The notes beneath the pieces were generated by a model. The model did not search any database. It worked only from the letters and a program-made list of their open reading frames with translations, and was not told where the DNA came from. This document shows, piece by piece, positions 1 to 64,000 of a DNA stretch of 64,000 bases (its first letter is position 1; each line of letters starts with the position of its first letter). Both the position numbers and the translations under genes were made by a program. Origin of the DNA: Actinomycetes bacterium (GTDB lineage: Bacteria > Actinomycetota > Actinomycetes > S36-B12); the NCBI GenBank assembly GCA_965278945.1, contig OZ257128.1:1426623-1490622 (forward strand), written 5' to 3'.

Positions 1-648
1 CTCCCGCTCGTGATCCGCACTCAGTTCGGCGCTGGCCGCTCGTCGGGGAGCCAGCATTCGCAGAGCCTCGAGGCGATCCTGGCGCACATTCCCGGACTAA
101 CCGTGGTGATGCCATCAAATCCTGCCGATGCCTATGGGCTTCTGCGCGCCTCGATCCGAGACGAGAACCCCGTCATCTTTGTCGAGAATCGGCTCCTTTA
201 CGGAAAGAAGGGTCCCAAGCCGAACGCGGATTACCTGGTGCCATTGGGGCGCGCCCGCGTCGTGCGGCAGGGAGCGGACGTAACCCTGGTGACCTGGTCG
301 CGGATGGTCCTCGAATGCATGGAAAGCGCAAGCGTTGTCGCGAACGAGGGGATCGATGTCGAGGTAATCGATCTCCGGACGATTGTTCCTTGGGATCGCG
401 AGGCCGTACTTGCTTCCCTGACCAAGACTGGTCGCCTTGTCATTGCACATGAGGCAGTCAAGGAATTCGGAGTTGGCGCCGAGATTGCTGCCTTCGCAGC
501 CGATGAGGGCTTCTGGCTCCTTGACGCTCCGGTAGTCCGGGTCGGAGCGCTCTTTTCGCCGGCGCCGTACTCACCAAGCCTGGAGTCAGTCTGGCTCCCC
601 GGCCACGCCCAGGTCACGGATGCGTTGCGGCGCGTCGTCGCGATCTAA
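1..648 (+). CDS. 2-oxoacid (pyruvate/acetoin-type) dehydrogenase E1 component beta subunit, C-terminal part; 5' end lies outside the window
   Basis: The frame of ORF 10..648 stays open back to nt 1. The translation (HIPGLTVVMPSNPADAYGLLRASIRDENPVIFVENRLLY ... VEVIDLRTIVPWD) matches the transketolase-like central and C-terminal domains of E1-beta subunits. Confidence 0.85.
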   Translation, partial: LPLVIRTQFGAGRSSGSQHSQSLEAILAHIPGLTVVMPSNPADAYGLLRASIRDENPVIFVENRLLYGKKGPKPNADYLVPLGRARVVRQGADVTLVTWSRMVLECMESASVVANEGIDVEVIDLRTIVPWDREAVLASLTKTGRLVIAHEAVKEFGVGAEIAAFAADEGFWLLDAPVVRVGALFSPAPYSPSLESVWLPGHAQVTDALRRVVAI

Positions 649-1326
649 CTGAAGTCTCGCCCTATGCGCGGCGAGGAGTTCGCCTGCATGAATGATGTGG
701 TTCGTCATCGCTCTGCGGGCCGCTCTGCTGTCTCGGCGCTCCAACGCGTCGACCATCTCGCGATGCAACTCCGAAGAGACCTGACGCCATCCTTCGATCG
801 AGCCGTAGTACCGGGTAGGCACATACCGCAAGGTCATCTCGAGCATCCACGTCAGTTTAGGCGAATCGCCGGCGAGATTGACTACCCGGTGCAGTTGATG
901 ATCGAGTCGAACGATCAGATCGTCGTCGTCGTCTCTTATTGCCTGCTCCAACTCTATGCGCAGCATTCTCATCCGTTCAACGTCTGCATCGGTCATGGTA
1001 CGGACGGCGCGGGCCGCGAGTTCGCCAGCGATCGTCGCTTGGACGAAGTACAGATCGGTGATGTCGCTGGGCGTCAGTGGTTGAACGCAGAACCCGCGCC
1101 GCGGCACAAGCGACAGGAATCCTTCACTTGCCAGGGTCGTCATCCCCTCGCGCACCGGGGTCAGACTCATGTCCAGTTCGGCGGCCATCGCGTCCAGCCG
1201 AACGAACGCGCCCTCCTGTAAGGCCCCCGAGACGATCATCGCGCGAACGTGATCGGAGACTTGAAGGCTCAGCGCCTTACCCGACCGGTCCGCGCGAGTT
1301 GCCACCGGCGGATCATAGATCTTCAC
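586..1326 (-). CDS. GntR-family transcriptional regulator (FadR/FCD subtype)
   Basis: This is the C-terminal 246 codons of ORF 586..1950. It has a winged-HTH block (VSDHVRAMIVSGALQEGAFVRLDAMAAELDMSLTPVREGMTTLASEGFLSLVPRRG) followed by an all-helical FCD-like domain. A GTG at 1326 is the first plausible start; the ORF upstream of it is antisense to the hydratase gene. Confidence 0.8.
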   Translation of the reverse strand: MKIYDPPVATRADRSGKALSLQVSDHVRAMIVSGALQEGAFVRLDAMAAELDMSLTPVREGMTTLASEGFLSLVPRRGFCVQPLTPSDITDLYFVQATIAGELAARAVRTMTDADVERMRMLRIELEQAIRDDDDDLIVRLDHQLHRVVNLAGDSPKLTWMLEMTLRYVPTRYYGSIEGWRQVSSELHREMVDALERRDSRAARRAMTNHIIHAGELLAAHRARLQLDRDDAPQRIRDLGVAGEPD

Positions 1327-1432
1327 GGCATCCCTACCGGGAAGCACTCGGTTGGCATGCGAACCGTGCGGATCTGTAGTTGGATTGACCGGTCGGTCTA
1401 TTTCGGTTGCCCGTCTTCCCAGGAGAGTCACA

Positions 1433-2206
1433 TTGGATGCTGTCTCGCTACGCGAATCGTCGCCAGGTATCGCGATCATTGAGTTCAACGATCCTCCCGC
1501 CAACGCTCTGTCCGCCAGGGTTCGAAGGGCGCTTTCTGAAGCACTTGGCGAACTGACGACCACCGGCCGGTCTCCGCGGGTCCTCATAGTCGCGGGAGGG
1601 AGGCCGGTGTTCTGCGGAGGCGCGGACATCGGGGAACTCGTCGAGGCCTGTGCCGCGGGAGAGAACCGGATCCGCGAGCTGGCGCAGTCCGTCCAGTCAC
1701 TACTCCTCACCTTGGAGCGGTCACCATTTCCTGTCATTGCCGCGATGGATGGGCACGCCGTCGGTGGCGGGCTCGAACTGGCCCTTTCCTGTGACTTTCG
1801 AGTGGCGGCATCGCGGGTCAAACTCGGATTGCCCGAAGTCGGGCTTGGGCTCATTCCCGGCGCAGGCGGGACGCAGCGACTGCCATTGGCCATCGGCATG
1901 GCCCGGGCCGTGGACATGGTGATGCTGGGAAACCCGGTATCCGCAGCCAAGGCTTTGGAGATCGGGCTCGTTCATCGGGTGGCACAGGAGGAGTCAGCGC
2001 TTGAAGCGGCGATCTCGCTTGCCGAGGAACTCGTGCGACTGCCAAGGGTCGCGCTTGCTGCCGCAAAGCGGGCTCTGCGAGCGTCATCTGCTATCGACCT
2101 CGCCACAGAGCTCGATGCCTTCGTTCAAGCAGCCACGAGCGTCGATGCCGCCGAGGGTATTCGGGCCTTTCTGGCAAAGGAAGGGCCGCGGTTCGTACAT
2201 GAGTGA
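1433..2206 (+). CDS. enoyl-CoA hydratase/isomerase (crotonase) family protein
   Basis: Crotonase blocks are present (IAIIEFNDPPANAL, CGGADIGE, IAAMDGHAVGGGLELALSCDFRVA, LGLPEVGLGLIPGAGGTQRL). A TTG at 1433 lies 6 nt after AGGAGA (1421-1426), but the start is uncertain. The ORF track begins at 1352. Confidence 0.8.
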   Translation: MDAVSLRESSPGIAIIEFNDPPANALSARVRRALSEALGELTTTGRSPRVLIVAGGRPVFCGGADIGELVEACAAGENRIRELAQSVQSLLLTLERSPFPVIAAMDGHAVGGGLELALSCDFRVAASRVKLGLPEVGLGLIPGAGGTQRLPLAIGMARAVDMVMLGNPVSAAKALEIGLVHRVAQEESALEAAISLAEELVRLPRVALAAAKRALRASSAIDLATELDAFVQAATSVDAAEGIRAFLAKEGPRFVHE

Positions 2207-2996
2207 GTCGCGAGTTGTGCTGGCGGGGTCCGGACCCGTGGTCGTCCTTCGCCTGAACAATCCGCCGGTCAACGCGTTCGACGACGCCACCCGAGATGAA
2301 CTTGGACGCTTGATCGACGACCTCCACGCGAGTGACGTGGTGCGTGCAGTCGTCCTGTACGGAGGACAGACGCTGTTCGCTGCGGGTGCTGACATCGCAA
2401 CCCTGCAGCGGCTCAGTTACTCACAAGTGGTGAATTGGAATCGCCGGATCCAGCGAGTTTTCGACTCGGTCGCAGAACTGCCCGTGCCCGTGATCGCGGC
2501 GTTGACCGGCCACGCGCTCGGAGGTGGACTCGAACTCGCCCTCGCAGCGGACTACCGCGTTGCGGAGGATTCGGCAAAATTCGGTCTGCCTGAGGTTCAG
2601 TTGGGAATCATGCCAGGCTCGGGCGGGACGCAGCGCATGGCCCGCCTTGTGGGTCCTTCACGAGCCAAGCACCTGATGATGACCGGCCGGCGCTTCGGCG
2701 CCGACGAAGCTCTTAGTTGGGGCGTGGTCGATGAGGTGGTACCGCGAGGCTCCGCCCTGGATCGCGCGGTCGAGTACGCAAGCGAACTGTCACGAGGTCC
2801 CGCCCACGCGATTGCGTCGATCAAGAACGCGGTCGATCTCGGGCTCGACGGTTCTCTGGCCGGTGGTTTGGCCCTCGAGCGAACGCTTCTTGCGGGCACG
2901 TTCGCCAGTCCCGATCGCGAGCGCGGCATGGCTTCATTTCTCCGCGACGGGCCGGGCCGGGCGATCTTCGTCGAGGAGGTCGAAGCCGGCAGTTGA
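2199..2996 (+). CDS. enoyl-CoA hydratase/isomerase family protein
   Basis: Crotonase blocks are present (VVVLRLNNPPVNAF, FAAGADI, IAALTGHALGGGLELALAADYRVA, GLPEVQLGIMPGSGGTQR). The ATG at 2199 overlaps the upstream stop by 8 nt (ATGAGTGA). Confidence 0.85.
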   Translation: MSESRVVLAGSGPVVVLRLNNPPVNAFDDATRDELGRLIDDLHASDVVRAVVLYGGQTLFAAGADIATLQRLSYSQVVNWNRRIQRVFDSVAELPVPVIAALTGHALGGGLELALAADYRVAEDSAKFGLPEVQLGIMPGSGGTQRMARLVGPSRAKHLMMTGRRFGADEALSWGVVDEVVPRGSALDRAVEYASELSRGPAHAIASIKNAVDLGLDGSLAGGLALERTLLAGTFASPDRERGMASFLRDGPGRAIFVEEVEAGS

Positions 2997-3001
2997 TTGG
3001 C

Positions 3002-3787
3002 CTAAGGCCAGACTGGTGGGCGGCGTTCTCGATGGGCGGCCATGCCCTCGACCAGTTCGGCACCGTTGAATGCGGCAAGCATTTCTGCATTCTCCTCGGC
3101 CGTGATTGCCTCAAGCCAGGCTCCGCGCCCCTCGTAGCGCAGGATCTGGCGCTTCGTTGTTGCCAGGGCTCGACGGCTTCTTCCCAGATATCCGTCGGCG
3201 TTGGCATTTACTCCGCGAAGCAGTTCTTCGAGCGGGAGTAGATCGTCGACTAGACCGAGCGCCAGGGCTTCGTTCGCGTCAAGGATCGCACTGGAGGCCA
3301 GGAGCTTCCAAGTTCGGCGCGATCCCACCCGTCGCGTCAGGAGCCACGGCGCAAGGCTGTCGCCGCCCGGCAGGCCCAACGAGGTAAAGATCAGACCCAG
3401 CGTTGCATTGTCCGCCATGATCACCTCGTCGCAGGCGAGGGCGATGCACGCGCCCCCGCCGAACGCAGCACCCTGGACTGCCGCGATCGTCGGTAGTTCC
3501 AGGGTGGCCAACCGGTAGACAAACGCAGGAATCAAGTCAAGGTCGGCCACCTGCTCGTGCGGTGATGCGAGTCGAATCCTCTCCATGAAGCCCAGATCGG
3601 CACCGGCGCAGAACGCGCGACCGGCACCCGCCACAACCAGGCACCCGATCGACCGGTCGTTCTCACAGGTATCGAGGGCGGCGAGAGCGGCAAGCGCGTC
3701 GTCGCGATCGAGCGCGTTCAGACGGGTGGGAGAGTCGAGCGTCAGCGTCGCACGTCCACCAGCATCTACATCAAGTACTACCGGCAT
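3002..3787 (-). CDS. enoyl-CoA hydratase/isomerase family protein
   Basis: Crotonase blocks are present (ATLTLDSPTRLNAL, FCAGADLG, IAAVQGAAFGGGACIALACD). ATG at 3787 is preferred over the TTG at 3802 used by the ORF track. Confidence 0.8.
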   Translation of the reverse strand: MPVVLDVDAGGRATLTLDSPTRLNALDRDDALAALAALDTCENDRSIGCLVVAGAGRAFCAGADLGFMERIRLASPHEQVADLDLIPAFVYRLATLELPTIAAVQGAAFGGGACIALACDEVIMADNATLGLIFTSLGLPGGDSLAPWLLTRRVGSRRTWKLLASSAILDANEALALGLVDDLLPLEELLRGVNANADGYLGRSRRALATTKRQILRYEGRGAWLEAITAEENAEMLAAFNGAELVEGMAAHRERRPPVWP

Positions 3788-3802
3788 GTGTTTCCCGTCC
3801 AA

Positions 3803-4402
3803 TCACGCTACGTCCGCCCCGGACCATCCGTGCGACGCCATCGCTACCACAGCGCCCTCGACCACGGCGATCGAGTACTTGCCACCAGGATCGAACCAGT
3901 CCACCACGGTATTGATCGTGCCAAGAGCAAGTCGAGCGAGAAGCAGCGGATCAACGTCGCTGCGGATCTCGCCGGACTTCTGAGCAGCCTGCACCAATCG
4001 GCTGAATCGATCCTCGTAGATCCTTCGACGTTTGATCACGGCGCGCGCGGTCACGCTGTTCGGCCGTAGCCGAATGATCACACTGGTCGCGTAGGGGTCG
4101 CCAAGGGCCGTGCGGACGGCCCCGGTCAGAGCGAGGTGCAACTGCTCGCCTGGAGTGCCTGCGTTCGCCTCTGCCGAGCCCAGGCTCGCATCCAACGCCC
4201 CCAGGGTAGCCTCGCAAATGGCCCGCAGGAGTTCGCCCTTGCTCGGCACATGGTGATACACGGTCGACTTGTGAATGTTTGCGGCGTCCGCGATCTCCTT
4301 CATTGACGTGCCGTCGTAGCCACGCTCGTAAAAGAGTTGCAACGCAACGCGGCGGATGCTATCCGCGCTCTGCAATCCTCGCCGTTGTGGTACTGCCCCC
4401 AC
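3803..4402 (-). CDS. TetR-family transcriptional regulator
   Basis: N-terminal TetR HTH is present (IRRVALQLFYERGYDGTSMKEIADAANIHKSTVYHHVPSKGELL). The stop directly abuts the downstream hydratase ORF. Confidence 0.85.
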   Translation of the reverse strand: MGAVPQRRGLQSADSIRRVALQLFYERGYDGTSMKEIADAANIHKSTVYHHVPSKGELLRAICEATLGALDASLGSAEANAGTPGEQLHLALTGAVRTALGDPYATSVIIRLRPNSVTARAVIKRRRIYEDRFSRLVQAAQKSGEIRSDVDPLLLARLALGTINTVVDWFDPGGKYSIAVVEGAVVAMASHGWSGADVA

Positions 4403-4570
4403 CGGACCCTCCGTCGTCAGAATCGTTGCCGACCAGCAGCCCGCCTGCGCAGTCAGGATAGACGCGCAATTCGAGGACGGGAAACGGACAGTTCCTTGAA
4501 TTCGCCGCTAGCACGTGGTAGAAACGGAGTCGGTCACCAGACCGACCGATCGGTTGGGAGAAGAAATCAC

Positions 4571-5758
4571 ATGAGCGCAGCACTTCGAGACCATGATGCC
4601 GTCATCGTGGAAGCCGTAAGGACGCCTGTCGGGCGACGCAATGGTGGATTGTCCGGCGTTCACCCGGCGGACTTGGCCGCTCCGGTGCTTCGCGCGGTCT
4701 TGGACCGGCCGGGAGTCGATTCGGATCTGGTCGGGGATGTCATCCTCGGATGCGTGCTGCAGGTCGGCGAGCAGGCGCTGAACATCGCCCGCAGCGCAGC
4801 GCTCGGGGCGGGCTACTCAGAGGACGTGCCCGGTGTCACGGTTGATCGCCAGTGTGGCTCAGGGCAGCAGGCGGTGCACTTCGCGGCACAGGGCGTGATG
4901 TCGGGCGTGCACGACATCGTCGTCGCGGGCGGAACTGAGTCGATGAGCCGGGTGCCGATGTTCTCGAACGTTCTGTCAGGACCCGGTCTCCCATACGGCC
5001 AACTGTTTCGAGATCGGTACGGCCTCACGGAGGATTTCATACACCAGGGCAACTCAGCGGAGATGGTCGCGCAGAAGTGGGGCCTCAGTCGCGAGCAACT
5101 CGATGCGTTCAGTCTCGAATCACATCGCCGCGCGCTCCGCGCGCAGGGCGAGGGCAGGTTCGATCGAGAGATCGTTCCGGTTACGGTGACGGCAGACGGC
5201 GAGCAGGTGGTCGTGGCGAAGGACGAGGGGCCTCGCGCGGATTCGTCGTTGGAGTCGCTCGCGCGACTCAAGACCGTATTCTCAGAAGACGGCGTCATCA
5301 CGGCTGGCAACGCCTCTCAGATCTCGGACGGAGCAGCAGCGCTCCTGGTGATGTCCTACGGCACTGCTCGCAAGCTGGGCCTGACGCCCAGGGTTCTGAT
5401 CAAGACAATGGTCGTCACCGCAACCGATCCGATCCTGATGCTTACCGGTCCAATTCCCGCTACCGAGAAGGCGCTCGCCAAGTCCGGACTGTCAATCGCC
5501 GACATCGGGGTGTTCGAAGTCAATGAAGCCTTTGCACCGGTGGTCGAAGCGTGGCTCGCTGAGACTGGCGCTCCGCGCGAATTGGTCAACCCGAATGGCG
5601 GCGCAATCGCTCTCGGTCACCCGCTCGGTGGGTCAGGTGCCCGTTTGATGGTCACGTTGCTGCACGAGATGGAGCGGACCGGTGCGCGCTTTGGCCTCCA
5701 GACGATGTGCGAAGGCGGTGGCACGTCGAGCGCGACGATCCTGGAGCGGCTTGGCTGA
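4571..5758 (+). CDS. acetyl-CoA C-acetyltransferase / thiolase
   Basis: Thiolase hallmarks are present (VIVEAVRTPVGRRNG, VTVDRQCGSGQQAV with the active-site Cys, NPNGGAIALGHPLGGSGARL, CEGGG). The ATG at 4571 follows GGGAGA. The ORF-track extension back to 4337 is low-complexity. Confidence 0.9.
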   Translation: MSAALRDHDAVIVEAVRTPVGRRNGGLSGVHPADLAAPVLRAVLDRPGVDSDLVGDVILGCVLQVGEQALNIARSAALGAGYSEDVPGVTVDRQCGSGQQAVHFAAQGVMSGVHDIVVAGGTESMSRVPMFSNVLSGPGLPYGQLFRDRYGLTEDFIHQGNSAEMVAQKWGLSREQLDAFSLESHRRALRAQGEGRFDREIVPVTVTADGEQVVVAKDEGPRADSSLESLARLKTVFSEDGVITAGNASQISDGAAALLVMSYGTARKLGLTPRVLIKTMVVTATDPILMLTGPIPATEKALAKSGLSIADIGVFEVNEAFAPVVEAWLAETGAPRELVNPNGGAIALGHPLGGSGARLMVTLLHEMERTGARFGLQTMCEGGGTSSATILERLG

Positions 5759-5970
5759 CCCCCTCAGGCTGGCTCTCCTGCGTTCGCTGCTGCGGCCGTG
5801 ATGCGGGAGCGGGCTCCCGGCGAACCCGTCATACGGGACTCCTAGATGTCCCACGGTCGTAGCGTGTCAAGCGGCGCGGTGCTGATCGACTTCGTGGTGG
5901 TGCCAGGCGGTGGTCTCGTCGTAGGTGGCTCGGTCGCGTAGTCAGGCGTGCAGGATGCCGACCAGGCGTC

Positions 5971-6503
5971 TGCAAAGTCCCCGCGGTGGCCACGTAGAAG
6001 TACCCGCTGGTGGCCATCTGGAAGTCCCCGCCCTGCACGGCTGATCGTGTCGATGTCGTGAGTGAGGGTCCTGGGCGGTGAGAGTTGCGGCGCCAAGCAG
6101 CAACCACCTCACCCGCCCAGGGAGCTCCATTGAAGTCTGCGGAGGATCGAATGGAAATAGTGTCCGCGTATCAACTGACAGGGACGTATTGGGGTGCCGC
6201 GGAGATCTGCGACACGACGCCGAAGACGGTGAAGAGGATCGTTGATGCGGAACTCGCCCGGGCGGGCGGTCAGCACTGGGCGTTCGACGAATGGGGACGG
6301 TTCCTACCCGAGCACACCACCGCCGTCAGCATTCTCGACCGGCTCCTGCACCACGCCTCAGTCGTCAGCACCGACGGCGAATCACACCGCATGCGACAGG
6401 CAAAGAGCCGGACAGGAACCGTCCCTGGCAAACGCTGAAACACCCGCGCAGGCCGGGGACTTCCACCTGGCCAAAACCGGGGACCGCAACCTGGCCATTG
6501 ACA
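5971..6503 (+). mobile_element. miniature IS21-family derivative (internally deleted, about 0.53 kb)
   Basis: Both ends carry inverted, multiply repeated ~19-bp motifs. The left end has AAAGTCCCCGCGGTGGCCA, GAAGTACCCGCTGGTGGCCA and GGAAGTCCCC. The right end has GGGGACTTCCACCTGGCCA and GGGGACCGCAACCTGGCCA. The single internal ORF joins an IstA-like N-terminus to an IstB C-terminus. Exact boundaries are approximate, and no target duplication was found. Confidence 0.6.
6151..6438 (+). pseudogene. IstA'-'IstB fusion remnant (IS21 transposase HTH fused to the IstB helper C-terminus)
   Basis: The ATG at 6151 follows GGAGGA. The N-terminal part (MEIVSAYQLTGTYWGAAEICDTTPKTVKRIV) looks like a transposase HTH. 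The C-terminal part (FDEWGRFLPEHTTAVSILDRLLHHASVVSTDGESHRMRQA) is the canonical IstB C-terminus. The DDE core and the IstB Walker motifs are both missing. Confidence 0.6.
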
Positions 6504-6677
6504 TACGCTCTGAGCCAAAGTCCCAAGTCTGGGTGCGGTACGTGTAGCAGGACTGCACACCTGCGGACTCAACCGCCTCAACAACGACCTACCCCAGAGA
6601 ACTGCACTCTGGATCGCGGAGGGTGATCGTCTGAATGCTCGCGACAGTTCAGGGCATGTGCGACTGACGTAGTTCGC

Positions 6678-6802
6678 TTACGTCGGTGCTTGGGGCTTTT
6701 GTTTGAGGCGTTCGTAAGGCGTCTGCCCTGCGAGGCCGCCGTGTGGGCGATGGTAGTTGTAGTAGTCCTCCCATTCTTGAAGCTTGGCGTTGAACATGCC
6801 GG
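6678..6802 (-). pseudogene. IS481-family transposase, C-terminal fragment
   Basis: My own minus-strand translation reads ...DTGMFNAKLQEWEDYYNYHRPHGGLAGQTPYERLKQKPQAPT*. It joins in frame to the 8144..8988 piece once the IS3 element and one copy of CCGG are removed. Confidence 0.75.
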
Positions 6803-6866
6803 TGTCGCGCGTCATCCTTTCTGGCAGGCCGGTTAGTGGATGATCGGCTCTCGTCGGAGGGAGTCG

Positions 6867-7190
6867 ATGTCGATGTCCAGGCCGCCGGGGATCCCGGCTG
6901 AGAAGAAGATCCGGGTCGTGTTGTCGATCATGGCTGGGGAGGTCTCGATCGCTGAGGCTGCTCGCAAGGAGAAGGTGTCCGAGCAGTCGATCGGGCGGTG
7001 GAAGGCGGAGTTCCTCGAGGCGGGCAAGACCGCGTTGATCGCCGGCAAGACCGGTCCGTCGAGCCGTGAGGAGCAGCTGGAGGCTGAGGTCGCTGATCTG
7101 ACCCAGGCCCTGGGTGAGGCCGCGGTCGAGATCCGGGTCTGGAAGAAGAGTGCGGAGGGCCGGCTAGGCCCTTCGCGGACCTCGAGGTAA
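6867..7190 (+). CDS. IS3-family transposase OrfA (HTH plus leucine-zipper-like region)
   Basis: The sequence reads IPAEKKIRVVLSIMAGEVSIAEAARKEKVSEQSIGRWKAEFLEAG, followed by a heptad-like EEQLEAEVADLTQALGEAAVEIRVWKK. The ATG at 6867 follows GGAGGGA. Confidence 0.75.
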   Translation: MSMSRPPGIPAEKKIRVVLSIMAGEVSIAEAARKEKVSEQSIGRWKAEFLEAGKTALIAGKTGPSSREEQLEAEVADLTQALGEAAVEIRVWKKSAEGRLGPSRTSR

Positions 7191-7207
7191 TCCGCGTCGA
7201 TGCGGGC

Positions 7208-8134
7208 ATGCCGACCGCGAGGTTCTGCTCGGTGATCTGCGTGCCCGAGCGGACGTGGCGGCGATGGCAGGCCAAGGCCCGTGCCGACCGGCCGTCGAAA
7301 GGGCCGTGGCCCCAACCGGTGCGACAGGTGGCCAAGCCCGCAGTCGTCGCGCACGCCAGTGCGCACGTGGCGTGGGGGCATCGCAAGATCTGGGCGATGA
7401 CCCGCCGTGACGGCATCGCGGTGTCGCCGTCGACGGTGATGCGGGCGCTGCGGGACGAGAACCTGTTGCAGTCAGCGGACTATCAGCGCGAGCGGCGTCA
7501 GTTGGCGGCGGCCCGAAAGGCCGCGTTCTGCACTCCGCCGACCGGCCCGAACCAGGTCTGGCAGTTGGACTTCTCCGACTTCGAGACCATCGCCGGCGGC
7601 ACGTGGCGGATCGCCGGCTGCCGGGACTACTGGAGCAAGCTCGAGCCGCCTTGGCACATCTCCCCGACCGCGAACCACCTCGACGCGATCGAGGCCGTCG
7701 AGCTCGCGCTGGCCGAATACGAGCGGTTGTTCGGGCATCGGCTGGTCGATGAGTGCCCCGTCGACATGAAGACCGGCCAGCTGCTGCCGGTCCTCACCCT
7801 GGTCACCGACAACGGCGGGCCGTTCCGGGCGTTCCGGTTCGAGACATTCATCGCCCAGCACCCTGAGCTGCGGCACGTGCGCACGCGGGTGAGGTCACCG
7901 GGCCAGAACGGATCCCGCGAGCGCGGCTTCGAGTCCTTGAAATACGAGCGGCTCTACCTGGAGGAGATCGACGACGGCCTGGACCTGGCCCGGCACGCCG
8001 AGGCGTACCGCATCGAATACAACACGATCAGGCCGCATGAGGCCCTGGCCTGGAACACCCCGCTGGACGTCCACGTGGGCCTGACCGACCCCTCAACCAC
8101 CTTTCAAGCGGCCGAAATCCTGCCACCTTCTTGA
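7208..8134 (+). CDS. IS3-family transposase OrfB (rve/DDE integrase core), probably made as an OrfAB fusion by -1 frameshifting
   Basis: DDE-core blocks are present (VWQLDFSDF, TLVTDNGGPFRA, PGQNGSRERGFESLKYE, YNTIRPHEAL). The orfB frame is open upstream to at least nt 7139, overlaps orfA, and sits at -1 relative to it. I could not find a canonical slippery heptamer. Confidence 0.8.
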   Translation: MPTARFCSVICVPERTWRRWQAKARADRPSKGPWPQPVRQVAKPAVVAHASAHVAWGHRKIWAMTRRDGIAVSPSTVMRALRDENLLQSADYQRERRQLAAARKAAFCTPPTGPNQVWQLDFSDFETIAGGTWRIAGCRDYWSKLEPPWHISPTANHLDAIEAVELALAEYERLFGHRLVDECPVDMKTGQLLPVLTLVTDNGGPFRAFRFETFIAQHPELRHVRTRVRSPGQNGSRERGFESLKYERLYLEEIDDGLDLARHAEAYRIEYNTIRPHEALAWNTPLDVHVGLTDPSTTFQAAEILPPS

Positions 8135-8143
8135 CACGGGACA

Positions 8144-8988
8144 CCGGTGTCATCGATGGTGACGCCGTCCAGGAGCCGGTAGAACTCCTCGGCGTCGATG
8201 CGGTGCGATCGTTCGACCTTTCCGTTGAGCCGCGGGGTTCGGGGTTTGATGTAGACGTGGTTGATGCCTTTGTCCAGGACGTGCCAGTGGAACGCGGATT
8301 GGAACTCTGAGCCGTTGTCGGCCTGGATGGTCTCGATGTGGAACGGGAGCTTCGCGGCGACGTAGTCGACGAACGCGATCGCGGTCTTCTGGTTCAACGT
8401 CGGATGGATCCGCAGCACGCGCAGGCGGGTGCAGTCGTCGATCGCGGTGAACTGGAAGTAGTGCCCGCGCTTGCTCGATCCCTTCAAGGGGGCGATGAAC
8501 TTCACGTCGATCTGGACCCGGTGCCCGGGTTGCTGCTTCTCGTAGCGTTTCCAGCGCCGCTCGTGGCGCTTGTAGCGCTGGGAGCTGGGCAGCCGGTTGA
8601 GGTCCAGGCGTTTGAGGATCCGCCAGACGCCGGAGTTGGAGATCTCCACGTCGTGGTACCGCTTCAAATACATGGAGATCTTCGCCGGCCCGAAGTGGTA
8701 GTTCTGGCGCAGGTGGATGATCTTGCCGACCACCTCGACACTGGTCGCCTGCGGATGCGTCAAGGGCGCCCTCGAGCGGTCCTTCAGCCCGTCCGGACCC
8801 TCCAGATCGAACCGCTTGGCCCACTTGTAGAACGTGGGCCGCGAAATGCCGCAGTAGCGACACGTAGCCGCGACATTCCCGCTGACCTCCTCAGCATGAC
8901 GAAGAACGGCCAGCCTGTGTCGGACCTGAAGATCCGGATGTCGATCGCTCATGAGCACTCCGTAGATTCCGGAGCACCGAACTGTCAA
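8144..8988 (-). pseudogene. IS481-family transposase, N-terminal and catalytic part (interrupted)
   Basis: The sequence has an HTH (CRYCGISRPTFYKWAKRF) and an rve core (HRVQIDVKF, IQADNGSEF, PRTPRLNGKVERSHR). Homology ends at ..VTIDDTG, exactly at the IS3 insertion point. The ORF-track tail 8104-8143 reads into IS3 sequence. Confidence 0.8.
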
Positions 8989-9015
8989 GCATGTACGTCA
9001 GTTTCATCCGACAGT

Positions 9016-9897
9016 TCAGGGCAGAGGGCTAGATTCGGTCAGCGCGAGAATCTGGGGGAACGTCGCGTCGGCGGCGCTACGGCCGGCGTCGATTAGACGG
9101 GCCACATCTCGCGAGCTCCAACGAGACATGCCTTGAGTCACCGGTTGAATCAATACGTCAGGTTCCACAAACGAGGCTAACCGTTCGCGCGCCCGCGCGC
9201 GCTTGGCGCCGGTAGCGGTGTCGAGAAGTCGTGACAGCACAGGAGCATCCGGCGCGGGCTCGCTGTCAAACCTCACCGCGATGACTCGCTCGGCACCGAG
9301 CTCGATCGTAGCCCGCACCGCGTCCTGGTCGGCGAGTCCTCCATCGACCAAGATGCGACTGTCGACGCGAACCGCTGGAAGCACGCCGGGTACAGCGATG
9401 GTGGCCCGTAGTGCAGGCGCCAAAGGCCCTGAATTGAGTAGGACGGGTTCGCGCTTGCGGAGGTCGAACGCGAATGCGGCAAACGGGATTGGCAGATCCT
9501 CGATCGCGGCCGGACGACCAGCAGTGCGGGTGATCCGGTCGATCGGACGCGAGTCAAACAGCGCCAAACGACGAGAGGGACGCCAATCCGCAAATGAAGA
9601 CCACCGCACCGACTGCAGCCAGTCCGCGAGTCGGTGAGCCGTCATGCCCGCCGCGTAGCCCGCCCCTATTAGGGCGCCCGAACTGGAGCCGACGATCACC
9701 GCGATCGGGACACCGGCTTCCTCCAGAACTTCAAGGACCCCCACGTGGGCTGCACCCCACGCTGCGCCTCCGCCCAAGACGAGTCCAACTCGGGGTGGTT
9801 TCGCGGCATCGGAGCTATCGACCCTCACGGGACGTGGTTTGGCTGGTGGGCGCTGTAGTGAACGTCCCGACGAATGCGTACCGGAGAACCAAGGCAA
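9016..9897 (-). CDS. patatin-like phospholipase
   Basis: It has a glycine-rich oxyanion motif (GLVLGGGAAWGAAHVG), the lipase serine motif GSSSG, and the catalytic Asp motif (VDGGL). The start is uncertain (TTG 9897 or GTG 9828). The stop codon lies inside the IS481 target duplication. Confidence 0.8.
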   Translation of the reverse strand: MPWFSGTHSSGRSLQRPPAKPRPVRVDSSDAAKPPRVGLVLGGGAAWGAAHVGVLEVLEEAGVPIAVIVGSSSGALIGAGYAAGMTAHRLADWLQSVRWSSFADWRPSRRLALFDSRPIDRITRTAGRPAAIEDLPIPFAAFAFDLRKREPVLLNSGPLAPALRATIAVPGVLPAVRVDSRILVDGGLADQDAVRATIELGAERVIAVRFDSEPAPDAPVLSRLLDTATGAKRARARERLASFVEPDVLIQPVTQGMSRWSSRDVARLIDAGRSAADATFPQILALTESSPLP

Positions 9898-10038
9898 TCG
9901 CGCCTGTCAGCTCGCCGCCGCCTGGACTGTTTGACGCTCGGCGAGCCATCAACGCTGTACATAGTGGCGGCTCCATTTCGCCTTCCTCCGCTCCTAGGGC
10001 TGATTCGCCTGCGGCGGTGGCCCACGAGACGTGTGAGA

Positions 10039-10296
10039 TCAATGACCGGTGTCTGCACCTAGCCCCGTTCCGTGGTCGCCGCCCTTTTGTGACTCCTGCG
10101 TCTGTGGCAGGTGTAGGTGTAGTCCCACTGGCTCGTCGGGGAGATCTTCGACACCAACCGCGACGGCATCTATCTGACGGCGGTGAGCGGAGGGCAGGAC
10201 AACGGCGGCAGCGATCGCGAGCACCCCGACGAGTGTGCACGCGATAAATCCGATAGTGAAGGCGTGGTCGGTCGGGACACCCTCGCTCGAGGACAT
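10039..10296 (-). CDS. hypothetical small membrane protein
   Basis: The ATG is preceded by GAAAGGAC. One hydrophobic helix is present (FTIGFIACTLVGVLAIAAAVVL). Third-position GC is moderately high. I recognise no family. Confidence 0.3.
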   Translation of the reverse strand: MSSSEGVPTDHAFTIGFIACTLVGVLAIAAAVVLPSAHRRQIDAVAVGVEDLPDEPVGLHLHLPQTQESQKGGDHGTGLGADTGH

Positions 10297-10810
10297 AGAA
10301 GTCCTTTCAAACTTGTTGATTGCTTGGTCGCGCTAAGGCGTGCTGGTCAGCGAAATCGACAAACGCGCGAACAAGCAGGAGGCCTCGGCGATTGGCCACG
10401 CGACCTGGTACCCGGCGAAGCGAGCCTCAATCGTGACTCGCTGCTTGCGGTCCTCGTCCTTGGCTGAGACATGTGACGATAAACTTGGGTGCTAGGTTCT
10501 CGCTTCAGGTCGCTCCCGCGCCGGATGCGAGCGCTGTCTCGGTGTATGAGGCGGCACTCCCCGCGGCGCCTGACAGCGCGATGGTAAGCGACCGGCACGC
10601 GCTCCGTTGGTTCGCTGGGGTGTGTCGATGCGCTGGACATCGTCCAGCTCTCGTCCACCAACACGTGCGAACTAACGCCGATCGGGATCACGAAAGATCC
10701 ATGCGCCCGCGAGAGCGATCGCCGCGATGACCAGCATGGCTGTGTAGAGGATCATGTCTACTGCCCTCGATGTACTGAGTTAGGCGCGAACTCGGTCTGA
10801 TGTGAACCAC

Positions 10811-11080
10811 CTATGCCGACCTGCTGGGGTGGGAGAGGAAGTTCTCGATCTCGTGGACGCCGCGGGCGGCTTCTCGATCGATCTCGAATGCGGCGCGCAG
10901 CCGATCTTCGCGTTCTTGGGAGAGCTTGGTAACAGACGTGTAGACCCCGGCGCCGCCCCACATCCATGCGGCGCTTACGGCGAGGCCAGTTATGACGTAC
11001 CACATCGCGTATGTCAGTAGCTCCCGGATGAGTTGCCCATGGACCGCCACCTGGAATTCACGTGCTGCGCTGTAGGTCAT
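10811..11080 (-). CDS. hypothetical membrane protein
   Basis: The ATG at 11080 follows GGGAGAGG. There is a hydrophobic segment (LLTYAMWYVITGLAVSAAWMWGGAGVY) and about 70 percent GC at third positions. I recognise no family. Confidence 0.4.
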   Translation of the reverse strand: MTYSAAREFQVAVHGQLIRELLTYAMWYVITGLAVSAAWMWGGAGVYTSVTKLSQEREDRLRAAFEIDREAARGVHEIENFLSHPSRSA

Positions 11081-11400
11081 CGCCTCTCCCTTTCGCAAAG
11101 GGTTGCTGATGAGGCGGACTATACGCTCATTACATAGCAGGAAACAGGCTCATGAGAATTTAGAGGAGGCCATCGACGATGCCGGCCAGACTGTGCGGTG
11201 AATTTCAATAATCCGGGTCATCTGGTCATCCACGGAGCCCGACGGATCCGGCTCCGATCGATCCATTCACAATGAAAGTCTCTCCTTCACGCACCCGACC
11301 TCAGGGTGCATTGCGGATCAGCCGGAGCACCACACAGCGAATCTGACACCCCACCTAACCCCGGCGAGCCGTCAAAGCAACAGTGCGGTGTCGCGCGTCC

Positions 11401-12156
11401 TCAGGCGCGCCTGCCGCCGTCCACGACGATCGCCTGACCTGTGAGATACCTGCTCTCGTCGCTAGCCAGGTGCAACACGATTTGCGCAACGTCATCGGGC
11501 TGCCCGATGCGCTCGAGCATCTGACGATCAATATAGGCAGCGCGACGATCGGGGTCGGCCAGCATCGCTGCGGTAGCTGGGGTCTCGATGATTCCCGGGC
11601 ATACCGCGTTGCAGCGAACGCCGTGCCGGCCATAGTCGAGCGCGACCGAACGCGTGAGGGCGACGACGCCACCCTTCGCGGCCGTGTACGCGGCGAAGCG
11701 TGGTAGCGCGCTGAGCCCGGCCGTCGACGCCGTGTTCACAATCGCGCCACCGCCGCCGGCAATCATGTGCGGCAGCGCGGCCCGGCAGCCCAGAAAAACG
11801 CTGGTCAACGACACCGTCAGTGTTCGCTGCCAGTCCTCGATGGTCGTCTCGACGACTGGAACGTCCTTGGGCGCCCAATAGGCATTGTTGTGGAGTACGT
11901 CCAGCCTTCCAAAGCGCTCAACCGCGGAGTCCATCAGATTCACGACGTCACTCTCGGAGCCGACATCGCAGCGGACGGCGTAGGACTTGCCTCCCGCGGC
12001 GGTCACGAGCTCGGCGGTCCGTTCCACTCCGGACTCGTCGATGTCGGCGACAATCACTGTCGCTCCCTCACGGGCCAGCAGCAGCGCGGTCGCCCGTCCG
12101 ATGCCCGACGCCGATCCCGTGATGACTGCGATCTTGCCCTCAACCCGACCAACCAC
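11401..12156 (-). CDS. short-chain dehydrogenase/reductase (SDR); candidate cis-dihydrodiol dehydrogenase
   Basis: It has the TGSASGIG cofactor motif, NNA, and a YxxxK region (YTAAKGGVVALT). The GTG start follows GAGGAG. It is the last gene of the long minus-strand catabolic run. Confidence 0.85.
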   Translation of the reverse strand: MVGRVEGKIAVITGSASGIGRATALLLAREGATVIVADIDESGVERTAELVTAAGGKSYAVRCDVGSESDVVNLMDSAVERFGRLDVLHNNAYWAPKDVPVVETTIEDWQRTLTVSLTSVFLGCRAALPHMIAGGGGAIVNTASTAGLSALPRFAAYTAAKGGVVALTRSVALDYGRHGVRCNAVCPGIIETPATAAMLADPDRRAAYIDRQMLERIGQPDDVAQIVLHLASDESRYLTGQAIVVDGGRRA

Positions 12157-12212
12157 ATTAACTCCTCAGAGATAGTAGATCCATACCACTACAGACGTCA
12201 CGTCCCGCCGAC

Positions 12213-13103
12213 CTATGCCGAGACGGCGAACTCCGCGATCGCCGTCCCCGTGAGCCACTCGGGCACGGCGGCGTAGAACCAGGGCTCAAGGCTGGCGCCG
12301 CCAGCGAAGCCTGCTGCGGCCACCCAGTTGCGGATCTCCTGGGCACCGTTCCCCCCACGGCTCTCAATCTCCTCCGTCGTCCACTCGAGGATGTCGGCCC
12401 ACCTGGCCTGCCCGGCTAGCGAGAGGAAGGCACTGTCAAAGTCTTCATTCACTGGACCCTCGAGACCAACCTCTACAGGGTAACTCGCGATATCTGGGAG
12501 CCGGGTGCCTGCCTGGCGTCGCATGAACCGTCGTCGTTCATCGGATCCGACCCAGTGCGATAGCCCTCCGGTACCCAGGACGGCAACGCGCCTTCTTGAC
12601 CGTTGCGCGACCTGTCCGAGGACTTCTCCGACTCGATAGCTGCGGGTCAGACGCGGCTGCGGAGGGATACCACAATTCTGTGTCACGGGCACGATCATCG
12701 GTCGATCCTCGCCGAAAGCGAGAAGCAGGGGGGTGACGAATGAATGGTCGATCCGGACATCTTCGGAGAAGGCGAGATCGATCTCTGCGTCGATAGCGCC
12801 CGCCAGCATCTCCGCGGCTAGATTCTGATCGACAGGGAACTCGACGACTGGAAGCCCGCCATCGCCCATGCCCGTCGCCTTGGGGCCGACGCCAATCGTG
12901 AACGCCGGTACGTGATCAAGTGTGAATCGACGGCCGTGGTCGGTCCCGAAGACCACGAGAGTGTCCACGTTGGCCTCGATGAGGCGATCTGCCATGCGTC
13001 GGAACGCCGCGTGGAGGTCGTTCCACAGCGCGGGATCGACGGCTGCCTGGCGCGTGATCATTAGTGCAGCATGCGATGAGGCGAACGCGGCGACGACCGT
13101 CAT
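12213..13103 (-). CDS. class III (LigB-type) extradiol ring-cleavage dioxygenase, paralogue A
   Basis: LigB-family blocks are present (AAFASSHAALM, VVFGTDHG, DHSFVTPLL, LGTGGLSHWVG). The ATG at 13103 overlaps the hydrolase stop (ATGA). The ORF-track N-terminal extension to 13280 overlaps the hydrolase gene and is rejected. Confidence 0.8.
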   Translation of the reverse strand: MTVVAAFASSHAALMITRQAAVDPALWNDLHAAFRRMADRLIEANVDTLVVFGTDHGRRFTLDHVPAFTIGVGPKATGMGDGGLPVVEFPVDQNLAAEMLAGAIDAEIDLAFSEDVRIDHSFVTPLLLAFGEDRPMIVPVTQNCGIPPQPRLTRSYRVGEVLGQVAQRSRRRVAVLGTGGLSHWVGSDERRRFMRRQAGTRLPDIASYPVEVGLEGPVNEDFDSAFLSLAGQARWADILEWTTEEIESRGGNGAQEIRNWVAAAGFAGGASLEPWFYAAVPEWLTGTAIAEFAVSA

Positions 13104-13981
13104 GACGCCGGCGACCATGGGGAGAGCAGGAAGTCCGAGAGCGCCGCGTTGAAGATATCGGGCTCCTCCCACTGCGGCCAGTGTCCGCAGCGTTCCATGA
13201 GGACGAACTCGGCGTTTGGGACCAACGCGGCTGCGCGCCGCGCGGTCTCTGCCGTCGTCGTCGGATTGTCGCTCGTCCACAGGAACAGCGTTGGCTGGAC
13301 GATTCCGGAGAGGACGTCCGGCGTGAGTGGAGCCGCCTGCTGGTTGCTCAAGCGGTTGTTTGCATCGGCAAGGACGCGGGCAGCCTCGTCCTGCTGGTAC
13401 ATCACCCAGCGGATGTCGACCAACTCATCAGTGAGACTGGCGGCGGGGTCAAAGAAGAGCCACTCCATTCTCCGACGGACCGCGTCACGGCTCGGATTGG
13501 CAACGAACTCACCAGTCAGTCGCCGTAACTCGCTGAGCCCGTCCTTCATGTGCTGACGGGACGCGTCGTCCTCCTCAATGCCGAGCCGCGCACCGCATAC
13601 TGATACGAGCTTGGTGACGCGGTCGGGATGGCGAATCGCGGTCCACATCGCAATCCACCCGCCGAGGGACTCGCCAACCAGATAGGCCTGCGTGATTCCG
13701 GCCGCGTCGAGCAGCGCCAGCAGGTGCTCCACGTAGTCGTCCAAGCCGGGAGCGGTCGAAGGGGCGTCGGTGAGACCGAATCCCAGATAGTCGACTGCGA
13801 GTACACGGAAGTCCTTGCTCAACGGTATGACGTTGCGGGCGAACGCCTCGGCGTGCCCGCCCTGACCATGAAGCAGGACAACGGCAGGACCCGAGCCCGC
13901 CTCGATGCACCGCGTACGAATGCCGCCCGCGTCGTAGTAGCGGACCTCCGCTCCCAGCAACTCGACCCAGACGGTGTTCAC
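13100..13981 (-). CDS. meta-cleavage-product (C-C bond) hydrolase, alpha/beta fold, copy 1
   Basis: It has the oxyanion motif LLHGQGG, the nucleophile elbow GESLGG, and a C-terminal CGHWPQWEEPDIFNAALSDFL typical of BphD/MhpC-type hydrolases. The GTG start overlaps the upstream stop (GTGA). Confidence 0.85.
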   Translation of the reverse strand: MNTVWVELLGAEVRYYDAGGIRTRCIEAGSGPAVVLLHGQGGHAEAFARNVIPLSKDFRVLAVDYLGFGLTDAPSTAPGLDDYVEHLLALLDAAGITQAYLVGESLGGWIAMWTAIRHPDRVTKLVSVCGARLGIEEDDASRQHMKDGLSELRRLTGEFVANPSRDAVRRRMEWLFFDPAASLTDELVDIRWVMYQQDEAARVLADANNRLSNQQAAPLTPDVLSGIVQPTLFLWTSDNPTTTAETARRAAALVPNAEFVLMERCGHWPQWEEPDIFNAALSDFLLSPWSPAS

Positions 13982-15318
13982 GACTGCTCCTTGTGATGGT
14001 TTCCGGTCGCCGCCAGAACAGGCTCAGCGTCGTCTCCGGTCGGATGAAATGCGAGGCTGGACCGCGCCGGTACCTGTCGCTCCATAAAGATCTCGCTGCC
14101 TGTGCTCGCGGACTTGAGAATCGCTAGGCACACCTCCAGCGTCGCCATCCCCCAACGCCCGTCATGGAACAACGGGCGATCCTGGACAACGGCTTCGTAC
14201 ATCTCGGTGAGCTCAGCCGTGCGACCAGTCGCGCCCTTCTCGATCGTGATCTCCTCGGCACCCCGTGAGCCGTAGACCATCAGCCCGTGCGGGCTCTGCC
14301 GGACCACGCCTTGCTCGCAGCTGACGAGCGTGTAACCGAAGTACGGCTGATACAGGCTCGGTCCCCCCGTGTAGCCGAACAGCGCCATCGTCTCGCCGTC
14401 GGCGTCCGGTGTTCCGTACCGGCCCTGCTCCTTCTGGGCATCAAGCCGCGCGTCGAGGTCATCGTCATCACGAGAGCTCGCCTTGAGGTCAAGGAAGTTC
14501 TGCCGCATACGAATCGACCTACCGACTGCTCGCTGCTGACCACCTTCTCCAATATGGCCGAACAGTTCACCGCTGTCGAAGAATCCCCTAGCATCGAAAG
14601 CGAGCAACGCGGTCGCGCCATCACGAAACGTCAGGAAGCAGTTGTAGCCAGCCTCGACTCCTCGCAGGTCATCCCAGATGACAGAGGCGCGGACGCTGTG
14701 CACTAGGCCTCCCGCAACCTGACGGACGATGTCGACCTGATGCGGACCCTGATTGAGGACCGGCCCGTGGCTCGAAACCAGTTCCCGGTTTGGCCACGGC
14801 AGGACGTTGAAGTCGTTGTAGTTGAACGTCATGACCGAGACGAGAGCGCCCAGCTCTCCGGACTCGACGAGCTCCTGCAGCCGCAGGATCGGCGGATCAA
14901 AACTGTGCGTATGCCCAGCCATGAGCTTGATGCCGCAGGCATCCGCCACCTCGATCATCTTCTCTGCGTCAGCCAACGTGGAGGCCATTGGCTTTTCGAC
15001 GATCACATGCTTGCCTGCCTGCGCGGCCAGCGTCACGTGCTCAAGTCGCTGTTCCGGGAGTGTGGCGATGTACAGCACATCGACGTCCGGATCTGCACAC
15101 AGCTCAGCGACACTCGTGTAGGCGCGGCCGCCAAATTCCTCCTGGAACATCGTCAAAGCCCCGCGGCGCTCCTCGCGCTCAGCAGCGGCGACCACGCGAT
15201 ACGGCAACTGCGCGAGCTCGGTCTTGCGACGAAGGATGAGGTTCACCGCCTGCCCGAGACCGACAAAGCCGAGACCAAGTTGGCGCTGCGGAACCTCGTT
15301 CATCTCTGTTGTCCTCAC
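13978..15318 (-). CDS. Gfo/Idh/MocA-family NAD(P)-dependent oxidoreductase, copy 1
   Basis: It has an N-terminal Rossmann region (LGFVGLGQA ... VLYIATLPEQRLEHVTLAAQAGKHVIVEKPMA). It is 446 aa long. Dihydrodiol and semialdehyde dehydrogenases such as LigC and phthalate dihydrodiol dehydrogenase belong to this family, but the substrate is not assignable. Confidence 0.85.
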   Translation of the reverse strand: MRTTEMNEVPQRQLGLGFVGLGQAVNLILRRKTELAQLPYRVVAAAEREERRGALTMFQEEFGGRAYTSVAELCADPDVDVLYIATLPEQRLEHVTLAAQAGKHVIVEKPMASTLADAEKMIEVADACGIKLMAGHTHSFDPPILRLQELVESGELGALVSVMTFNYNDFNVLPWPNRELVSSHGPVLNQGPHQVDIVRQVAGGLVHSVRASVIWDDLRGVEAGYNCFLTFRDGATALLAFDARGFFDSGELFGHIGEGGQQRAVGRSIRMRQNFLDLKASSRDDDDLDARLDAQKEQGRYGTPDADGETMALFGYTGGPSLYQPYFGYTLVSCEQGVVRQSPHGLMVYGSRGAEEITIEKGATGRTAELTEMYEAVVQDRPLFHDGRWGMATLEVCLAILKSASTGSEIFMERQVPARSSLAFHPTGDDAEPVLAATGNHHKEQS

Positions 15319-15475
15319 GTGGGGGTGACGGCTTTGCGCACGGGTGAGGCCATCAACTCGCCCCAGTAGCGGTAAAACTCACGTTGGTTCTCCTCGCTGA
15401 GCCCGTCGATGACAGTGCCAGGCCAGTTGGGGCCCTGCTCCATCAGCACCTCCCTGCCTGCGCCGAACTGACACA
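15315..15475 (-). pseudogene. 3' remnant of a Rieske oxygenase alpha-subunit gene (left behind by the duplication)
   Basis: The last 39 codons (GPNWPGTVIDGLSEENQREFYRYWGELMASPVRKAVTPT) are identical to the end of the intact gene at 19050..20414. A 135-bp in-frame deletion follows. After that come about 40 bp of degraded homology with a 2-bp indel, and then homology is lost. Confidence 0.7.
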
Positions 15476-15640
15476 CCCGTGCGCGTCGCCCAACCCTCCG
15501 CACACCCCCCAGTTCCCCTTGCGTGCCAGACACACTCTCGGGCCTGAACTCGTCATCGATCGACCCACATTGATGCCACCGACGGCCCCATCGGTCACAT
15601 TGCACAACCAGTTTGTGGGTCGCGCACGCTGCGATCCCCC

Positions 15641-16591
15641 TCAACTTTCCCTCGGTGTCCACGATCCGACCGCCATGCCCATGAGTCCGCGATAGAACGG
15701 CTCATATGTAAGGAAGTCGAGGAGGGGCTCGTCACCCAACGCGGCCAGAAGGGCAATCCAAGCCCGCAACTCCACTTGTCCGTGATCGAGTAGATCTGCG
15801 CCGGATAGTTCGCTCAGCCGTTGAGTCTGGCCGCTCGTTAACGTGTCCACGAGACTCTTATCGAAGGCCTCATCGATGTCGCCGTGCCCCATCTGGCCCC
15901 GATAACTCTTCCATGGATAGCCAGCCGTGAAATGGGACCAACCTCCCGAGGCGTAAATGGCCACCCGTTCGCCCGCAGGGCGATTCGCAGCCACGCGGGA
16001 CAACAACTCGCCGAACTGCGCGCATCGCCACGGCTCGACTGAGGGATGGTGAATGGCGTTCATGAACACTAGAACTACCGGAATGTCCGCGCGAGGCGTG
16101 ATGTTAGCTAGTACCTGTGCGTGTGCATGAGACTTTAGTTCATCGCCTTCGAACCGGCCTACCGAGGCGAGGTCGAAACCTTCGAATACGCCTTGCTCAA
16201 GGAGGTCACTCGAAAATTCGCGATGACTTGTGTACTTAGTCGACGTGGCACTCGACCTCGCCAAGGTGAACTCGGTACCCGTGTAAACTGCCAGTTGAGG
16301 GGTGTTCGCGGTACTGAAGTTCTCGTCTTGGTCATCGCCGACGACGACCAAGACGTCCGGAAGCGTGGACGCCAATTTTGCACGTATAGCCTCGAGCGCC
16401 TCTTGAATAGGCGCAAACCTCCTGCGGTTCGCCTCCAGACTCTCACGAAGGACGCCGTCCGGGGCCTTAGGCAGAAACCCATAGCGCTTCTCGAACACAC
16501 GACGGTTCCCGTCACGGTAGTAGTCCCAGTCATCGATCGGCATGAAAGTGAAGGCGTGAGAGGAGGCCAAGCCAGCCACTATCTTCCCCAT
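15641..16591 (-). CDS. class III (LigB-type) extradiol ring-cleavage dioxygenase, paralogue B
   Basis: LigB-family blocks are present (GLASSHAF, VVVGDDQDENF, SHAHAQVL, ASGGWSHF). The ATG follows GGAGGTGA. It lies in the unique spacer between the two duplicated copies. Confidence 0.8.
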   Translation of the reverse strand: MGKIVAGLASSHAFTFMPIDDWDYYRDGNRRVFEKRYGFLPKAPDGVLRESLEANRRRFAPIQEALEAIRAKLASTLPDVLVVVGDDQDENFSTANTPQLAVYTGTEFTLARSSATSTKYTSHREFSSDLLEQGVFEGFDLASVGRFEGDELKSHAHAQVLANITPRADIPVVLVFMNAIHHPSVEPWRCAQFGELLSRVAANRPAGERVAIYASGGWSHFTAGYPWKSYRGQMGHGDIDEAFDKSLVDTLTSGQTQRLSELSGADLLDHGQVELRAWIALLAALGDEPLLDFLTYEPFYRGLMGMAVGSWTPRES

Positions 16592-16722
16592 ACTTCCGTC
16601 ACCTCCGTGCGTTCACCGTGTTCGACCAACACGCCGGCAGAGCGTTCCCTGCCGACTGCCGTTCGCAGTTCGCCAATGCTTTTCATAACGCTTCCTTATG
16701 TTGGAATACGCGTGGATGAAGG

Positions 16723-16838
16723 CTTGGGGCCGACGCCAATCGTGGACGCCGGTACGTGATCAAGTGTGGATCGACGGCTGCCTGGCGCGTGATCATTAGT
16801 GCAGCATGCGATGAGGCGAACGCGGCGACGACCGTCAT
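16723..16838 (-). pseudogene. 5' remnant of LigB-type dioxygenase A (duplicate copy, 109-bp deletion, truncated)
   Basis: It encodes MTVVAAFASSHAALMITRQAAVDP and then shifts frame. Compared with copy 1, the 109 bp between two ATCGACGG octamers are missing. Homology ends at 16723. Confidence 0.7.
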
Positions 16839-17716
16839 GACGCCGGCGACCATGGGGAGAGCAGGAAGTCCGAGAGCGCCGCGTTGAAGATATCGGGCTC
16901 CTCCCACTGCGGCCAGTGTCCGCAGCGTTCCATGAGGACGAACTCGGCGTTCGGGACCAACGCGGCTGCGCGCCGCGCGGTCTCTGCCGTCGTCGTCGGA
17001 TTGTCGCTCGTCCACAGGAACAGCGTTGGCTGGACGATTCCGGAGAGGACGTCCGGCGTGAGTGGAGCCGCCTGCTGGTTGCTCAAGCGGTTGTTTGCAT
17101 CGGCAAGGACGCGGGCAGCCTCGTCCTGCTGGTACATCACCCAGCGGATGTCGACCAACTCATCAGTGAGACTGGCGGCGGGGTCAAAGAAGAGCCACTC
17201 CATTCTCCGACGGACCGCGTCACGGCTCGGATTGGCAACGAACTCACCAGTCAGTCGCCGTAACTCGCTGAGCCCGTCCTTCATGTGCTGACGGGACGCG
17301 TCGTCCTCCTCAATGCCGAGCCGCGCACCGCATACTGATACGAGCTTGGTGACGCGGTCGGGATGGCGAATCGCGGTCCACATCGCAATCCACCCGCCGA
17401 GGGACTCGCCAACCAGATAGGCCTGCGTGATTCCGGCCGCGTCGAGCAGCGCCAGCAGGTGCTCCACGTAGTCGTCCAAGCCGGGAGCGGTCGAAGGGGC
17501 GTCGGTGAGACCGAATCCCAGATAGTCGACTGCGAGTACACGGAAGTCCTTGCTCAACGGTATGACGTTGCGGGCGAACGCCTCGGCGTGCCCGCCCTGA
17601 CCATGAAGCAGGACAACGGCAGGACCCGAGCCCGCCTCGATGCACCGCGTACGAATGCCGCCCGCGTCGTAGTAGCGGACCTCCGCTCCCAGCAACTCGA
17701 CCCAGACGGTGTTCAC
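16835..17716 (-). CDS. meta-cleavage-product hydrolase, copy 2 (protein identical to copy 1)
   Basis: The 293-aa translation is identical to that of 13100..13981. There is one synonymous difference (T at 13217 versus C at 16952). Confidence 0.85.
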   Translation of the reverse strand: MNTVWVELLGAEVRYYDAGGIRTRCIEAGSGPAVVLLHGQGGHAEAFARNVIPLSKDFRVLAVDYLGFGLTDAPSTAPGLDDYVEHLLALLDAAGITQAYLVGESLGGWIAMWTAIRHPDRVTKLVSVCGARLGIEEDDASRQHMKDGLSELRRLTGEFVANPSRDAVRRRMEWLFFDPAASLTDELVDIRWVMYQQDEAARVLADANNRLSNQQAAPLTPDVLSGIVQPTLFLWTSDNPTTTAETARRAAALVPNAEFVLMERCGHWPQWEEPDIFNAALSDFLLSPWSPAS

Positions 17717-19053
17717 GACTGCTCCTTGTGATGGTTTCCGGTCGCCGCCAGAACAGGCTCAGCGTCGTCTCCGGTCGGATGAAATGCGAGGCTGGACCGC
17801 GCCGGTACCTGTCGCTCCATAAAGATCTCGCTGCCTGTGCTCGCGGACTTGAGAATCGCTAGGCACACCTCCAGCGTCGCCATCCCCCAACGCCCGTCAT
17901 GGAACAACGGGCGATCCTGGACAACGGCTTCGTACATCTCGGTGAGCTCAGCCGTGCGACCAGTCGCGCCCTTCTCGATCGTGATCTCCTCGGCACCCCG
18001 TGAGCCGTAGACCATCAGCCCGTGCGGGCTCTGCCGGACCACGCCTTGCTCGCAGCTGACGAGCGTGTAACCGAAGTACGGCTGATACAGGCTCGGTCCC
18101 CCCGTGTAGCCGAACAGCGCCATCGTCTCGCCGTCGGCGTCCGGTGTTCCGTACCGGCCCTGCTCCTTCTGGGCATCAAGCCGCGCGTCGAGGTCATCGT
18201 CATCACGAGAGCTCGCCTTGAGGTCAAGGAAGTTCTGCCGCATACGAATCGACCTACCGACTGCTCGCTGCTGACCACCTTCTCCAATATGGCCGAACAG
18301 TTCACCGCTGTCGAAGAATCCCCTAGCATCGAAAGCGAGCAACGCGGTCGCGCCATCACGAAACGTCAGGAAGCAGTTGTAGCCAGCCTCGACTCCTCGC
18401 AGGTCATCCCAGATGACAGAGGCGCGGACGCTGTGCACTAGGCCTCCCGCAACCTGACGGACGATGTCGACCTGATGCGGACCCTGATTGAGGACCGGCC
18501 CGTGGCTCGAAACCAGTTCCCGGTTTGGCCACGGCCTGGCGTTGAAGTCGTTGTAGTTGAACGTCATGACCGAGACGAGAGCGCCCAGCTCTCCGGACTC
18601 GACGAGCTCCTGCAGCCGCAGGATCGGCGGATCAAAACTGTGCGTATGCCCAGCCATGAGCTTGATGCCGCAGGCATCCGCCACCTCGATCATCTTCTCT
18701 GCGTCAGCCAACGTGGAGGCCATTGGCTTTTCGACGATCACATGCTTGCCTGCCTGCGCGGCCAGCGTCACGTGCTCAAGTCGCTGTTCCGGGAGTGTGG
18801 CGATGTACAGCACATCGACGTCCGGATCTGCACACAGCTCAGCGACACTCGTGTAGGCGCGGCCGCCAAATTCCTCCTGGAACATCGTCAAAGCCCCGCG
18901 GCGCTCCTCGCGCTCAGCAGCGGCGACCACGCGATACGGCAACTGCGCGAGCTCGGTCTTGCGACGAAGGATGAGGTTCACCGCCTGCCCGAGACCGACA
19001 AAGCCGAGACCAAGTTGGCGCTGCGGAACCTCGTTCATCTCTGTTGTCCTCAC
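17713..19053 (-). CDS. Gfo/Idh/MocA-family oxidoreductase, copy 2
   Basis: It is identical to copy 1 except NDFNVLPW versus NDFNARPW, caused by three substitutions within 4 nt. The GTG start at 19053 overlaps the alpha-subunit stop (GTGA). An ATG at 19038 preceded by GAGGA is an alternative start. Confidence 0.85.
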   Translation of the reverse strand: MRTTEMNEVPQRQLGLGFVGLGQAVNLILRRKTELAQLPYRVVAAAEREERRGALTMFQEEFGGRAYTSVAELCADPDVDVLYIATLPEQRLEHVTLAAQAGKHVIVEKPMASTLADAEKMIEVADACGIKLMAGHTHSFDPPILRLQELVESGELGALVSVMTFNYNDFNARPWPNRELVSSHGPVLNQGPHQVDIVRQVAGGLVHSVRASVIWDDLRGVEAGYNCFLTFRDGATALLAFDARGFFDSGELFGHIGEGGQQRAVGRSIRMRQNFLDLKASSRDDDDLDARLDAQKEQGRYGTPDADGETMALFGYTGGPSLYQPYFGYTLVSCEQGVVRQSPHGLMVYGSRGAEEITIEKGATGRTAELTEMYEAVVQDRPLFHDGRWGMATLEVCLAILKSASTGSEIFMERQVPARSSLAFHPTGDDAEPVLAATGNHHKEQS

Positions 19054-20414
19054 GTGGGGGTGACGGCTTTGCGCACGGGTGAGGCCATCAACTCGCCCCA
19101 GTAGCGGTAAAACTCACGTTGGTTCTCCTCGCTGAGCCCGTCGATGACAGTGCCAGGCCAGTTGGGGCCTCCCTCGATTCGAGGTTGGTCGAGTCGAGAT
19201 CCATAGTTAAAAGGCCAATGCTTGCCTTCAGTGCTTCGCAGGTTCTGCTGAAGACGCTCAAAGTTCTCGTGGTCATCAGGTGCGAACACGCCCGCTGCTG
19301 ACTGCTGCTCCATCAGCACCTCACACTGCCTACGCCGAACTGACGCGGGAGCATCGCGGTTCACAGCGCACCACTGCCACACCTCGGTCTCGTTAGGCCC
19401 ACGTGGCATCCACATGATTAAGCCCACGCCGTCGAAAGCAGTACCCAGACCGACAATGGAGAAGTTAGGAAAGATGTTGCCGACGTGGAAGCCATACGGC
19501 ACCGGGTCAACGCCCTGCTCAGCCATTTGGCGCGAACGTGTCTCGTGGCGCTTGCGCACCCATTCGACGGCCTCTGGCCCCAACAGTTCCGCCTGCGCCA
19601 GGTCATGCTCGTAGTAGGAGTCACCAACCCGGATCTCAAGGAGACCGTGGGGCGCTCCGTGACCGTGGTTGCAGGCGACCGCAAAGCTCGTGCCCGCTGC
19701 CCTGACGTCACGACCCGGAAGAACTCCCAAACGTGGATCAATCTCGGCAGCCCGGACAGCCAGCACAGATGCGTGAGTGACCGTCACATGAGTCTGGTCG
19801 CCAGCGAAGTTCTCGGCCAGGAGTTTCCAGTTTGCTGGCATGCGGTAGCGCTGCAAGCCTGGCAGTACCTCAAGTCCACCGATGGCGTCGTCTAGCATCA
19901 TCTGCTCGAGATACCACGCGGCCTCGCCGAGGTACTCGGCTAGCCCCGGACCAACCTCGCTCCACGTTGCGAAAATCAGCCCGTGAAACTCCTCCACGCG
20001 AGGCGCACGAACCAGGCCCCACTTTGACTTGTCGAAATCCTCTCCATAGGTGATGTCCTGGAACGGCACAGCCTTTAGCGTGCCGTCGCCCGTGTAGGAC
20101 CACCCGTGATAACTGCACGTGAACGATCGGCCATTGCCGTGGTCGAACAGGCACACACGATTGCCCCTGTGGCGGCACTTATTCAGCAGCACGTTGATCT
20201 GCTCACCTGAACCACGGGTCAAAATGACCGGGTCTTCGCCCATGTACGTCGACACGTAGTCGCCACGGTGCGGAATCATGGACGTGTGGCCGACGAACAG
20301 CCAAGCCTGGCCGAAGACCCTCTCCAACTCGGCCTCGTAAGTTTCGTCTGAGAAGACGTCCTTGCTCAGCAGCCCCGCGTCGGAAGGATTGTGGTGTTCC
20401 ATTCTTGTATTCAT
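19050..20414 (-). CDS. Rieske non-heme iron oxygenase, large (alpha) subunit, paralogue 1 (intact Rieske motif; no adjacent beta gene)
   Basis: It has the Rieske motif CRHRGNRVCLFDHGNGRSFTCSYHGW and the mononuclear-iron motif ENFAGDQTHVTVTH plus APDDHENFE. The ATG at 20414 follows GGAGGC. The ORF-track start at 20471 is less likely. Confidence 0.85.
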   Translation of the reverse strand: MNTRMEHHNPSDAGLLSKDVFSDETYEAELERVFGQAWLFVGHTSMIPHRGDYVSTYMGEDPVILTRGSGEQINVLLNKCRHRGNRVCLFDHGNGRSFTCSYHGWSYTGDGTLKAVPFQDITYGEDFDKSKWGLVRAPRVEEFHGLIFATWSEVGPGLAEYLGEAAWYLEQMMLDDAIGGLEVLPGLQRYRMPANWKLLAENFAGDQTHVTVTHASVLAVRAAEIDPRLGVLPGRDVRAAGTSFAVACNHGHGAPHGLLEIRVGDSYYEHDLAQAELLGPEAVEWVRKRHETRSRQMAEQGVDPVPYGFHVGNIFPNFSIVGLGTAFDGVGLIMWMPRGPNETEVWQWCAVNRDAPASVRRRQCEVLMEQQSAAGVFAPDDHENFERLQQNLRSTEGKHWPFNYGSRLDQPRIEGGPNWPGTVIDGLSEENQREFYRYWGELMASPVRKAVTPT

Positions 20415-20507
20415 ACTGCCTCCGTCCAATAAATCTCCGAGTCGTGACTGACGTTCGCGAACACTGGCCATGGCGGCCGTCCCCGTGAGGGACGGCCGCC
20501 ACCAGCA

Positions 20508-21785
20508 CTACTGACCGATGATCTCGTTCAGGATTTCCGTACCGGGAGCCATCGCCGACTTCACGTAGTCCTCGGTGTTCTGATCGAGATACTCGACGCC
20601 AGGCTGAGGAATGATCTCGGCCGGCACGTTCGGAGTGATCGCAACGTCAGCGCGGGTCGTCGGCTGGTCGAACGACAGCTGCATCGCTGCGGCGCCGCGT
20701 GGGCTCGCCAGCCAGTTCGCGAACACTGCTGCTGCTGCCGGGTGCGGCGACTTATCGAACAACCGCAGGATCCCAAAGCCGCTCGTGAGCACGCCGGGAG
20801 CGTCCGTTGGGAAGACAGGAACCAGCGGGAAACCCTCGGCCCGCAACTGCTGGGTCTGCTTCACATCGAGTCCGAGTCCCACCGGGTACGTACCACGGGC
20901 AACCCAGTCAGCGAGTTGCCGCTGATCGGTTGAGAATGCGACTTCCTGAGTCCCATAGAACTGCTCGGCGAACTCACGGCCCTTGTCGATCGCCATGAAG
21001 ACCGCAGCCGGGCTTCCCGGGCCTGGCCGCCGCGGATCGAACTGCGCAATCTTGCCTGTGAACTCCGGCTTGAGCAGATCGTCCCATGTCTGTATCGAGG
21101 CGGGATCCACAATGTCCGCGTTAACGGTCGGGTACGCGGTGACGTAAAGCAGCACGCGAAGGAGGTACTCAGCGCTGTTGTCCTGCCACTGCAGCGCGCC
21201 GCCCTGCCAACCAGCCGGATCCGTAACGCTCGGCAGCAGCAACTCGGGCTTCAGGGGGCGAAGCAGACCTGCAGGCAGATCGTCAAGCACGCCCGGGTAT
21301 CCGGAGAGGAAGACGTCCAGCGACATCTGACCGGCGGCCGCCTCCTGACGGAGCTTCCCGGTGATCTCGGCCGGCACCGCGTTGGGGAGGTAGTCCACCT
21401 TGATTCCAGTATCTGCCTCGAACTGGCTGCTCAGCATGTCGCGAACCGCGGGGTTCGGGCTAGACGCGATCGCGACGCTGCCTTCCGCCTGACCGGCAGC
21501 CAGGAGAGCGTCCCATTCCGCACCGCCACCATCGGCCCATGTCGCGTACTGAGCGAGGACTTCCTGCTGCTGCTCGGGTGAGAGCTGGACCGCAAGGCCC
21601 TCGCCCTCCGGTGGCGCGCTGCTGCCAGCTGCAGCGCTAGCGGCAGAACTGGGTGCCATGCTGGCCGCCGAAGATGACTCAGAGGAGGAGTTGCTACCGC
21701 ACGCGGCCAGGAGGACCACGGAGGAAATCACCGCCAGTGCACGCGCAGCGGCCCATGGGGACCGTCGGTACGACAGAGCGTTCAT
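20508..21785 (-). CDS. ABC transporter substrate-binding lipoprotein (family-1 solute-binding, Fe3+/polyamine-like fold class)
   Basis: It has a signal peptide with a lipobox (VVLLAAC GS) followed by a Ser/Ala-rich linker. The ATG follows GGAAAGG. Size and composition fit a type II periplasmic binding protein. The ligand is unknown. Confidence 0.8.
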   Translation of the reverse strand: MNALSYRRSPWAAARALAVISSVVLLAACGSNSSSESSSAASMAPSSAASAAAGSSAPPEGEGLAVQLSPEQQQEVLAQYATWADGGGAEWDALLAAGQAEGSVAIASSPNPAVRDMLSSQFEADTGIKVDYLPNAVPAEITGKLRQEAAAGQMSLDVFLSGYPGVLDDLPAGLLRPLKPELLLPSVTDPAGWQGGALQWQDNSAEYLLRVLLYVTAYPTVNADIVDPASIQTWDDLLKPEFTGKIAQFDPRRPGPGSPAAVFMAIDKGREFAEQFYGTQEVAFSTDQRQLADWVARGTYPVGLGLDVKQTQQLRAEGFPLVPVFPTDAPGVLTSGFGILRLFDKSPHPAAAAVFANWLASPRGAAAMQLSFDQPTTRADVAITPNVPAEIIPQPGVEYLDQNTEDYVKSAMAPGTEILNEIIGQ

Positions 21786-21977
21786 GTAGAGCCTTTCCGT
21801 AGGAGGCGACCCCGGTAGCCCGGCGCACCTGAATTTAGAAGGGTCGTGCTTGCAAACACCGCCGAGGCGGTTCGAACGGACGAGGTGGAGGCCCCGCGAT
21901 CAGGTGGCTGATTGGCCCGTCTGCAGACCGGCCCCTCCAGGCCGGCGCAGTTGACGTACGGAGCAATCGGGGGGAAC

Positions 21978-22544
21978 TCAGAAGAAGATCGAGACGGTGC
22001 GAGGTAGGACGGGATGGCCAAGCTCGATGTGCCGGCGGAGTAAGCGGAACCCTTGTGGAGTGCGCCTGATCTGGTCCCACCGCGAGCCCACGAATGTGCT
22101 TTCGTTGCGCTCATGGCGGACCTGGTGGACGAGGAACGTCGATCGCACTCGATACAGATCCTCATCGTCCGGGTCTGGAGTGGCTGTCACATTGCTAACG
22201 AGATGATTCGTGATCGACTCCGGCAGTTCTGCGTGCGCCATCCCCGTATCGAGGCGACGAACCCGCATGTTCAGGGAGTTGTAGTCCTCGTCGAAAACCC
22301 AGAAGCGCAACGGTGCTTCGGCTTCATCGGTGCGCACGCCCCATCGAGCGGCGTCCCGCGCCGCACGGTCCTGAGGAGTTGCTGGCGGAGGGAGGACGCC
22401 CGTGCTCGGCATGACATACCGGATGTTGGGATCTAGGATCCCGAGCCATGCGTCAAAGAGATGGTCATCGAGCAACTGCGCCTCTTCGAATAGGAAGGCT
22501 TGAAGATCCGCAGTCACCTCCGCGTCAATCGTCCCGAGATTCAT
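21978..22544 (-). CDS. Rieske oxygenase small (beta) subunit (SnoaL/NTF2-like)
   Basis: Typical beta-subunit N-terminus (LQAFLFEEAQLLDDHLFDAWLGILDPNIRYVMP) and C-terminus (IRRTPQGFRLLRRHIEL). The ATG overlaps the stop of alpha paralogue 2 (ATGA). Confidence 0.85.
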   Translation of the reverse strand: MNLGTIDAEVTADLQAFLFEEAQLLDDHLFDAWLGILDPNIRYVMPSTGVLPPPATPQDRAARDAARWGVRTDEAEAPLRFWVFDEDYNSLNMRVRRLDTGMAHAELPESITNHLVSNVTATPDPDDEDLYRVRSTFLVHQVRHERNESTFVGSRWDQIRRTPQGFRLLRRHIELGHPVLPRTVSIFF

Positions 22545-23875
22545 ACGTGCCCTCCGTCCTGGCCGCTGTCGGCCATCACCTCGCCCCAGTAGCGGTAAAA
22601 CTCACGTTGAATCATCTCTGTGAAGCGCGGCAGGACGAGGCCCGGCCACGCGGGGTTCTGCCATTCGAGAGGACGAACGTCGACGCCCTCGCCCTGTAGT
22701 CCCATCTCGTAGTTGAACGGCACAAACCTCGCCTGACGGGTCCGTGTGTTCTCCGACAATCGCTCGAAGTTCTCGTGGTCATCAGGAGCGAAGATGCCGG
22801 CGGCAGCCTGCTGATGCGTTATCGAGAAGCACATCTGTTCTTTCAGCACTCTCGGCGCGCCCGCATCTACGAACGAATACTGAGAGACGACCGTTTCGTA
22901 CGGCCCCCTCGGGTGCCATACGAGCAGCCCCACTGCTTCCATGGCAGTGCCGTTTCCGACGATCGACAGCGTCGGGAACACGTTCCCGACATGAAAGCTG
23001 TAGGGCTTGATCGATAGTTCGGGTAGGCGCTCATCAATCGACGCACGTCTCGTACGGACCCAGTCTCCTGCGGCCTGTGACAGCGTTTGCGCGCGGGCGA
23101 GGTCGTGCTCGTAGAACTCCTCGCCGACCCGTACCTCGAGGAAGCCGTGCGGCACTCCGTTGCGGTATCCGGTTGCTACAGAGAGGTTTGCGCCGATGCC
23201 CTTGGCGGGCGAGTTGATCAGACGTGGCTCCACACCCTGTGCGCGCAGACTGAGGACCGACGCGTGCGTGATGGCAACGTGGTAGTCGTCGCCGGCGAAG
23301 TTCTCCGCAAGCAACTTCCAATTTCCCGGCATGGCGTAGCGATGGACATCGGGAACGAGCTCGAGCCCACCGATGTCCTCACGCAACAGGTAGTTGTCGA
23401 GGTACCAAGCGGCATCTCCCAAGTGGTCCAGCAACGTCATGGTGGGGGCGCGCAGGGTTGCGAAGACCAGGCCTCCGAAAACCTCCACGCCGCCTGTCTG
23501 CACAAGGCACGGGGGCAGATCCGCGTTGTCGATGCCACCAAGAAGTCGTCCGGCTGTGTCGTAGCTGCGGCGGTGAGAGGGGCAATCCAGATGAATGGCG
23601 ACGCCCGCGTCGCAACTGACAAATCGACTGCAGGCCGTGGAGCATGCGTTGACGAAAACGCGGAGAATGTCATCTGCTCCGCGCAGCAGGATCACCGGGG
23701 TTTCTCCCATCCAAGTGGTTACATAGTCAAGGGTTCGCGGCACCTGCTGCACGTGACCGACGAAGAGCCAAGATGTGCGGAAGACCGCCTCCATCTCTGA
23801 TTCGTAGACATCGGGGTCGTACACCGAGCAGTCGACAAGCCCGGTGTCGAGCGAAAACCGCTCTGCAACTCGCAT
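22541..23875 (-). CDS. Rieske-oxygenase alpha-subunit paralogue 2 with a degenerate Rieske motif
   Basis: It aligns with paralogue 1 along its whole length. The catalytic motif ENFAGDDYHVAITH and APDDHENFE are conserved. The Rieske segment reads CSTACSRFVSCDAGVAIHLDCPSHRR, with Thr in place of the first His and RR in place of GW. The ATG follows AGGAGGA. Confidence 0.8.
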   Translation of the reverse strand: MRVAERFSLDTGLVDCSVYDPDVYESEMEAVFRTSWLFVGHVQQVPRTLDYVTTWMGETPVILLRGADDILRVFVNACSTACSRFVSCDAGVAIHLDCPSHRRSYDTAGRLLGGIDNADLPPCLVQTGGVEVFGGLVFATLRAPTMTLLDHLGDAAWYLDNYLLREDIGGLELVPDVHRYAMPGNWKLLAENFAGDDYHVAITHASVLSLRAQGVEPRLINSPAKGIGANLSVATGYRNGVPHGFLEVRVGEEFYEHDLARAQTLSQAAGDWVRTRRASIDERLPELSIKPYSFHVGNVFPTLSIVGNGTAMEAVGLLVWHPRGPYETVVSQYSFVDAGAPRVLKEQMCFSITHQQAAAGIFAPDDHENFERLSENTRTRQARFVPFNYEMGLQGEGVDVRPLEWQNPAWPGLVLPRFTEMIQREFYRYWGEVMADSGQDGGHV

Positions 23876-23927
23876 GGCTTCCTCCTACTATTAACGCGCT
23901 GGTGGCGGGACAAAGTCAGTGGTGCGT

Positions 23928-25694
23928 CTAGCCTCCGACGAGGCTGTACTTGCGCATCATTCGAAGCGCAAGAAAGGCGACTGCAGATGCGAGCGCTGCC
24001 ATGATGAGTCCGATCACTGCGGCGGACTCATAGTCACCAGCTACTGCGTACTCAAAGAGCAGCACCGACATCGTGCGCGTACCCGGAGTAGCTAGCATCA
24101 CTGTCGCAGCGATGTCTCTCATCGACATCATGAATGTGAAGACAAAGACGGTGGCAACCATGGGGATCACAAGCGGAAGCAGAATTCGTCGAAATACGAC
24201 AGTCGGGCCAGCGCCCGACATGACTGCAGACTCCTCAAGTTCGGGCGAGACCTGCGCCATCGCGCTGCGGAGCATCGCCACGCCCAGAGGGAGTTCCTTG
24301 ATAACAAGCACCACGACCAGCGGCACCAACGTTCCATAGATCAACGCGCCGACGCCCGTGCCGAGGATCAAGCTGCTCCAAGCAAAGCCCAAGAGCAGAC
24401 CCGGCACCGCCCAGGGCAGCCAACACAGCAGGGCCAGCGTGCCTGTGTAAGGCAGTTTCCTGCGCGCAATCACCCAGGCCAGGACTGCATAAAGCATGAT
24501 CCCGAGGATCGACGTGATGGATGCTACAACCAAGGAGTTACGTAACGAGTCGAGCAAGGTGGGATCGGTCAGCGTGGCCTGCCAATGCTCGGTGGTCCAC
24601 GAGCCTCGCGAGAAGAAGCCGAAGCGCCAGCGAACCGAACCGAGCAAGACGATGCTGAGTGGTAGGTAAAGACCCACCGCGAGGGCCGCGAGGATGACGC
24701 CCATCACCACCCGATCAGCCCAGCGTGTGCTTCTGACGCTTGTACGCAGACTCCGCCCGCCAACGGTCGCGACGTTGCTCCAACGCTTGCTCAGGACCTG
24801 ATTGACACCTGCTAACAGCAGGAGAGTGATGAGCATGACTACGCCCAGGGCCATCGCTTCGGAGAACAGAGGCGGGTCGGAACCTATCTGGTCGTAGATG
24901 CGAGTGGCATAGACATCGATGCCAGCCGGGGTCCCAAGGATTCGCTCAACTTCGAACACCTCGAGGCACCGCAGGAAGCCGACTACAGTCGCGGCAAGTA
25001 CCGCAAGCTTGATGAGTGGTAGGGAGATGTGCCTCAGGGTCCGGACGCGTCCTGCGCCTGACATGACCGCAGCTTCTTCCAGGGTGACGTCCATCTGCCG
25101 GAAGGCCGGAGACAGGAAGATGATCATGATCGGGACAGTGGTCAGCGTGAGGTGCACCCAAAGGAGCCCGGAAATCGAGTAGATGTTCAATGTCGGAGCG
25201 CCGGGGATGTTAGCGAGCCACTCGTTGATCAGGCCAGTGTTCGGATCCGCAAGGACGATCCAACCCAGGACCACCGGCACAGTGGGCAAGAAGAACGCAA
25301 GCCAGAGCGAGTACTCCACGAAGCGGGCGATCTTCATCTGCGTACGCGTCAAGAACCATGCGATGACCCCACCGATGATGACGGCGACGGGAACACGCAT
25401 GGCGAGGAGGAATGTGTATCCGAATGATTCGAGGGTCCGCTGTGATTGCGTCGCGTCTTGCCAGGCGTCGAGGCCCGGTTCGAACGGTTGACCAAGTCCC
25501 GCGATATTGAAGGACTGCATGACCATGAACGCGATCGGCGCGATAACGAGGAATGCGACGGCGCCGAGGAGAGCCAGTCCGCCTGCCTTTCGCAGCCTTC
25601 CGTGCAACTTCGCTCGACGGCGTGCGAGAGTCTCTCCAGACTCTCCCGATGTCGTCGCCGGCGGAGCCGGAGGAGGAGCGGTCGTCGTCACCAA
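23928..25694 (-). CDS. ABC transporter permease, fused two-domain type (about 12 TM)
   Basis: At 588 aa it contains two tandem binding-protein-dependent permease modules, each with an EAA-like loop (LEEAAVMSGAGRVRTLRHISLPL and LEESAVMSGAGPTVVFRRILLPL). The start is TTG or GTG after GGAGAGG. Confidence 0.85.
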   Translation of the reverse strand: MVTTTAPPPAPPATTSGESGETLARRRAKLHGRLRKAGGLALLGAVAFLVIAPIAFMVMQSFNIAGLGQPFEPGLDAWQDATQSQRTLESFGYTFLLAMRVPVAVIIGGVIAWFLTRTQMKIARFVEYSLWLAFFLPTVPVVLGWIVLADPNTGLINEWLANIPGAPTLNIYSISGLLWVHLTLTTVPIMIIFLSPAFRQMDVTLEEAAVMSGAGRVRTLRHISLPLIKLAVLAATVVGFLRCLEVFEVERILGTPAGIDVYATRIYDQIGSDPPLFSEAMALGVVMLITLLLLAGVNQVLSKRWSNVATVGGRSLRTSVRSTRWADRVVMGVILAALAVGLYLPLSIVLLGSVRWRFGFFSRGSWTTEHWQATLTDPTLLDSLRNSLVVASITSILGIMLYAVLAWVIARRKLPYTGTLALLCWLPWAVPGLLLGFAWSSLILGTGVGALIYGTLVPLVVVLVIKELPLGVAMLRSAMAQVSPELEESAVMSGAGPTVVFRRILLPLVIPMVATVFVFTFMMSMRDIAATVMLATPGTRTMSVLLFEYAVAGDYESAAVIGLIMAALASAVAFLALRMMRKYSLVGG

Positions 25695-25887
25695 CGGACC
25701 TACCTCTCCGAGTTGGTCGTCGCCCGCGCCCCTGGAAAGGGAGGCCTGCGGGCTCCCCGCTGGCGACTGTCTATTGGTTAGACCATATATCGGTGTGAGG
25801 TACGCCGCAAGCGAATATCCGGAGATGCCAAGGCTGTAATTGAATCGTGATGGAACCCCCCGCGAGTGGTGCCATTACCCCGTTGTA

Positions 25888-27069
25888 CTAACGCGTTCCG
25901 GTGGCAAACTGGCCGGCGTGCGAGGCCAGTTCGTCTGTCTCTAGTGCGGCGAGTGCCTGATCTTCCTTGGGGAAGATCAGCACCTGGTCAGGTACGAAGT
26001 CGACCTTGACTCGGGCTCCCCGCGTGATCCCGTCAAGCGAATGCGACCGAGCTCTTAGAAGGTTTCCTTCGACGTCGACCTGATACTCCATCGCATCACC
26101 GAGAAACTCAGCAACGCGGACGGTTCCGGTCCACGCGGAGTGGTCGGATTCGTCAGTTAGCCTCAATCGGACATGCTGGGGGCGCACCGAAACGGTCACC
26201 AAGGCATCAGCCTTGAAGGAGCCGCTCGCGACTCCTTCAAGGCTGCCCGATGTGGTTGCGACTCCATGGGACTGGCCGACGCCTCGTCCGGTAATAACAC
26301 CCGGCAAGAAATTGCTGCCGCCGATGAAGCTGGCGACAAAGGCGGACGCCGGCCGCTCGTAGATGTCCCGCGGAGGTCCGACCTGCTCGATCACGCCCTT
26401 GTTCATGACGACGATCACATCGGACATCGCCAAAGCCTCGACCTGGTCGTGAGTGACGTAAAGAGTGGTGATGCCAAGGTCCTTCTGAAGCCTCGACAAC
26501 TCGATTCGCATGCTGTCCCGCAATCGAGCGTCGAGGTTCGACAGCGGCTCGTCGAGCAGTAGCAACGGCGGTTCGAGCACCAATGCGCGCGCGAGCGCCA
26601 GGCGCTGCTGCTGGCCTCCCGAGAGTGCTGTTGCAGGACGGTCGGCGAACTGCTCCATCTGCGCGATGGCGAGTACAGCGTCGACCCGCCGGCGTAGTTC
26701 CGTCGGTGACGGTCGCTGCCCTCGAGGCATGATCTTCAGCGGGAATGCTGCGTTTTCGTACACAGTCATGTGTGGCCAGATGCCGTACGACTGGAACATC
26801 ATTCCCAGTCCCCGCTTGTTGGGCGCAATGTTGATCTTCGTCGTCGAGCAGAAGACTGCGCGGCCGCCGACGGTTATCCTGCCGGACTCAGGCAGCTCCA
26901 AGCCAGCGATAGACCTGAGCGTCGTGGTCTTGCCGCACCCGGACGGGCCGAGCAGCGTCACGAACTGGCCAGCCTCGGCCTTGAGCGAGACACCGTTCAC
27001 GGCGAACTGCGTGTCTCCGGCGGCCTGTAGGGCGGGATAGGCCTTCTTCAGAGACTCGACTTGGAGCAC
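25888..27069 (-). CDS. ABC transporter ATP-binding protein (PotA/FbpC/MalK-like, with a C-terminal regulatory/TOBE-like domain)
   Basis: It has Walker A GPSGCGKTT, the signature LSGGQQQRLALARAL, Walker B LLLLDEPLSNLD and the H-loop VTHD. The GTG start follows GGAGG. Confidence 0.9.
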   Translation of the reverse strand: MLQVESLKKAYPALQAAGDTQFAVNGVSLKAEAGQFVTLLGPSGCGKTTTLRSIAGLELPESGRITVGGRAVFCSTTKINIAPNKRGLGMMFQSYGIWPHMTVYENAAFPLKIMPRGQRPSPTELRRRVDAVLAIAQMEQFADRPATALSGGQQQRLALARALVLEPPLLLLDEPLSNLDARLRDSMRIELSRLQKDLGITTLYVTHDQVEALAMSDVIVVMNKGVIEQVGPPRDIYERPASAFVASFIGGSNFLPGVITGRGVGQSHGVATTSGSLEGVASGSFKADALVTVSVRPQHVRLRLTDESDHSAWTGTVRVAEFLGDAMEYQVDVEGNLLRARSHSLDGITRGARVKVDFVPDQVLIFPKEDQALAALETDELASHAGQFATGTR

Positions 27070-27211
27070 GAGAGATGACCTCCAGAGTTGCGACCTGCAA
27101 GCGAGACGAGTACACGGAGAGCTGACTCCTCGCGGGTCAGCCGTGTTTCAGGCTAAGACTACACATAAGGGCTAACGTCAGACCACCCTTGGCCAATATC
27201 CACTTTCGGCC

Positions 27212-27535
27212 TCATCCCTGGGTCGGCGGAACGTCGACGACCAATCCGTCGAGTTCCTCGGTCACCACAATCTGGCATGATAGGCGGCTGGTCGCCCGCC
27301 GCTCCTCCACGCCCAGATCGAGCAGATCGTCCTCGGAGTGGTCGGGCTGCCCAACGGACGCAAAGTGATCGTCCCTTACCCATACGTGACAGGTAGCGCA
27401 GGACTTGTTGCCTCCGCACTCTGCAACTATGCCGCGCACGCCGTTCTTCGCGGCCGCGGCCATCACGGACTCCCCGATGGTTGCGTCGATGACACTCTCC
27501 TTGCCATCGGCCTCGACGAAGATCACCTTCGGCAT
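27212..27535 (-). CDS. [2Fe-2S] ferredoxin, adrenodoxin/putidaredoxin type
   Basis: The 107-aa product has the cysteine pattern C-x5-C-x2-C ... C (AECGGNKSCATCHV ... SRLSCQI). Confidence 0.85.
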   Translation of the reverse strand: MPKVIFVEADGKESVIDATIGESVMAAAAKNGVRGIVAECGGNKSCATCHVWVRDDHFASVGQPDHSEDDLLDLGVEERRATSRLSCQIVVTEELDGLVVDVPPTQG

Positions 27536-27674
27536 GATCAGACGCCCTTCTGCGTGGATGTGGCCTGGCGCGGCATTCGGGCTAGGTGGGTTGAACTGCG
27601 CGGTTCCGGCCGCGGCAGGACAGGAGATCCTCGGTCGAGCACCTTAACCGCCTCCCTCACATCCCGACTGCGCC

Positions 27675-28553
27675 TCATGAGTGCGAATCCACAGCGCTGA
27701 GAACATCCTCCGCCGTGAGTAGCGCTGGATTGCGAGCGACCTCGAGTCGCTGTGCGAGCGCAGCGAGAACGATCTTTCGAACACGCCGACCGTCCCAACC
27801 GGTGCACCGCGATGAGATCTCACCATGCAGGAACTTGTCATCGGCGAGCGGTCGTAGCTCCGGCCACAGAGCAGCCAGTTCGCGGAACGACGCACGGACG
27901 ATGGCGACGATTGTTGCGGTGTCGGGAAGCGCTAGATGCAGAACGAGATCCGCACGCGAGAGAAATGCTTCATCGATTGCGGAGGGGAAGTTGGTCGTCG
28001 CCACGAACAGCACCCCCGGATGGTCCGTCGCGACGGAGTCTAGGCCCGCGAGAAGGGCGTCGGTTGCGCGGTGGACATCGACCGGGTTGGTCTCGAAGGA
28101 CGCTGTGGATCGCCGGACGGCAAGACTCTCGACCTCGTCGATCAGGACCACGGTGTGCGGTCGGCGCGCAGCCAGTTCCGGGATGGTGTCGGTCATCAGG
28201 CGCGTGACCGCTCGCTGGCTGGCCCCGAGCATCTCACTCGGAAATGCATGGGGATCGATCTCGACGTAGGTCGTTGCGCCGAGTGGTGCGAGCTCACGAG
28301 CAGCCGCCTGAGCGAGGCCTCGCGCCAGTGTCGTCTTGCCGGTCCCCGCAGGCCCAGCAAGGACGACCAGCCCGTGGGGCAAGCCGGGCAGGGTCGCCAG
28401 GCGACGACCGTGCCTCATCGTGAGAATCGCTGTCGACAGCAATCGCTCCTTGGTTCCGGGGGGAACGAAGATGTGATCCCACGGGCCGTCGTGATGGCCG
28501 GCCGGCAGCGCGTGCACTGACAGCACGCCATCAGGCATGATGTTGGACGCCAC
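27675..28553 (-). CDS. AAA+ ATPase, Pch2/TRIP13-like (Cap6-like) clade
   Basis: It has Walker A GPAGTGKT and Walker B [10 protein letters not shown]. The blocks [66 protein letters not shown] and [12 protein letters not shown] resemble TRIP13/Pch2 as I remember it. The AAA call is secure. The clade call rests on memory, not on a search. The start (GTG 28553 or ATG 28538) lies 3-18 nt after the bicupin stop. Confidence 0.75.
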   Translation of the reverse strand: [292 protein letters not shown]

Positions 28554-28556
28554 GCG

Positions 28557-29645
28557 TCAGGGCCAGGTAGGACGCTGAAGTGCTGGCCAGGTGATCGTCG
28601 ACAGATCACCGGCCTGCGCATCGCGGACCGCATCCGGGGGCTCTTCGAAGAGAACCATCGGATCCATGAGCACGCGCATCGTCTCCAGCAGGCTGTCGAA
28701 CATATGGATCCGGACGACCTTCGCGGTCCGTTCGGGATCGTCGTTGAAGTGCTGATGCCACAGGAAGTGGTCCACGACGATGATGTCGCCCTTCTCCCAT
28801 GTGTGATCCTCACCGCTGTCGGGCTCTGTGCCGAGGAAGGTGTGCCCCCTTCCCTCGACGACGTATAGCCACGCCTCGCCCGGATGCCGGTGCATCGACT
28901 GGCCGCGGCCCGGTGCGATCTCGAACATCGCCATGGTGATGCCGGACGCCTGAAAGCCGATCGCCTTGTCGAGTAGGAAAGTGGTGCGCGTTCCCCGCGG
29001 TGTCGGTAGGAGCTCAAGCTCGTCCCAGCTGGTGTGAAGGCGTCCTGACCGGCGCGCATCCTGGTCTCGGGCGAGCCGGCGAACACGACGCGCGTACGCG
29101 TCGTCACCTTCGATCGGGGCTGCATATGGCGGTCGTGGGGCGAGCGTGTCGACGGGTGCGTGCCCTCCATCCTCCTGGAAGGCCATCCCCATCGTCTCGA
29201 GCAGCGGCTCACTGGAGAAGCTCAGGAAACGACAGGTCTGGTCGGCCTCATTGCCATGTCGGTGCCAAGCCCATGCCGGCAGGTGCAGCGAGTCGCCCGG
29301 TCCCCACTCGATTCGCACGCCGTCGACCTCGGTCCATCCCCATCCGGCGACGACGAAGATCATGGCGTCCCATGAGTGACGGTGAATCGTCGACGTGACG
29401 CCGGCGTCGATCTCGTGGACGAGCGCGTCCATCGACCTCGTTGGGCGATCGCCGTCAGCGCCGACATATACGCCGCGCCTCATGCCGCGCGCGGTGTCCT
29501 GCATCTCGACGTCCGCGAGCCGCACGACTGTGTTGCGAAAGTTCCGCCACTCCTCAAGGAAGTCAGCTCGCCGCTTCTTCTGCACGTGATAGTGGGTTAG
29601 CCCGGTCTTCGTCGTGGTCATGGTCGCCCATTCGTCTATTGGCAT
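28557..29645 (-). CDS. bicupin dioxygenase, gentisate/1-hydroxy-2-naphthoate/salicylate 1,2-dioxygenase-like
   Basis: It has two cupin modules. The first reads STIHRHSWDAMIFVVAGWGWTEVDG..GDSLHLPAWAWHRHGN. The second reads QSMHRHPGEAWLYVVEGRGHTF..GDIIVVDHFLWHQHFN. The start is uncertain (ATG at 29678, 29645 or 29621). Confidence 0.75.
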   Translation of the reverse strand: MPIDEWATMTTTKTGLTHYHVQKKRRADFLEEWRNFRNTVVRLADVEMQDTARGMRRGVYVGADGDRPTRSMDALVHEIDAGVTSTIHRHSWDAMIFVVAGWGWTEVDGVRIEWGPGDSLHLPAWAWHRHGNEADQTCRFLSFSSEPLLETMGMAFQEDGGHAPVDTLAPRPPYAAPIEGDDAYARRVRRLARDQDARRSGRLHTSWDELELLPTPRGTRTTFLLDKAIGFQASGITMAMFEIAPGRGQSMHRHPGEAWLYVVEGRGHTFLGTEPDSGEDHTWEKGDIIVVDHFLWHQHFNDDPERTAKVVRIHMFDSLLETMRVLMDPMVLFEEPPDAVRDAQAGDLSTITWPALQRPTWP

Positions 29646-29758
29646 AATGGTCAGTCCACTAAGAATACACACACCCATTTCGCCGGCGCGGCCGACAGAC
29701 GAGGTACTGATCGACTGTGTGCAGGCAAATGGTAAAATAATCAGTCCAAGGAGGCGAA

Positions 29759-31006
29759 GTGGTGAAGAACGGACAGGGCACCCTTATTGTCGGAGCGAGC
29801 CAGGCCGGGTTGCACCTTGCGACGACCCTTCGGGACCTCGGAGACGAGGAGGCGATCACGCTCGTCGGCGCGGAGGCGCACGCGCCGTACCAGCGACCCC
29901 CTTTGTCCAAGGAGTTTCTCACGGGTTCTGCGACGCGCGATGCGCTCGCCTTTCGAACATCGGCGTTCTACTCGGACGCCCGAATCGGACTCATTCTCGG
30001 AGAGCGCGTGACGGCCGTGCAGTGCGAGGCCGATGGCGGAGTGGCGCTGACATCGGCGGGTCGTGAGATGCAGTTCGACCGCCTCGCCCTCACGGTGGGA
30101 GCCCGCCCGCGACGGCTTGTGGTGGCCGGCTGCGACCTTGACGGGATCATCTACCTGCGCGAACTGCAGGATGCCGAGGAGCTTCGGGCACGACTCGCGA
30201 CCGCGACACGCGTCGTGGTTGTAGGCGGTGGCTTCATCGGACTTGAGGCAGCGGCGGCGGCTCGGGCGTTGGGGAAGTCGGTAACCGTCGTGGAGGCAGC
30301 AGACCGCCTCGTAGCGCGGGCAGTAGCCCCTGTGGTCTCGGACTTCTACCTCCAGGCTCACACCCGTCGCGGCGTCGACTTGCTCCTGTCGACCGGGGTT
30401 GTCGGGTTTGGCGGTGACAGCGGCGCAGTGTGCACCGTGCAACTGTCTGACGGCCGGGAGATCCCCTCTGACCTCGTCATCGTCGGCATCGGCGTGCTAC
30501 CGCGAACGGAACTGGCCGAGCAGCTCGGTCTTGAGGTCGACGGTGGCATAGTCGTGGACGCGCACGCGCGCACAAGTCGGCCTTTCGTAGTCTCTGCCGG
30601 CGACTGCACCGTCCTTCCGGACCCCTTGACCGGAGTCGGCCGCCTACGGCTGGAGTCGGTACAAAGTGCCGTCGCACAGGCGGGCATCGCGGCTTCAACG
30701 CTGCTTGGACGCGACACCGCCACGCGGATCGTTCCCTGGTTCTGGTCCACGCAAGGAGACCTGCATCTCCAGATCGCCGGCCTGTCCGCCGGCCACGACC
30801 ATCACGTCGTCCGGGGTGATCCCGATAGCGAGCACTTCTCTGTTCTGTACTACAAGTACGGAAGGCTAATTGCCGTGGACGCAATCAACAATCCGGTCGA
30901 CTACATGGTCGTTCGCAAGGCCCTGGGTTCCGGGTCCAACCTGCCCCTTGATGACGTGGCCGACGCTTCGACTCCGCTGAAGTCGCTAGTGGTCACCCCG
31001 TCCTAG
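29759..31006 (+). CDS. ferredoxin--NAD(P)+ reductase (FAD-dependent pyridine nucleotide-disulfide oxidoreductase family)
   Basis: It has the dinucleotide-binding motifs LIVGASQAG and VVVVGGGFIGLEAA, plus the YQRPPLSKEFL block typical of putidaredoxin-reductase and BphA4-type reductases. AGGAGG precedes the GTG start. Confidence 0.85.
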   Translation: MVKNGQGTLIVGASQAGLHLATTLRDLGDEEAITLVGAEAHAPYQRPPLSKEFLTGSATRDALAFRTSAFYSDARIGLILGERVTAVQCEADGGVALTSAGREMQFDRLALTVGARPRRLVVAGCDLDGIIYLRELQDAEELRARLATATRVVVVGGGFIGLEAAAAARALGKSVTVVEAADRLVARAVAPVVSDFYLQAHTRRGVDLLLSTGVVGFGGDSGAVCTVQLSDGREIPSDLVIVGIGVLPRTELAEQLGLEVDGGIVVDAHARTSRPFVVSAGDCTVLPDPLTGVGRLRLESVQSAVAQAGIAASTLLGRDTATRIVPWFWSTQGDLHLQIAGLSAGHDHHVVRGDPDSEHFSVLYYKYGRLIAVDAINNPVDYMVVRKALGSGSNLPLDDVADASTPLKSLVVTPS

Positions 31007-32012
31007 CTTTCAGACGCGCGTCCAAGCGCGGGTAGACCCTGCGAGCATTCCCCTCGAAGACACCGTGTCGATTCTGGACTGTCAGCCGAGCGGATTCGAC
31101 GTACTGCTTGGTGTCATCCCACGCGACACCCGTGTCCGGATCCGCGCCGCGGACGGCACCGAGGGCCTCGGATGCGAACAGCACATTGGCTGGCGGGACG
31201 ACATCCAGGAGAAGGTCCACCCCCAGCTGGTGATAGACACACGTGTCGAAGTAGACGTTGCGAAGCAACTCGCTGGGATCTGCCCAACCCATGCGAGCGG
31301 CCAGTCCTCGGTATCGACCCCAGTGGTACGGCACCGCGCCGCCGCCGTGCGGAATCACCAGGCGCAAGGTCGGGAACCGTTCGAAGAGATCACCTTGGAG
31401 GAGTTGCATGAACACCGAAGTGTCTGCGTTCAGGTAGTGCGCGCCGAGCGTGTCGATCGCAGGATTGCACGAGCTCGACACGTGCACCATGCCCGGCACG
31501 TCGAGCTCGACCATCGCCTCGAACAGCGGAAACCAGAACTCATCGGTCAGCGGAGGGGCCGTCCAGAAGCCACCGGAGGGATCGGGGTTGAGGTTGCAAC
31601 CGACGAAACCCATGGTTTCCACACAGCGCCGCAACTCGACGACGGAATCGGCGAGTGATCCATTCGGTGTCTGGGGCAGTTGGCACACGCTGGCGAAGTG
31701 ACGGGGAAAGCATGCCTCGACTTCGGCCACCAGGTCGTTGCTTGCCTGAGCCCAAGCGACGGCGGTCCCCGAGTCGGTTATGTGGTGCTCCATGCCCGAG
31801 GCCTTCGGAGAGAAGATCGTCAGGTCGATGCCGCGCTCGTGCATGAGCGCGAGCTGATGGAACTCGATGCTCTCTTTGATCTCGTCAGTGCTGATCAGTG
31901 ATCGCGTGGGAATAGGTTGCGAGGTGTCGGCCAGCCATGCCAGCTGGGCATCGCGAAACTCCTGATGAGCCGGCGGCGTCGTCGTGTAGTGACCGTGGCA
32001 GTCGATGATCAC
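30993..32012 (-). CDS. ligJ: 4-oxalomesaconate hydratase (amidohydrolase-2 family)
   Basis: Similarity to LigJ, as I remember it, runs along the whole length ([92 protein letters not shown]). The GTG start overlaps the ligK stop (GTGA). Confidence 0.8.
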
Positions 32013-32713
32013 TCGGCGGCCTCGTAGTCCACGTAGGTGAGACCCTTTCGCGTGAGTCGACCACGCATGTCATTGACGTCGAGGCCGAGTTCACCCGCTT
32101 GATAGCGCTCCCTCAGCTTCGCCTCCTTCTCCTCGCGGGCGAGCGCAGCCTGCAGCACGTGTGCTGCGGACTTGCGAGGGACAATGACTACCCCGTCGTC
32201 GTCCGCCACGATCACGTCTCCTGGTTCCAGCCACTGACCGCCGCACACGATGCCAACGTTGACGCTGCCGAGTGTCTCCTTGACCGTGCCGAACGCACTG
32301 ATCCAGCGAGACCAGACAGGGAAGCGCATCGCACTCAGGTCCGCAACGTCCCGGCACCCTGCGTCGATGACCAGTCCGCGGACGCCCCGAGCGGCGGCGG
32401 ACGTGGCGAGCAGGTCGCCGAAATAGCCAGCCCGCGAGGGCGACGTGGGGGCCACAACTAGGACGTCACCCTCCTCGCACAGCTCGACAGCGACATGGAT
32501 CATCCAGTTGTCCGCCGGCGGCACGCTCACGGTGACGGCCGTACCCGCTATGCGCGCTCCGGGCCAAGCGGCGCGAAGCGCGGGATCGAACAGACCCGTT
32601 CGACCCATCGCCTCGTGCACCGTCGAGACACCAATGCGCGCAAGGCCGTCGACGTGCCCGATGTCGGCGCGGGGTGTTCCTCGGACGACCGTGCCCGGTG
32701 GGTACGGCTTCAT
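32009..32713 (-). CDS. ligK: 4-carboxy-4-hydroxy-2-oxoadipate aldolase / oxaloacetate decarboxylase (RraA-like)
   Basis: LigK-like blocks are present ([85 protein letters not shown]). The ATG at 32713 overlaps the ADH stop (ATGA). The ORF-track N-terminal 200 aa are rejected. Confidence 0.8.
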
Positions 32714-33828
32714 GCCGGCATGCCCCACGGCAGCAGGGAGATGTGGATCGCGTCCTCGCCGGTCTCGCCGGCGAGGATGCGGATCGCGCGATCGACATCC
32801 TCGAGCGGCAAGCGGTGCGTCGCGAGGCGTTCGAGCGGAAACCGACGCGAGGCGAGCTGGGCCAGCGCCAACTCGACGGCTCGGTATCCGTGCCCCCTGG
32901 CGCTCTTCAGCGCAATGCACTTCTCGGTCATCTTCTTGAGGGGGAAGTCTGGGAAGGCTGCGAGCTCTCCCTGGGTCACCATGACACCCTCGCGCCGCTT
33001 GAGTGCGTCGATGCCGAGTAGCACCGGAGCCCCTCCCGCACCCGAGGTGCAGTCCAGGACGACGTCCACTCCCACTCCGTCGGTCAGTTCCATGACGGAC
33101 CCGAGCGCATCCTCCTGCTGCACGTCGATCACGGCGTCGGCGCCAAGGTCGCGTGCGAGAGCAAGGCGAGCTGCATCCCGAGCGGTCCCGCTGACGATGA
33201 TCAGCGCCGCACCGGCCTGCTTCGAGGCCACGACCTGCGACAGGCCCTGCTGCCCCGGACCTTGGATGAGGACCGTCGAGGCGTAGCCGACGCCACCGGC
33301 ATTGAGCGCCCACTCGATGCCGTTGGATAGCGGCGTCACGAGCCCGGCGAGCTCAGCTGAAACACCGTCAGGAACCCTGTGCGTCACCGAGTTCCATGGC
33401 AGGTACATGTACTGAGCGAAGCCACCCCACAGACGTCCAGGCTTGTCGGACGAGGTGTAGCCGTAGCGGCGGGCATCGGCATTGGTACGCCAGTCCGTGA
33501 GCTCACAGTGTCGGTACTCCCCCGCCTGACACCACACGCAGTGGTAGCACCCAACGTAATGCTCAACGAAAATACGGTCGCCCTCCTTGAGACCCTTGCG
33601 CTCAAGGAACTTCTTGCCAGCCTTGGCGATGATGCCGACGTTCTCGTGCCCCATGATAACGGGATCGACGAACGGTGGATTCGCGTACATCTTCACGTCG
33701 GTACCGCAGATCCCAGCGACCTCGACCTTGAGCAGCGCGCCATCATCGGGTATGTGCGGCACCGGGAACTCGCGCATCTCGGTGGTGCCTGGTCCTGTCC
33801 TCACCGCAGCAAGCACCTGCTCCGCCAT
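32710..33828 (-). CDS. zinc-dependent medium-chain alcohol dehydrogenase/reductase (MDR)
   Basis: It has the catalytic-zinc region GICGTDV..GHENVG, the structural-zinc cysteines (C..C..C......C in [16 protein letters not shown]) and the Rossmann motif [10 protein letters not shown]. Confidence 0.85.
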
Positions 33829-33940
33829 ACCGTTCCCTCCCGATCTCGCTATTTCGAATCCACTCTATACGAAGGTATGATGGTAGGACCATCTCCTAAA
33901 GGTCGGTAATCGGCCGACTCCCGACGCAGGAGGAATCGAC

Positions 33941-34882
33941 GTGAGCGAGTTGACGCTCAGAACCGTCACGCGGACGTCAGGAGCCAATGCGGCGCTCAAG
34001 GACGGCACGATTGCCCCCCAAGGCTTCAGCTTCGCCTTCGAAGAGGTCCCCGACCTCGTTCAAGGCTTCCGCCGGATGGTGCGCGGCCTTGAATTCGATG
34101 TCAGCGAGATGGCTCTCACGACCTACCTCGTCGCAAAAACTCACGGTGCTGAGTTCACCGCACTGCCGATCTTCCTGGTGCGCGGCTTCCACCACAATGC
34201 TATCCAGGTCCTCGCCGGATCGGGCATCAGCAGTCCTCGTGACCTCGAGTGCCGCAAGGTAGGGGTCAACCGTGGCTACACGGTGACGACCGGAGTCTGG
34301 GCGCGTGATGTGCTCTCGCAAGAGCACCGAGTCGACATCGACACCGTGACGTGGGTGCTGTCTGGCGACGAGCATGTCGAGGCATACCGACCGCCAGCGA
34401 ACGTCGTCTCGATGCCGACAGGCGAATCCCTTGAGAGCCTGCTTCGAAGCGGTGAGCTCGCAGCCGTGGTCGGAGCGAACCTGCAGGCACCAGACATTCG
34501 CCCGCTGATCTCCGACCCGACGGAGGCAGGCCTCGCGGTGCTGCAATCTCGCGGCGTCTACCCGATCAATCACCTGATCGTCGTCAAGGATGAGGTACTG
34601 AAAGCGCGGCCAGGGCTTGCAGCGCAGATCTTCGACGCGTTCGCGCTCGCGAAGCAGCCATACCTCGACCGGCTCCGAAATGGTGAGGCCATGGATGATG
34701 CCGACAGGACCTATCGGCGCGTGATGGAGATGACGGGAGCAGATCCGCTGCCGTACGGGCTCGATCCGAACCGCACGACGCTGGAGCACCTCCTCGACGC
34801 GGCCGAGCGACAGCGAATCATCGACCGGCGAGTCGTCGTTGACGACGTCTTCGCGGACGGCACGCACGAGTTGCAGGGGTAG
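33941..34882 (+). CDS. 4,5-dihydroxyphthalate-decarboxylase-like protein (periplasmic-binding-protein-like II fold, cytoplasmic enzyme family)
   Basis: The pattern EFDVSEMALTTYL, LPIFLVRGFHHNAI, DLECRKVGVNRGYTVTTGVWARDVL, YPINHLIVVKDEV and DPLPYGLDPNRTTLEHLL resembles the Pht5/OphC-type decarboxylase family as I remember it. There is no signal peptide. The family call is moderate and the substrate is unknown. Confidence 0.55.
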   Translation: MSELTLRTVTRTSGANAALKDGTIAPQGFSFAFEEVPDLVQGFRRMVRGLEFDVSEMALTTYLVAKTHGAEFTALPIFLVRGFHHNAIQVLAGSGISSPRDLECRKVGVNRGYTVTTGVWARDVLSQEHRVDIDTVTWVLSGDEHVEAYRPPANVVSMPTGESLESLLRSGELAAVVGANLQAPDIRPLISDPTEAGLAVLQSRGVYPINHLIVVKDEVLKARPGLAAQIFDAFALAKQPYLDRLRNGEAMDDADRTYRRVMEMTGADPLPYGLDPNRTTLEHLLDAAERQRIIDRRVVVDDVFADGTHELQG

Positions 34883-34892
34883 CAGTCGATTC

Positions 34893-35828
34893 TCAGGCCG
34901 ACGCCGTTGAGGACGCGGCATCGAGGAACTCCAGAATGCGCCTCGCGGTGTTCTCCTCCTTCTGCTCGGCTACCGGGATGTCCCAGTACTCCGAAGCCGG
35001 AAGGCACTCCTGCAGATAGCGCGCCGCCGACAAGGCGTGGGACTCGTCCTGTCCTGGCACGACAAGTGCGGGGATCCGCAACGCCAGCAGGTCCTCCGGC
35101 TCGGCGCCCGCGACCGTGTCGCGGTCATACATCGTTCGCGCCAGTCCGCTCACGACCACTGCATACCGCGCCGGATCGATCCTGACATAGTCCGCCGCGA
35201 ACTGCGCGTCGGTGCGCAGCACGCTGTTCCACGGTCCAACTCGCGGGTCCGCCGTGAAGCCGTTGTTCGACTCGCGTACTACCGCGACCACACCCGCAAG
35301 CCCGTGCGCCTCGACGAACGCGAGGTGCTGCATGAAGCGCGCATGCTGCTTCAGTCGGTACTTCACACCGCCGGCCGGGGCGAAGAGCACCATGCTCGTC
35401 ACGCGATCCGGATGCGCGACCCCGAACGCGACGACCGCCGAGCAGCCGACGCATCCACCCATGAGATGCGCGCTCTCCACTCCGAGGCAGTCGAGGAGCC
35501 CGACGCCCTGACGGACGTAGTCCGGCCATGCGATCCGTTCAAAGCGACCGCCTGATCGCCCGGACTCCCTGCGATCGAACGTGATGCACGTGTAGCTGCC
35601 GCTGAGATGGTCGATCAGGCGCAGCCTCTTGTAAATCCCGACCGACCGCCATGCCTCCAACGTGGAGTCGAAGCCGCCGGGCGAGTACATCAGCAGTGCT
35701 GGTCCAGATCCGGTCACCTCAAAGCGCGTCCGGATCCCGTCTACGACGGCTACCCGCTCAGCCACGTTGGGTGTCACCCAGCGGTACGGGCGAGCCGCCC
35801 CCCGGTAGCTGTCTCGCGGCTCGTACAT
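34893..35828 (-). CDS. alpha/beta-fold hydrolase with a cysteine in the nucleophile elbow
   Basis: The core alpha/beta-hydrolase pattern is present (GSGPALLMYSPGG ... HLMGGCVGCSAV ... MVLFAPAGG). The elbow reads G-G-C-V-G instead of G-x-S-x-G. The start is uncertain (ATG 35828, or GTG 35777/35765 overlapping the upstream gene's end). Confidence 0.7.
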   Translation of the reverse strand: MYEPRDSYRGAARPYRWVTPNVAERVAVVDGIRTRFEVTGSGPALLMYSPGGFDSTLEAWRSVGIYKRLRLIDHLSGSYTCITFDRRESGRSGGRFERIAWPDYVRQGVGLLDCLGVESAHLMGGCVGCSAVVAFGVAHPDRVTSMVLFAPAGGVKYRLKQHARFMQHLAFVEAHGLAGVVAVVRESNNGFTADPRVGPWNSVLRTDAQFAADYVRIDPARYAVVVSGLARTMYDRDTVAGAEPEDLLALRIPALVVPGQDESHALSAARYLQECLPASEYWDIPVAEQKEENTARRILEFLDAASSTASA

Positions 35829-36609
35829 CCTCGGCGTAGGCGGTGATCGCATCATGCGTCGTCCTGGCCACATTCGCGTAGGCGTCGGTCGTACCTTCGA
35901 GCGCCGTGGCGGCGTATCCGATTGCTGCATTGACCATGCGCATCCGACCGTCGAGCCATGGTCCACCGCCAAACCCACCAAGCACAGGGATCGACACCGC
36001 CCTTGCCACGGCGGCGCCGGCCACCGGTCCGGAATTGGTGAAGTTCAGTAGGGCGGCGCCCGCTGCCTCGAGGCTCCTCGCCTGCTCGACAAGCTCCTCG
36101 GTCATGTCATCCGACACGGTGTCGCTGGGTGACGGCACTGCGGCGTACTTCGTTCCGTAGCGCAGCGCCATCTGCGGGGAGAGACCGAACTGCGCGAACA
36201 CTGGGATTCCGGCTCGCGTGACGGCCTCGACAGCGTCGAGGTGGTCCGAAGCTCCGTCGAGCTTGACCAGGTCAGCGCCGGCTTCCTTGACAAATCGGAC
36301 GCCAGCTCGGACTGCGCTGGCTGGGCCCTCCTGGAGCGGTCCGAAGGGGTAGTCGACGCTCACCAGCGCGCGGCTGACTCCTCGCCTCACAGCCTGAGCC
36401 ACGATCAGCATCTGCTCCATTGTGACCTCGAACGGGTTCGCGTGTCCCCACAGATTGACGCCGACGGTGTCTCCAACGGACACGATGTCGACGCCGGCAC
36501 GATCGACGATGCGGGCTACCTGGTAGTCCCAAGCCACCACACCGACGATTTTTCGACCCTGGTCCTTCATGCGCTGGAGGTCGCGCAGAGTTGTCGCAGC
36601 CTCAGTCAT
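35758..36609 (-). CDS. ketopantoate hydroxymethyltransferase (PanB)-like enzyme, ICL/PEP-mutase superfamily
   Basis: PanB-family blocks are present (LRDLQRMKDQGRKIVGVVAWDYQVARIVDRAGVDIVSVGDTVG, VSVDYPFG, VKLDG, IPVFAQFGLSPQ). Its catabolic context suggests a paralogue rather than the pantothenate enzyme. Confidence 0.8.
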   Translation of the reverse strand: MTEAATTLRDLQRMKDQGRKIVGVVAWDYQVARIVDRAGVDIVSVGDTVGVNLWGHANPFEVTMEQMLIVAQAVRRGVSRALVSVDYPFGPLQEGPASAVRAGVRFVKEAGADLVKLDGASDHLDAVEAVTRAGIPVFAQFGLSPQMALRYGTKYAAVPSPSDTVSDDMTEELVEQARSLEAAGAALLNFTNSGPVAGAAVARAVSIPVLGGFGGGPWLDGRMRMVNAAIGYAATALEGTTDAYANVARTTHDAITAYAEDVRAARQLPGGGSPVPLGDTQRG

Positions 36610-36646
36610 CTCAACCCACCTCTTCGAGGGATCCGGCAGAACATCG

Positions 36647-37138
36647 TCATGCCCGCAAGGCCGCGAGCAGTTCGGTTACGTCACTCTCGTCGGCCGTTGG
36701 CAATAGCACTCGAGCATGGGGACGCAGCGCGGCTATCGCCTTCTCGGCGTCATCCCGGTCGGCGACGACGACGCCGGCAGTCATGATCGAGCGCTCCCAG
36801 CAGGCGCGCCCGATGGAGTACGCGCACTCGGAGCCCGTGTCATCTGTAGCAATCAGGACGACGACGTCAGAGTCGGCCAGTTGCGACACGAGATCGGCCG
36901 CCTCTCCCGTGAGTCCGGTCAGCGTCGCCGATCCTGCGTCACCACCGATGCATACGAAGAACCGCGCCGTGACCCAGTCGCCGACCGCCACGCGTTCCGA
37001 GATAGCAGCCGCGGAGGCGTCAAGGGCGATGACGCACGCCCCGCGTGACGGGGCAATTGGCACATTGATGCGGTAGCGGGCTTCGGTGGCCGTCGCTGCG
37101 CGGGCGCAACTGTTGGCCAGGATCGGCGTCGCCGTCAC
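36647..37138 (-). CDS. hypothetical protein (163 aa), translationally coupled to the upstream Rieske oxygenase
   Basis: The GTG at 37138 overlaps the oxygenase stop (GTGA). I recognise no family. The alternating strand/helix pattern (ACVIALDASAAAI ... DVVVLIATDDTGSECAYSIGRACWERSIMTAGVVVA) suggests a Rossmann-like fold. Confidence 0.5.
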   Translation of the reverse strand: MTATPILANSCARAATATEARYRINVPIAPSRGACVIALDASAAAISERVAVGDWVTARFFVCIGGDAGSATLTGLTGEAADLVSQLADSDVVVLIATDDTGSECAYSIGRACWERSIMTAGVVVADRDDAEKAIAALRPHARVLLPTADESDVTELLAALRA

Positions 37139-38421
37139 ACCGACGACACCGGAGTCCCCGGGACGGCCCGGACCGCGTCGCCGCATGAGTCAAGAAAGGA
37201 CTCCGCCTGCGTCAAGACCACGGCCGCCGATCGGACGTGGTGATGCACGGGATCAATGCCCGGTGGGGGCGTGCCTTCATCGCGCAACGCGATCGCCGCC
37301 TTGCGAAGCTTCTGCCGCGCCTTGATGATTCCGCTGTCCGCAGGCACGAGCCGCTCCCTGCTTCGGTCCACGATCGGACCCATACTCTCCTGCAGGGACG
37401 AATCCTGAATCGCGATCCCCTTGACGCCCGAGTAGTACTCACCGCGTTTCTGCGCCTCGCGGTCCATCAGGTAGTCGTTGTCCATGTTCGCGACAGGCCG
37501 GTATGAGCCGGGGATGTTCTCGCTGTGAATGCCATGTCCGGCGATCATTGCGTTGCGTTCATCCGACGTCAGCGGACGCACAGGGTGGTAGTCGAAACTC
37601 CAAGCCCAGCAGTTCTCGTCGTCGATCGGTACCCAGAAATGACCATGCACAGGGTGATCGCCGCGGGGAGGAACCATCGTGAATGACGGCATCACCCAGG
37701 GCGTGATTCGCCAGTAGTAGCGCCCGCTATCGACGTTGCGGCGCGCACCGACGAAGAGACCGCCCGGGGTGTCGGTGACCTCGAAGAACGGTTTCGTATC
37801 GTTGAGGTTGTACTCGTTGCCCTTCGCTCCCTTGAACAGCGGGTCAGTCTTGAGCCCGCCGGAATGCAAAAAGGTGACATGACTTGAGTCGATTCCGCCC
37901 TCGAACGCCTGCAGCCAGTTGCACTGCTGCCAGCGCTTGCTCGTGTAGGTCTGCTCGGGTGGAACGAGGATGAACTCCCATTCTGGGAGTGGCGGCGGAT
38001 TCTCCCGATCTCCCATATACGTCCAGAGGACGTCACCGATCTGAACTAGTGGGTACGCGCGAAGCTTAACGTTGCTGCAGAAGGTGCTGTCGTCGGCCTC
38101 CGAAGGAACGGACACGCACTGACCGGTGACGTCGAACTTCCAGCCGTGGTATGCGCAGCGAAGACCCGACTCCTCGACGCGGCCGAACCAGAGTGAGGCA
38201 CCACGATGAGCGCAGAACTCGTCGATGAGGCCGTAGCGGCCCTCGCTGTCCCGGAAGGCGATGAGTCGCTCGGAAAGGAGCTTGACCCTCACCTGGGGAC
38301 AGTCATTCTCCGGTAGTTCCTCGGCGAGCAGCGCAGGAATCCAGTAGCGGCGGAACAACTCGCCCATAGCGGTCGCCGGCCCGGTCTGCGTGAGCAGATC
38401 GTTGAGTTCCGGACGAAGCAC
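37135..38421 (-). CDS. Rieske oxygenase, phthalate-dioxygenase-like (alpha-only, class IA-type)
   Basis: The N-terminal region (GELFRRYWIPALLAEELPENDCPQVRVKLLSERLIAFRDSEGRYGLIDEFCAHRGASLWFGRVEESGLRCAYHGWKFD) matches the phthalate 4,5-dioxygenase-type family and contains an intact CxH...CxxH motif. No beta subunit gene is adjacent. Confidence 0.85.
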   Translation of the reverse strand: MLRPELNDLLTQTGPATAMGELFRRYWIPALLAEELPENDCPQVRVKLLSERLIAFRDSEGRYGLIDEFCAHRGASLWFGRVEESGLRCAYHGWKFDVTGQCVSVPSEADDSTFCSNVKLRAYPLVQIGDVLWTYMGDRENPPPLPEWEFILVPPEQTYTSKRWQQCNWLQAFEGGIDSSHVTFLHSGGLKTDPLFKGAKGNEYNLNDTKPFFEVTDTPGGLFVGARRNVDSGRYYWRITPWVMPSFTMVPPRGDHPVHGHFWVPIDDENCWAWSFDYHPVRPLTSDERNAMIAGHGIHSENIPGSYRPVANMDNDYLMDREAQKRGEYYSGVKGIAIQDSSLQESMGPIVDRSRERLVPADSGIIKARQKLRKAAIALRDEGTPPPGIDPVHHHVRSAAVVLTQAESFLDSCGDAVRAVPGTPVSSV

Positions 38422-38506
38422 TGGCGGCCTCCCTGTACGGTCGAAGCCTTGTCGCTTTTGGCCGTTGATGAATGAAGGGCTAACTATCCTACCTTTAGAT
38501 TGCGAG

Positions 38507-39892
38507 TGTCAACTCCTCGGCGAGACTCACGAGAAATGCCCGCGAAACGGTGAGCGTGTGGGGGGAGGAATGGGTTGTCTATGCAGTCTCGTCCCGAGGT
38601 CTCCTTCAGGTATGGCACGGCGTACGCGAGGGCGTCGAAGGTGGACAAGGGTCGGATTCTGGATGAGGTGGTGTCGGTGACGGGGTGGTCGCGTGACAAC
38701 GCCCGGCGTCGACTCGGTGTTGCCGCCAGGGCCCGACCAGGGGCTGGTCGGGCGGTCGTGAGACCGGTCCGCAAGCCGCGGTCGCCGAAGTATTCGCTCG
38801 ACGCTGTGAACGTGCTGGCGCGGGTGTGGGCGGCCTCGGGTGGGCAGTGCGGGAAGTACCTCGCGGCGTCGATGCGGATCCAGCTCGACGGCCTGGAGCG
38901 TCACGGTGAACTCCTGGCCGGCGTCAACGGGTACGGCCCGGGCGTGCGGGCCGAGCTGCTGTCGATGAGCGCGGCGTCGATCGACCGCTATCTAAAGGGC
39001 GTCAAGGCCACCGACCAGATCCGTGGCAGGAGCACCACGGAACCGTCGCCGTTGCTGAGGTCCTCCATCGCCATCCGCAGGGCCGGGGACGAGGCCGAGG
39101 CCGAGCCGGGCTTCTTCGAAGGTGACACCGTCGCGCACTGCGGTCCCACCCTCAAGGGCGAGTTCGCCCGCACGCTGAACCTCTCTGACGGCCATACCGG
39201 GTGGGTGTTCACCCGCAGCGTGCGCAACAACGCCAACGTTCACATTCTGGCCGCGCTCAAGGCCGGTATCGAGGAGATCCCGTTCGAGGTGACCGGGCTG
39301 GACTTCGACAACGGCACCGAGTTCTTGAACAAGCCCGTCATCGCCTGGGCCGCAGGCATGGAGATCTTCTTCACCCGCTCACGGCCCTACAAGAAGAACG
39401 ACCAGGCGACCATTGAGTCGAAGAACAACCACCTCGTGCGCAAATACGGGTTCTACTACCGCTACGACACCGCTGAGGAACGCGTCGTGCTGAACCGGCT
39501 CTGGGCACTGGTCAACGACCGGCTCAACTACCTGACCCCGACGAAGAAGCCCATCGGGTACGGCACCGACCGGGGCGGCCGGCGCACCCGGATCTACGAC
39601 GACCCAGCGACCCCGCTGGACCGGCTCCTGGCCGCCAGCGTCCTATCCCCTGTCCAGGCCGCCGACCTGATCGCCTACCGCGACTGCCTCAACCCCGCCG
39701 CGATCGCACGCCAGATCGCCGACCTGCAAACCGTCCTGCTCACCTTGGCGAAGGACAAGACCGAACAACTCTACCTCGCCAGCTTCCCCACCGCCCTACC
39801 CGACATCCGCATCAAAGCCAGCTGACCACATTTCGTGGGCATTCCTAACTGAGGCACCGATCAACTTTCACGGGCATATTGACTTGAGGCAC
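38507..39892 (+). mobile_element. insertion sequence carrying a single rve-type transposase gene (family uncertain; boundaries approximate)
   Basis: The ends share inverted copies of an AATGCCC(G/A)CGAAA motif (one copy on the left, two on the right) and TCGG..CTCA blocks. I could not identify a clear target duplication. Confidence 0.55.
38575..39825 (+). CDS. DDE transposase (retroviral-integrase/rve core)
   Basis: The N-terminal HTH-like region reads RILDEVVSVTGWSRDNARRRL. The DDE triad is visible in FFEGDTVAH, GLDFDNGTEF and QATIESKNNHLVR, with D-35-E spacing. It may be ISNCY/IS1202-like or IS481-like; this cannot be decided without a search. Confidence 0.8.
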   Translation: MSMQSRPEVSFRYGTAYARASKVDKGRILDEVVSVTGWSRDNARRRLGVAARARPGAGRAVVRPVRKPRSPKYSLDAVNVLARVWAASGGQCGKYLAASMRIQLDGLERHGELLAGVNGYGPGVRAELLSMSAASIDRYLKGVKATDQIRGRSTTEPSPLLRSSIAIRRAGDEAEAEPGFFEGDTVAHCGPTLKGEFARTLNLSDGHTGWVFTRSVRNNANVHILAALKAGIEEIPFEVTGLDFDNGTEFLNKPVIAWAAGMEIFFTRSRPYKKNDQATIESKNNHLVRKYGFYYRYDTAEERVVLNRLWALVNDRLNYLTPTKKPIGYGTDRGGRRTRIYDDPATPLDRLLAASVLSPVQAADLIAYRDCLNPAAIARQIADLQTVLLTLAKDKTEQLYLASFPTALPDIRIKAS

Positions 39893-40022
39893 TACGCTCC
39901 GCCGCGCAGCGCGAAACCGCGGTGGAATGGCGGGGACAGGATTCGCCTACTTCGGGACGGACAATTCTGGCAGGTCGCGCCATTGGTCGTTTCATCATGC
40001 CGTTACGACTACGATTCCGTAA

Positions 40023-40799
40023 GTGACGACCCAGAGTGCGAAGAATGACGTTGTGCTGGCCGTGGCCCCCGTTGGAAAGGGGGACCTGTTGACACGGGTG
40101 AGCATCGGACGGATCTCGGAAGTAATCGTTGAACAGGTGCGTGCGTTGATCCGCCAGGGTCAGCTGTCAGCAGGCGATCGACTTCCGTCGGAGCGCGAAC
40201 TCTGCGATCGCTTTGGCGTGAGCCGTGTCACGGTACGTGAAGCACTCCGGGTGCTCGAGGCCAACGGCCTGGTCGAGATTCGAGTCGGTGCCCGCGGGGG
40301 CGCCTTCGTGACTGCACCTACCAGCCGACTCGTCGGCGAGGGAATCTCAGATCTCATTACGCTCTCTTCGCTTTCGGCAGTAGAGGTTACCGAGGCGCGG
40401 ATGGTCTTTGAACTCGGCATCATGCCGCTCGTCTGCGAACGAGCAACTAACGAGGACATCGGCGATCTGTACGAGATCTGCGATCGGAGCGATATTGCGT
40501 TGGACAATGACGAGTACCCCTTCGAACTCTCCGCTGAGTGGCATACCCGCTATGCGCGGGCCTCCCACAACCGGGCAGTCACCATGCTCGTCGAGTCTCT
40601 CCGCGGCCCGTTGCTCATGTCGCTTGAGCGCGCTCGAGATGCGGAACCGCTGCACGGTCGACGCGGCGTCGAGGAACATCGAGCATTGGTCGACTCGATT
40701 GCCAAACGCAACGTTCGCAAGGCGTCAGCAATGATGAGCGCACACCTCGGCCGGACCGCGGAGCGCCTGCTCGGGAGCAACACGGCAACTGAGCATTAG
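40023..40799 (+). CDS. GntR-family transcriptional regulator (FadR/FCD subtype)
   Basis: It has the HTH block VRALIRQGQLSAGDRLPSERELCDRFGVSRVTVREALRVLEANGLVEIRVGARGG, followed by a helical FCD-like domain. The start is GTG. Confidence 0.85.
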   Translation: MTTQSAKNDVVLAVAPVGKGDLLTRVSIGRISEVIVEQVRALIRQGQLSAGDRLPSERELCDRFGVSRVTVREALRVLEANGLVEIRVGARGGAFVTAPTSRLVGEGISDLITLSSLSAVEVTEARMVFELGIMPLVCERATNEDIGDLYEICDRSDIALDNDEYPFELSAEWHTRYARASHNRAVTMLVESLRGPLLMSLERARDAEPLHGRRGVEEHRALVDSIAKRNVRKASAMMSAHLGRTAERLLGSNTATEH

Positions 40800-41111
40800 T
40801 CGGATGCGCTCTCGCGACTAGGCAGCGTTGGCCGAAGCAACCTGCCCGCCGAATCTGGCCCGCGCCCACTGGGCGGATTCTACCGGGCGGGGCCGGCGCA
40901 CGGTGAGGGCTGTCGTGCGCTCGAAAGATGTCCCGCTACTTGAGCGTTCCAACCCGATCGGTAGGTCGCCTTCTCAATGCCCGGCCCCGGCTCGGTCTTC
41001 AGCCTCCACAGGTCGCTCGCTGATCATCACCTCAGCCGTCACGTGCGGCCGGGGCGCGCTTTGTGCGTGTGCTAGCGGGCCTCGTTAGCGACCGCGATGT
41101 CCGCAGGCTGG

Positions 41112-41297
41112 TCACAAGTTCGCGCTTGAGCGCGCCACGGGACTCTCCACGTTCAGGCCTTGATCGATCGCCTTCATGGTTGATCCGCAATCATCCGGGA
41201 AGTTGACCTTGAGCCATTGGGGGATCTGTTCAGGACTCCACGACCTCACCCACGGGCGATCTTGGCGGTACCGGCTGTCCCGCCCATTCCGATGCAC
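41112..41297 (-). pseudogene. IS30-family transposase fragment
   Basis: SWSPEQIPQWLKVNFPDD....AIDQGLNV resembles the conserved WSPEQI..L...FPDD...SHETIYQALYV block of IS30 transposases. There is no DDE core, and only about 50 codons remain. Confidence 0.45.
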
Positions 41298-41420
41298 GGG
41301 CCAGGGGCCTCAACAGCCGACGTCCTGTCCGGACGGCACCGTCAAGCTGTTCGGACGACCGGTTGAATCCGCCCTGTTAATGGTTATACCATTTGGTGTG
41401 GGTCGTCCAGAGCGCTCGGT

Positions 41421-42587
41421 ATGAACGTCGGGTCACCGAAGTTGCCCGGAAGGCCATCGCGCGACTTCGTGGCGTCCGCGAGCGCGGCGACGATCTACTC
41501 GTTCGCGCTCGCGATCTCCAGCGTCGGCCTGCCGTTGCTGGCCCTCGGAGCAGGCTATTCGGCAGCCCAGGTCGGGATACTGGCGGCAATCTCCGCCGTT
41601 TCGCAACTGTTGACGCGACTGACACTGGGTGCCGTGATGCGCCGGTACGGCGACTGGACACTGATCGCCTCATCGGCGCTCATACTCGCCGTCAGCAACG
41701 GGTTGGCCGCGCTGTCGGCATCGGCGATCTCGCTCGTTCTCGCGGAACTCCTCCAGGGAGTGTCACGCGCCTTCTTCTGGACGGGAACCCAGACACATGT
41801 CGTCCGGCGTGCGACCAGTGCCGCAGCCGCACTCGCCGCCATCAATCTGGTGTCGTCAACCGGCCTGTTGGCCGGACCGGCAGTTGCCGGGATGCTCTCT
41901 GAGCACACGCCCGTGCTGGCGCTCAACGTCGCAGCTGGGGTGTCGCTTCTCGGCTGCGGACCCGCATTCTTCCTCGATAGGCTGCCCCCATTCGTGCCGC
42001 CGGCCGACAAGCAACCCGGGCGCATGTACCGACGTCCGGGTGTCGCCCTCGGATGCTGGGGGGGATTCTCAGCGGGCGCGTGGCGCGGGGTGCTGGGATC
42101 GTATGTGCCGGTCGCGCTTGATCTAGCACGGCAGTCAGCATCGACGATCGGGATCCTCGTGTCCGTCGCGAATGCAGCAGCGCTGGTCGGATCTGGCGTG
42201 GCCGGCCGTATACGCGCGCATGCATTCCGCAAGGTGATCCTGATCGGCATGGTCGCGATGGGTGTTGCCACCGCGGCAGTCCCCGCCTTGGCTAGCCTCA
42301 TCGTGCCGGCGGCGCTAGCCCTCATCGTGAGCGGCGTGGCGGCCGGTCTGGTCCAGGTGCTGAGCCTGGCGACCGCCTCCGACGCGGTGCACCCTGAGGA
42401 GCGAGGGGAGGCAATCGCGATAAGTGGAACCTTCCGCGCAGCCGCGCTCTTCGTCGCTCCGCTGGCCGTTGCAGCTATGGTGCTCGTCATTCCGCTCGCC
42501 GCTGCCGTGGCGGTCGTCGGAACGGCAATGACCGCACCTGCACTCGCGTTGCGGTCACGCAGTCCTGGCGACGCGCGCAACTCCTAG
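41421..42587 (+). CDS. MFS transporter
   Basis: The 388-aa product has about 12 hydrophobic segments and a loop 2-3-like motif ([13 protein letters not shown]). Its end overlaps the convergent aldolase gene by 4 nt. Confidence 0.8.
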
Positions 42588-43585
42588 GCGAGATCCAAAG
42601 CCACGTCGACGATAAGGTCCTCTTGGCCGCCGACCATCCTGCGCCTGCCGACCTCCACGAGGATCGCTCTCGTGTCGAGTCCATAGCGGTCCGCCGCAGC
42701 CTCCGCATGCCTGAGAAAACTCGAGTACACACCCGCGTAGCCGAGCGTCAGCGTCTCGCGATCGACGCGGACCGGGCGGTCCTGCAGCGGGCGCACCAGG
42801 TCGTCCGCTGCGTCCATGAGCGCGAACAGGTCGCATCCATGCTCCCAGCCGGACAGCTCGGCGACGGCAATGAACGCCTCGATCTGGCAGTTGCCAGCTC
42901 CCGCGCCCTGACCGGCGAGAGAGGCATCGACTCGGTACGCGCCTTCTTCGACGGCGATCACGGAGTTGGCCACTCCCAGCCCGAGATTGTGATGAGCGTG
43001 AATTCCGATCTCGGTCTCCGCCTTGAGCGCATGCCGAAGCGCACGCACTCGGTCCCGGGCGCCGGTCATCGTCAAGCGTCCGCCGGAGTCGGTCACGTAG
43101 ACGCAGAGAGCTCCGGCCTTCTCCATGATCAGCGCCTGCTGCGCGAGCAAGTCGGGCTCCGTCATGTGGGACATCATCAGGAATCCTGCGACGTCCATTC
43201 CGAGCTCACGCGCCATTTGGATGTGCTGGATCGCGACATCCGCCTCTGTGCAGTGGGTGGCCACGCGCACCGACTGCACACCGAGGTCGTGTGCATGCCT
43301 GAGATCCTCGATCGTGCCGATGCCGGGAAGCAACAGCGTCGTGAGCTTCGCGTTCGAGATCACGTCGGCGGCCGCAGCGATCCACTCCCAGTCGGTATGC
43401 GCACCCGGGCCGTAAGTGACACTGCTGCCGCCGAGGCCGTCTCCGTGCGTCACCTCGATGGCCGCTACTCCCGCTGCGTCCAGCGCACCGGCTATCGAAC
43501 GAACCTGCTCCAGCGAGTACTGATGCCGGACGGAATGCATCCCGTCGCGCAGGGTTACATCTTGGATGTAGAGCTTGGTCGTCAT
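42584..43585 (-). CDS. 4-hydroxy-2-oxovalerate aldolase (DmpG/MhpE/BphI type)
   Basis: The sequence begins [51 protein letters not shown] and has the family's typical length. The start overlaps the upstream stop by 4 nt. Confidence 0.9.
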
Positions 43586-44535
43586 CGGGTGACCGACTCC
43601 CCCTTCGCGCTCTGCGTCTGGCCCATGCGCTCGGCGACCTGAAGCGCTGCCGACGTCATGATGTCCAGATTGCCCGCATATGCCGGCAGATAGTGCCCGG
43701 CTCCCTCAACCTCAAGGAACACGCTTACCATCAGGCGGTCGATAGAGGGAAGGCCCGGAGTAAGAACTCGTTCAGTCGATCCGGCCGGGACAGGACGGAA
43801 CTGAACCTGCTGTTTCAGGCGATAGCCCGGTACGTATGCGGCGACTTCGGCGACGACCGCCTCCACCGAGGCGGTTACGGCGTCGCGGTCGACGACATCG
43901 ATGATCGCGACCACGGTGTCGCGCATGAGCAGGGGCGGCTCGGCGGGATTCAGCACGATGATCGCCTTGCCCCGCGTCGCGCCACCGACAACCTCGATTG
44001 CGCGCGACGTGGTCTCGGTGAACTCGTCGATATTGGCGCGTGTTCCCACTCCCGCCGACTTGGAGGCGATCGATGCGACAATCTCCGCGTAGTGAACGGG
44101 CGTCACCCGTGCGATCGCGGCCACGATCGGAATCGTCGCCTGACCGCCACATGTGACCATGTTGACGTTGCGACTGCGCAGGTGCTTATCGAGATTGACG
44201 GAGGGCACAACGTAGGGTCCGATCGCGGCGGGTGTCAGGTCGATGACGCTGACGTGGGTGTCGCGCAGAACGGCGTCGTTGTGCGCATGGGCCGCGGCCG
44301 ACGTTGCGTCGAACACTATTCCGATCTCATCGAACTCGGGAAGCTCGAGGAGACCCTCTACGCCATTGGACACGGCCACGACTCCGAGGCGCGTTGCCCG
44401 CTTCAGTCCGTCAGAGTCGGGGTCGATCCCGACGAGTGCTCCCATCTGAAGCGCGGCGGACGTACGCAGGACCTTGATCATGAGGTCGGTGCCTATGTTC
44501 CCCGAACCGATCACCGCGACCTTGGTCCTCGTCAC
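43582..44535 (-). CDS. acetaldehyde dehydrogenase (acylating) (DmpF/MhpF/BphJ type)
   Basis: It has [32 protein letters not shown] with the catalytic Cys, and the conserved C-terminal region. There is a 4-nt overlap with both neighbours. Confidence 0.9.
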
Positions 44536-45329
44536 GACAGCTCCCGTTCCGCGAATCCGACTGCAACTTTACCCAGGCCGGAGATGTTCACCGTGACCTG
44601 GTCACCGGGTTCAGCCGGCACCATCGGCCCAAGCGCGCCGCTGAGTACAACCTCGCCTGCCCGTAACGGATCTCCGACATCGCGCGACGCGCGGGCCAGC
44701 CACAGGACCGCGAGCAACGGATCCCCGAGGCACGCCCTGCCGGAACCCGAGGACTGGACGGCGCCGTTGACCGTGAGCGTCATCTCGACGTCCCGAGGAA
44801 CGAGGCTCGCGACATCCACAGCCGATGCGCCAAGGACGAAGAGGCCACTCGACGCATTGTCGGCGACCGTGTCGGCGATGGTGATGTCCCACCCCGCGAT
44901 GCGGCTGTCGACGATCTCGATCGCCGCGTGAGCGGACTCGATCGCCGCGAGAATCGACTCGACGGACTCTAGCGAGCCATCGAGGTCACGTCCGAGGACG
45001 AAGGCGATCTCCCCCTCAACCTTGGGCTGCAGCAGCGCGCCCGAAGCCACTGTGCCACCGTCGGCCACGACCATGTCGCTGAGCAGAGAGCCGAAGTCGG
45101 GCTGGTCGACACCGAGCTGACGCTGGACGGCCTCGGATGTCAGGCCGATCTTGCGTCCTATGCGCGCACTTCCCTCCGCGACTCGGCGAGCAACGTTCAC
45201 CGAGGCCACCGCGTATGCGGTTGAGACATCGGTGCTGCCGATCAGGTCGCGAACGGGACTACAGGGCGTGGACGTCTCCTCGGCCTCGCGCAGGCGCGCG
45301 GCGGCCGCCGCAATCGGATCGGTGATCAA
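44532..45329 (-). CDS. 2-oxopent-4-enoate (2-keto-4-pentenoate) hydratase (MhpD/BphH type, FAH fold)
   Basis: The 265-aa product has blocks [32 protein letters not shown] and [12 protein letters not shown] typical of the hydratase/decarboxylase family. It is the first gene of the three-gene lower-pathway unit. Confidence 0.85.
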
Positions 45330-45405
45330 GCCGGGCCCTCCTTGTCAACGCGGCGGCGCCGCTTCTGGGTCAGGTATAGACGCAAGCGAGCCGACACACC
45401 ACACT

Positions 45406-45424
45406 CTGTTCCATGCCACGGAAC
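45406..45424. promoter_or_regulatory. candidate IclR-type operator: inverted repeat TGTTCC-N7-GGAACA
   Basis: A perfect 6-bp-arm palindrome spans the IclR start codon (45413) in the 83-bp divergent intergenic region. The function is inferred only from position and symmetry. Confidence 0.25.
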
Positions 45425-46240
45425 AAAAGGTCGCGAGCAGGAGCGAATCCGATGGCCGGGACCGTTTCGAGGCCTCGTCAGCCAGCCGCCGATGATCCGC
45501 GACTGAGCATGCTTGAGCGTGGTGTGCACGTTCTACAGGCGTTCCGGCCGACGGGACAGCCGATGGGCCTCTCCGAGATCGCCAGGCGCACTGACCTACC
45601 CAAGACGACCACGCACCGACTCATCGCGGAGCTCGAGTCCCTCGGACTTCTCAACCGCGGTCCCGATGGCTACGTCCTTGGTCACGCGATCTTCGAGCTC
45701 GGGGAGCTCGTACCGATCAAGAAGGAGCTCCGAGAGGCTGCACTGCCGTTCATGCAGGACCTCTACGTGGCGACGCATGAGACTGTGCACCTCGGCGTGC
45801 GTGACGATCTGGATGTCCTCTACGCCGAGAAAATTCGAGGCCACTCAGGCATTGACATGCCTTCTCGCGTCGGTGGGAGACTGCCGCTCTCCTGTACAGG
45901 CATTGGCAAGACGCTCCTCGCATTCTCGTCAGACAGCCTAATTTCCGAGGTGCTCTCACGTCCGCTGCGTCGTCTCACCGAGTTCTCAATCACTGATCCA
46001 ACCGTGCTCACCGACGAACTCGCGGCGATCCTCACTGCGGGCGTGGGCTACGACCGCGCAGAGGCAACAGTCGGCGTCAGTTGCGTCGCCGCGCCCGTGC
46101 TCCTGCGCGGAGAGCCGGTCGCCGCACTGTCAATCTCCGTGCCATCGTCACAGATGCATCCCGCTCGCCTTGCTCCGGCAGTCAAGACTGCAGCGCTTGC
46201 ACTGTCGCGATTCCTTCAAGCAAACCGACTGTCATCCTGA
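45413..46240 (+). CDS. IclR-family transcriptional regulator
   Basis: It has the HTH MLERGVHVLQAFRPTGQPMGLSEIARRTDLPKTTTHRLIAELESLGLL, followed by an IclR effector domain. It is divergent from the hydratase/dehydrogenase/aldolase unit, as MhpR is. Confidence 0.85.
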   Translation: MPRNKRSRAGANPMAGTVSRPRQPAADDPRLSMLERGVHVLQAFRPTGQPMGLSEIARRTDLPKTTTHRLIAELESLGLLNRGPDGYVLGHAIFELGELVPIKKELREAALPFMQDLYVATHETVHLGVRDDLDVLYAEKIRGHSGIDMPSRVGGRLPLSCTGIGKTLLAFSSDSLISEVLSRPLRRLTEFSITDPTVLTDELAAILTAGVGYDRAEATVGVSCVAAPVLLRGEPVAALSISVPSSQMHPARLAPAVKTAALALSRFLQANRLSS

Positions 46241-46950
46241 CGTGCGAGGCGCCGAGGGCCGCCGCCTGTTGGTCGAAGATCGCGAGAGAGGCGATACACC
46301 AATGGCGTGCCAGTCGGGACATCCAGACTAGAGAGGGCCGCGCCGGCGCGCTGCTCTATGAGAACCATCAGCGCTCGCATCGAGTTGCCGTGAGCCGTCA
46401 CAAGCGTCAGGTGCCCGCTCCTGAGGTCGGGAACAATCGATTCGATCCAGTACGGGACGAGCCTTCGAGCGACATCCTCGATGCTCTCGCCCCAGGGCCG
46501 CGATCCAGGAGCCAAAGAGCGATACCGCGAGTCAGTGAGTTGCCTCGTCTCGTCGGTGAACTCCTGCGGAGGCGGGCGAGTTGAATACGAACGGCGCCAG
46601 CGCATGACCTGCTCCGCGCCGTACTCCTCGATCGCATCCGCCCGGGACCGCCCCTGCAACGCGCCGTAGTGACGTTCATTGAGCCTCCAGGTCCGCCGGA
46701 CGGGGATCCAGTCGCGACCGCACGCCTCAAGCGCAAGGTCAGCAGTACGCACGGCGCGGTGCAGTAGTGACGTATGCACCACATCAGGGAGCAGACCGGC
46801 AGCAGCGAGCAACCTTCCCGCCTCAGCCGCCTCGTGCTCCCCGACAGTCGTTAGATGAACGTCGACCCAACCCGCGAAGCGCTCTTCGACATTCCACTCA
46901 CTCTCGCCATGGCGCAGGAGAATCAAGGTACTCGGCGCGACAACTGACAC
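46216..46950 (-). CDS. gpmA: 2,3-bisphosphoglycerate-dependent phosphoglycerate mutase (histidine phosphatase family)
   Basis: It has LILLRHGESEWN, RLNERHYGALQG and AHGNSMRAL. The GTG at 46950 gives about 244 aa. The ORF-track extension to 47052 is not supported. Confidence 0.8.
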   Translation of the reverse strand: MSVVAPSTLILLRHGESEWNVEERFAGWVDVHLTTVGEHEAAEAGRLLAAAGLLPDVVHTSLLHRAVRTADLALEACGRDWIPVRRTWRLNERHYGALQGRSRADAIEEYGAEQVMRWRRSYSTRPPPQEFTDETRQLTDSRYRSLAPGSRPWGESIEDVARRLVPYWIESIVPDLRSGHLTLVTAHGNSMRALMVLIEQRAGAALSSLDVPTGTPLVYRLSRDLRPTGGGPRRLARQDDSRFA

Positions 46951-47089
46951 GGGATGAGTTTCCAGCAAACCCAGGCAGTCAGTGAAGGCAGGGTAGCGCG
47001 AGGCTGATGAATCCTCATTGCGTCGCCGACCCCAATATCCGTCATGGAACAAGGGCGGCCCTCGACACTAGATTCGTATACTTCGGTCG

Positions 47090-47250
47090 CTCGGCAGTGG
47101 GACCGGTCGCGCCCTTCTCAATCACGATGCTCATATGGCGACCGGGGAGAGCCTCGGCTGCGGAGGACTTCCGCAGTTTTGTGTCACCGGCCCGATGATG
47201 GCCGTGGCGTCGTAATAGCGGGCATCTGCCCCCACCAACTCGACCCAACT
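47090..47250 (-). pseudogene. mosaic of three short gene fragments: hydrolase N-terminus, LigB-type dioxygenase middle, Gfo/Idh/MocA C-terminal piece
   Basis: WVELVGADARYYDA (47206-47247) resembles VWVELLGAEVRYYDA of the hydrolase. IIGPVTQNCGSPPQPRL (47149-47199) resembles MIVPVTQNCGIPPQPRL of LigB-A. SIVIEKGATGPTAE (47090-47131) resembles EITIEKGATGRTAE of the oxidoreductase. Nucleotide identity to the intact genes is roughly 80-85 percent by eye. Confidence 0.45.
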
Positions 47251-47914
47251 GGCCCTACTCGCTGCTGGACTCCCGCTACGGCAGGTCAGACCGACTGGAC
47301 TGCGGGACCGTATTCGTTCGGCGTGAGCGACGCCCATGATTGGATAGAATGGTCTAATGATTGTACTTAGTTCCAAGGCCAAGAACGGAGTTACGTTGGC
47401 CGAGACGCCTGGGGAACCCATCAGGTCCCCAATTGCGGTTGTTGTATTGGGAACGAGCGCCCCGCGCTGGGATCTCGGGACAATGCGCGAGTGGCGGTGG
47501 GTGAACGGGGAGGCCGATGTCTGGGAGGGACTAGTTGACCTAGGGGACGACGGAAGGTCGTGGATTCGTGGAGATCGCCTGAGGAGAATCGCAGTATGCG
47601 AGAAGCCCTGAGGGATCGAGGCACGGTGACGCCCGTCTGAGTTGAGGCCTTCCCTCGTCAGGCTCAGGTCAACTATTCGATCGTGCGACTTAGTTCCCAT
47701 GTCGTCACCGCGCTAACAGAAGCTCCTGCGGATTCCTTAGACTCGGCCCTGCTTCGCCTCGGATCGTCACTCGCTACTGGTCCGCACTGCGGATTCGAGA
47801 TACCTCGCGCATGCGCTATCCGTGGGTTCAAGCCGGATCGCACCAAAAGTGCCAAGCAGGGGGCCGGGCCGCAGTTCTTGTCCGAGACATCGTCACTTAC
47901 AGGCTAATGAGAAT

Positions 47915-48313
47915 TTAGAGGAGGCCATCAACGATGTCGGCCAGATGGCGCAACAGTGGTGCGGCCAGCGCGCGCTCGGTGTCCGAGAGTCCGCCCCACG
48001 CGCCCGCGAGGTGGTCGGCGACGACTTCGCGCTTGGTGTCAAGGAACTCCTCGCCCTGCGGGGTTAACGTCACCGCACGTCGACGCGCATCCGTCGTGTC
48101 TGCGACGACCTGCGCGAGGCCCTGCCGGACCAGTCCAGCGACGCTACGCGTGACGGTGGGTTGCGACAGGCCCGCCAACTCGGCGACCGCGCTGATCCCG
48201 GCGACGCCGGTCTCATCGATAGCGTCCATTAACACCAACTGGGGGACGGTGATGTCCTCAAACAGGGGTTGCATGCGCCCCCGAGTGCGACGAGCGGCCG
48301 CGAGGAAGGCCAT
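47915..48313 (-). CDS. MarR-family transcriptional regulator
   Basis: It has the winged-HTH region VPQLVLMDAIDETGVAGISAVAELAGLSQPTVTRSVAGLVRQGLAQVVADTTDARRRAVTLTPQGEEF. The ATG at 48313 (or 48274) is the likely start. The upstream part of the ORF is an unrelated gene fragment. Confidence 0.75.
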   Translation of the reverse strand: MAFLAAARRTRGRMQPLFEDITVPQLVLMDAIDETGVAGISAVAELAGLSQPTVTRSVAGLVRQGLAQVVADTTDARRRAVTLTPQGEEFLDTKREVVADHLAGAWGGLSDTERALAAPLLRHLADIVDGLL

Positions 48314-48319
48314 GAGAGC

Positions 48320-48511
48320 GCCGGCACGAGAGAAGTGATGCGAAAGGAACCCGACGAACACCAGGCAGAGATGGATCCTGCCGAGGTGCTCGCCGAGCAT
48401 CCGACCGGCCATCTTCGGGCACCCCAAGTACAGGCCCACGGAAATCATGAACACGACTATGCCGAAGACGGTGTTGTGGAAGTGCGCGATAACGAAGTCG
48501 ACCCCATTCGC
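48320..48511 (-). pseudogene. heme-copper (cytochrome c) oxidase subunit I fragment
   Basis: DFVIAHFHNTVFGIVVFMISVGLYLGCPKMAGRMLGEHLGRIHLCLVFVGF resembles the conserved F(V/I)VAHFH......PKMTGRML.E.LGK.HF.L.F.GF helices of CtaD/CoxI. Only about 65 of about 550 codons are present, fused in frame to the MarR ORF. Confidence 0.55.
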
Positions 48512-48619
48512 CACTCGGGTAGTCGAAACAGCACGAGTTGCGGGATGGTGATGCAAGGTTACGTCCGCCGGTTCACGACGATGTATGCGTCGAAATCCCC
48601 ATCAGGTGGGAGGGTGGGT

Positions 48620-49258
48620 TCAAGACAGTCCGAGCGTTACCGGCGCGCCGGTTCGGGACGCTAATTCGTCGAACGTCATTTCTGGGGCGAGTTCACGCAC
48701 GACGAAACCGTCGGGAGCAATATCCAGAACGGCCCGGTCGGTTATGACTCGATGGACAACGCCCTTTCCTGTGAGAGGCAGCGTGCAGTTCTCGACCAGC
48801 TTGAAGGATCCATCCTTGGCGATGTGTTCCATGAGGACGATTACGCGATGTGCTCCGTGAACGAGATCCATCGCTCCGCCCATGCCTTTGACCGATGTTC
48901 CCGGAACCATCCAATTGGCAAGATCGCCGCAGGCCGAGACCTGCATGCCCCCGAGGACCGCGATATCGATCTTGCCGCCGCGGATCATTCCGAATGATGT
49001 CGCTGAGTCAAAGGTTGAGCCTCCGCGCCTGACCGTTACCGTCTCTTTGCCGGCGTTGATTACATCAGGATCCTCACCGCCCGTGAATGGGTAAGGCCCC
49101 ATGCCAAGTAGGCCATTCTCGGATTGAAGAACGATGTCCAGATCTTCTGACAGGTGTGCGGGGATGAGGGTCGGCAACCCAATTCCGAGGTTGACGTACA
49201 TTCCGTCCGAAAGTTCGGAGGCGGCTCGCGACGCCATCTCCTCTCGGGTCCAGGGCAT
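48620..49258 (-). CDS. 3-oxoacid/3-oxoadipate CoA-transferase subunit B
   Basis: It has [26 protein letters not shown] and [12 protein letters not shown] with the catalytic Glu region. It directly follows the subunit A gene. Confidence 0.9.
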
Positions 49259-50065
49259 TTAGCGGTCCGTTGAACGCATGTGAGGCCGAACCCTGAGTCG
49301 CTCGACGTGCTTGTCGGCTGCTTGTCCTGGAGTCAATGGTACGACTCGGTTAACAAAGACCCCGGGCGTGTGGATCTCATCGGGATCAAGTTCTCCGAGC
49401 TCGACGAGATTCTCTACTTCCGCAATGGTTATGATGCCTGCCATTGCCGCAATGGGATTGAAGTTGCGGGCTGTGCGCCGGTAGACGAGGTTCCCGTGTC
49501 GATCGCCCTTCCATGCGCGGACCAGAGCAAAGTCTGCGGTGATTGCTTCTTCCAGGACAAATGTCTCGTCGCCGGTACGTGTACGAAACTCGCGAGTCGG
49601 CTTCGGTGGTGAGGCCGTGAGTATTTCGCCCTCATCGCCGTACTTCCACGGAAGTCCTCCCTCGGCTATTGCGGTTCCAACGCCCGCAGGAACGTAGAAC
49701 GCGGGTATGCCGCAACCCCCAGCCCGTAAGCGTTCAGCCAGGCTGCCCTGTGGCGTCAGCTCGACTTCCAGTTCACCCGCCAGATATTGACGTGCAAACT
49801 CCTTGTTCTCGCCAACGTACGATGCAACGATGCGACGGATTCGGTGAGCCGCAAGGAGTTTCCCCAGTCCGAAGTTGTCTGTTCCGGCGTTGTTGGACAC
49901 GACTTCGAGATCCGTGACGCCCGACGCCAAGACTGCGTCGAGGAGGACGGTCGGGATTCCGCAAAGCCCGAAGCCCCCGACTGCAACCAGCGATCCCGAG
50001 GCGAGGCCGACGATGGCACTATCAGCCGACGTAAAGACTTTATCCACCGTCATCGTTCCCTTCAT
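49259..50065 (-). CDS. 3-oxoacid/3-oxoadipate CoA-transferase subunit A
   Basis: It has VAVGGFGLCGIPTVLLDAVLASGVTDLEVVSNNAG and EVELTPQGSLAERLRAGGCGIPAFY. An ATG at 50053 is an alternative start. Confidence 0.9.
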   Translation of the reverse strand: MKGTMTVDKVFTSADSAIVGLASGSLVAVGGFGLCGIPTVLLDAVLASGVTDLEVVSNNAGTDNFGLGKLLAAHRIRRIVASYVGENKEFARQYLAGELEVELTPQGSLAERLRAGGCGIPAFYVPAGVGTAIAEGGLPWKYGDEGEILTASPPKPTREFRTRTGDETFVLEEAITADFALVRAWKGDRHGNLVYRRTARNFNPIAAMAGIITIAEVENLVELGELDPDEIHTPGVFVNRVVPLTPGQAADKHVERLRVRPHMRSTDR

Positions 50066-50136
50066 GCCGACGCCTATGGAATCGCTCGTTCACCCAGAGG
50101 TCAACCAATCGGTGCCAGAGTGGAGGAAGATGCTCG

Positions 50137-50973
50137 ATGAACGAAAGTTGTTCGACGGATTGTTCATCCAATGAACGCGCCGCGCGTACTGTCTCTCATG
50201 TGGGTAGACCGTCGAATCTCGTACGTCGCACGTCAGCAGCGCTGCGCGCACTCGGAGGCGCTGATGTGAAAGGGCTGTCGACAACAGACGTTGCGGCGTT
50301 CGTGGACGTGCCTCGCCCGACGGTGCACAGAATTCTCACACAACTGCTGGCTGAGGGATTCGCTGACAGGGATGAGCGGTCAGGGCGCTGGTTTCCTGGA
50401 CCCGAGCTTTATATTGCGGGGAACGCAGCTGCTCGACGATTCGACGTTGCAAATACCGCCCTTCCCATCGTCAGGCGGCTCGCTGACGAGTCCGGTGAGA
50501 GCTCGTTTCTCTCGGTGCGGCGAGGTGACGAGACCATCTGCCTTCTGCGAGAGGATGGGAGCTTCCCCCTGCGGTCCTATGTGCTCGACGAGGGGTCGCG
50601 CTTTCCCCTGGGAGTCGTATCGGCTGGTCTAGCGGTCATCGCTCATCTGCCGGACGCCGAGATTGACCGCTACCTTCATTCCGTCGATCTCACACCGCGC
50701 TGGGGGCTCGAACATGGCGAGGAGGCACTCCGAGCGAGGATTGCAACCACGCGCGCTGACGGATATGCCACCAACCCCGGTCTCATTCAGGAGGGAAGCT
50801 GGGGAATGGCGGCAGCGGTCTTCGACGTGGCGGGTCGACCACAGTGGGCGCTCAGCGTCACCGGGGTCCAAGCACGTTTTACAATCTCGCGACGCCCGGA
50901 GCTCGGGCAGCGCTTGTTGAAATGCGCTCACGAACTGGGTCATTTGATGCGAGGACAGGCCACACCGGCCTGA
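50137..50973 (+). CDS. IclR-family transcriptional regulator (PcaR-like position, divergent from the CoA-transferase genes)
   Basis: It has the HTH LRALGGADVKGLSTTDVAAFVDVPRPTVHRILTQLLAEGF plus an effector domain. The start is uncertain; a GTG at 50200 is an alternative. Confidence 0.8.
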   Translation: MNESCSTDCSSNERAARTVSHVGRPSNLVRRTSAALRALGGADVKGLSTTDVAAFVDVPRPTVHRILTQLLAEGFADRDERSGRWFPGPELYIAGNAAARRFDVANTALPIVRRLADESGESSFLSVRRGDETICLLREDGSFPLRSYVLDEGSRFPLGVVSAGLAVIAHLPDAEIDRYLHSVDLTPRWGLEHGEEALRARIATTRADGYATNPGLIQEGSWGMAAAVFDVAGRPQWALSVTGVQARFTISRRPELGQRLLKCAHELGHLMRGQATPA

Positions 50974-51075
50974 CCTCCTTGGTTCCGGAGCGGGCGAGAG
51001 CCTACCGGCGGACGCGACGTGGATGTGACCGCACGAGCCCAAAAGTGTCTGCTGAGTGCTGCGGGTGCATGCCAA

Positions 51076-51990
51076 TCAATGCGCCTCGTCGACCACGGTC
51101 AGGAACTGCGTAATGGAGGCGACGAATGCGTCGTTGCTAACCCCGGCCACCATGTGACCTGCATTCGGGACCAGCACCGTCCGAGCATGAGGCACCGCAT
51201 CGAGAAGCTCTTGTTGTCCTTGATCGACAACCACATCTGACTCGGCCCCGCGCACCAAAAGAAGCGGCATGTCCAACATTCGCGTGCGCGCGAGAATCTG
51301 ATCTCCGTCGGCACCTGGTGTTGGCTCATCATTCTGGCTGCCTCCGATCACTGCCGGGTCCCAATGCCAGTACCACCGTCCGTCTTCGCGATACCGCACG
51401 TTCTTCTTCAGACCCTCGTCGTTTCGTGGGCGCTTGCGACTGGTGTAGGACTCGATCGCCGCCGCGACGTCACCGAGGGATTCGAAGCCGCCCAGGTTCG
51501 CCAGCATGAACTGCCGTATGCGGCCAACCCCATCAGGATCCGGACGCGGCACAGCGTCTACAAGGATGAGGGCTCGCACCAAGTCGGGCACGTTCGAAGC
51601 CATCCAGATGGCAGCTATCCCGCCGAGTGACGCCCCCACGAGAACAGCCGGAGTTGATAGGGAAAGGCACACGGTCTCAATGTCTGAGGCGTGGTCGCTA
51701 ACGCCATAACGACGATTTGCGGACCAGTCGCTTTGCCCGTGTCCGCGCAAGTCGATCGCTGTCGATGTCCACCCATCGAGGGCCAACGTGGGAGCAGCAC
51801 TTCCCCACGAGTGCCGGGTCTGCCCCCCCCCGTGCAGTAGAACAACGTCGCCCTTACTAGTTCTACTGCGGGGTGTCCACTGATCACCCCGCAGTACGAC
51901 GCCATGTCCCCTGAACTCCACTTCCTCGCACTTCACTTCATCGTGCGTCGCATCTCCGGTGCCCATCGCGGCGAGGGAAAAGAAGTCCAT
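51076..51990 (-). CDS. alpha/beta-fold hydrolase
   Basis: It has VVLLHGGGQTRHSW, the nucleophile elbow GASLGG, and a C-terminal NAGHMV histidine region. Confidence 0.8.
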   Translation of the reverse strand: MDFFSLAAMGTGDATHDEVKCEEVEFRGHGVVLRGDQWTPRSRTSKGDVVLLHGGGQTRHSWGSAAPTLALDGWTSTAIDLRGHGQSDWSANRRYGVSDHASDIETVCLSLSTPAVLVGASLGGIAAIWMASNVPDLVRALILVDAVPRPDPDGVGRIRQFMLANLGGFESLGDVAAAIESYTSRKRPRNDEGLKKNVRYREDGRWYWHWDPAVIGGSQNDEPTPGADGDQILARTRMLDMPLLLVRGAESDVVVDQGQQELLDAVPHARTVLVPNAGHMVAGVSNDAFVASITQFLTVVDEAH

Positions 51991-52103
51991 CGTCTCACTC
52001 TACCGCATGGGGGCCGAGCGCTCGGTTGACTGGGGCGGCACCCTGAGTTATGTTCGGTCCGACCCGATTGCTGGTCAGGACAATTTAGGGACGAAGGGCG
52101 CGC

Positions 52104-53816
52104 ATGTACGAGGATGAAAGCTCCGGTTACGACGCTTCCGCCTGGCGGCAGTGGGTGGTATCTCTCGGTACGCCTGGCGACTCGTTCGACTGGCCCCAGT
52201 GGAGGAGTTTCAATATCGCGAGCGCATGCCTTGCGTGGGCAGACGACTACGGCGATCTTGTCGCCGTAGAGGAGTATTCGAGCGACCCGTTGTTGCCGGG
52301 ACGTGCGATCACCTATGCAGAACTGGCAGTTCAGACTGGCCTACTGGCCACGGCCTTGGCTCGATGCGGAATCACGCGTGGAGACAGGGTCGGCATATTG
52401 CTGAATCAGTGTCTGGAGACGCCGGTTGCTCATTTGGCTACCTACTCGCTGGGGGCGGTGGTCGTGCCGCTGACGGTCCAAGTCGGCGACGACGCGCTGG
52501 CACATCGATTGAACGATTCCTTGTGCGACGTGGTCTTCGTCGACTCCGGCAAGATCACTCAATTGCTTACGGCAGTCGGCGTGCAGCCACTGAAGCGGGT
52601 CATCGTCGTCGGTAGCGCTGAATGGGCTACCACCAGCGAGGGATCGGACTCGCCGCGCACGATTTCGTGGAACGAGTTCATCGGAGAAGGCACTGAGCTC
52701 ACTAAGCCAGTTCAGACTCGGCCGACAGACATCGCAATTATCGCCTATACCTCGGGAACGAGCGGCCGGGCGAAGGGAGCGGTGCACGCGCACCAGGTCC
52801 TTTGGGGCTACGTCTCAGCGCTGAAGCTGTGTTACGACGGACCCGAGTCGCCGGGAGCCACATATTGGACTCCCGTGGACTGGGCGTGGTTGGGTGGAGC
52901 ATACGACGTCTTGATCCCGGCGCTCGCCATGGGCGGTCGAGTGATAGCGGGGACATTGCGTCCTTTTGAGGCAGAAGCTTGCTACGCGTTGCTGAGCCGA
53001 ACCGGAATTACCCACTCATTCCTCCCTCCTACAGCGCTCCGGATGCTTACGACGGTAAGCATGCCCTCGCAGAGGTATGGGCTGGCTCTTGAAACCGTGA
53101 TCACCGGCGGAGAAGAGTTCACCTCTGAACTACTGGAGTGGGCCAGGCGGGACCTTCCTGGCACAAAACTTCATGAGATCTACGGCCAAACTGAAGCAAA
53201 CCCGCTAATTGGAAACGATGGCCGCCGTTTTCCCGTGCGACCTGGCTCGTTCGGAAAGCCTTTTCCAGGTCACGAAATCCGGATTGTTAATGGATTGCCC
53301 GATGACCCTGTAGGCGTCGGAGAGGTCGGCGAGATTATCGTCAGAGCGCTCGGTGACCCATCGGTACTCCGGCACTACTGGCGAAGTGAAGACGCAACTG
53401 CAGACAAGATTCGTAACGGTTGGCTCTACACCGGCGACCTGGCTCGCGTCGATAGCGAAGGATACTTCGAGTTCATCAGTCGCGCCGACGACGTCATCAT
53501 CACGTCGGGTTACCGTGTTGGTCCAGCAGAAATCGAGGAAGCGATCAGTTCCCTCCCCGAAGTTGAAGATGTTGCGGTCGTTTCCTCAGCCCACGCCGTG
53601 CGGGGGAATGTAATCAGGGCCTTTGTCGTCTTAACCGACCCCGACGCAGATCGAGACGTAGTGCGGACGAGGGTTGAAAATATCGTGAAGTCGCGAATCG
53701 CCTTTTACGCGTATCCGCGAGAGGTCTCTTTCGTCGCGGAACTTCCGCGGACAACAACTGGCAAACTTAGTCGCGCCGCGCTTCGTGAGATGGCCTTGGA
53801 AGGCGGGCAACTGTGA
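52104..53816 (+). CDS. AMP-dependent acyl-CoA synthetase/ligase
   Basis: It has the AMP-binding motif IAYTSGTSGRAKGAVHAH, then YGQTE, YTGDLARVDSEGYFEFISRADDVI and the C-terminal TTTGK. Confidence 0.85.
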   Translation: MYEDESSGYDASAWRQWVVSLGTPGDSFDWPQWRSFNIASACLAWADDYGDLVAVEEYSSDPLLPGRAITYAELAVQTGLLATALARCGITRGDRVGILLNQCLETPVAHLATYSLGAVVVPLTVQVGDDALAHRLNDSLCDVVFVDSGKITQLLTAVGVQPLKRVIVVGSAEWATTSEGSDSPRTISWNEFIGEGTELTKPVQTRPTDIAIIAYTSGTSGRAKGAVHAHQVLWGYVSALKLCYDGPESPGATYWTPVDWAWLGGAYDVLIPALAMGGRVIAGTLRPFEAEACYALLSRTGITHSFLPPTALRMLTTVSMPSQRYGLALETVITGGEEFTSELLEWARRDLPGTKLHEIYGQTEANPLIGNDGRRFPVRPGSFGKPFPGHEIRIVNGLPDDPVGVGEVGEIIVRALGDPSVLRHYWRSEDATADKIRNGWLYTGDLARVDSEGYFEFISRADDVIITSGYRVGPAEIEEAISSLPEVEDVAVVSSAHAVRGNVIRAFVVLTDPDADRDVVRTRVENIVKSRIAFYAYPREVSFVAELPRTTTGKLSRAALREMALEGGQL

Positions 53817-54661
53817 ACTCGACCGATTCCCCCCCAGTCCTGGCATCGCGCGATCAACACATTCTCATGCTGACGCTAAACCGTCCTCATCGGCACAACG
53901 CCTTGGCCGCAGATGTAATCGATGCACTCGTCGAAGAGTTGCAGTTGGCCGCGAATGACGACGACGTTCGTGTGGCCGTGATTCGAGGAGCGGGTCCCAG
54001 CTTCTGTTCCGGCTACGACCTGAGCCCAGAGCAGCGATCGGAATACACATCCGGGCTCAACCTCGTTACTGACTATCGACGATTGGAGACCCTTCGAAAG
54101 AAGTGGTCCGTCATTCGCGATTTCCCGAAGCCACTGGTCGCTGGCATCCATGGGCACTGTCTTGCAGGAGGTACGGACTTACTTCTCGCTTGCGACATTT
54201 CGATCGCTGCTGACAATGCTTCGATCGGCATGCCCAACGTCCGGAGTCTCGGCATCTCTCTCCTGCTCCCGATGTGGGAGCGAATCCTTGGGGGTCCGAG
54301 GAGCAAGCTCTACGCGTTTACAGGTGACTCGATGAGCGGAGCGCAAGCCGCGGAGTTCGGCTTCGTCTCTTTGTCGGTCGACGCAAGCGAGCTCGACGCT
54401 GAGGTTGCTCGAGTCGCCAATCGGATAGCGATGGTACCGCCGCAGATTGTGGCCCTTGCTAAGCAGACGCTAAATCATCGGTGGCGTTCAGAATGGGAAG
54501 AGCTCTCCGCAATGGGCACGGCCCTGGATGCCATTGCACATGGCGTAGACGACGTGGTCCAGTTCTGGCAACTTGCCGCCCGCGATGGGCTGAAAAGCAC
54601 CCTTGATGCAAGGGACGCCCCGTTCCGGCCTGGTGCCCCGCGGACGGGCAGCGCCGAATGA
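53813..54661 (+). CDS. enoyl-CoA hydratase/isomerase family protein
   Basis: It has LMLTLNRPHRHNAL, FCSGYDL and AGIHGHCLAGGTDLLLACDISIA. The GTG start overlaps the upstream stop (GTGA). Confidence 0.8.
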   Translation: MNSTDSPPVLASRDQHILMLTLNRPHRHNALAADVIDALVEELQLAANDDDVRVAVIRGAGPSFCSGYDLSPEQRSEYTSGLNLVTDYRRLETLRKKWSVIRDFPKPLVAGIHGHCLAGGTDLLLACDISIAADNASIGMPNVRSLGISLLLPMWERILGGPRSKLYAFTGDSMSGAQAAEFGFVSLSVDASELDAEVARVANRIAMVPPQIVALAKQTLNHRWRSEWEELSAMGTALDAIAHGVDDVVQFWQLAARDGLKSTLDARDAPFRPGAPRTGSAE

Positions 54662-55929
54662 GCTTCGACGAGTCTCTCGACGACCTCTTCTCGGATGAAG
54701 CGATCTCGAATCCCGCAACCTTCTACGCTCGCCTCAGGCAAGCTGATCCGGTCCATTGGAACCCACGATGGAAGGGCTGGATCGTAACCAGCCACGCGGA
54801 CGTTCAGCGATGCCTTGCCTCACCCGAGTTGTCAGCCCGTCGTTTTGAGCAGGTCATTGAGTCGAGTGGCGGTCAACAGAAGTCGCCGCGCGATAGCAGG
54901 ATTCTCTTCGATCTCTTGTCCGGCTGGCTCGCCTTTATGGATCCCCCCCAACACACACGTACCAAACGCCTTGTCAGCAAGGCCTTCACTCATAGAACCG
55001 TTTCCGCGATGGACGAGGCGATCGATGCTGCAGCAACGACTCTCGCAACCACGATCCGAGAAGAACGACGACTTGAAGGGTCCTTCGATCTGATAGCCGA
55101 CTTCGCGTTTCCGCTGCCTGCGCTGGTGGTCGGGAGCTTGATGGGCGTGCCGCCCCAGGACATGCTACGAATGAAGGAGTTGTCCGCCGACGTCTCCACG
55201 ATCATTTTCATAGGTGAGTCCAGCGAGAACAGGTACTCCCGCGCTGCGCAGTCGATTGAGGAACTGACTGAGTATTTCGCGTCCTATCTGGACGGAAGAA
55301 AAGCGCCAACAGCGAATGGGCTCCTCGCACGGCTGGCGGGCTTGCCGGACGTCGATCCCCTAACGAGAACCGAGATCATTTCGACCTGCGTCAATCTCCT
55401 GTTTGCCGGCCAGGACACAACGATGAACCTGATTGGCAATGCGGTCATCGCTCTCGCTACTGAACCGGAGTCACGGCAGGCCTTCTGGCGTGGTGAGGTT
55501 GATATCGACACTGCGATCGATGAGTTTCTTCGGCTTGAAGGTCCGGCCAAGACGACGGTGCGCTGGACCAGAGAGGAGTTCCAGCTAGGCGATCGGATCA
55601 TCCCTGCAGGTCAACGCCTTCTGCTTGTCATGGCGGGCGCTAACCGCGACCCACAGGTTTTCGACCATCCGGATGAAATGGATCTGTCGCGTCATCCAAA
55701 CCCCCAGTTATCCTTCGGGCAAGGGATTCACTTCTGCCTGGGCGCCCCACTTGCGCGGGCGGAGACTCGCGCAGGCCTGAAGGCACTCGCTCAAGTCTTC
55801 CCAGACCTGCATCTGTCCGGAGCGGTCCGCGACATCGAATGGAGGCGGACCTTGGTCTTGCGTGGCGTCGACACTCTCCCCGTTTCCTTCGATCCCAGAG
55901 TCGAGCCGCTGTCATGGCCGACCCAGTGA
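54658..55929 (+). CDS. cytochrome P450
   Basis: It has the heme-thiolate loop FGQGIHFCLGAPLA, the I-helix LLFAGQDTT and the ExxR region (EFLRLEGP). The ATG overlaps the upstream stop (ATGA). Confidence 0.9.
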   Translation: MSFDESLDDLFSDEAISNPATFYARLRQADPVHWNPRWKGWIVTSHADVQRCLASPELSARRFEQVIESSGGQQKSPRDSRILFDLLSGWLAFMDPPQHTRTKRLVSKAFTHRTVSAMDEAIDAAATTLATTIREERRLEGSFDLIADFAFPLPALVVGSLMGVPPQDMLRMKELSADVSTIIFIGESSENRYSRAAQSIEELTEYFASYLDGRKAPTANGLLARLAGLPDVDPLTRTEIISTCVNLLFAGQDTTMNLIGNAVIALATEPESRQAFWRGEVDIDTAIDEFLRLEGPAKTTVRWTREEFQLGDRIIPAGQRLLLVMAGANRDPQVFDHPDEMDLSRHPNPQLSFGQGIHFCLGAPLARAETRAGLKALAQVFPDLHLSGAVRDIEWRRTLVLRGVDTLPVSFDPRVEPLSWPTQ

Positions 55930-57101
55930 TGGCGCCAGCAGCCAAGCCCGAGATGTTCGGCAATGGCGCCGAACATAAACAATTTCGCGGGCTCGTACGA
56001 CACTTTCTGGAACGCGAGGTCGCAGATCACATAAGAGAATGGGAAGAGGCAGGCCGCGTTCCCAGGGAAGTCTGGCGTCGCGCGGGAGAGTTGGGTCTAC
56101 TCGGATTCGCGGCGCCAGTGGAGTACGGAGGCGCGGGAGCAACAGACTTCTACTTCAACGCGATCTTGACTGACGAGCTTGCGCGGGTAGGAGCGAGTTC
56201 AGTGGGATTTCGCGTCCACAACGACATGGTCATGACCTATTTGATCAAGTACGGCACCGAACAGCAGAAGCGAACCTGGCTGCCAAGGATGTGCGCCGGC
56301 GAAACTATCGGCGCGATCGCGATCACTGAACCCGATGCTGGTAGCGACATCGCCGGACTACGACTTCGGGCGAAGCTGACAGATGCCGACTATCACCTTC
56401 ATGGCCAGAAGCTCTACATCAGCAACGGTATGGAGGCGGACCTGATTGTTGTGGCCGCCAAGACGTCCGCAGAAGCCGGCCGTGAGGGCATCAGCCTTAT
56501 CGTCGTTGAAGGGTCGGCGGCCCGTGCGATCGAACGAAGTGCTCTCAAGAAGATCGGCATGCACTCCCAGGACACGGCGTCCCTTTCCTTCGACGATGTG
56601 ATCGTCCCGAAAGGAAATTTGCTTGGAGCTGAAGGGGACGGATTCGAACAGTTGAAGAGCATGCTCAAGGGTGAGCGGATGTCCGTCGCTGTCGACGCTG
56701 TATCGAATGCGAGGCACGCGCTCACTGAGACTGTTGCGTACTGCACTCAGCGCAGAGCCTTCGGTCGCGACTTACTTGACTTTCAGAACACACGCTTCGT
56801 GTTGGCCAACGTAGCGACGGAGGTCGCGGTTGGATCCGCGTTCGTTGCGCAATGCATAGACGAGTTGAACGCGAACACGTTGACCGTAGAACGCGCCGCG
56901 ATGGCGAAACTATGGTCGACCGAGATGTCTGCCAGATCAGTTGACGTCTGTCTACAAGCGCACGGTGGTTTCGGCTACATGCAGGAATCGATGATCGGCC
57001 GTCGGTTCGTGGATGGGCGAGCCAAGCGGATATCGGCGGGCAGCAACGAAATCATGAGGGAAGTCATCGGACGCTCCCTTAGACACGGTCAGGTGATTTG
57101 A
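55914..57101 (+). CDS. acyl-CoA dehydrogenase
   Basis: It has GAIAITEPDAGSD, YISNG and the C-terminal QAHGGFGYM..........GSNEIM. The start is ATG 55914, or ATG 55929 overlapping the P450 stop (TGATG). Confidence 0.85.
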   Translation: MADPVMAPAAKPEMFGNGAEHKQFRGLVRHFLEREVADHIREWEEAGRVPREVWRRAGELGLLGFAAPVEYGGAGATDFYFNAILTDELARVGASSVGFRVHNDMVMTYLIKYGTEQQKRTWLPRMCAGETIGAIAITEPDAGSDIAGLRLRAKLTDADYHLHGQKLYISNGMEADLIVVAAKTSAEAGREGISLIVVEGSAARAIERSALKKIGMHSQDTASLSFDDVIVPKGNLLGAEGDGFEQLKSMLKGERMSVAVDAVSNARHALTETVAYCTQRRAFGRDLLDFQNTRFVLANVATEVAVGSAFVAQCIDELNANTLTVERAAMAKLWSTEMSARSVDVCLQAHGGFGYMQESMIGRRFVDGRAKRISAGSNEIMREVIGRSLRHGQVI

Positions 57102-57313
57102 AGCCCGTGGCTCACTTGTCCGTGAATCGCAGCATGTGTGTTGGCGCCGCCATGTGCGCGATGACAACCCCTCAATTCTTCGCGATCGACTCGTCCGGAA
57201 AGTCGGAGGTCGTACGTCAACCAACGGGACCAGCGGCGGCCTGGAAGGAAGCGGTTGAGGACGCGATCGGTGATTGTCCCGCGCAGGCCATTTCTTTAGA
57301 CGTCTCAAGCTGA
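57098..57313 (+). CDS. small single-cluster ferredoxin (3Fe-4S/4Fe-4S type), probable P450 redox partner
   Basis: The 71-aa product has the cysteine pattern C-x2-A-x2-C ... CP (CVGAAMC ... DCP). The start is TTG 57098 (overlapping the upstream stop) or GTG 57107. Confidence 0.75.
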   Translation: MKPVAHLSVNRSMCVGAAMCAMTTPQFFAIDSSGKSEVVRQPTGPAAAWKEAVEDAIGDCPAQAISLDVSS

Positions 57314-57440
57314 ACGGAGTCCATACGCGAGCCGGTGACTCGCTGGAACGTGCCTTTTATCAAGTTTCTCAGAGCCAACCGGTCGCCACCGAAGTTCGAG
57401 TTGAGTCACGGCTTCGGTCGCCCAAGACGAGGGAGTACGA

Positions 57441-58193
57441 ATGATGCTAGAGGGACGACGCGCGGTGGTAACGGGTGCGGCTGGCGCGGGCATCGGGTTC
57501 GCCGTGGCTCAGCGCTTCCTAAAAGAGGGGGCGCACGTACTGCTCACGGATTCGAGCGAGTCTAGGCTCGCAATTGCAGGCAACCGTCTCGCCGCAGACT
57601 TTGGAAGCAATGTCGACACTCTCACGGTCGATGTATCGAGTACCAAGGACGTGCAGCGACTGGCCAAGCACCTCGCTGAATCACGCGTGGACATCTTGTT
57701 CAACAACGCTGGTCTGTTTCGAAATACTCTTATCACCGAGACTAGTGACGAGTTGTGGGACGAACTGATCAACGTCAACCTCGGTGGACCGTTCCGATTG
57801 ATTCGTGCCGTGTTGCCTCTGATGATCAACCAGCAGTCTGGCTCGATCATCAATGTCGCGTCGCAGAGTGGCTGGATTCCACTGGCTGACGGGGAGGCTC
57901 CGTATTGCGCCGCAAAGGCTGGAGTCATGGGCCTTACGCGGGCGGTCGCGCTCGAGGTGGGCAAGCATGGTATCCGAGTGAATGCGATAGCCCCAGGCAT
58001 GACCATGAATCCCTTCGTCACGAAGTCATTTCCGGCCGCACAGGTGGAGGCGATTCGAAAGGCCACGCCTCTTCAACGAACTGCTGAGCCCTCCGAGATA
58101 GCTGCGCTGGCCGTGTTCCTTGCGTCCGAGGAAGCGAGTTTCATCTCAGGCGAAGTGGTTGCGTGTACAGGTGGTTTCTACATGCACGCATGA
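57441..58193 (+). CDS. short-chain dehydrogenase/reductase (SDR)
   Basis: It has VVTGAAGAGIG, NNAG and YCAAKAG. The ATG follows GAGGGA. Confidence 0.85.
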   Translation: MMLEGRRAVVTGAAGAGIGFAVAQRFLKEGAHVLLTDSSESRLAIAGNRLAADFGSNVDTLTVDVSSTKDVQRLAKHLAESRVDILFNNAGLFRNTLITETSDELWDELINVNLGGPFRLIRAVLPLMINQQSGSIINVASQSGWIPLADGEAPYCAAKAGVMGLTRAVALEVGKHGIRVNAIAPGMTMNPFVTKSFPAAQVEAIRKATPLQRTAEPSEIAALAVFLASEEASFISGEVVACTGGFYMHA

Positions 58194-58235
58194 CACATCC
58201 CAACATCAGAAAACGGCTTGAGGAAAGGATCAGAA

Positions 58236-59072
58236 GTGGGACTTACGAGTAACCTGACGCCAGTGGAGGGTGCGATGTTTGCGGACCTCATCTACACTAA
58301 GAGTTCAACCGACCATGTCGCGAGTATCGTCATCAATCGGCCCGCAACTCTCAACGCGATGACCGGATATACGATGAACGAACTAGTTAAGGCATTCGAG
58401 GACGCCGCCCGTGACGATAATGTCGGCGTCGTGCTACTGAGTGGAGCAGGGTCGAACTTTTCCTCGGGCGGGGATCTAAACTGGGAGCGCGAAACGCTCA
58501 AAGAAGGTTCGTTCGACGTCAGTTCGATGGTCCTCGTCGACGCTATGCGTCACTGCCTAAAGCCAGTGATTGCAGTGGTAAGAGGCTATGCCGTTGGAGG
58601 TGGGAACTGGCTCGCAGCCTTCTGTGACCTGACGCTCGCATCCTCAGATGCCATCTTCGGCCAGAACGGCCCGCGAGTCGGAAGCCCTGCCGAAGGTCTG
58701 CAGGTTTCGCACCTTGCGCACTTGGTTGGTGAGAAGAAGGCTCGCGAAATGTGGATGCTATGCCGCAGGTACAGCGCAGCAGAAGCACTTGAGATGGGCC
58801 TCGTGAATGCCGTGGCTGAGCCAGATGATCTGGAGACTCTCGTCGAGCAGTGGTGCTCGGAGATCACGAAACTCAGTCCTTCAGTGCTTCGAATAGTGAA
58901 GGCCTCTTTCGAATCAAACCTCGATGTTTTCAGGGACTCCACGATTGACCATTGGCGACGCCTGGTGGCTCCGGCTTTCCTGACCAGCGGAGAGTCCAGA
59001 GAAGGGCAGGATGCATTTTTGGAGAAGCGGACGCCCGACTTCTGGAGATTTCTGGAGGAGTCACGATCTTAA
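58236..59072 (+). CDS. enoyl-CoA hydratase/isomerase family protein (MenB-like subgroup possible)
   Basis: It has ASIVINRPATLNAM, GSNFSSGGDL and VRGYAVGGGNWLAAFCDLTLA. The GTG at 58236 follows GAGGAAAGGA. The ORF track starts at TTG 58218. Confidence 0.8.
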   Translation: MGLTSNLTPVEGAMFADLIYTKSSTDHVASIVINRPATLNAMTGYTMNELVKAFEDAARDDNVGVVLLSGAGSNFSSGGDLNWERETLKEGSFDVSSMVLVDAMRHCLKPVIAVVRGYAVGGGNWLAAFCDLTLASSDAIFGQNGPRVGSPAEGLQVSHLAHLVGEKKAREMWMLCRRYSAAEALEMGLVNAVAEPDDLETLVEQWCSEITKLSPSVLRIVKASFESNLDVFRDSTIDHWRRLVAPAFLTSGESREGQDAFLEKRTPDFWRFLEESRS

Positions 59073-59205
59073 GAGGGTGTGATGGCCAAGGCGGTGGCTT
59101 GGGCGGCTGCGATATCGAGTTGGAAGTTGGGCAAGTCGAGCCACTGCCGACTGCTAAGATCGCAGCCGTCTTAGTCGCTCTCAATCGCCGCTTTGGAAGG
59201 CCCGC

Positions 59206-59808
59206 ATGCAAGCGCCAATGTTGAGCGGAGCAACTTACCGTTCCGAGACCGAATCTCGCATCTTGGACGCCGCGGCGAGGTTGTTTGCTTCCAATGGATT
59301 CAATGCGAGCACAACCCGGCAGATCGCTGCCGAAGCTGGTATGGAACGCGCCACGCTCTATCACTACACGGACTCAAAGCAGGAGTTGCTGTACCAGGTT
59401 TGTCTCAGGGCCATAGCCCGGGGCGCAGAGGAGATAATTGGGGCAGTTCAGCGCGAGGTAGGGCCTGAGGCTCGAATTAGGGCGCTATTCACACAGCACG
59501 TACTCTCGACTGTTGGCGACTTGGACTATCAGCGGACCATGCTACTAGAAATGCGAAGCTTGCGTGGTAAACACCTTGCCAAGGTGGTTCGGATGCGACA
59601 GTCGTACCAAACGTTCGTCGCGGCAGAGGTTCGTGAGGCACAGAAATCTGGCTACATTCGGAGCGACCTCGATGAACAGACCTTGGCACTCGCTCTGCTG
59701 GGGCTCCTGAACTGGACGCTCATCTGGTATCAGACCAGCGGCCAAATGTCTCCGGACCAACTCGCTCTAGCGCTCCTCACAGTCTTCATTGAAGGCGCAG
59801 AAGCCTGA
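59206..59808 (+). CDS. TetR-family transcriptional regulator
   Basis: It has the HTH ILDAAARLFASNGFNASTTRQIAAEAGMERATLYHYTDSKQELL. Its stop codon TGA (59806-59808) is also the first three bases of the adjacent IS3 inverted repeat. Confidence 0.85.
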   Translation: MQAPMLSGATYRSETESRILDAAARLFASNGFNASTTRQIAAEAGMERATLYHYTDSKQELLYQVCLRAIARGAEEIIGAVQREVGPEARIRALFTQHVLSTVGDLDYQRTMLLEMRSLRGKHLAKVVRMRQSYQTFVAAEVREAQKSGYIRSDLDEQTLALALLGLLNWTLIWYQTSGQMSPDQLALALLTVFIEGAEA

Positions 59809-59854
59809 TTGGGGGGTCTGCCCCCGCTTTGGTTGACTCGCGGGGTGGGGTGGA

Positions 59855-60718
59855 TCAGACCGCTTTTGCGACCGTGTGGTGAGTCGTCTCAAACTCGATG
59901 GGCGTGAGCTTTCCCAGGGCACGCTGCCGGCGGCGACGGTGGTAGGTCCGCTCGATCCAGTGGACAATCGCGTGGCGTAGCTCCCCTCGGGTGGTCCACG
60001 GCTTGCGGTGCAGGACATTCTTCTGCAGCAGGGAGAAGAACGACTCCATGGCCGCGTTGTCGCCGGCCGAGGACACCCTGCCCTACGAGCCGCCCAGGTT
60101 GTTGTTGGCCAGCATGCGGGTGAACTTCTTGGGACGAAGTTGACTGCCTCTGTCCGAGTGAACAATGGTTCGGAGGGGTCGGCCGCGCAGGATGGTCGCC
60201 ATCCGCAGCGCGTTGACGGCCAGCGATGCCTTCATCCGGGAGTCGATCGAGTATCCGACGATCCGGTTGGAATGGCAGTACTTGATCGCACACAGGTACA
60301 CCTTCCCCTCCGCGGTCCAGTGCTCGGTGATGTCGACCAGCCACAGCACGTCGGGCCCATCCGCGGTGAAGTCCCGGTTGACGAGGTCGTCGTGGACCGC
60401 GGGGCCGGCCTTCTTGCCCGAGCCCCGCTTCTTGACGATCACCGAGAGGATGCCCTCCTGGCTGCAGAACCATTGCTCGCGGTTTTCACTGGCGGTGAGG
60501 CCCTTCTCGTGGATCAGCTCATCAGCGATGAGCCGGTACCCGAACTCGGGGTCGTCGGCGTGCACGTCGTACGCGGCGTTGATCAGGTGCGCGTCCGTCC
60601 CAGTCCCGCCGGCAGACGGGGTCCTTGCGCCAGGCGTGATACGCCTGAGTGGAGAAGCCCGGCACCCGGCACCGGTATCCCTCGCCGGCGAGGGATCGCC
60701 GACCATGGGATACATCAT
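59855..60718 (-). pseudogene. IS3 transposase orfB (rve core) with an in-frame TAG and an N-terminal frame break
   Basis: The core reads DDPEFGYRLIADEL, LWLVDITEH, VHSDRGSQ ... NNLGGS*GRVSSAGDNAAMESFFSLLQKNVL. The TAG at 60083-60085 interrupts an otherwise continuous frame. The N-terminal block LAGEGYRCRVPGFSTQAYHAWRKDPVCRRDWD (60600-60695) is in another frame. Confidence 0.7.
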
Positions 60719-60999
60719 TTTGGGTTCACGCCCGTCCCAGATACACCGCCGCCCGCCGCAGTTCCTCGTTCTCCCGCTCCAGCAGGCGGATCCAGCTTCT
60801 TTGCCTCGCGCAGTTCCGCAGTCTCAGCCCGGGTCGCACCCGGCCGGCGGCCCTCCTCGACATCATCGAACTTCAGCCAGTGCAGCAGGCACGACTCGGA
60901 GATCCCGAAATCACGGGCGACCTGCGCGATCGGGGCATCGGACTGGCGAGCGACCGCGACCTCGTCACGGCGGCACTTCAACGGAAACGCCTTCGGCAT
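60715..60999 (-). pseudogene. IS3 transposase orfA (frame-disrupted)
   Basis: The HTH part (VAVARQSDAPIAQVARDFGISESCLLHWLK) is in the annotated frame. The expected coiled-coil IRLLERENEELRRAAVYLGRA is readable only in a different frame (60729-60791). Confidence 0.65.
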
Positions 61000-61070
61000 G
61001 ACCTACATCCTTCCAGCGAGGACGAATCCTCACAGGAGTCAACCAAAGTCTGGGCAGACCCGGGTGACAC

Positions 61071-61232
61071 GTTCCTTGGCTGGACGCCTTCGCCAAGTAC
61101 GTACTGGCCGGCTTACTCCTTACCGCTATTCCGATTGCGACCAGCTTCCTGCAGGCTGACATCCCTATCACCAACGCTCATTCCGGCGTCATGCCCTCCC
61201 GAGTGACGCCGGGGCTCACCGTGCCTGAGTGA
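61071..61232 (+). pseudogene. 3' fragment of a membrane-protein gene truncated by the IS3 element
   Basis: My own translation starting right at the IS end reads VPWLDAFAKYVLAGLLLTAIPIATSFLQADIPITNAHSGVMPSRVTPGLTVPE*. It has a hydrophobic helix and coding-like codon usage but no start codon. This call is tentative. Confidence 0.3.
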
Positions 61233-61476
61233 GCACACCAGATCGATCCTTCAACAAGAACTCGATGGGCATGCTCAAAGTGCGACGTCGGCGACCTGGT
61301 TAGTAGCTCCGGGTGGGCTAGCGACTCATTGCCAAGCGGACAAGGTCACGCTCAGGTCACGATTGGGTCATTTGCGAGGTGTTTCCCGAGCGCTCGGTTG
61401 ATAATGAATCCTGCTAAGGCTGCACGTTCCCGCGAGCTCCGTGTGGAGACCTCGCTCATCACAAGTAGGAGGCTGA

Positions 61477-62643
61477 ATGTTCAGAATTCGGTTGGTAGTG
61501 ACGGTGGCGATCGGCGCACTGGCAATCGCGGCATGCGGCTCGAGCACGAGCGCGGACTCCACCTCACCAGTGGCGTCGAGCGCGAGCGAGCAGACGGAGG
61601 CGGCCGGGAAGAAGATCCAAATAGTCGATATCATCGGCGCTACTGGTGCGACCAGTTCAGTTGCCGCGTTGACAGTTCCCGGTGTCCAATTGGCGGTAGA
61701 CGAGATCAACTCTTCCGGCTATTTGGGTGACTCGCAGATCGAACTCACGGTTCAGGACTCGGGGTCCGATCCTCAACAGGCCTCCGCGTTGTTTACGCAG
61801 GCCGCCAATGATCCGAATATCCTCGGCGCGATAGGGCCCGTCTACAGCCTGGAGGCTCTCAGTGTGGGTCCCCTCGCGATGAGGTATAAGTTGCCCACCA
61901 TCTTCACGCAAGCCGGGAGTCCCGGTGTTGTCAGCGGGGAGTACACATATCGCGCCACCGCGCCTTTCTCGACGCTCTACCCTGTTCTGTTCGACAAGTT
62001 GGCGGCTGACGGCGTCAAAACGATAGGGCTCCTCTACGACTCGGCGAATCCGAACTTGACGGATATCGGTGAGTCTGTGATCCCAGCGCTTGCAAAGTCC
62101 GCCGGCATTGAGGTCGTGGCAAGTGTCGGCGTTCCGACATCGACAATTGATTACAGCGCACCGTTGGGCAAGATCGTGGATGCTGACCCTGATGCCGTCG
62201 GAGTTCTCTTGGTCACCAAGTCGAACGGCACCGGTATCCAGCAACTCCGGAATCTGGGCTACGAGGGAACGATCTTTTCCAGCCCGTCTGCCGGATCTGG
62301 GAATGCTGGGCCAGCAGGCAAAGGTGTGATCTGGCCGACCGACTTCAATACTGCCCAGCCCGGTTCTGGTACCGAAACGTTCAACAAGCTCTTCATGGGC
62401 GCCAACAATGGGGAGACGCCCTCCAACTATGCGGCTGAAGGCTACGACGCGATGTGGATGATGGCACGCGGTATTAAGGCAGCCGGTGAACTCACCCGAG
62501 AAGGCCTACAGGCCGGCCTCGACAAGGTCGCGGCTGAAGGCTTTGAAGGCGCAATGGGACCTCTCACGTTTGATAATCGCGACTTGCGTGTTCCGGGGGT
62601 TGTGGTGCAGTGGGACGGGACGAAGGAGATCCTCGTCGACTAA
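61477..62643 (+). CDS. branched-chain-amino-acid-type (LivJ/type I PBP) ABC substrate-binding lipoprotein
   Basis: It has a signal peptide with a lipobox (ALAIAAC GS). The type I periplasmic-binding fold pattern is present (ILGAIGPVYS, TIGLLYDSANPN). AGGAGG precedes the ATG. Confidence 0.85.
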   Translation: MFRIRLVVTVAIGALAIAACGSSTSADSTSPVASSASEQTEAAGKKIQIVDIIGATGATSSVAALTVPGVQLAVDEINSSGYLGDSQIELTVQDSGSDPQQASALFTQAANDPNILGAIGPVYSLEALSVGPLAMRYKLPTIFTQAGSPGVVSGEYTYRATAPFSTLYPVLFDKLAADGVKTIGLLYDSANPNLTDIGESVIPALAKSAGIEVVASVGVPTSTIDYSAPLGKIVDADPDAVGVLLVTKSNGTGIQQLRNLGYEGTIFSSPSAGSGNAGPAGKGVIWPTDFNTAQPGSGTETFNKLFMGANNGETPSNYAAEGYDAMWMMARGIKAAGELTREGLQAGLDKVAAEGFEGAMGPLTFDNRDLRVPGVVVQWDGTKEILVD

Positions 62644-62742
62644 CACAACCAATCACAAGGACATGCATGTCGTTGCGTAGCGCCGTGCTCCACAAGAGAT
62701 GCTGGTCCTTCTGCTAGATGGAACGAGAGAGATCGGGGTGAG

Positions 62743-63636
62743 ATGGCAGAGAGCGTTGTAAACATCATCACGTTGGGCTCCATCTATACGCTCTTCGCCC
62801 TCGGTTTGACCCTGTCCTGGGGGACGGTGGGCGTCTTGAACATGGCACACGGCAGCATCTTCATGTTCTCGACGTTCATCGCCTTCTGGGTCGCCACCAA
62901 TCTTGTCTACGTGAATCCACTCGTCGATCTTTTCATTGCCATGGCTGCGGGCGCTTCGCTGTCTGTTGCCCTTGAACTCCTTGCTATTCAACCGATTCTT
63001 CGGCGGCACAAACGAAGGAGTGCAGCGGACACCCAGATTCTCGTTGCGGGTATCGGCATCGCGACTGTGCCGGTCGCGATCGCAGATATGGGAACGGATG
63101 GTTCCCCGTTTGGACTCACAGGCTCGTCGAGCCTGACATATCGGGTTAGCGTGTTCGGAACTAGCGTCTCGGTGATTCAGATCCTCATTGTTGTCGTTGG
63201 AGTGAGCTTCACGGTCCTTCTCGCGTGGTGGCTTCGTCGATCTCGTCAAGGTCTTGCACTGCGCGCGCTCGGGGTCGATCCCGAAGTCGCGAGTTTGATG
63301 GGCGTCGGCCGAAGACTGCCCTCGGTGTCCGTGATGGCCGTTTCTGGGGCATTGGCAGGACTCGCCGGAGCGCTTCTCGCGCTACAACTGGGAGTAATGG
63401 CTCCAGAGTCAGGAGATAGCTTTCTCATAAAGGCTTTTTCCGCGGTCGTACTGGGCGGCGTCGGAAGCGTAATCGGGACGATGTCGGCGGCGTATGTCTT
63501 GGCCGCCTGCGAAGTGCTCATCTTGACAGCGACGTCCGGAGTGTGGGTAGACGCGGTGTCCTTCACACTCATTTTTCTTGTGCTTCTCCTGCGACCGCAA
63601 GGGCTGTTCGGCAAACGAGACGTGGTGAGGACGTGA
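62743..63636 (+). CDS. branched-chain-amino-acid-type ABC permease (LivH-like)
   Basis: The 297-aa hydrophobic product reads LGSIYTLFALGLTLSWGTVGVLNMAHGSIFM at the N-terminus, with a conserved LRALGVDPEVASLMGV loop. Confidence 0.85.
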   Translation: MAESVVNIITLGSIYTLFALGLTLSWGTVGVLNMAHGSIFMFSTFIAFWVATNLVYVNPLVDLFIAMAAGASLSVALELLAIQPILRRHKRRSAADTQILVAGIGIATVPVAIADMGTDGSPFGLTGSSSLTYRVSVFGTSVSVIQILIVVVGVSFTVLLAWWLRRSRQGLALRALGVDPEVASLMGVGRRLPSVSVMAVSGALAGLAGALLALQLGVMAPESGDSFLIKAFSAVVLGGVGSVIGTMSAAYVLAACEVLILTATSGVWVDAVSFTLIFLVLLLRPQGLFGKRDVVRT

Positions 63637-64000
63637 CGCAATGGTACGCGTCGAACTTGGTACTCATTCAGGGCGGGCTCATAGCCTTCTTGCTTGCTCT
63701 AAGTTTCCAAATCCCCATGCGGATGGGAGTTTTTTCGTTCGCCGGCGTCGGCTTCTACGCCATCGGCGCCTACAGTTCGGGTATAGCGATAAAGAGTCAC
63801 GGCTTCGCCGTCCCGACTGCGATCCTTCTTGGAGTATGCATCGCGGTAGTCGTATCCATTGCGCTCGGCCTGCTGGTCTCGCGTCTTTCAGGGCTGTACC
63901 TCGGCATGGCGACGATCTCATTTGACCTCATTGTCTCGGTCGTGGCTTCCAACTGGGGAAGCCTCACGGGTGGACCCGCTGGCCTGTTTGGCGTCGACGC
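63633..64000 (+). CDS. branched-chain-amino-acid-type ABC permease (LivM-like), 3' end outside the window
   Basis: My own translation from the GTG at 63633 (GTGA overlap with the LivH stop) reads VTQWYASNLVLIQGGLIAFLLALSFQIPMRMGVFSFAGVGFYAIGAYSSGIAI...SNWGSLTGGPAGLFGVD. The frame stays open to the window end. It is absent from the ORF track because it has no stop. Confidence 0.75.
   Translation, partial: MTQWYASNLVLIQGGLIAFLLALSFQIPMRMGVFSFAGVGFYAIGAYSSGIAIKSHGFAVPTAILLGVCIAVVVSIALGLLVSRLSGLYLGMATISFDLIVSVVASNWGSLTGGPAGLFGVD

Follow-up and report, generated by a model that had tools for sequence, protein, structure and literature searches.

What does an AAA+ ATPase of the TRIP13 family act on when no HORMA protein is encoded near it? 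The question is raised by a pair of minus-strand genes in the 64,000-nucleotide stretch of DNA analyzed here (the window), where a preliminary description had noted a Pch2/TRIP13-like ATPase behind a bicupin related to gentisate dioxygenase (GDO) and proposed that the one remodels the other. The ORF list bore out the position and strand of both genes, and the close spacing claimed for them proved to be a 3-nt gap with both genes in the same frame (junction letters ...P T W P TGA cgc GTG...). The bicupin start, which had been put at 29678, needed revision: orthologues favor the ATG at 29621, which is most likely the true start (354 aa), whereas the source-genome annotation uses the upstream one (362 aa); for the ATPase that annotation starts at the ATG at 28538 (287 aa). 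No terminator-like site and no minus-strand promoter-like site was found around the junction, and the commonest spacings of the pair in relatives are -4, +2 and -1 nt. The genes that follow were also in the order described, namely a ferredoxin, an ABC ATPase, a fused permease, Rieske alpha and beta subunits, a solute-binding protein (SBP) and a further Rieske alpha subunit. Coordinates are collected in Table 1.

Table 1. Features of the bicupin-ATPase pair and its downstream neighbors, in window coordinates.
Feature	Coordinates	Strand	Remarks
Trip13/Cap6-clade AAA+ ATPase	27675..28553	-	292 aa from GTG 28553; 287 aa from ATG 28538
N-terminal His-cluster motif of ATPase	28476..28508	-	Residues 16-26; H20 and H21 invariant in the clade, not present in CBASS Trip13
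Walker A, GPAGTGKT	28332..28355	-	ATPase residues 67-74
Pore loop 1 region	28212..28250	-	ATPase residues 102-114; non-aromatic
Walker B, VVLIDEVE	28128..28151	-	ATPase residues 135-142
Pore loop 2 with His161	28056..28088	-	ATPase residues 156-166
Sensor 1 (TTN, 186-188) to Arg-finger block AFLSRADL (196-203)	27945..27998	-	From ATPase alignment
GRRVRK, sensor-2 region, lid domain	27774..27791	-	ATPase residues 255-260
Spacer, bicupin stop (TGA) to ATPase GTG	28554..28556	-	3 nt, same frame
GDO-like bicupin	28557..29621	-	354 aa from ATG 29621; ORF open to 29678; directly upstream of ATPase
Bicupin N-terminal tail, MTTTKTGLTHYH	29586..29621	-	Conserved Thr ladder; proposed handle for ATPase pore loops
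Cupin barrel 1 metal site, H80-R-H82-S-W-D85 ... W-H120	29262..29384	-	Invariant columns; ligands align with GDO Fe ligands
Cupin barrel 2 metal site, H244-R-H246-P-G-E249 ... W-H289-Q-H291	28749..28892	-	Invariant columns
[2Fe-2S] ferredoxin	27212..27535	-	Context; downstream; not conserved beside the pair elsewhere
ABC importer: fused permease (588 aa) and ATPase with TOBE_2	23928..27069	-	Context; importer type recurs beside the pair in many lineages

The ATPase belongs to the Pch2/TRIP13/Cap6 clade, as had been proposed. The PADLOC TRIP13 model (PDLC00915) matched residues 5 to 290 of its 292 with 309 bits (E 6.5e-93), and the next family, IetA, reached 41 bits; on the TRIP13 model, bicupin-linked ATPases scored 285 to 316 bits, bona fide CBASS Trip13 proteins 353 to 476 and a haloarchaeal relative 205. 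A phmmer search of the PDB placed PCH-2/TRIP13 on top (E 1e-22 to 1e-25, versus 3e-19 for Cdc48), and Foldseek with the AF2 monomer model (pLDDT 85.6) returned TRIP13, PCH-2 or E. coli MS115-1 Trip13 at all of ranks 1 to 13, while NCBIfam and Pfam gave generic AAA matches alone, all under cut-off. When the ATPase was aligned by HMMER with human TRIP13 and C. elegans PCH-2, the motif blocks matched one for one as the preliminary description had stated. The window ATPase and 120/120 cluster representatives have an intact Walker A, Walker B, sensor 1, Arg finger (SRAD) and GR..RK, pore loop 2 is identical to that of the window protein in 119 of the 120, and orthologues in different genera are 70 to 98% identical. 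The absence of an N-domain was correctly described, only 25 residues standing ahead of the W-D entry of the AAA module (the alignment to PCH-2/TRIP13 begins at about residue 126 of those proteins), but it is no peculiarity of this copy, bacterial Trip13 having the same arrangement. The nearest outgroup (41-46% identity) resides in canonical two-HORMA type III CBASS operons, and the sister group comes from five CBASS operons in which PADLOC confirmed HORMA1, HORMA2 and a cyclase. A crude neighbor-joining tree is consistent with the clade placement and recovers the bicupin-linked ATPases as monophyletic in 88/100 bootstraps. We do not claim that this clade is nested inside CBASS Trip13, because deep support in the tree is weak (33/100 for the nearest neighbor, with one rogue outgroup misplaced).

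The survey of cupin synteny showed the pairing to be essentially universal in the loci examined. A bicupin lies directly upstream of the ATPase in 20/20 loci with upstream DNA (genomes or long contigs), and when the bicupin was taken as the starting point the ATPase was paired with it in 4/4 cases (Streptomyces, Micromonospora and two complete-genome-size contigs). A metagenome scan returned at least 462 relatives; an adjacent bicupin was present in 75/76 metagenome loci, the single one lacking it (L072) having 163 nt upstream at a contig end, which encode an IS-transposase-like C terminus. Altogether more than 100 bacterial loci besides that of the window show the pairing, and it is kept in 4/4 divergent lineages in which the ATPase is 49 to 55% and the bicupin 46 to 55% identical to those of the window. 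The flanking genes differ from locus to locus, and the two genes therefore travel as a unit. The pair at locus L022 was considered as a pseudogene, a reading that we set aside; the adjoining Amidohydro_2 gene is also frameshifted, probably through an assembly error.

The bicupin contains two Pfam Cupin_2 stretches and, as described, two complete HxH...H motifs, both of which are invariant among 30 orthologues. The further claim of a gentisate-like ring-cleavage dioxygenase holds for the fold (AF2 monomer model, pLDDT 75.6) and not for the enzymatic identity: the closest solved relatives, by PDB sequence search and Foldseek, are gentisate and salicylate dioxygenases at only 18 to 22% identity, and the protein scores 64 bits on the NCBIfam GDO model TIGR02272 (cut-off 442) and 72.5 bits on NF049978 (MabB; cut-off 650). 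The GDO block ALRF aligns with AMIF in the bicupin, which thus has no counterpart of the Arg that we take to bind the substrate carboxylate in gentisate and salicylate dioxygenases. Judged from these comparisons the protein is GDO-like in fold only, and an assignment as a ring-cleavage dioxygenase is not established. A different cupin, encoded at locus L168, carries a His-rich tail.

The N terminus of the bicupin has features of a handle for a Trip13-type motor. The tail follows the family consensus M-[ATS]-[TS]-[RK]-T-T-T-x-[VT]-[TS]-H-Y-H, with Thr at positions 5, 6 and 7 in 97, 87 and 99% of the family and Ser or Thr at positions 3, 5 and 7; in divergent lineages it reads MATKTKTETSHWH and MATRTRTELSHWH. 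In the AF2 model residues 1 to 9 are coil of low pLDDT, followed by a helix at 10 to 27. No Thr ladder was found in control cupins from the same clusters, and the HORMA2 tails of the sister CBASS operons are similar (MTTVAVNTYTHSVTY and MSTSTSTTTYTRTH). In E. coli Trip13, the pore-loop-2 residue His173 is hydrogen-bonded to S3, S5 and T7 of the HORMA tail, and deletion of that tail abolishes remodeling (Ye et al., bioRxiv 10.1101/694695). His161 in pore loop 2 of the window ATPase aligns with this His173 (Ye et al. numbering) of E. coli Pch2; the His is common to the window ATPase and CBASS Trip13, and is Ile in eukaryotes. Across 70 paired loci we found no covariation of the ATPase HH motif with the bicupin T-H-Y-H motif. 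If the bicupin were to start at the upstream codon (362 aa), the ladder would be moved off the extreme N terminus. Ser/Thr-rich N termini are not rare in Actinomycetota, which counts against our preferred explanation.

A second set of features points to metal. The motif LP..HH..PWD occurs in 120/120 ATPase representatives; in the window protein, AF2 gives residues 18 to 21 a pLDDT of less than 50, which points to a flexible loop. In the remaining bicupin-linked lineages His clusters lie at different places within the N-terminal 30 residues, their position varying by lineage (HHDGP; HHDKD; PHSHD; N-terminal HGHGHDDEELP), and an H..H cluster was counted in 120/120 and 97/100 bicupin-linked ATPases against 0/5 CBASS Trip13. 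In one subclade, which accounts for all 52 of the 102 complete ATPase genes concerned, the protein ends in an HDHDHGHGH..HHH tail, and in 21 loci of this subclade the pair is adjoined by an SBP and a NicO-family permease with the HX4DH signature, which scores above the Pfam threshold and far below that of NCBIfam. In the window's own subclade no His-rich tail, and no NicO-like gene within reach, was found; the evidence for a metal link in the window copy is therefore the HH motif together with homology. A known difficulty with cupins is that they trap the metal, whatever it is, that is bound as they fold. To our knowledge, characterized GDO-type bicupins load Fe(II) without helpers, which weighs against a dedicated loading factor.

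As the best explanation we propose that the ATPase is a dedicated AAA+ remodeler, maturase or reactivase of the bicupin, which would draw the tail of its partner through the pore so that the metal center can be loaded, exchanged or repaired; we regard the proposal as evenly poised between right and wrong. The support is circumstantial and comes from the Thr-laddered tail, the His clusters of the ATPase, and the His-rich tail and NiCoT-like permease of the sister subclade; that the ATPase forms a hexamer, engages the tail and partly unfolds the bicupin, and that it does so for the sake of the metal, is what we infer. In such a scheme a Trip13-clade hexamer would have given up HORMA proteins as clients and taken on the product of the adjacent upstream gene, the bicupin, both proteins being made together from one transcript. 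The central pore of the hexamer would grip the disordered, Thr-laddered N-terminal tail of the bicupin, with His161 reading every second Thr side chain in the manner of E. coli Trip13 on HORMA tails, and a few rounds of ATP hydrolysis would pull out the N-terminal helix and loosen one of the cupin barrels. The transient opening would most likely allow the buried catalytic metal to be inserted, exchanged or removed, and the metal might be handed over by the ATPase His cluster, near the side at which substrate enters. A more specific version of this proposal, possible but more doubtful than not, is an 'unfoldase-metallochaperone', a Trip13 hexamer that would use the same code of Ser/Thr ladder and pore His to open the cupin barrel and then insert or proofread Ni, Co or Fe from its own His cluster.

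The pairing, the Thr ladder and the intact motor would also fit an ATPase that remodels the bicupin for reasons other than metal, releasing an inhibitor or a dead-end product, or switching the oligomeric or conformational state (compare Rubisco activase, and Trip13 on HORMA). Conformational switching and complex disassembly are the ancestral job of Trip13 (bioRxiv 10.1101/694695). The 45 C-terminal residues of the bicupin are conserved yet modeled at low AF2 confidence, as would be expected if they took up their fold only on binding a partner, and the window ATPase is without a His-rich tail, both of which would suit this explanation. However, it leaves unexplained a His cluster that is present in every bicupin-linked lineage and in no CBASS relative, as well as the HDHDHGH tail and NiCoT-like permease of one subclade, and we think it unlikely.

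The neighboring genes suggest two further explanations, both of which we judge improbable. The genes that stay with the pair at the deepest divergence encode transporters (an ABC importer of the Fbp/Pot/PhnS type with a fused permease, an MFS_3 protein resembling EntS, and the SBP with NicO-like permease) and not catabolic enzymes. Together with the two complete metal sites per bicupin chain and the His-tailed cupin of L168, this would be consistent with a bicupin that is not primarily catabolic and serves as a metal-binding or buffering protein in a metal-acquisition module, the ATPase unfolding the cupin to free kinetically trapped metal on demand. Against this, NCBIfam named none of the ABC importer, SBPs, NicO-like permease or TctC as a metal importer, all scoring below cut-off; the usual surroundings of the pair are aromatic-acid catabolic genes (LigK above cut-off, Amidohydro_2, Rieske oxygenases, TctABC); and the closest solved relatives of the bicupin are dioxygenases. 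The other explanation, equally improbable, is that the bicupin is a co-regulated neighbor and that the ATPase really acts on something else, for instance a component of a transporter or a different pathway enzyme. Frequent neighbors also include the ABC importer and MFS_3, and what ties the ATPase to the bicupin is gene order and sequence features; yet only the bicupin is invariably adjacent, the stop and start codons overlapping or lying a few nucleotides apart, even where all other neighbors differ, and the Trip13-type Ser/Thr ladder is on the bicupin and not on control cupins of the same clusters.

The orphan status given to the ATPase was upheld. A PADLOC scan of the 62 window ORFs returned no HORMA, cyclase or Cap match and TRIP13 alone, and tblastn with HORMA1, HORMA2 and cyclase from the five sister operons found nothing in 104 related loci or the window, the positive control locus L045 giving 228 and 281 bits for HORMA and 477 bits for cyclase. 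No orthologues of the ATPase were found on plasmids or viral contigs, and megablast of the window against plasmids gave IS transposase matches only. Normal HORMA/CD-NTase operons do house the nearest relatives of the ATPase, but with cupin synteny essentially universal the gene cannot be called a stranded relic. The view that a type III CBASS operon was left stranded or decayed to this gene, or that the gene is part of an unrecognized defense system, which could appeal to those relatives and to the PADLOC assignment, is effectively refuted by the missing HORMA, cyclase and effector in the window and related loci, the intact and conserved motor, the bicupin partner fixed in more than 100 loci, the lack of plasmid or viral-contig orthologues and the metabolic surroundings. 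Elsewhere in the window, PADLOC mad3/mad8 matches occur among other ORFs, and the region from 51 to 64 kb encodes ordinary metabolism.

In the literature examined, TRIP13/Pch2/Cap6 proteins are described only as HORMA remodelers, in eukaryotic checkpoints and bacterial CBASS, and a use on bicupins was not found; searches linking TRIP13 with cupins, bicupins with AAA ATPases, or cupins with AAA+ metallochaperones returned nothing relevant. A large, conserved, soil-abundant lineage with a different, enzymatic client would mean that the motor can be transferred to new clients along with the code by which it recognizes tails, and the pair would be a concrete example of traffic between a defense-system component and core metabolism. 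If remodeling serves the metal site, it would constitute a new mechanism of metalloenzyme maturation, in which partial unfolding loads or corrects a kinetically trapped metal, and it would flag an uncharacterized bicupin family of aromatic-acid clusters that may need the ATPase to be present for successful heterologous expression. Were the unfoldase-metallochaperone version true, no TRIP13-family ATPase before this one would have had a client other than HORMA proteins, and the ATPase would be an enzymatic answer to metal trapping by cupins. For annotation, defense-finder tools will label bicupin-linked ATPases as TRIP13/CBASS even though no CBASS is present.

Compared with CBASS Trip13/Cap6, the window ATPase is colinear from end to end at the identity given above and likewise lacks a large N-domain; it shares the Walker, sensor and Arg motifs, the pore-loop-2 His in NPVD(V/I)HRATDA, a non-aromatic pore loop 1 (SSAMGKTQR in CBASS) and a client tail in the form of a disordered, Ser/Thr-laddered N terminus. 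It differs in having no HORMA, CD-NTase or effector, and in that its partner, a 354-aa bicupin, is encoded upstream whereas CBASS HORMAs are encoded downstream. Bicupin-linked ATPases also carry the His cluster and, in one subclade, the His-rich C-terminal tail, and are chromosomal, set in a metabolic context and vertically conserved, with none found on plasmids or viral contigs. Among solved structures, eukaryotic TRIP13/PCH-2 proteins match best, both in sequence (E 1e-22 to 1e-25) and in fold (TM 0.68-0.80), and have the LIDEVESL and AF..RAD blocks in common with the window ATPase. However, the latter has no N-terminal adaptor-binding domain of about 100 residues, has EMLG in place of KWF (SKWFSESGK) in pore loop 1 and His in place of Ile in pore loop 2, and has neither a HORMA client nor a p31comet-like adaptor at its locus.

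Gentisate and salicylate 1,2-dioxygenases (PDB IDs: 3bu7, 2d40 and 2phd) share the bicupin fold, and their Fe ligands have counterparts in all three His of barrel 1. At 18 to 22% identity, the window bicupin departs from them in having AMIF for ALRF and a complete, invariant site in the second barrel also, and its Thr-laddered N-terminal tail and RPTWP C terminus are unique. His-rich metallochaperones such as UreE, HypB, CooJ and the nitrile-hydratase activators are GTPases or small dimers, not AAA+ unfoldases. Bicupin-linked ATPases resemble them in their flexible His/Asp-rich peptides (HDHDHGHGH, HGHGHDDEE) and, in one subclade, in the accompanying NiCoT-type permease; the His feature of the window ATPase, in contrast, is a mere HH pair.

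Lastly, the window ATPase is of a different AAA+ clade from Rubisco activases, NorQ and CoxD. Unlike the MoxR-type maturases (CbbQ, NorQ and CoxD), it scores only 23 bits with Pfam AAA_5 against 74 with AAA, and no VWA protein was found in the neighborhood tables examined; the MoxR-type members among metalloenzyme activases work with VWA partners. We know of no report of an AAA+ metalloenzyme activase or maturase (Rca, CbbX, CbbQ, NorQ, CoxD) acting on a cupin. Rca, CbbX and CbbQ-CbbO, NorQ-NorD and CoxD are each a dedicated AAA+ motor encoded beside the enzyme that is remodeled, several of them building or freeing a metal site.

The ATPase and the bicupin upstream of it were recovered as open reading frames at the positions and on the strand that the preliminary description had reported. 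The source genome's own call starts the ATPase at an ATG 15 nt further on, giving 287 aa. The bicupin almost certainly starts at ATG 29621, for a predicted protein of 354 aa, because its orthologues point there; exactly nine residues precede a conserved [T/S]-H-Y motif in 88/101 family representatives. The two genes share a frame across a 3-nt gap (P-T-W-P-TGA-cgc-GTG), and no terminator-like or minus-strand promoter-like site was found in 27100-29950. Downstream of the ATPase, the same strand encodes a [2Fe-2S] ferredoxin, a TOBE_2-containing ABC ATPase and a fused 588-aa permease, then Rieske alpha and beta subunits, an SBP and a second Rieske alpha subunit.

Coordinates of features in the window and in related DNA loci (L handles)
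Feature	Sequence	Position	Strand	Remarks
ATPase ORF	window	27675-28553	-	292 aa, GTG start
Bicupin ORF	window	29678 to 28557	-	open reading
LigB-type dioxygenase gene	window	12213-13280		adjoins a duplication copy
LigB-type dioxygenase gene	window	15641-16591		adjoins a duplication copy
2.4-kb direct duplication, first copy	window	13033-15434		
2.4-kb direct duplication, second copy	window	16768-19169		
313-aa protein	window	33941-34882	+	
IS-type integrase (rve) gene	window	38575-39825	+	GC3 0.88
Foreign-looking segments	window	6840-8988; 60083-60718		GC3 0.84-0.89
Frameshift-split bicupin, ATPase and Amidohydro_2 genes	L022	8978-10865		long-read MAG
Second cupin-plus-ATPase pair	L001	4061-6902		
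Second cupin-plus-ATPase pair	L054	11402-13068		
Second cupin-plus-ATPase pair	L048	1-1250		
SBP and NicO/NiCoT-like permease genes	L089	1143-2950		
SBP and NicO/NiCoT-like permease genes	L096	1151-2847		
SBP and NicO/NiCoT-like permease genes	L077	1086-2728		
Single cupin, His-rich C-terminal tail	L168	1739-2380		213 aa

Pfam and NCBIfam recognise the ATPase as a generic AAA module only. The PADLOC CBASS TRIP13 model (PDLC00915) matches residues 5-290 (E 6.5e-93, 309 bits), with IetA the next family at 41 bits; the same model gives 353-476 bits for genuine CBASS Trip13 proteins, 285-316 for ATPases linked to a bicupin and 205 for a haloarchaeal relative. Among proteins of solved structure, C. 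elegans PCH-2 and human TRIP13 match the ATPase sequence best (E 6e-25 to 7e-22), with Cdc48 behind (3e-19). In Foldseek, the top 13 matches to an AlphaFold model (pLDDT 85.6) were all TRIP13, PCH-2 or E. coli MS115-1 Trip13 (6p8v). Next in similarity among annotated records, at 41-46% identity, come 'AAA family ATPase' genes carried by plasmids of Polaromonas, Rhodococcus opacus, Pseudosulfitobacter, Agrobacterium and Methylobacterium. Behind each of the five lie genes for two ~160-aa proteins, for a 'CBASS oligonucleotide cyclase' and for an effector; in one of these operons, PADLOC confirmed HORMA (228 and 281 bits) and cyclase (477 bits). Because profile, solved-structure, Foldseek and nearest-relative evidence all place the ATPase in the Trip13 clade, its assignment to Pch2/TRIP13/Cap6 is right, and the motif correspondences with PCH-2/TRIP13 given in the preliminary description were reproduced in alignments. 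The short N-terminus noted at the same time is present, but it is the normal bacterial condition in the alignment and not special to this protein. In a crude NJ tree, the bicupin-linked ATPases formed one clade in 88/100 bootstraps, with deeper branching poorly supported. As a side observation, the PADLOC mad8 model (E 1.7e-10) matched two window ORFs, the ATPase among them, and mad3 matched one in the bulk scan (E 1.6e-31).

The ATPase is an orphan of HORMA and CD-NTase partners, as proposed: a PADLOC scan of 62 window ORFs contained no HORMA, cyclase or Cap protein, and tblastn with HORMA1, HORMA2 and cyclase of the five sister CBASS operons (plasmid 2-HORMA type III operons) gave no match in the window or in 104 related loci. 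One could suppose that it is a relic stranded from such an operon. More than 120 cluster representatives (70-98% identity) nonetheless keep Walker A/B, both pore loops, sensor 1, the Arg finger and GR..RK intact in essentially all cases, and the bicupin pairing is near-universal; the ATPase is not a relic. In one long-read MAG locus, frameshifts interrupt the bicupin and ATPase genes as well as a neighbouring Amidohydro_2 gene; they are probably sequencing error and not decay of the pair.

Conserved bicupin-AAA synteny, a check the preliminary description had suggested, was evident in every sample. Among genome or long-contig loci found through the ATPase, a bicupin 60-84% identical lay directly upstream on the same strand in 20/20 with upstream DNA (Pseudonocardia, Actinoplanes, Mycolicibacterium wolinskyi, Kibdelosporangium, Blastococcus, Amycolatopsis, Actinophytocola, Acidimicrobiia and a Burkholderiales MAG). 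Look-ups begun from the bicupin gave the pair in 4/4 (Streptomyces, Micromonospora and two genome-size contigs). The same arrangement held for 75/76 metagenome loci with at least 150 nt upstream of the ATPase, at a modal (extrapolated) spacing of -4 nt; the lone exception adjoins an IS-transposase fragment at a contig end. Flanking genes vary widely, and one locus (L053) shares nothing beyond the pair; the two genes therefore move as a unit. No orthologue of either gene was found on plasmids in PLSDB or on viral contigs in IMG/VR. The pairing reaches deeper than the orthologue group. In the 50%-identity library of representatives, some relatives (47-49% identity) have N-termini rich in His. 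For one of these, P0256, the contexts examined among its relatives place a bicupin of 344-351 aa directly ahead of the ATPase in 4/4, the genes overlapping by a few nt in three; identity to the window's proteins is 46-55% for these divergent bicupins and 49-55% for the three ATPases compared. Four further full-length Trip13-like representatives (P0253, P0268, P0275 and P0277; 49-52% identical to the window's ATPase) have a pore loop 1 like the bicupin-linked type but lack the HH motif, P0268 beginning MGEHGHGD; they may mark further client types or a transition to CBASS. We regard as established a monophyletic, widespread and intact Trip13-clade ATPase lineage, without HORMA or CD-NTase, that is locked to a bicupin gene.

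The description of the bicupin as gentisate-dioxygenase-like holds for its fold. In the alignment, three of its His fall on the Fe-binding residues of gentisate and salicylate dioxygenases. However, it is only 18-22% identical to GDO, falls far below both the GDO and MabB equivalog cut-offs, reads AMIF where GDO has the ALRF block and has a complete metal site in its second barrel also. JGI labels the two families 'gentisate 1,2-dioxygenase' and 'pachytene checkpoint protein 2', so automatic annotation has recognised each half; no connection between them was found in the searchable literature. A second cupin-plus-ATPase pair occurs in the same clusters. Its cupin has 362-377 aa and ~25% identity to the bicupin; the gene right after it encodes a EutA-like protein of 487-533 aa (291 bits with the NCBIfam model for the EutA reactivating factor, below cut-off), possibly a further cupin helper driven by ATP.

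As a whole, the window is a catabolic island for aromatic acids, with two LigB-type dioxygenases, an Amidohydro_2 protein, a LigXa-like Rieske oxygenase, DmpFG-type lower-pathway genes, a GntR/FCD regulator and a LigK/PcmE aldolase scoring above its NCBIfam cut-off. Its direct duplication (copies 99.8% identical) includes genes for an alpha/beta hydrolase of 293 aa and a GFO_IDH_MocA oxidoreductase of 446 aa, and is either a very recent event or an assembly artefact. The 313-aa protein has no Pfam or NCBIfam match, yet about 10 related loci encode it. The 330-aa gene product directly downstream of the ATPase in L166 and L167 shares 33% identity with it (E 2e-47), and we take the 313-aa protein to resemble the 4,5-dihydroxyphthalate decarboxylase (NMT1-fold) family. 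The rve gene, with unusually high GC3, shares 75-79% identity with plasmid-borne DDE transposases of Rhodococcus, Mycobacterium and Gordonia.

The most obvious difference between bicupin-linked ATPases and CBASS Trip13 is a His cluster just ahead of the AAA module (H..H in 120/120 and 97/100 bicupin-linked representatives vs 0/5 CBASS proteins). Its position is lineage-dependent: LPADHHDGPWD in the window's type, LPAEHHDKDWD or LPGPHSHDG, with other lineages carrying it at the extreme N-terminus (MGHGHHHEEELP, MTGHGHGHDDEELP or MTHHVEHGHHTDELP). Complete genes of the HHDKD/HHDRD subclade, which includes the Burkholderiales MAG, end GGVEW..AAPSSKELFPDVP..L[K/M]HDHDHGHGH..HHH in 52/59, vs 0/36 complete genes of the window's HHDGP type. 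The subclade's conserved neighbourhood comprises an IclR regulator, an SBP and after it a permease of the NicO family (Pfam 43 bits vs a gathering score of 27.7), both oriented divergently from the pair, then the pair, and TctC, TctA and TctB. The permease, found in 21 loci, all of this subclade, contains KHGLDPDH, the HX4DH signature of NiCoT permeases. An SBP_bac_6/8/11-type gene precedes and overlaps the permease gene, which suggests an SBP-dependent Ni/Co-type secondary transporter; this SBP is 31-36% identical to those of ABC importers adjoining the pair in Actinomycetota. The His-tailed single cupin (PAHDHAHEHEHTSTTLSAGAHAHEHQH) is one of four cupins in its cluster, two of the others being paralogues of the partner bicupin; a single Trip13-like ATPase lies downstream.

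Metal ligands are invariant in both bicupin barrels, and the fold matches include MncA, the textbook cupin that traps whichever metal it folds around. Together, His cluster, His tail, NicO-like permease, invariant ligands and MncA match point to a metal purpose: remodelling would serve metal insertion, exchange or repair in the bicupin, and it is plausible that the ATPase matures or repairs its metal centres. For the window's copy, which lacks the His tail and has no NicO-like gene detectable in the window, a metal link would be carried by the HH pair and by homology. The earlier proposal of a metalloenzyme remodeller that might load metal is strengthened, circumstantially, by the Thr-laddered tail of the bicupin, the His clusters of the ATPases and, in the sister subclade, the His-rich tail plus NiCoT-like permease.

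The most specific support for the bicupin as the ATPase's putative client comes from its N-terminal tail. E. coli Trip13 holds the disordered N-terminus of HORMA, with pore-loop-2 His173 of successive subunits hydrogen-bonding Ser3, Ser5 and Thr7; HORMA tails keep Ser/Thr at every second position, and tail deletion abolishes remodelling (Ye et al., bioRxiv 10.1101/694695). The counterpart His161 is kept in 119/120 bicupin-linked ATPase representatives. The bicupin tail has a fixed length, M-[A/T/S]-[T/S]-[R/K]-T-T-T-x-[V/T]-[T/S]-H-Y-H, with Thr at position 5 (97% of representatives), 6 (87%) and 7 (99%), and Ser/Thr at position 3 (93%); in divergent lineages it is a pure alternation (MATKTKTETSHWH, MATRTRTELSHWH, VATRTRTGTSHWH). 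In the AlphaFold model of the bicupin, residues 1-9 form a coil of low confidence that leads into a helix spanning 10-27. HORMA2 N-termini in the sister CBASS operons read MTTVAVNTYTHSVTY and MSTSTSTTTYTRTHTATH, and the ladder is absent from two other cupin families of the same clusters (starts MGKKGRVFVRG... and MAKDALVSENL...). Judged from sequence, the threonine ladder is strongly suggested to be the handle by which the motor would engage the bicupin. The preliminary observation is confirmed and its interpretation as a whole supported; what is new here is a Trip13-type remodeller with a putative non-HORMA, enzymatic client. The likeness to CBASS Trip13 and HORMA lies on both sides of the pair, a pore-loop-2 His in the ATPase and, as in HORMA, a Ser/Thr-laddered N-terminal tail in the bicupin.
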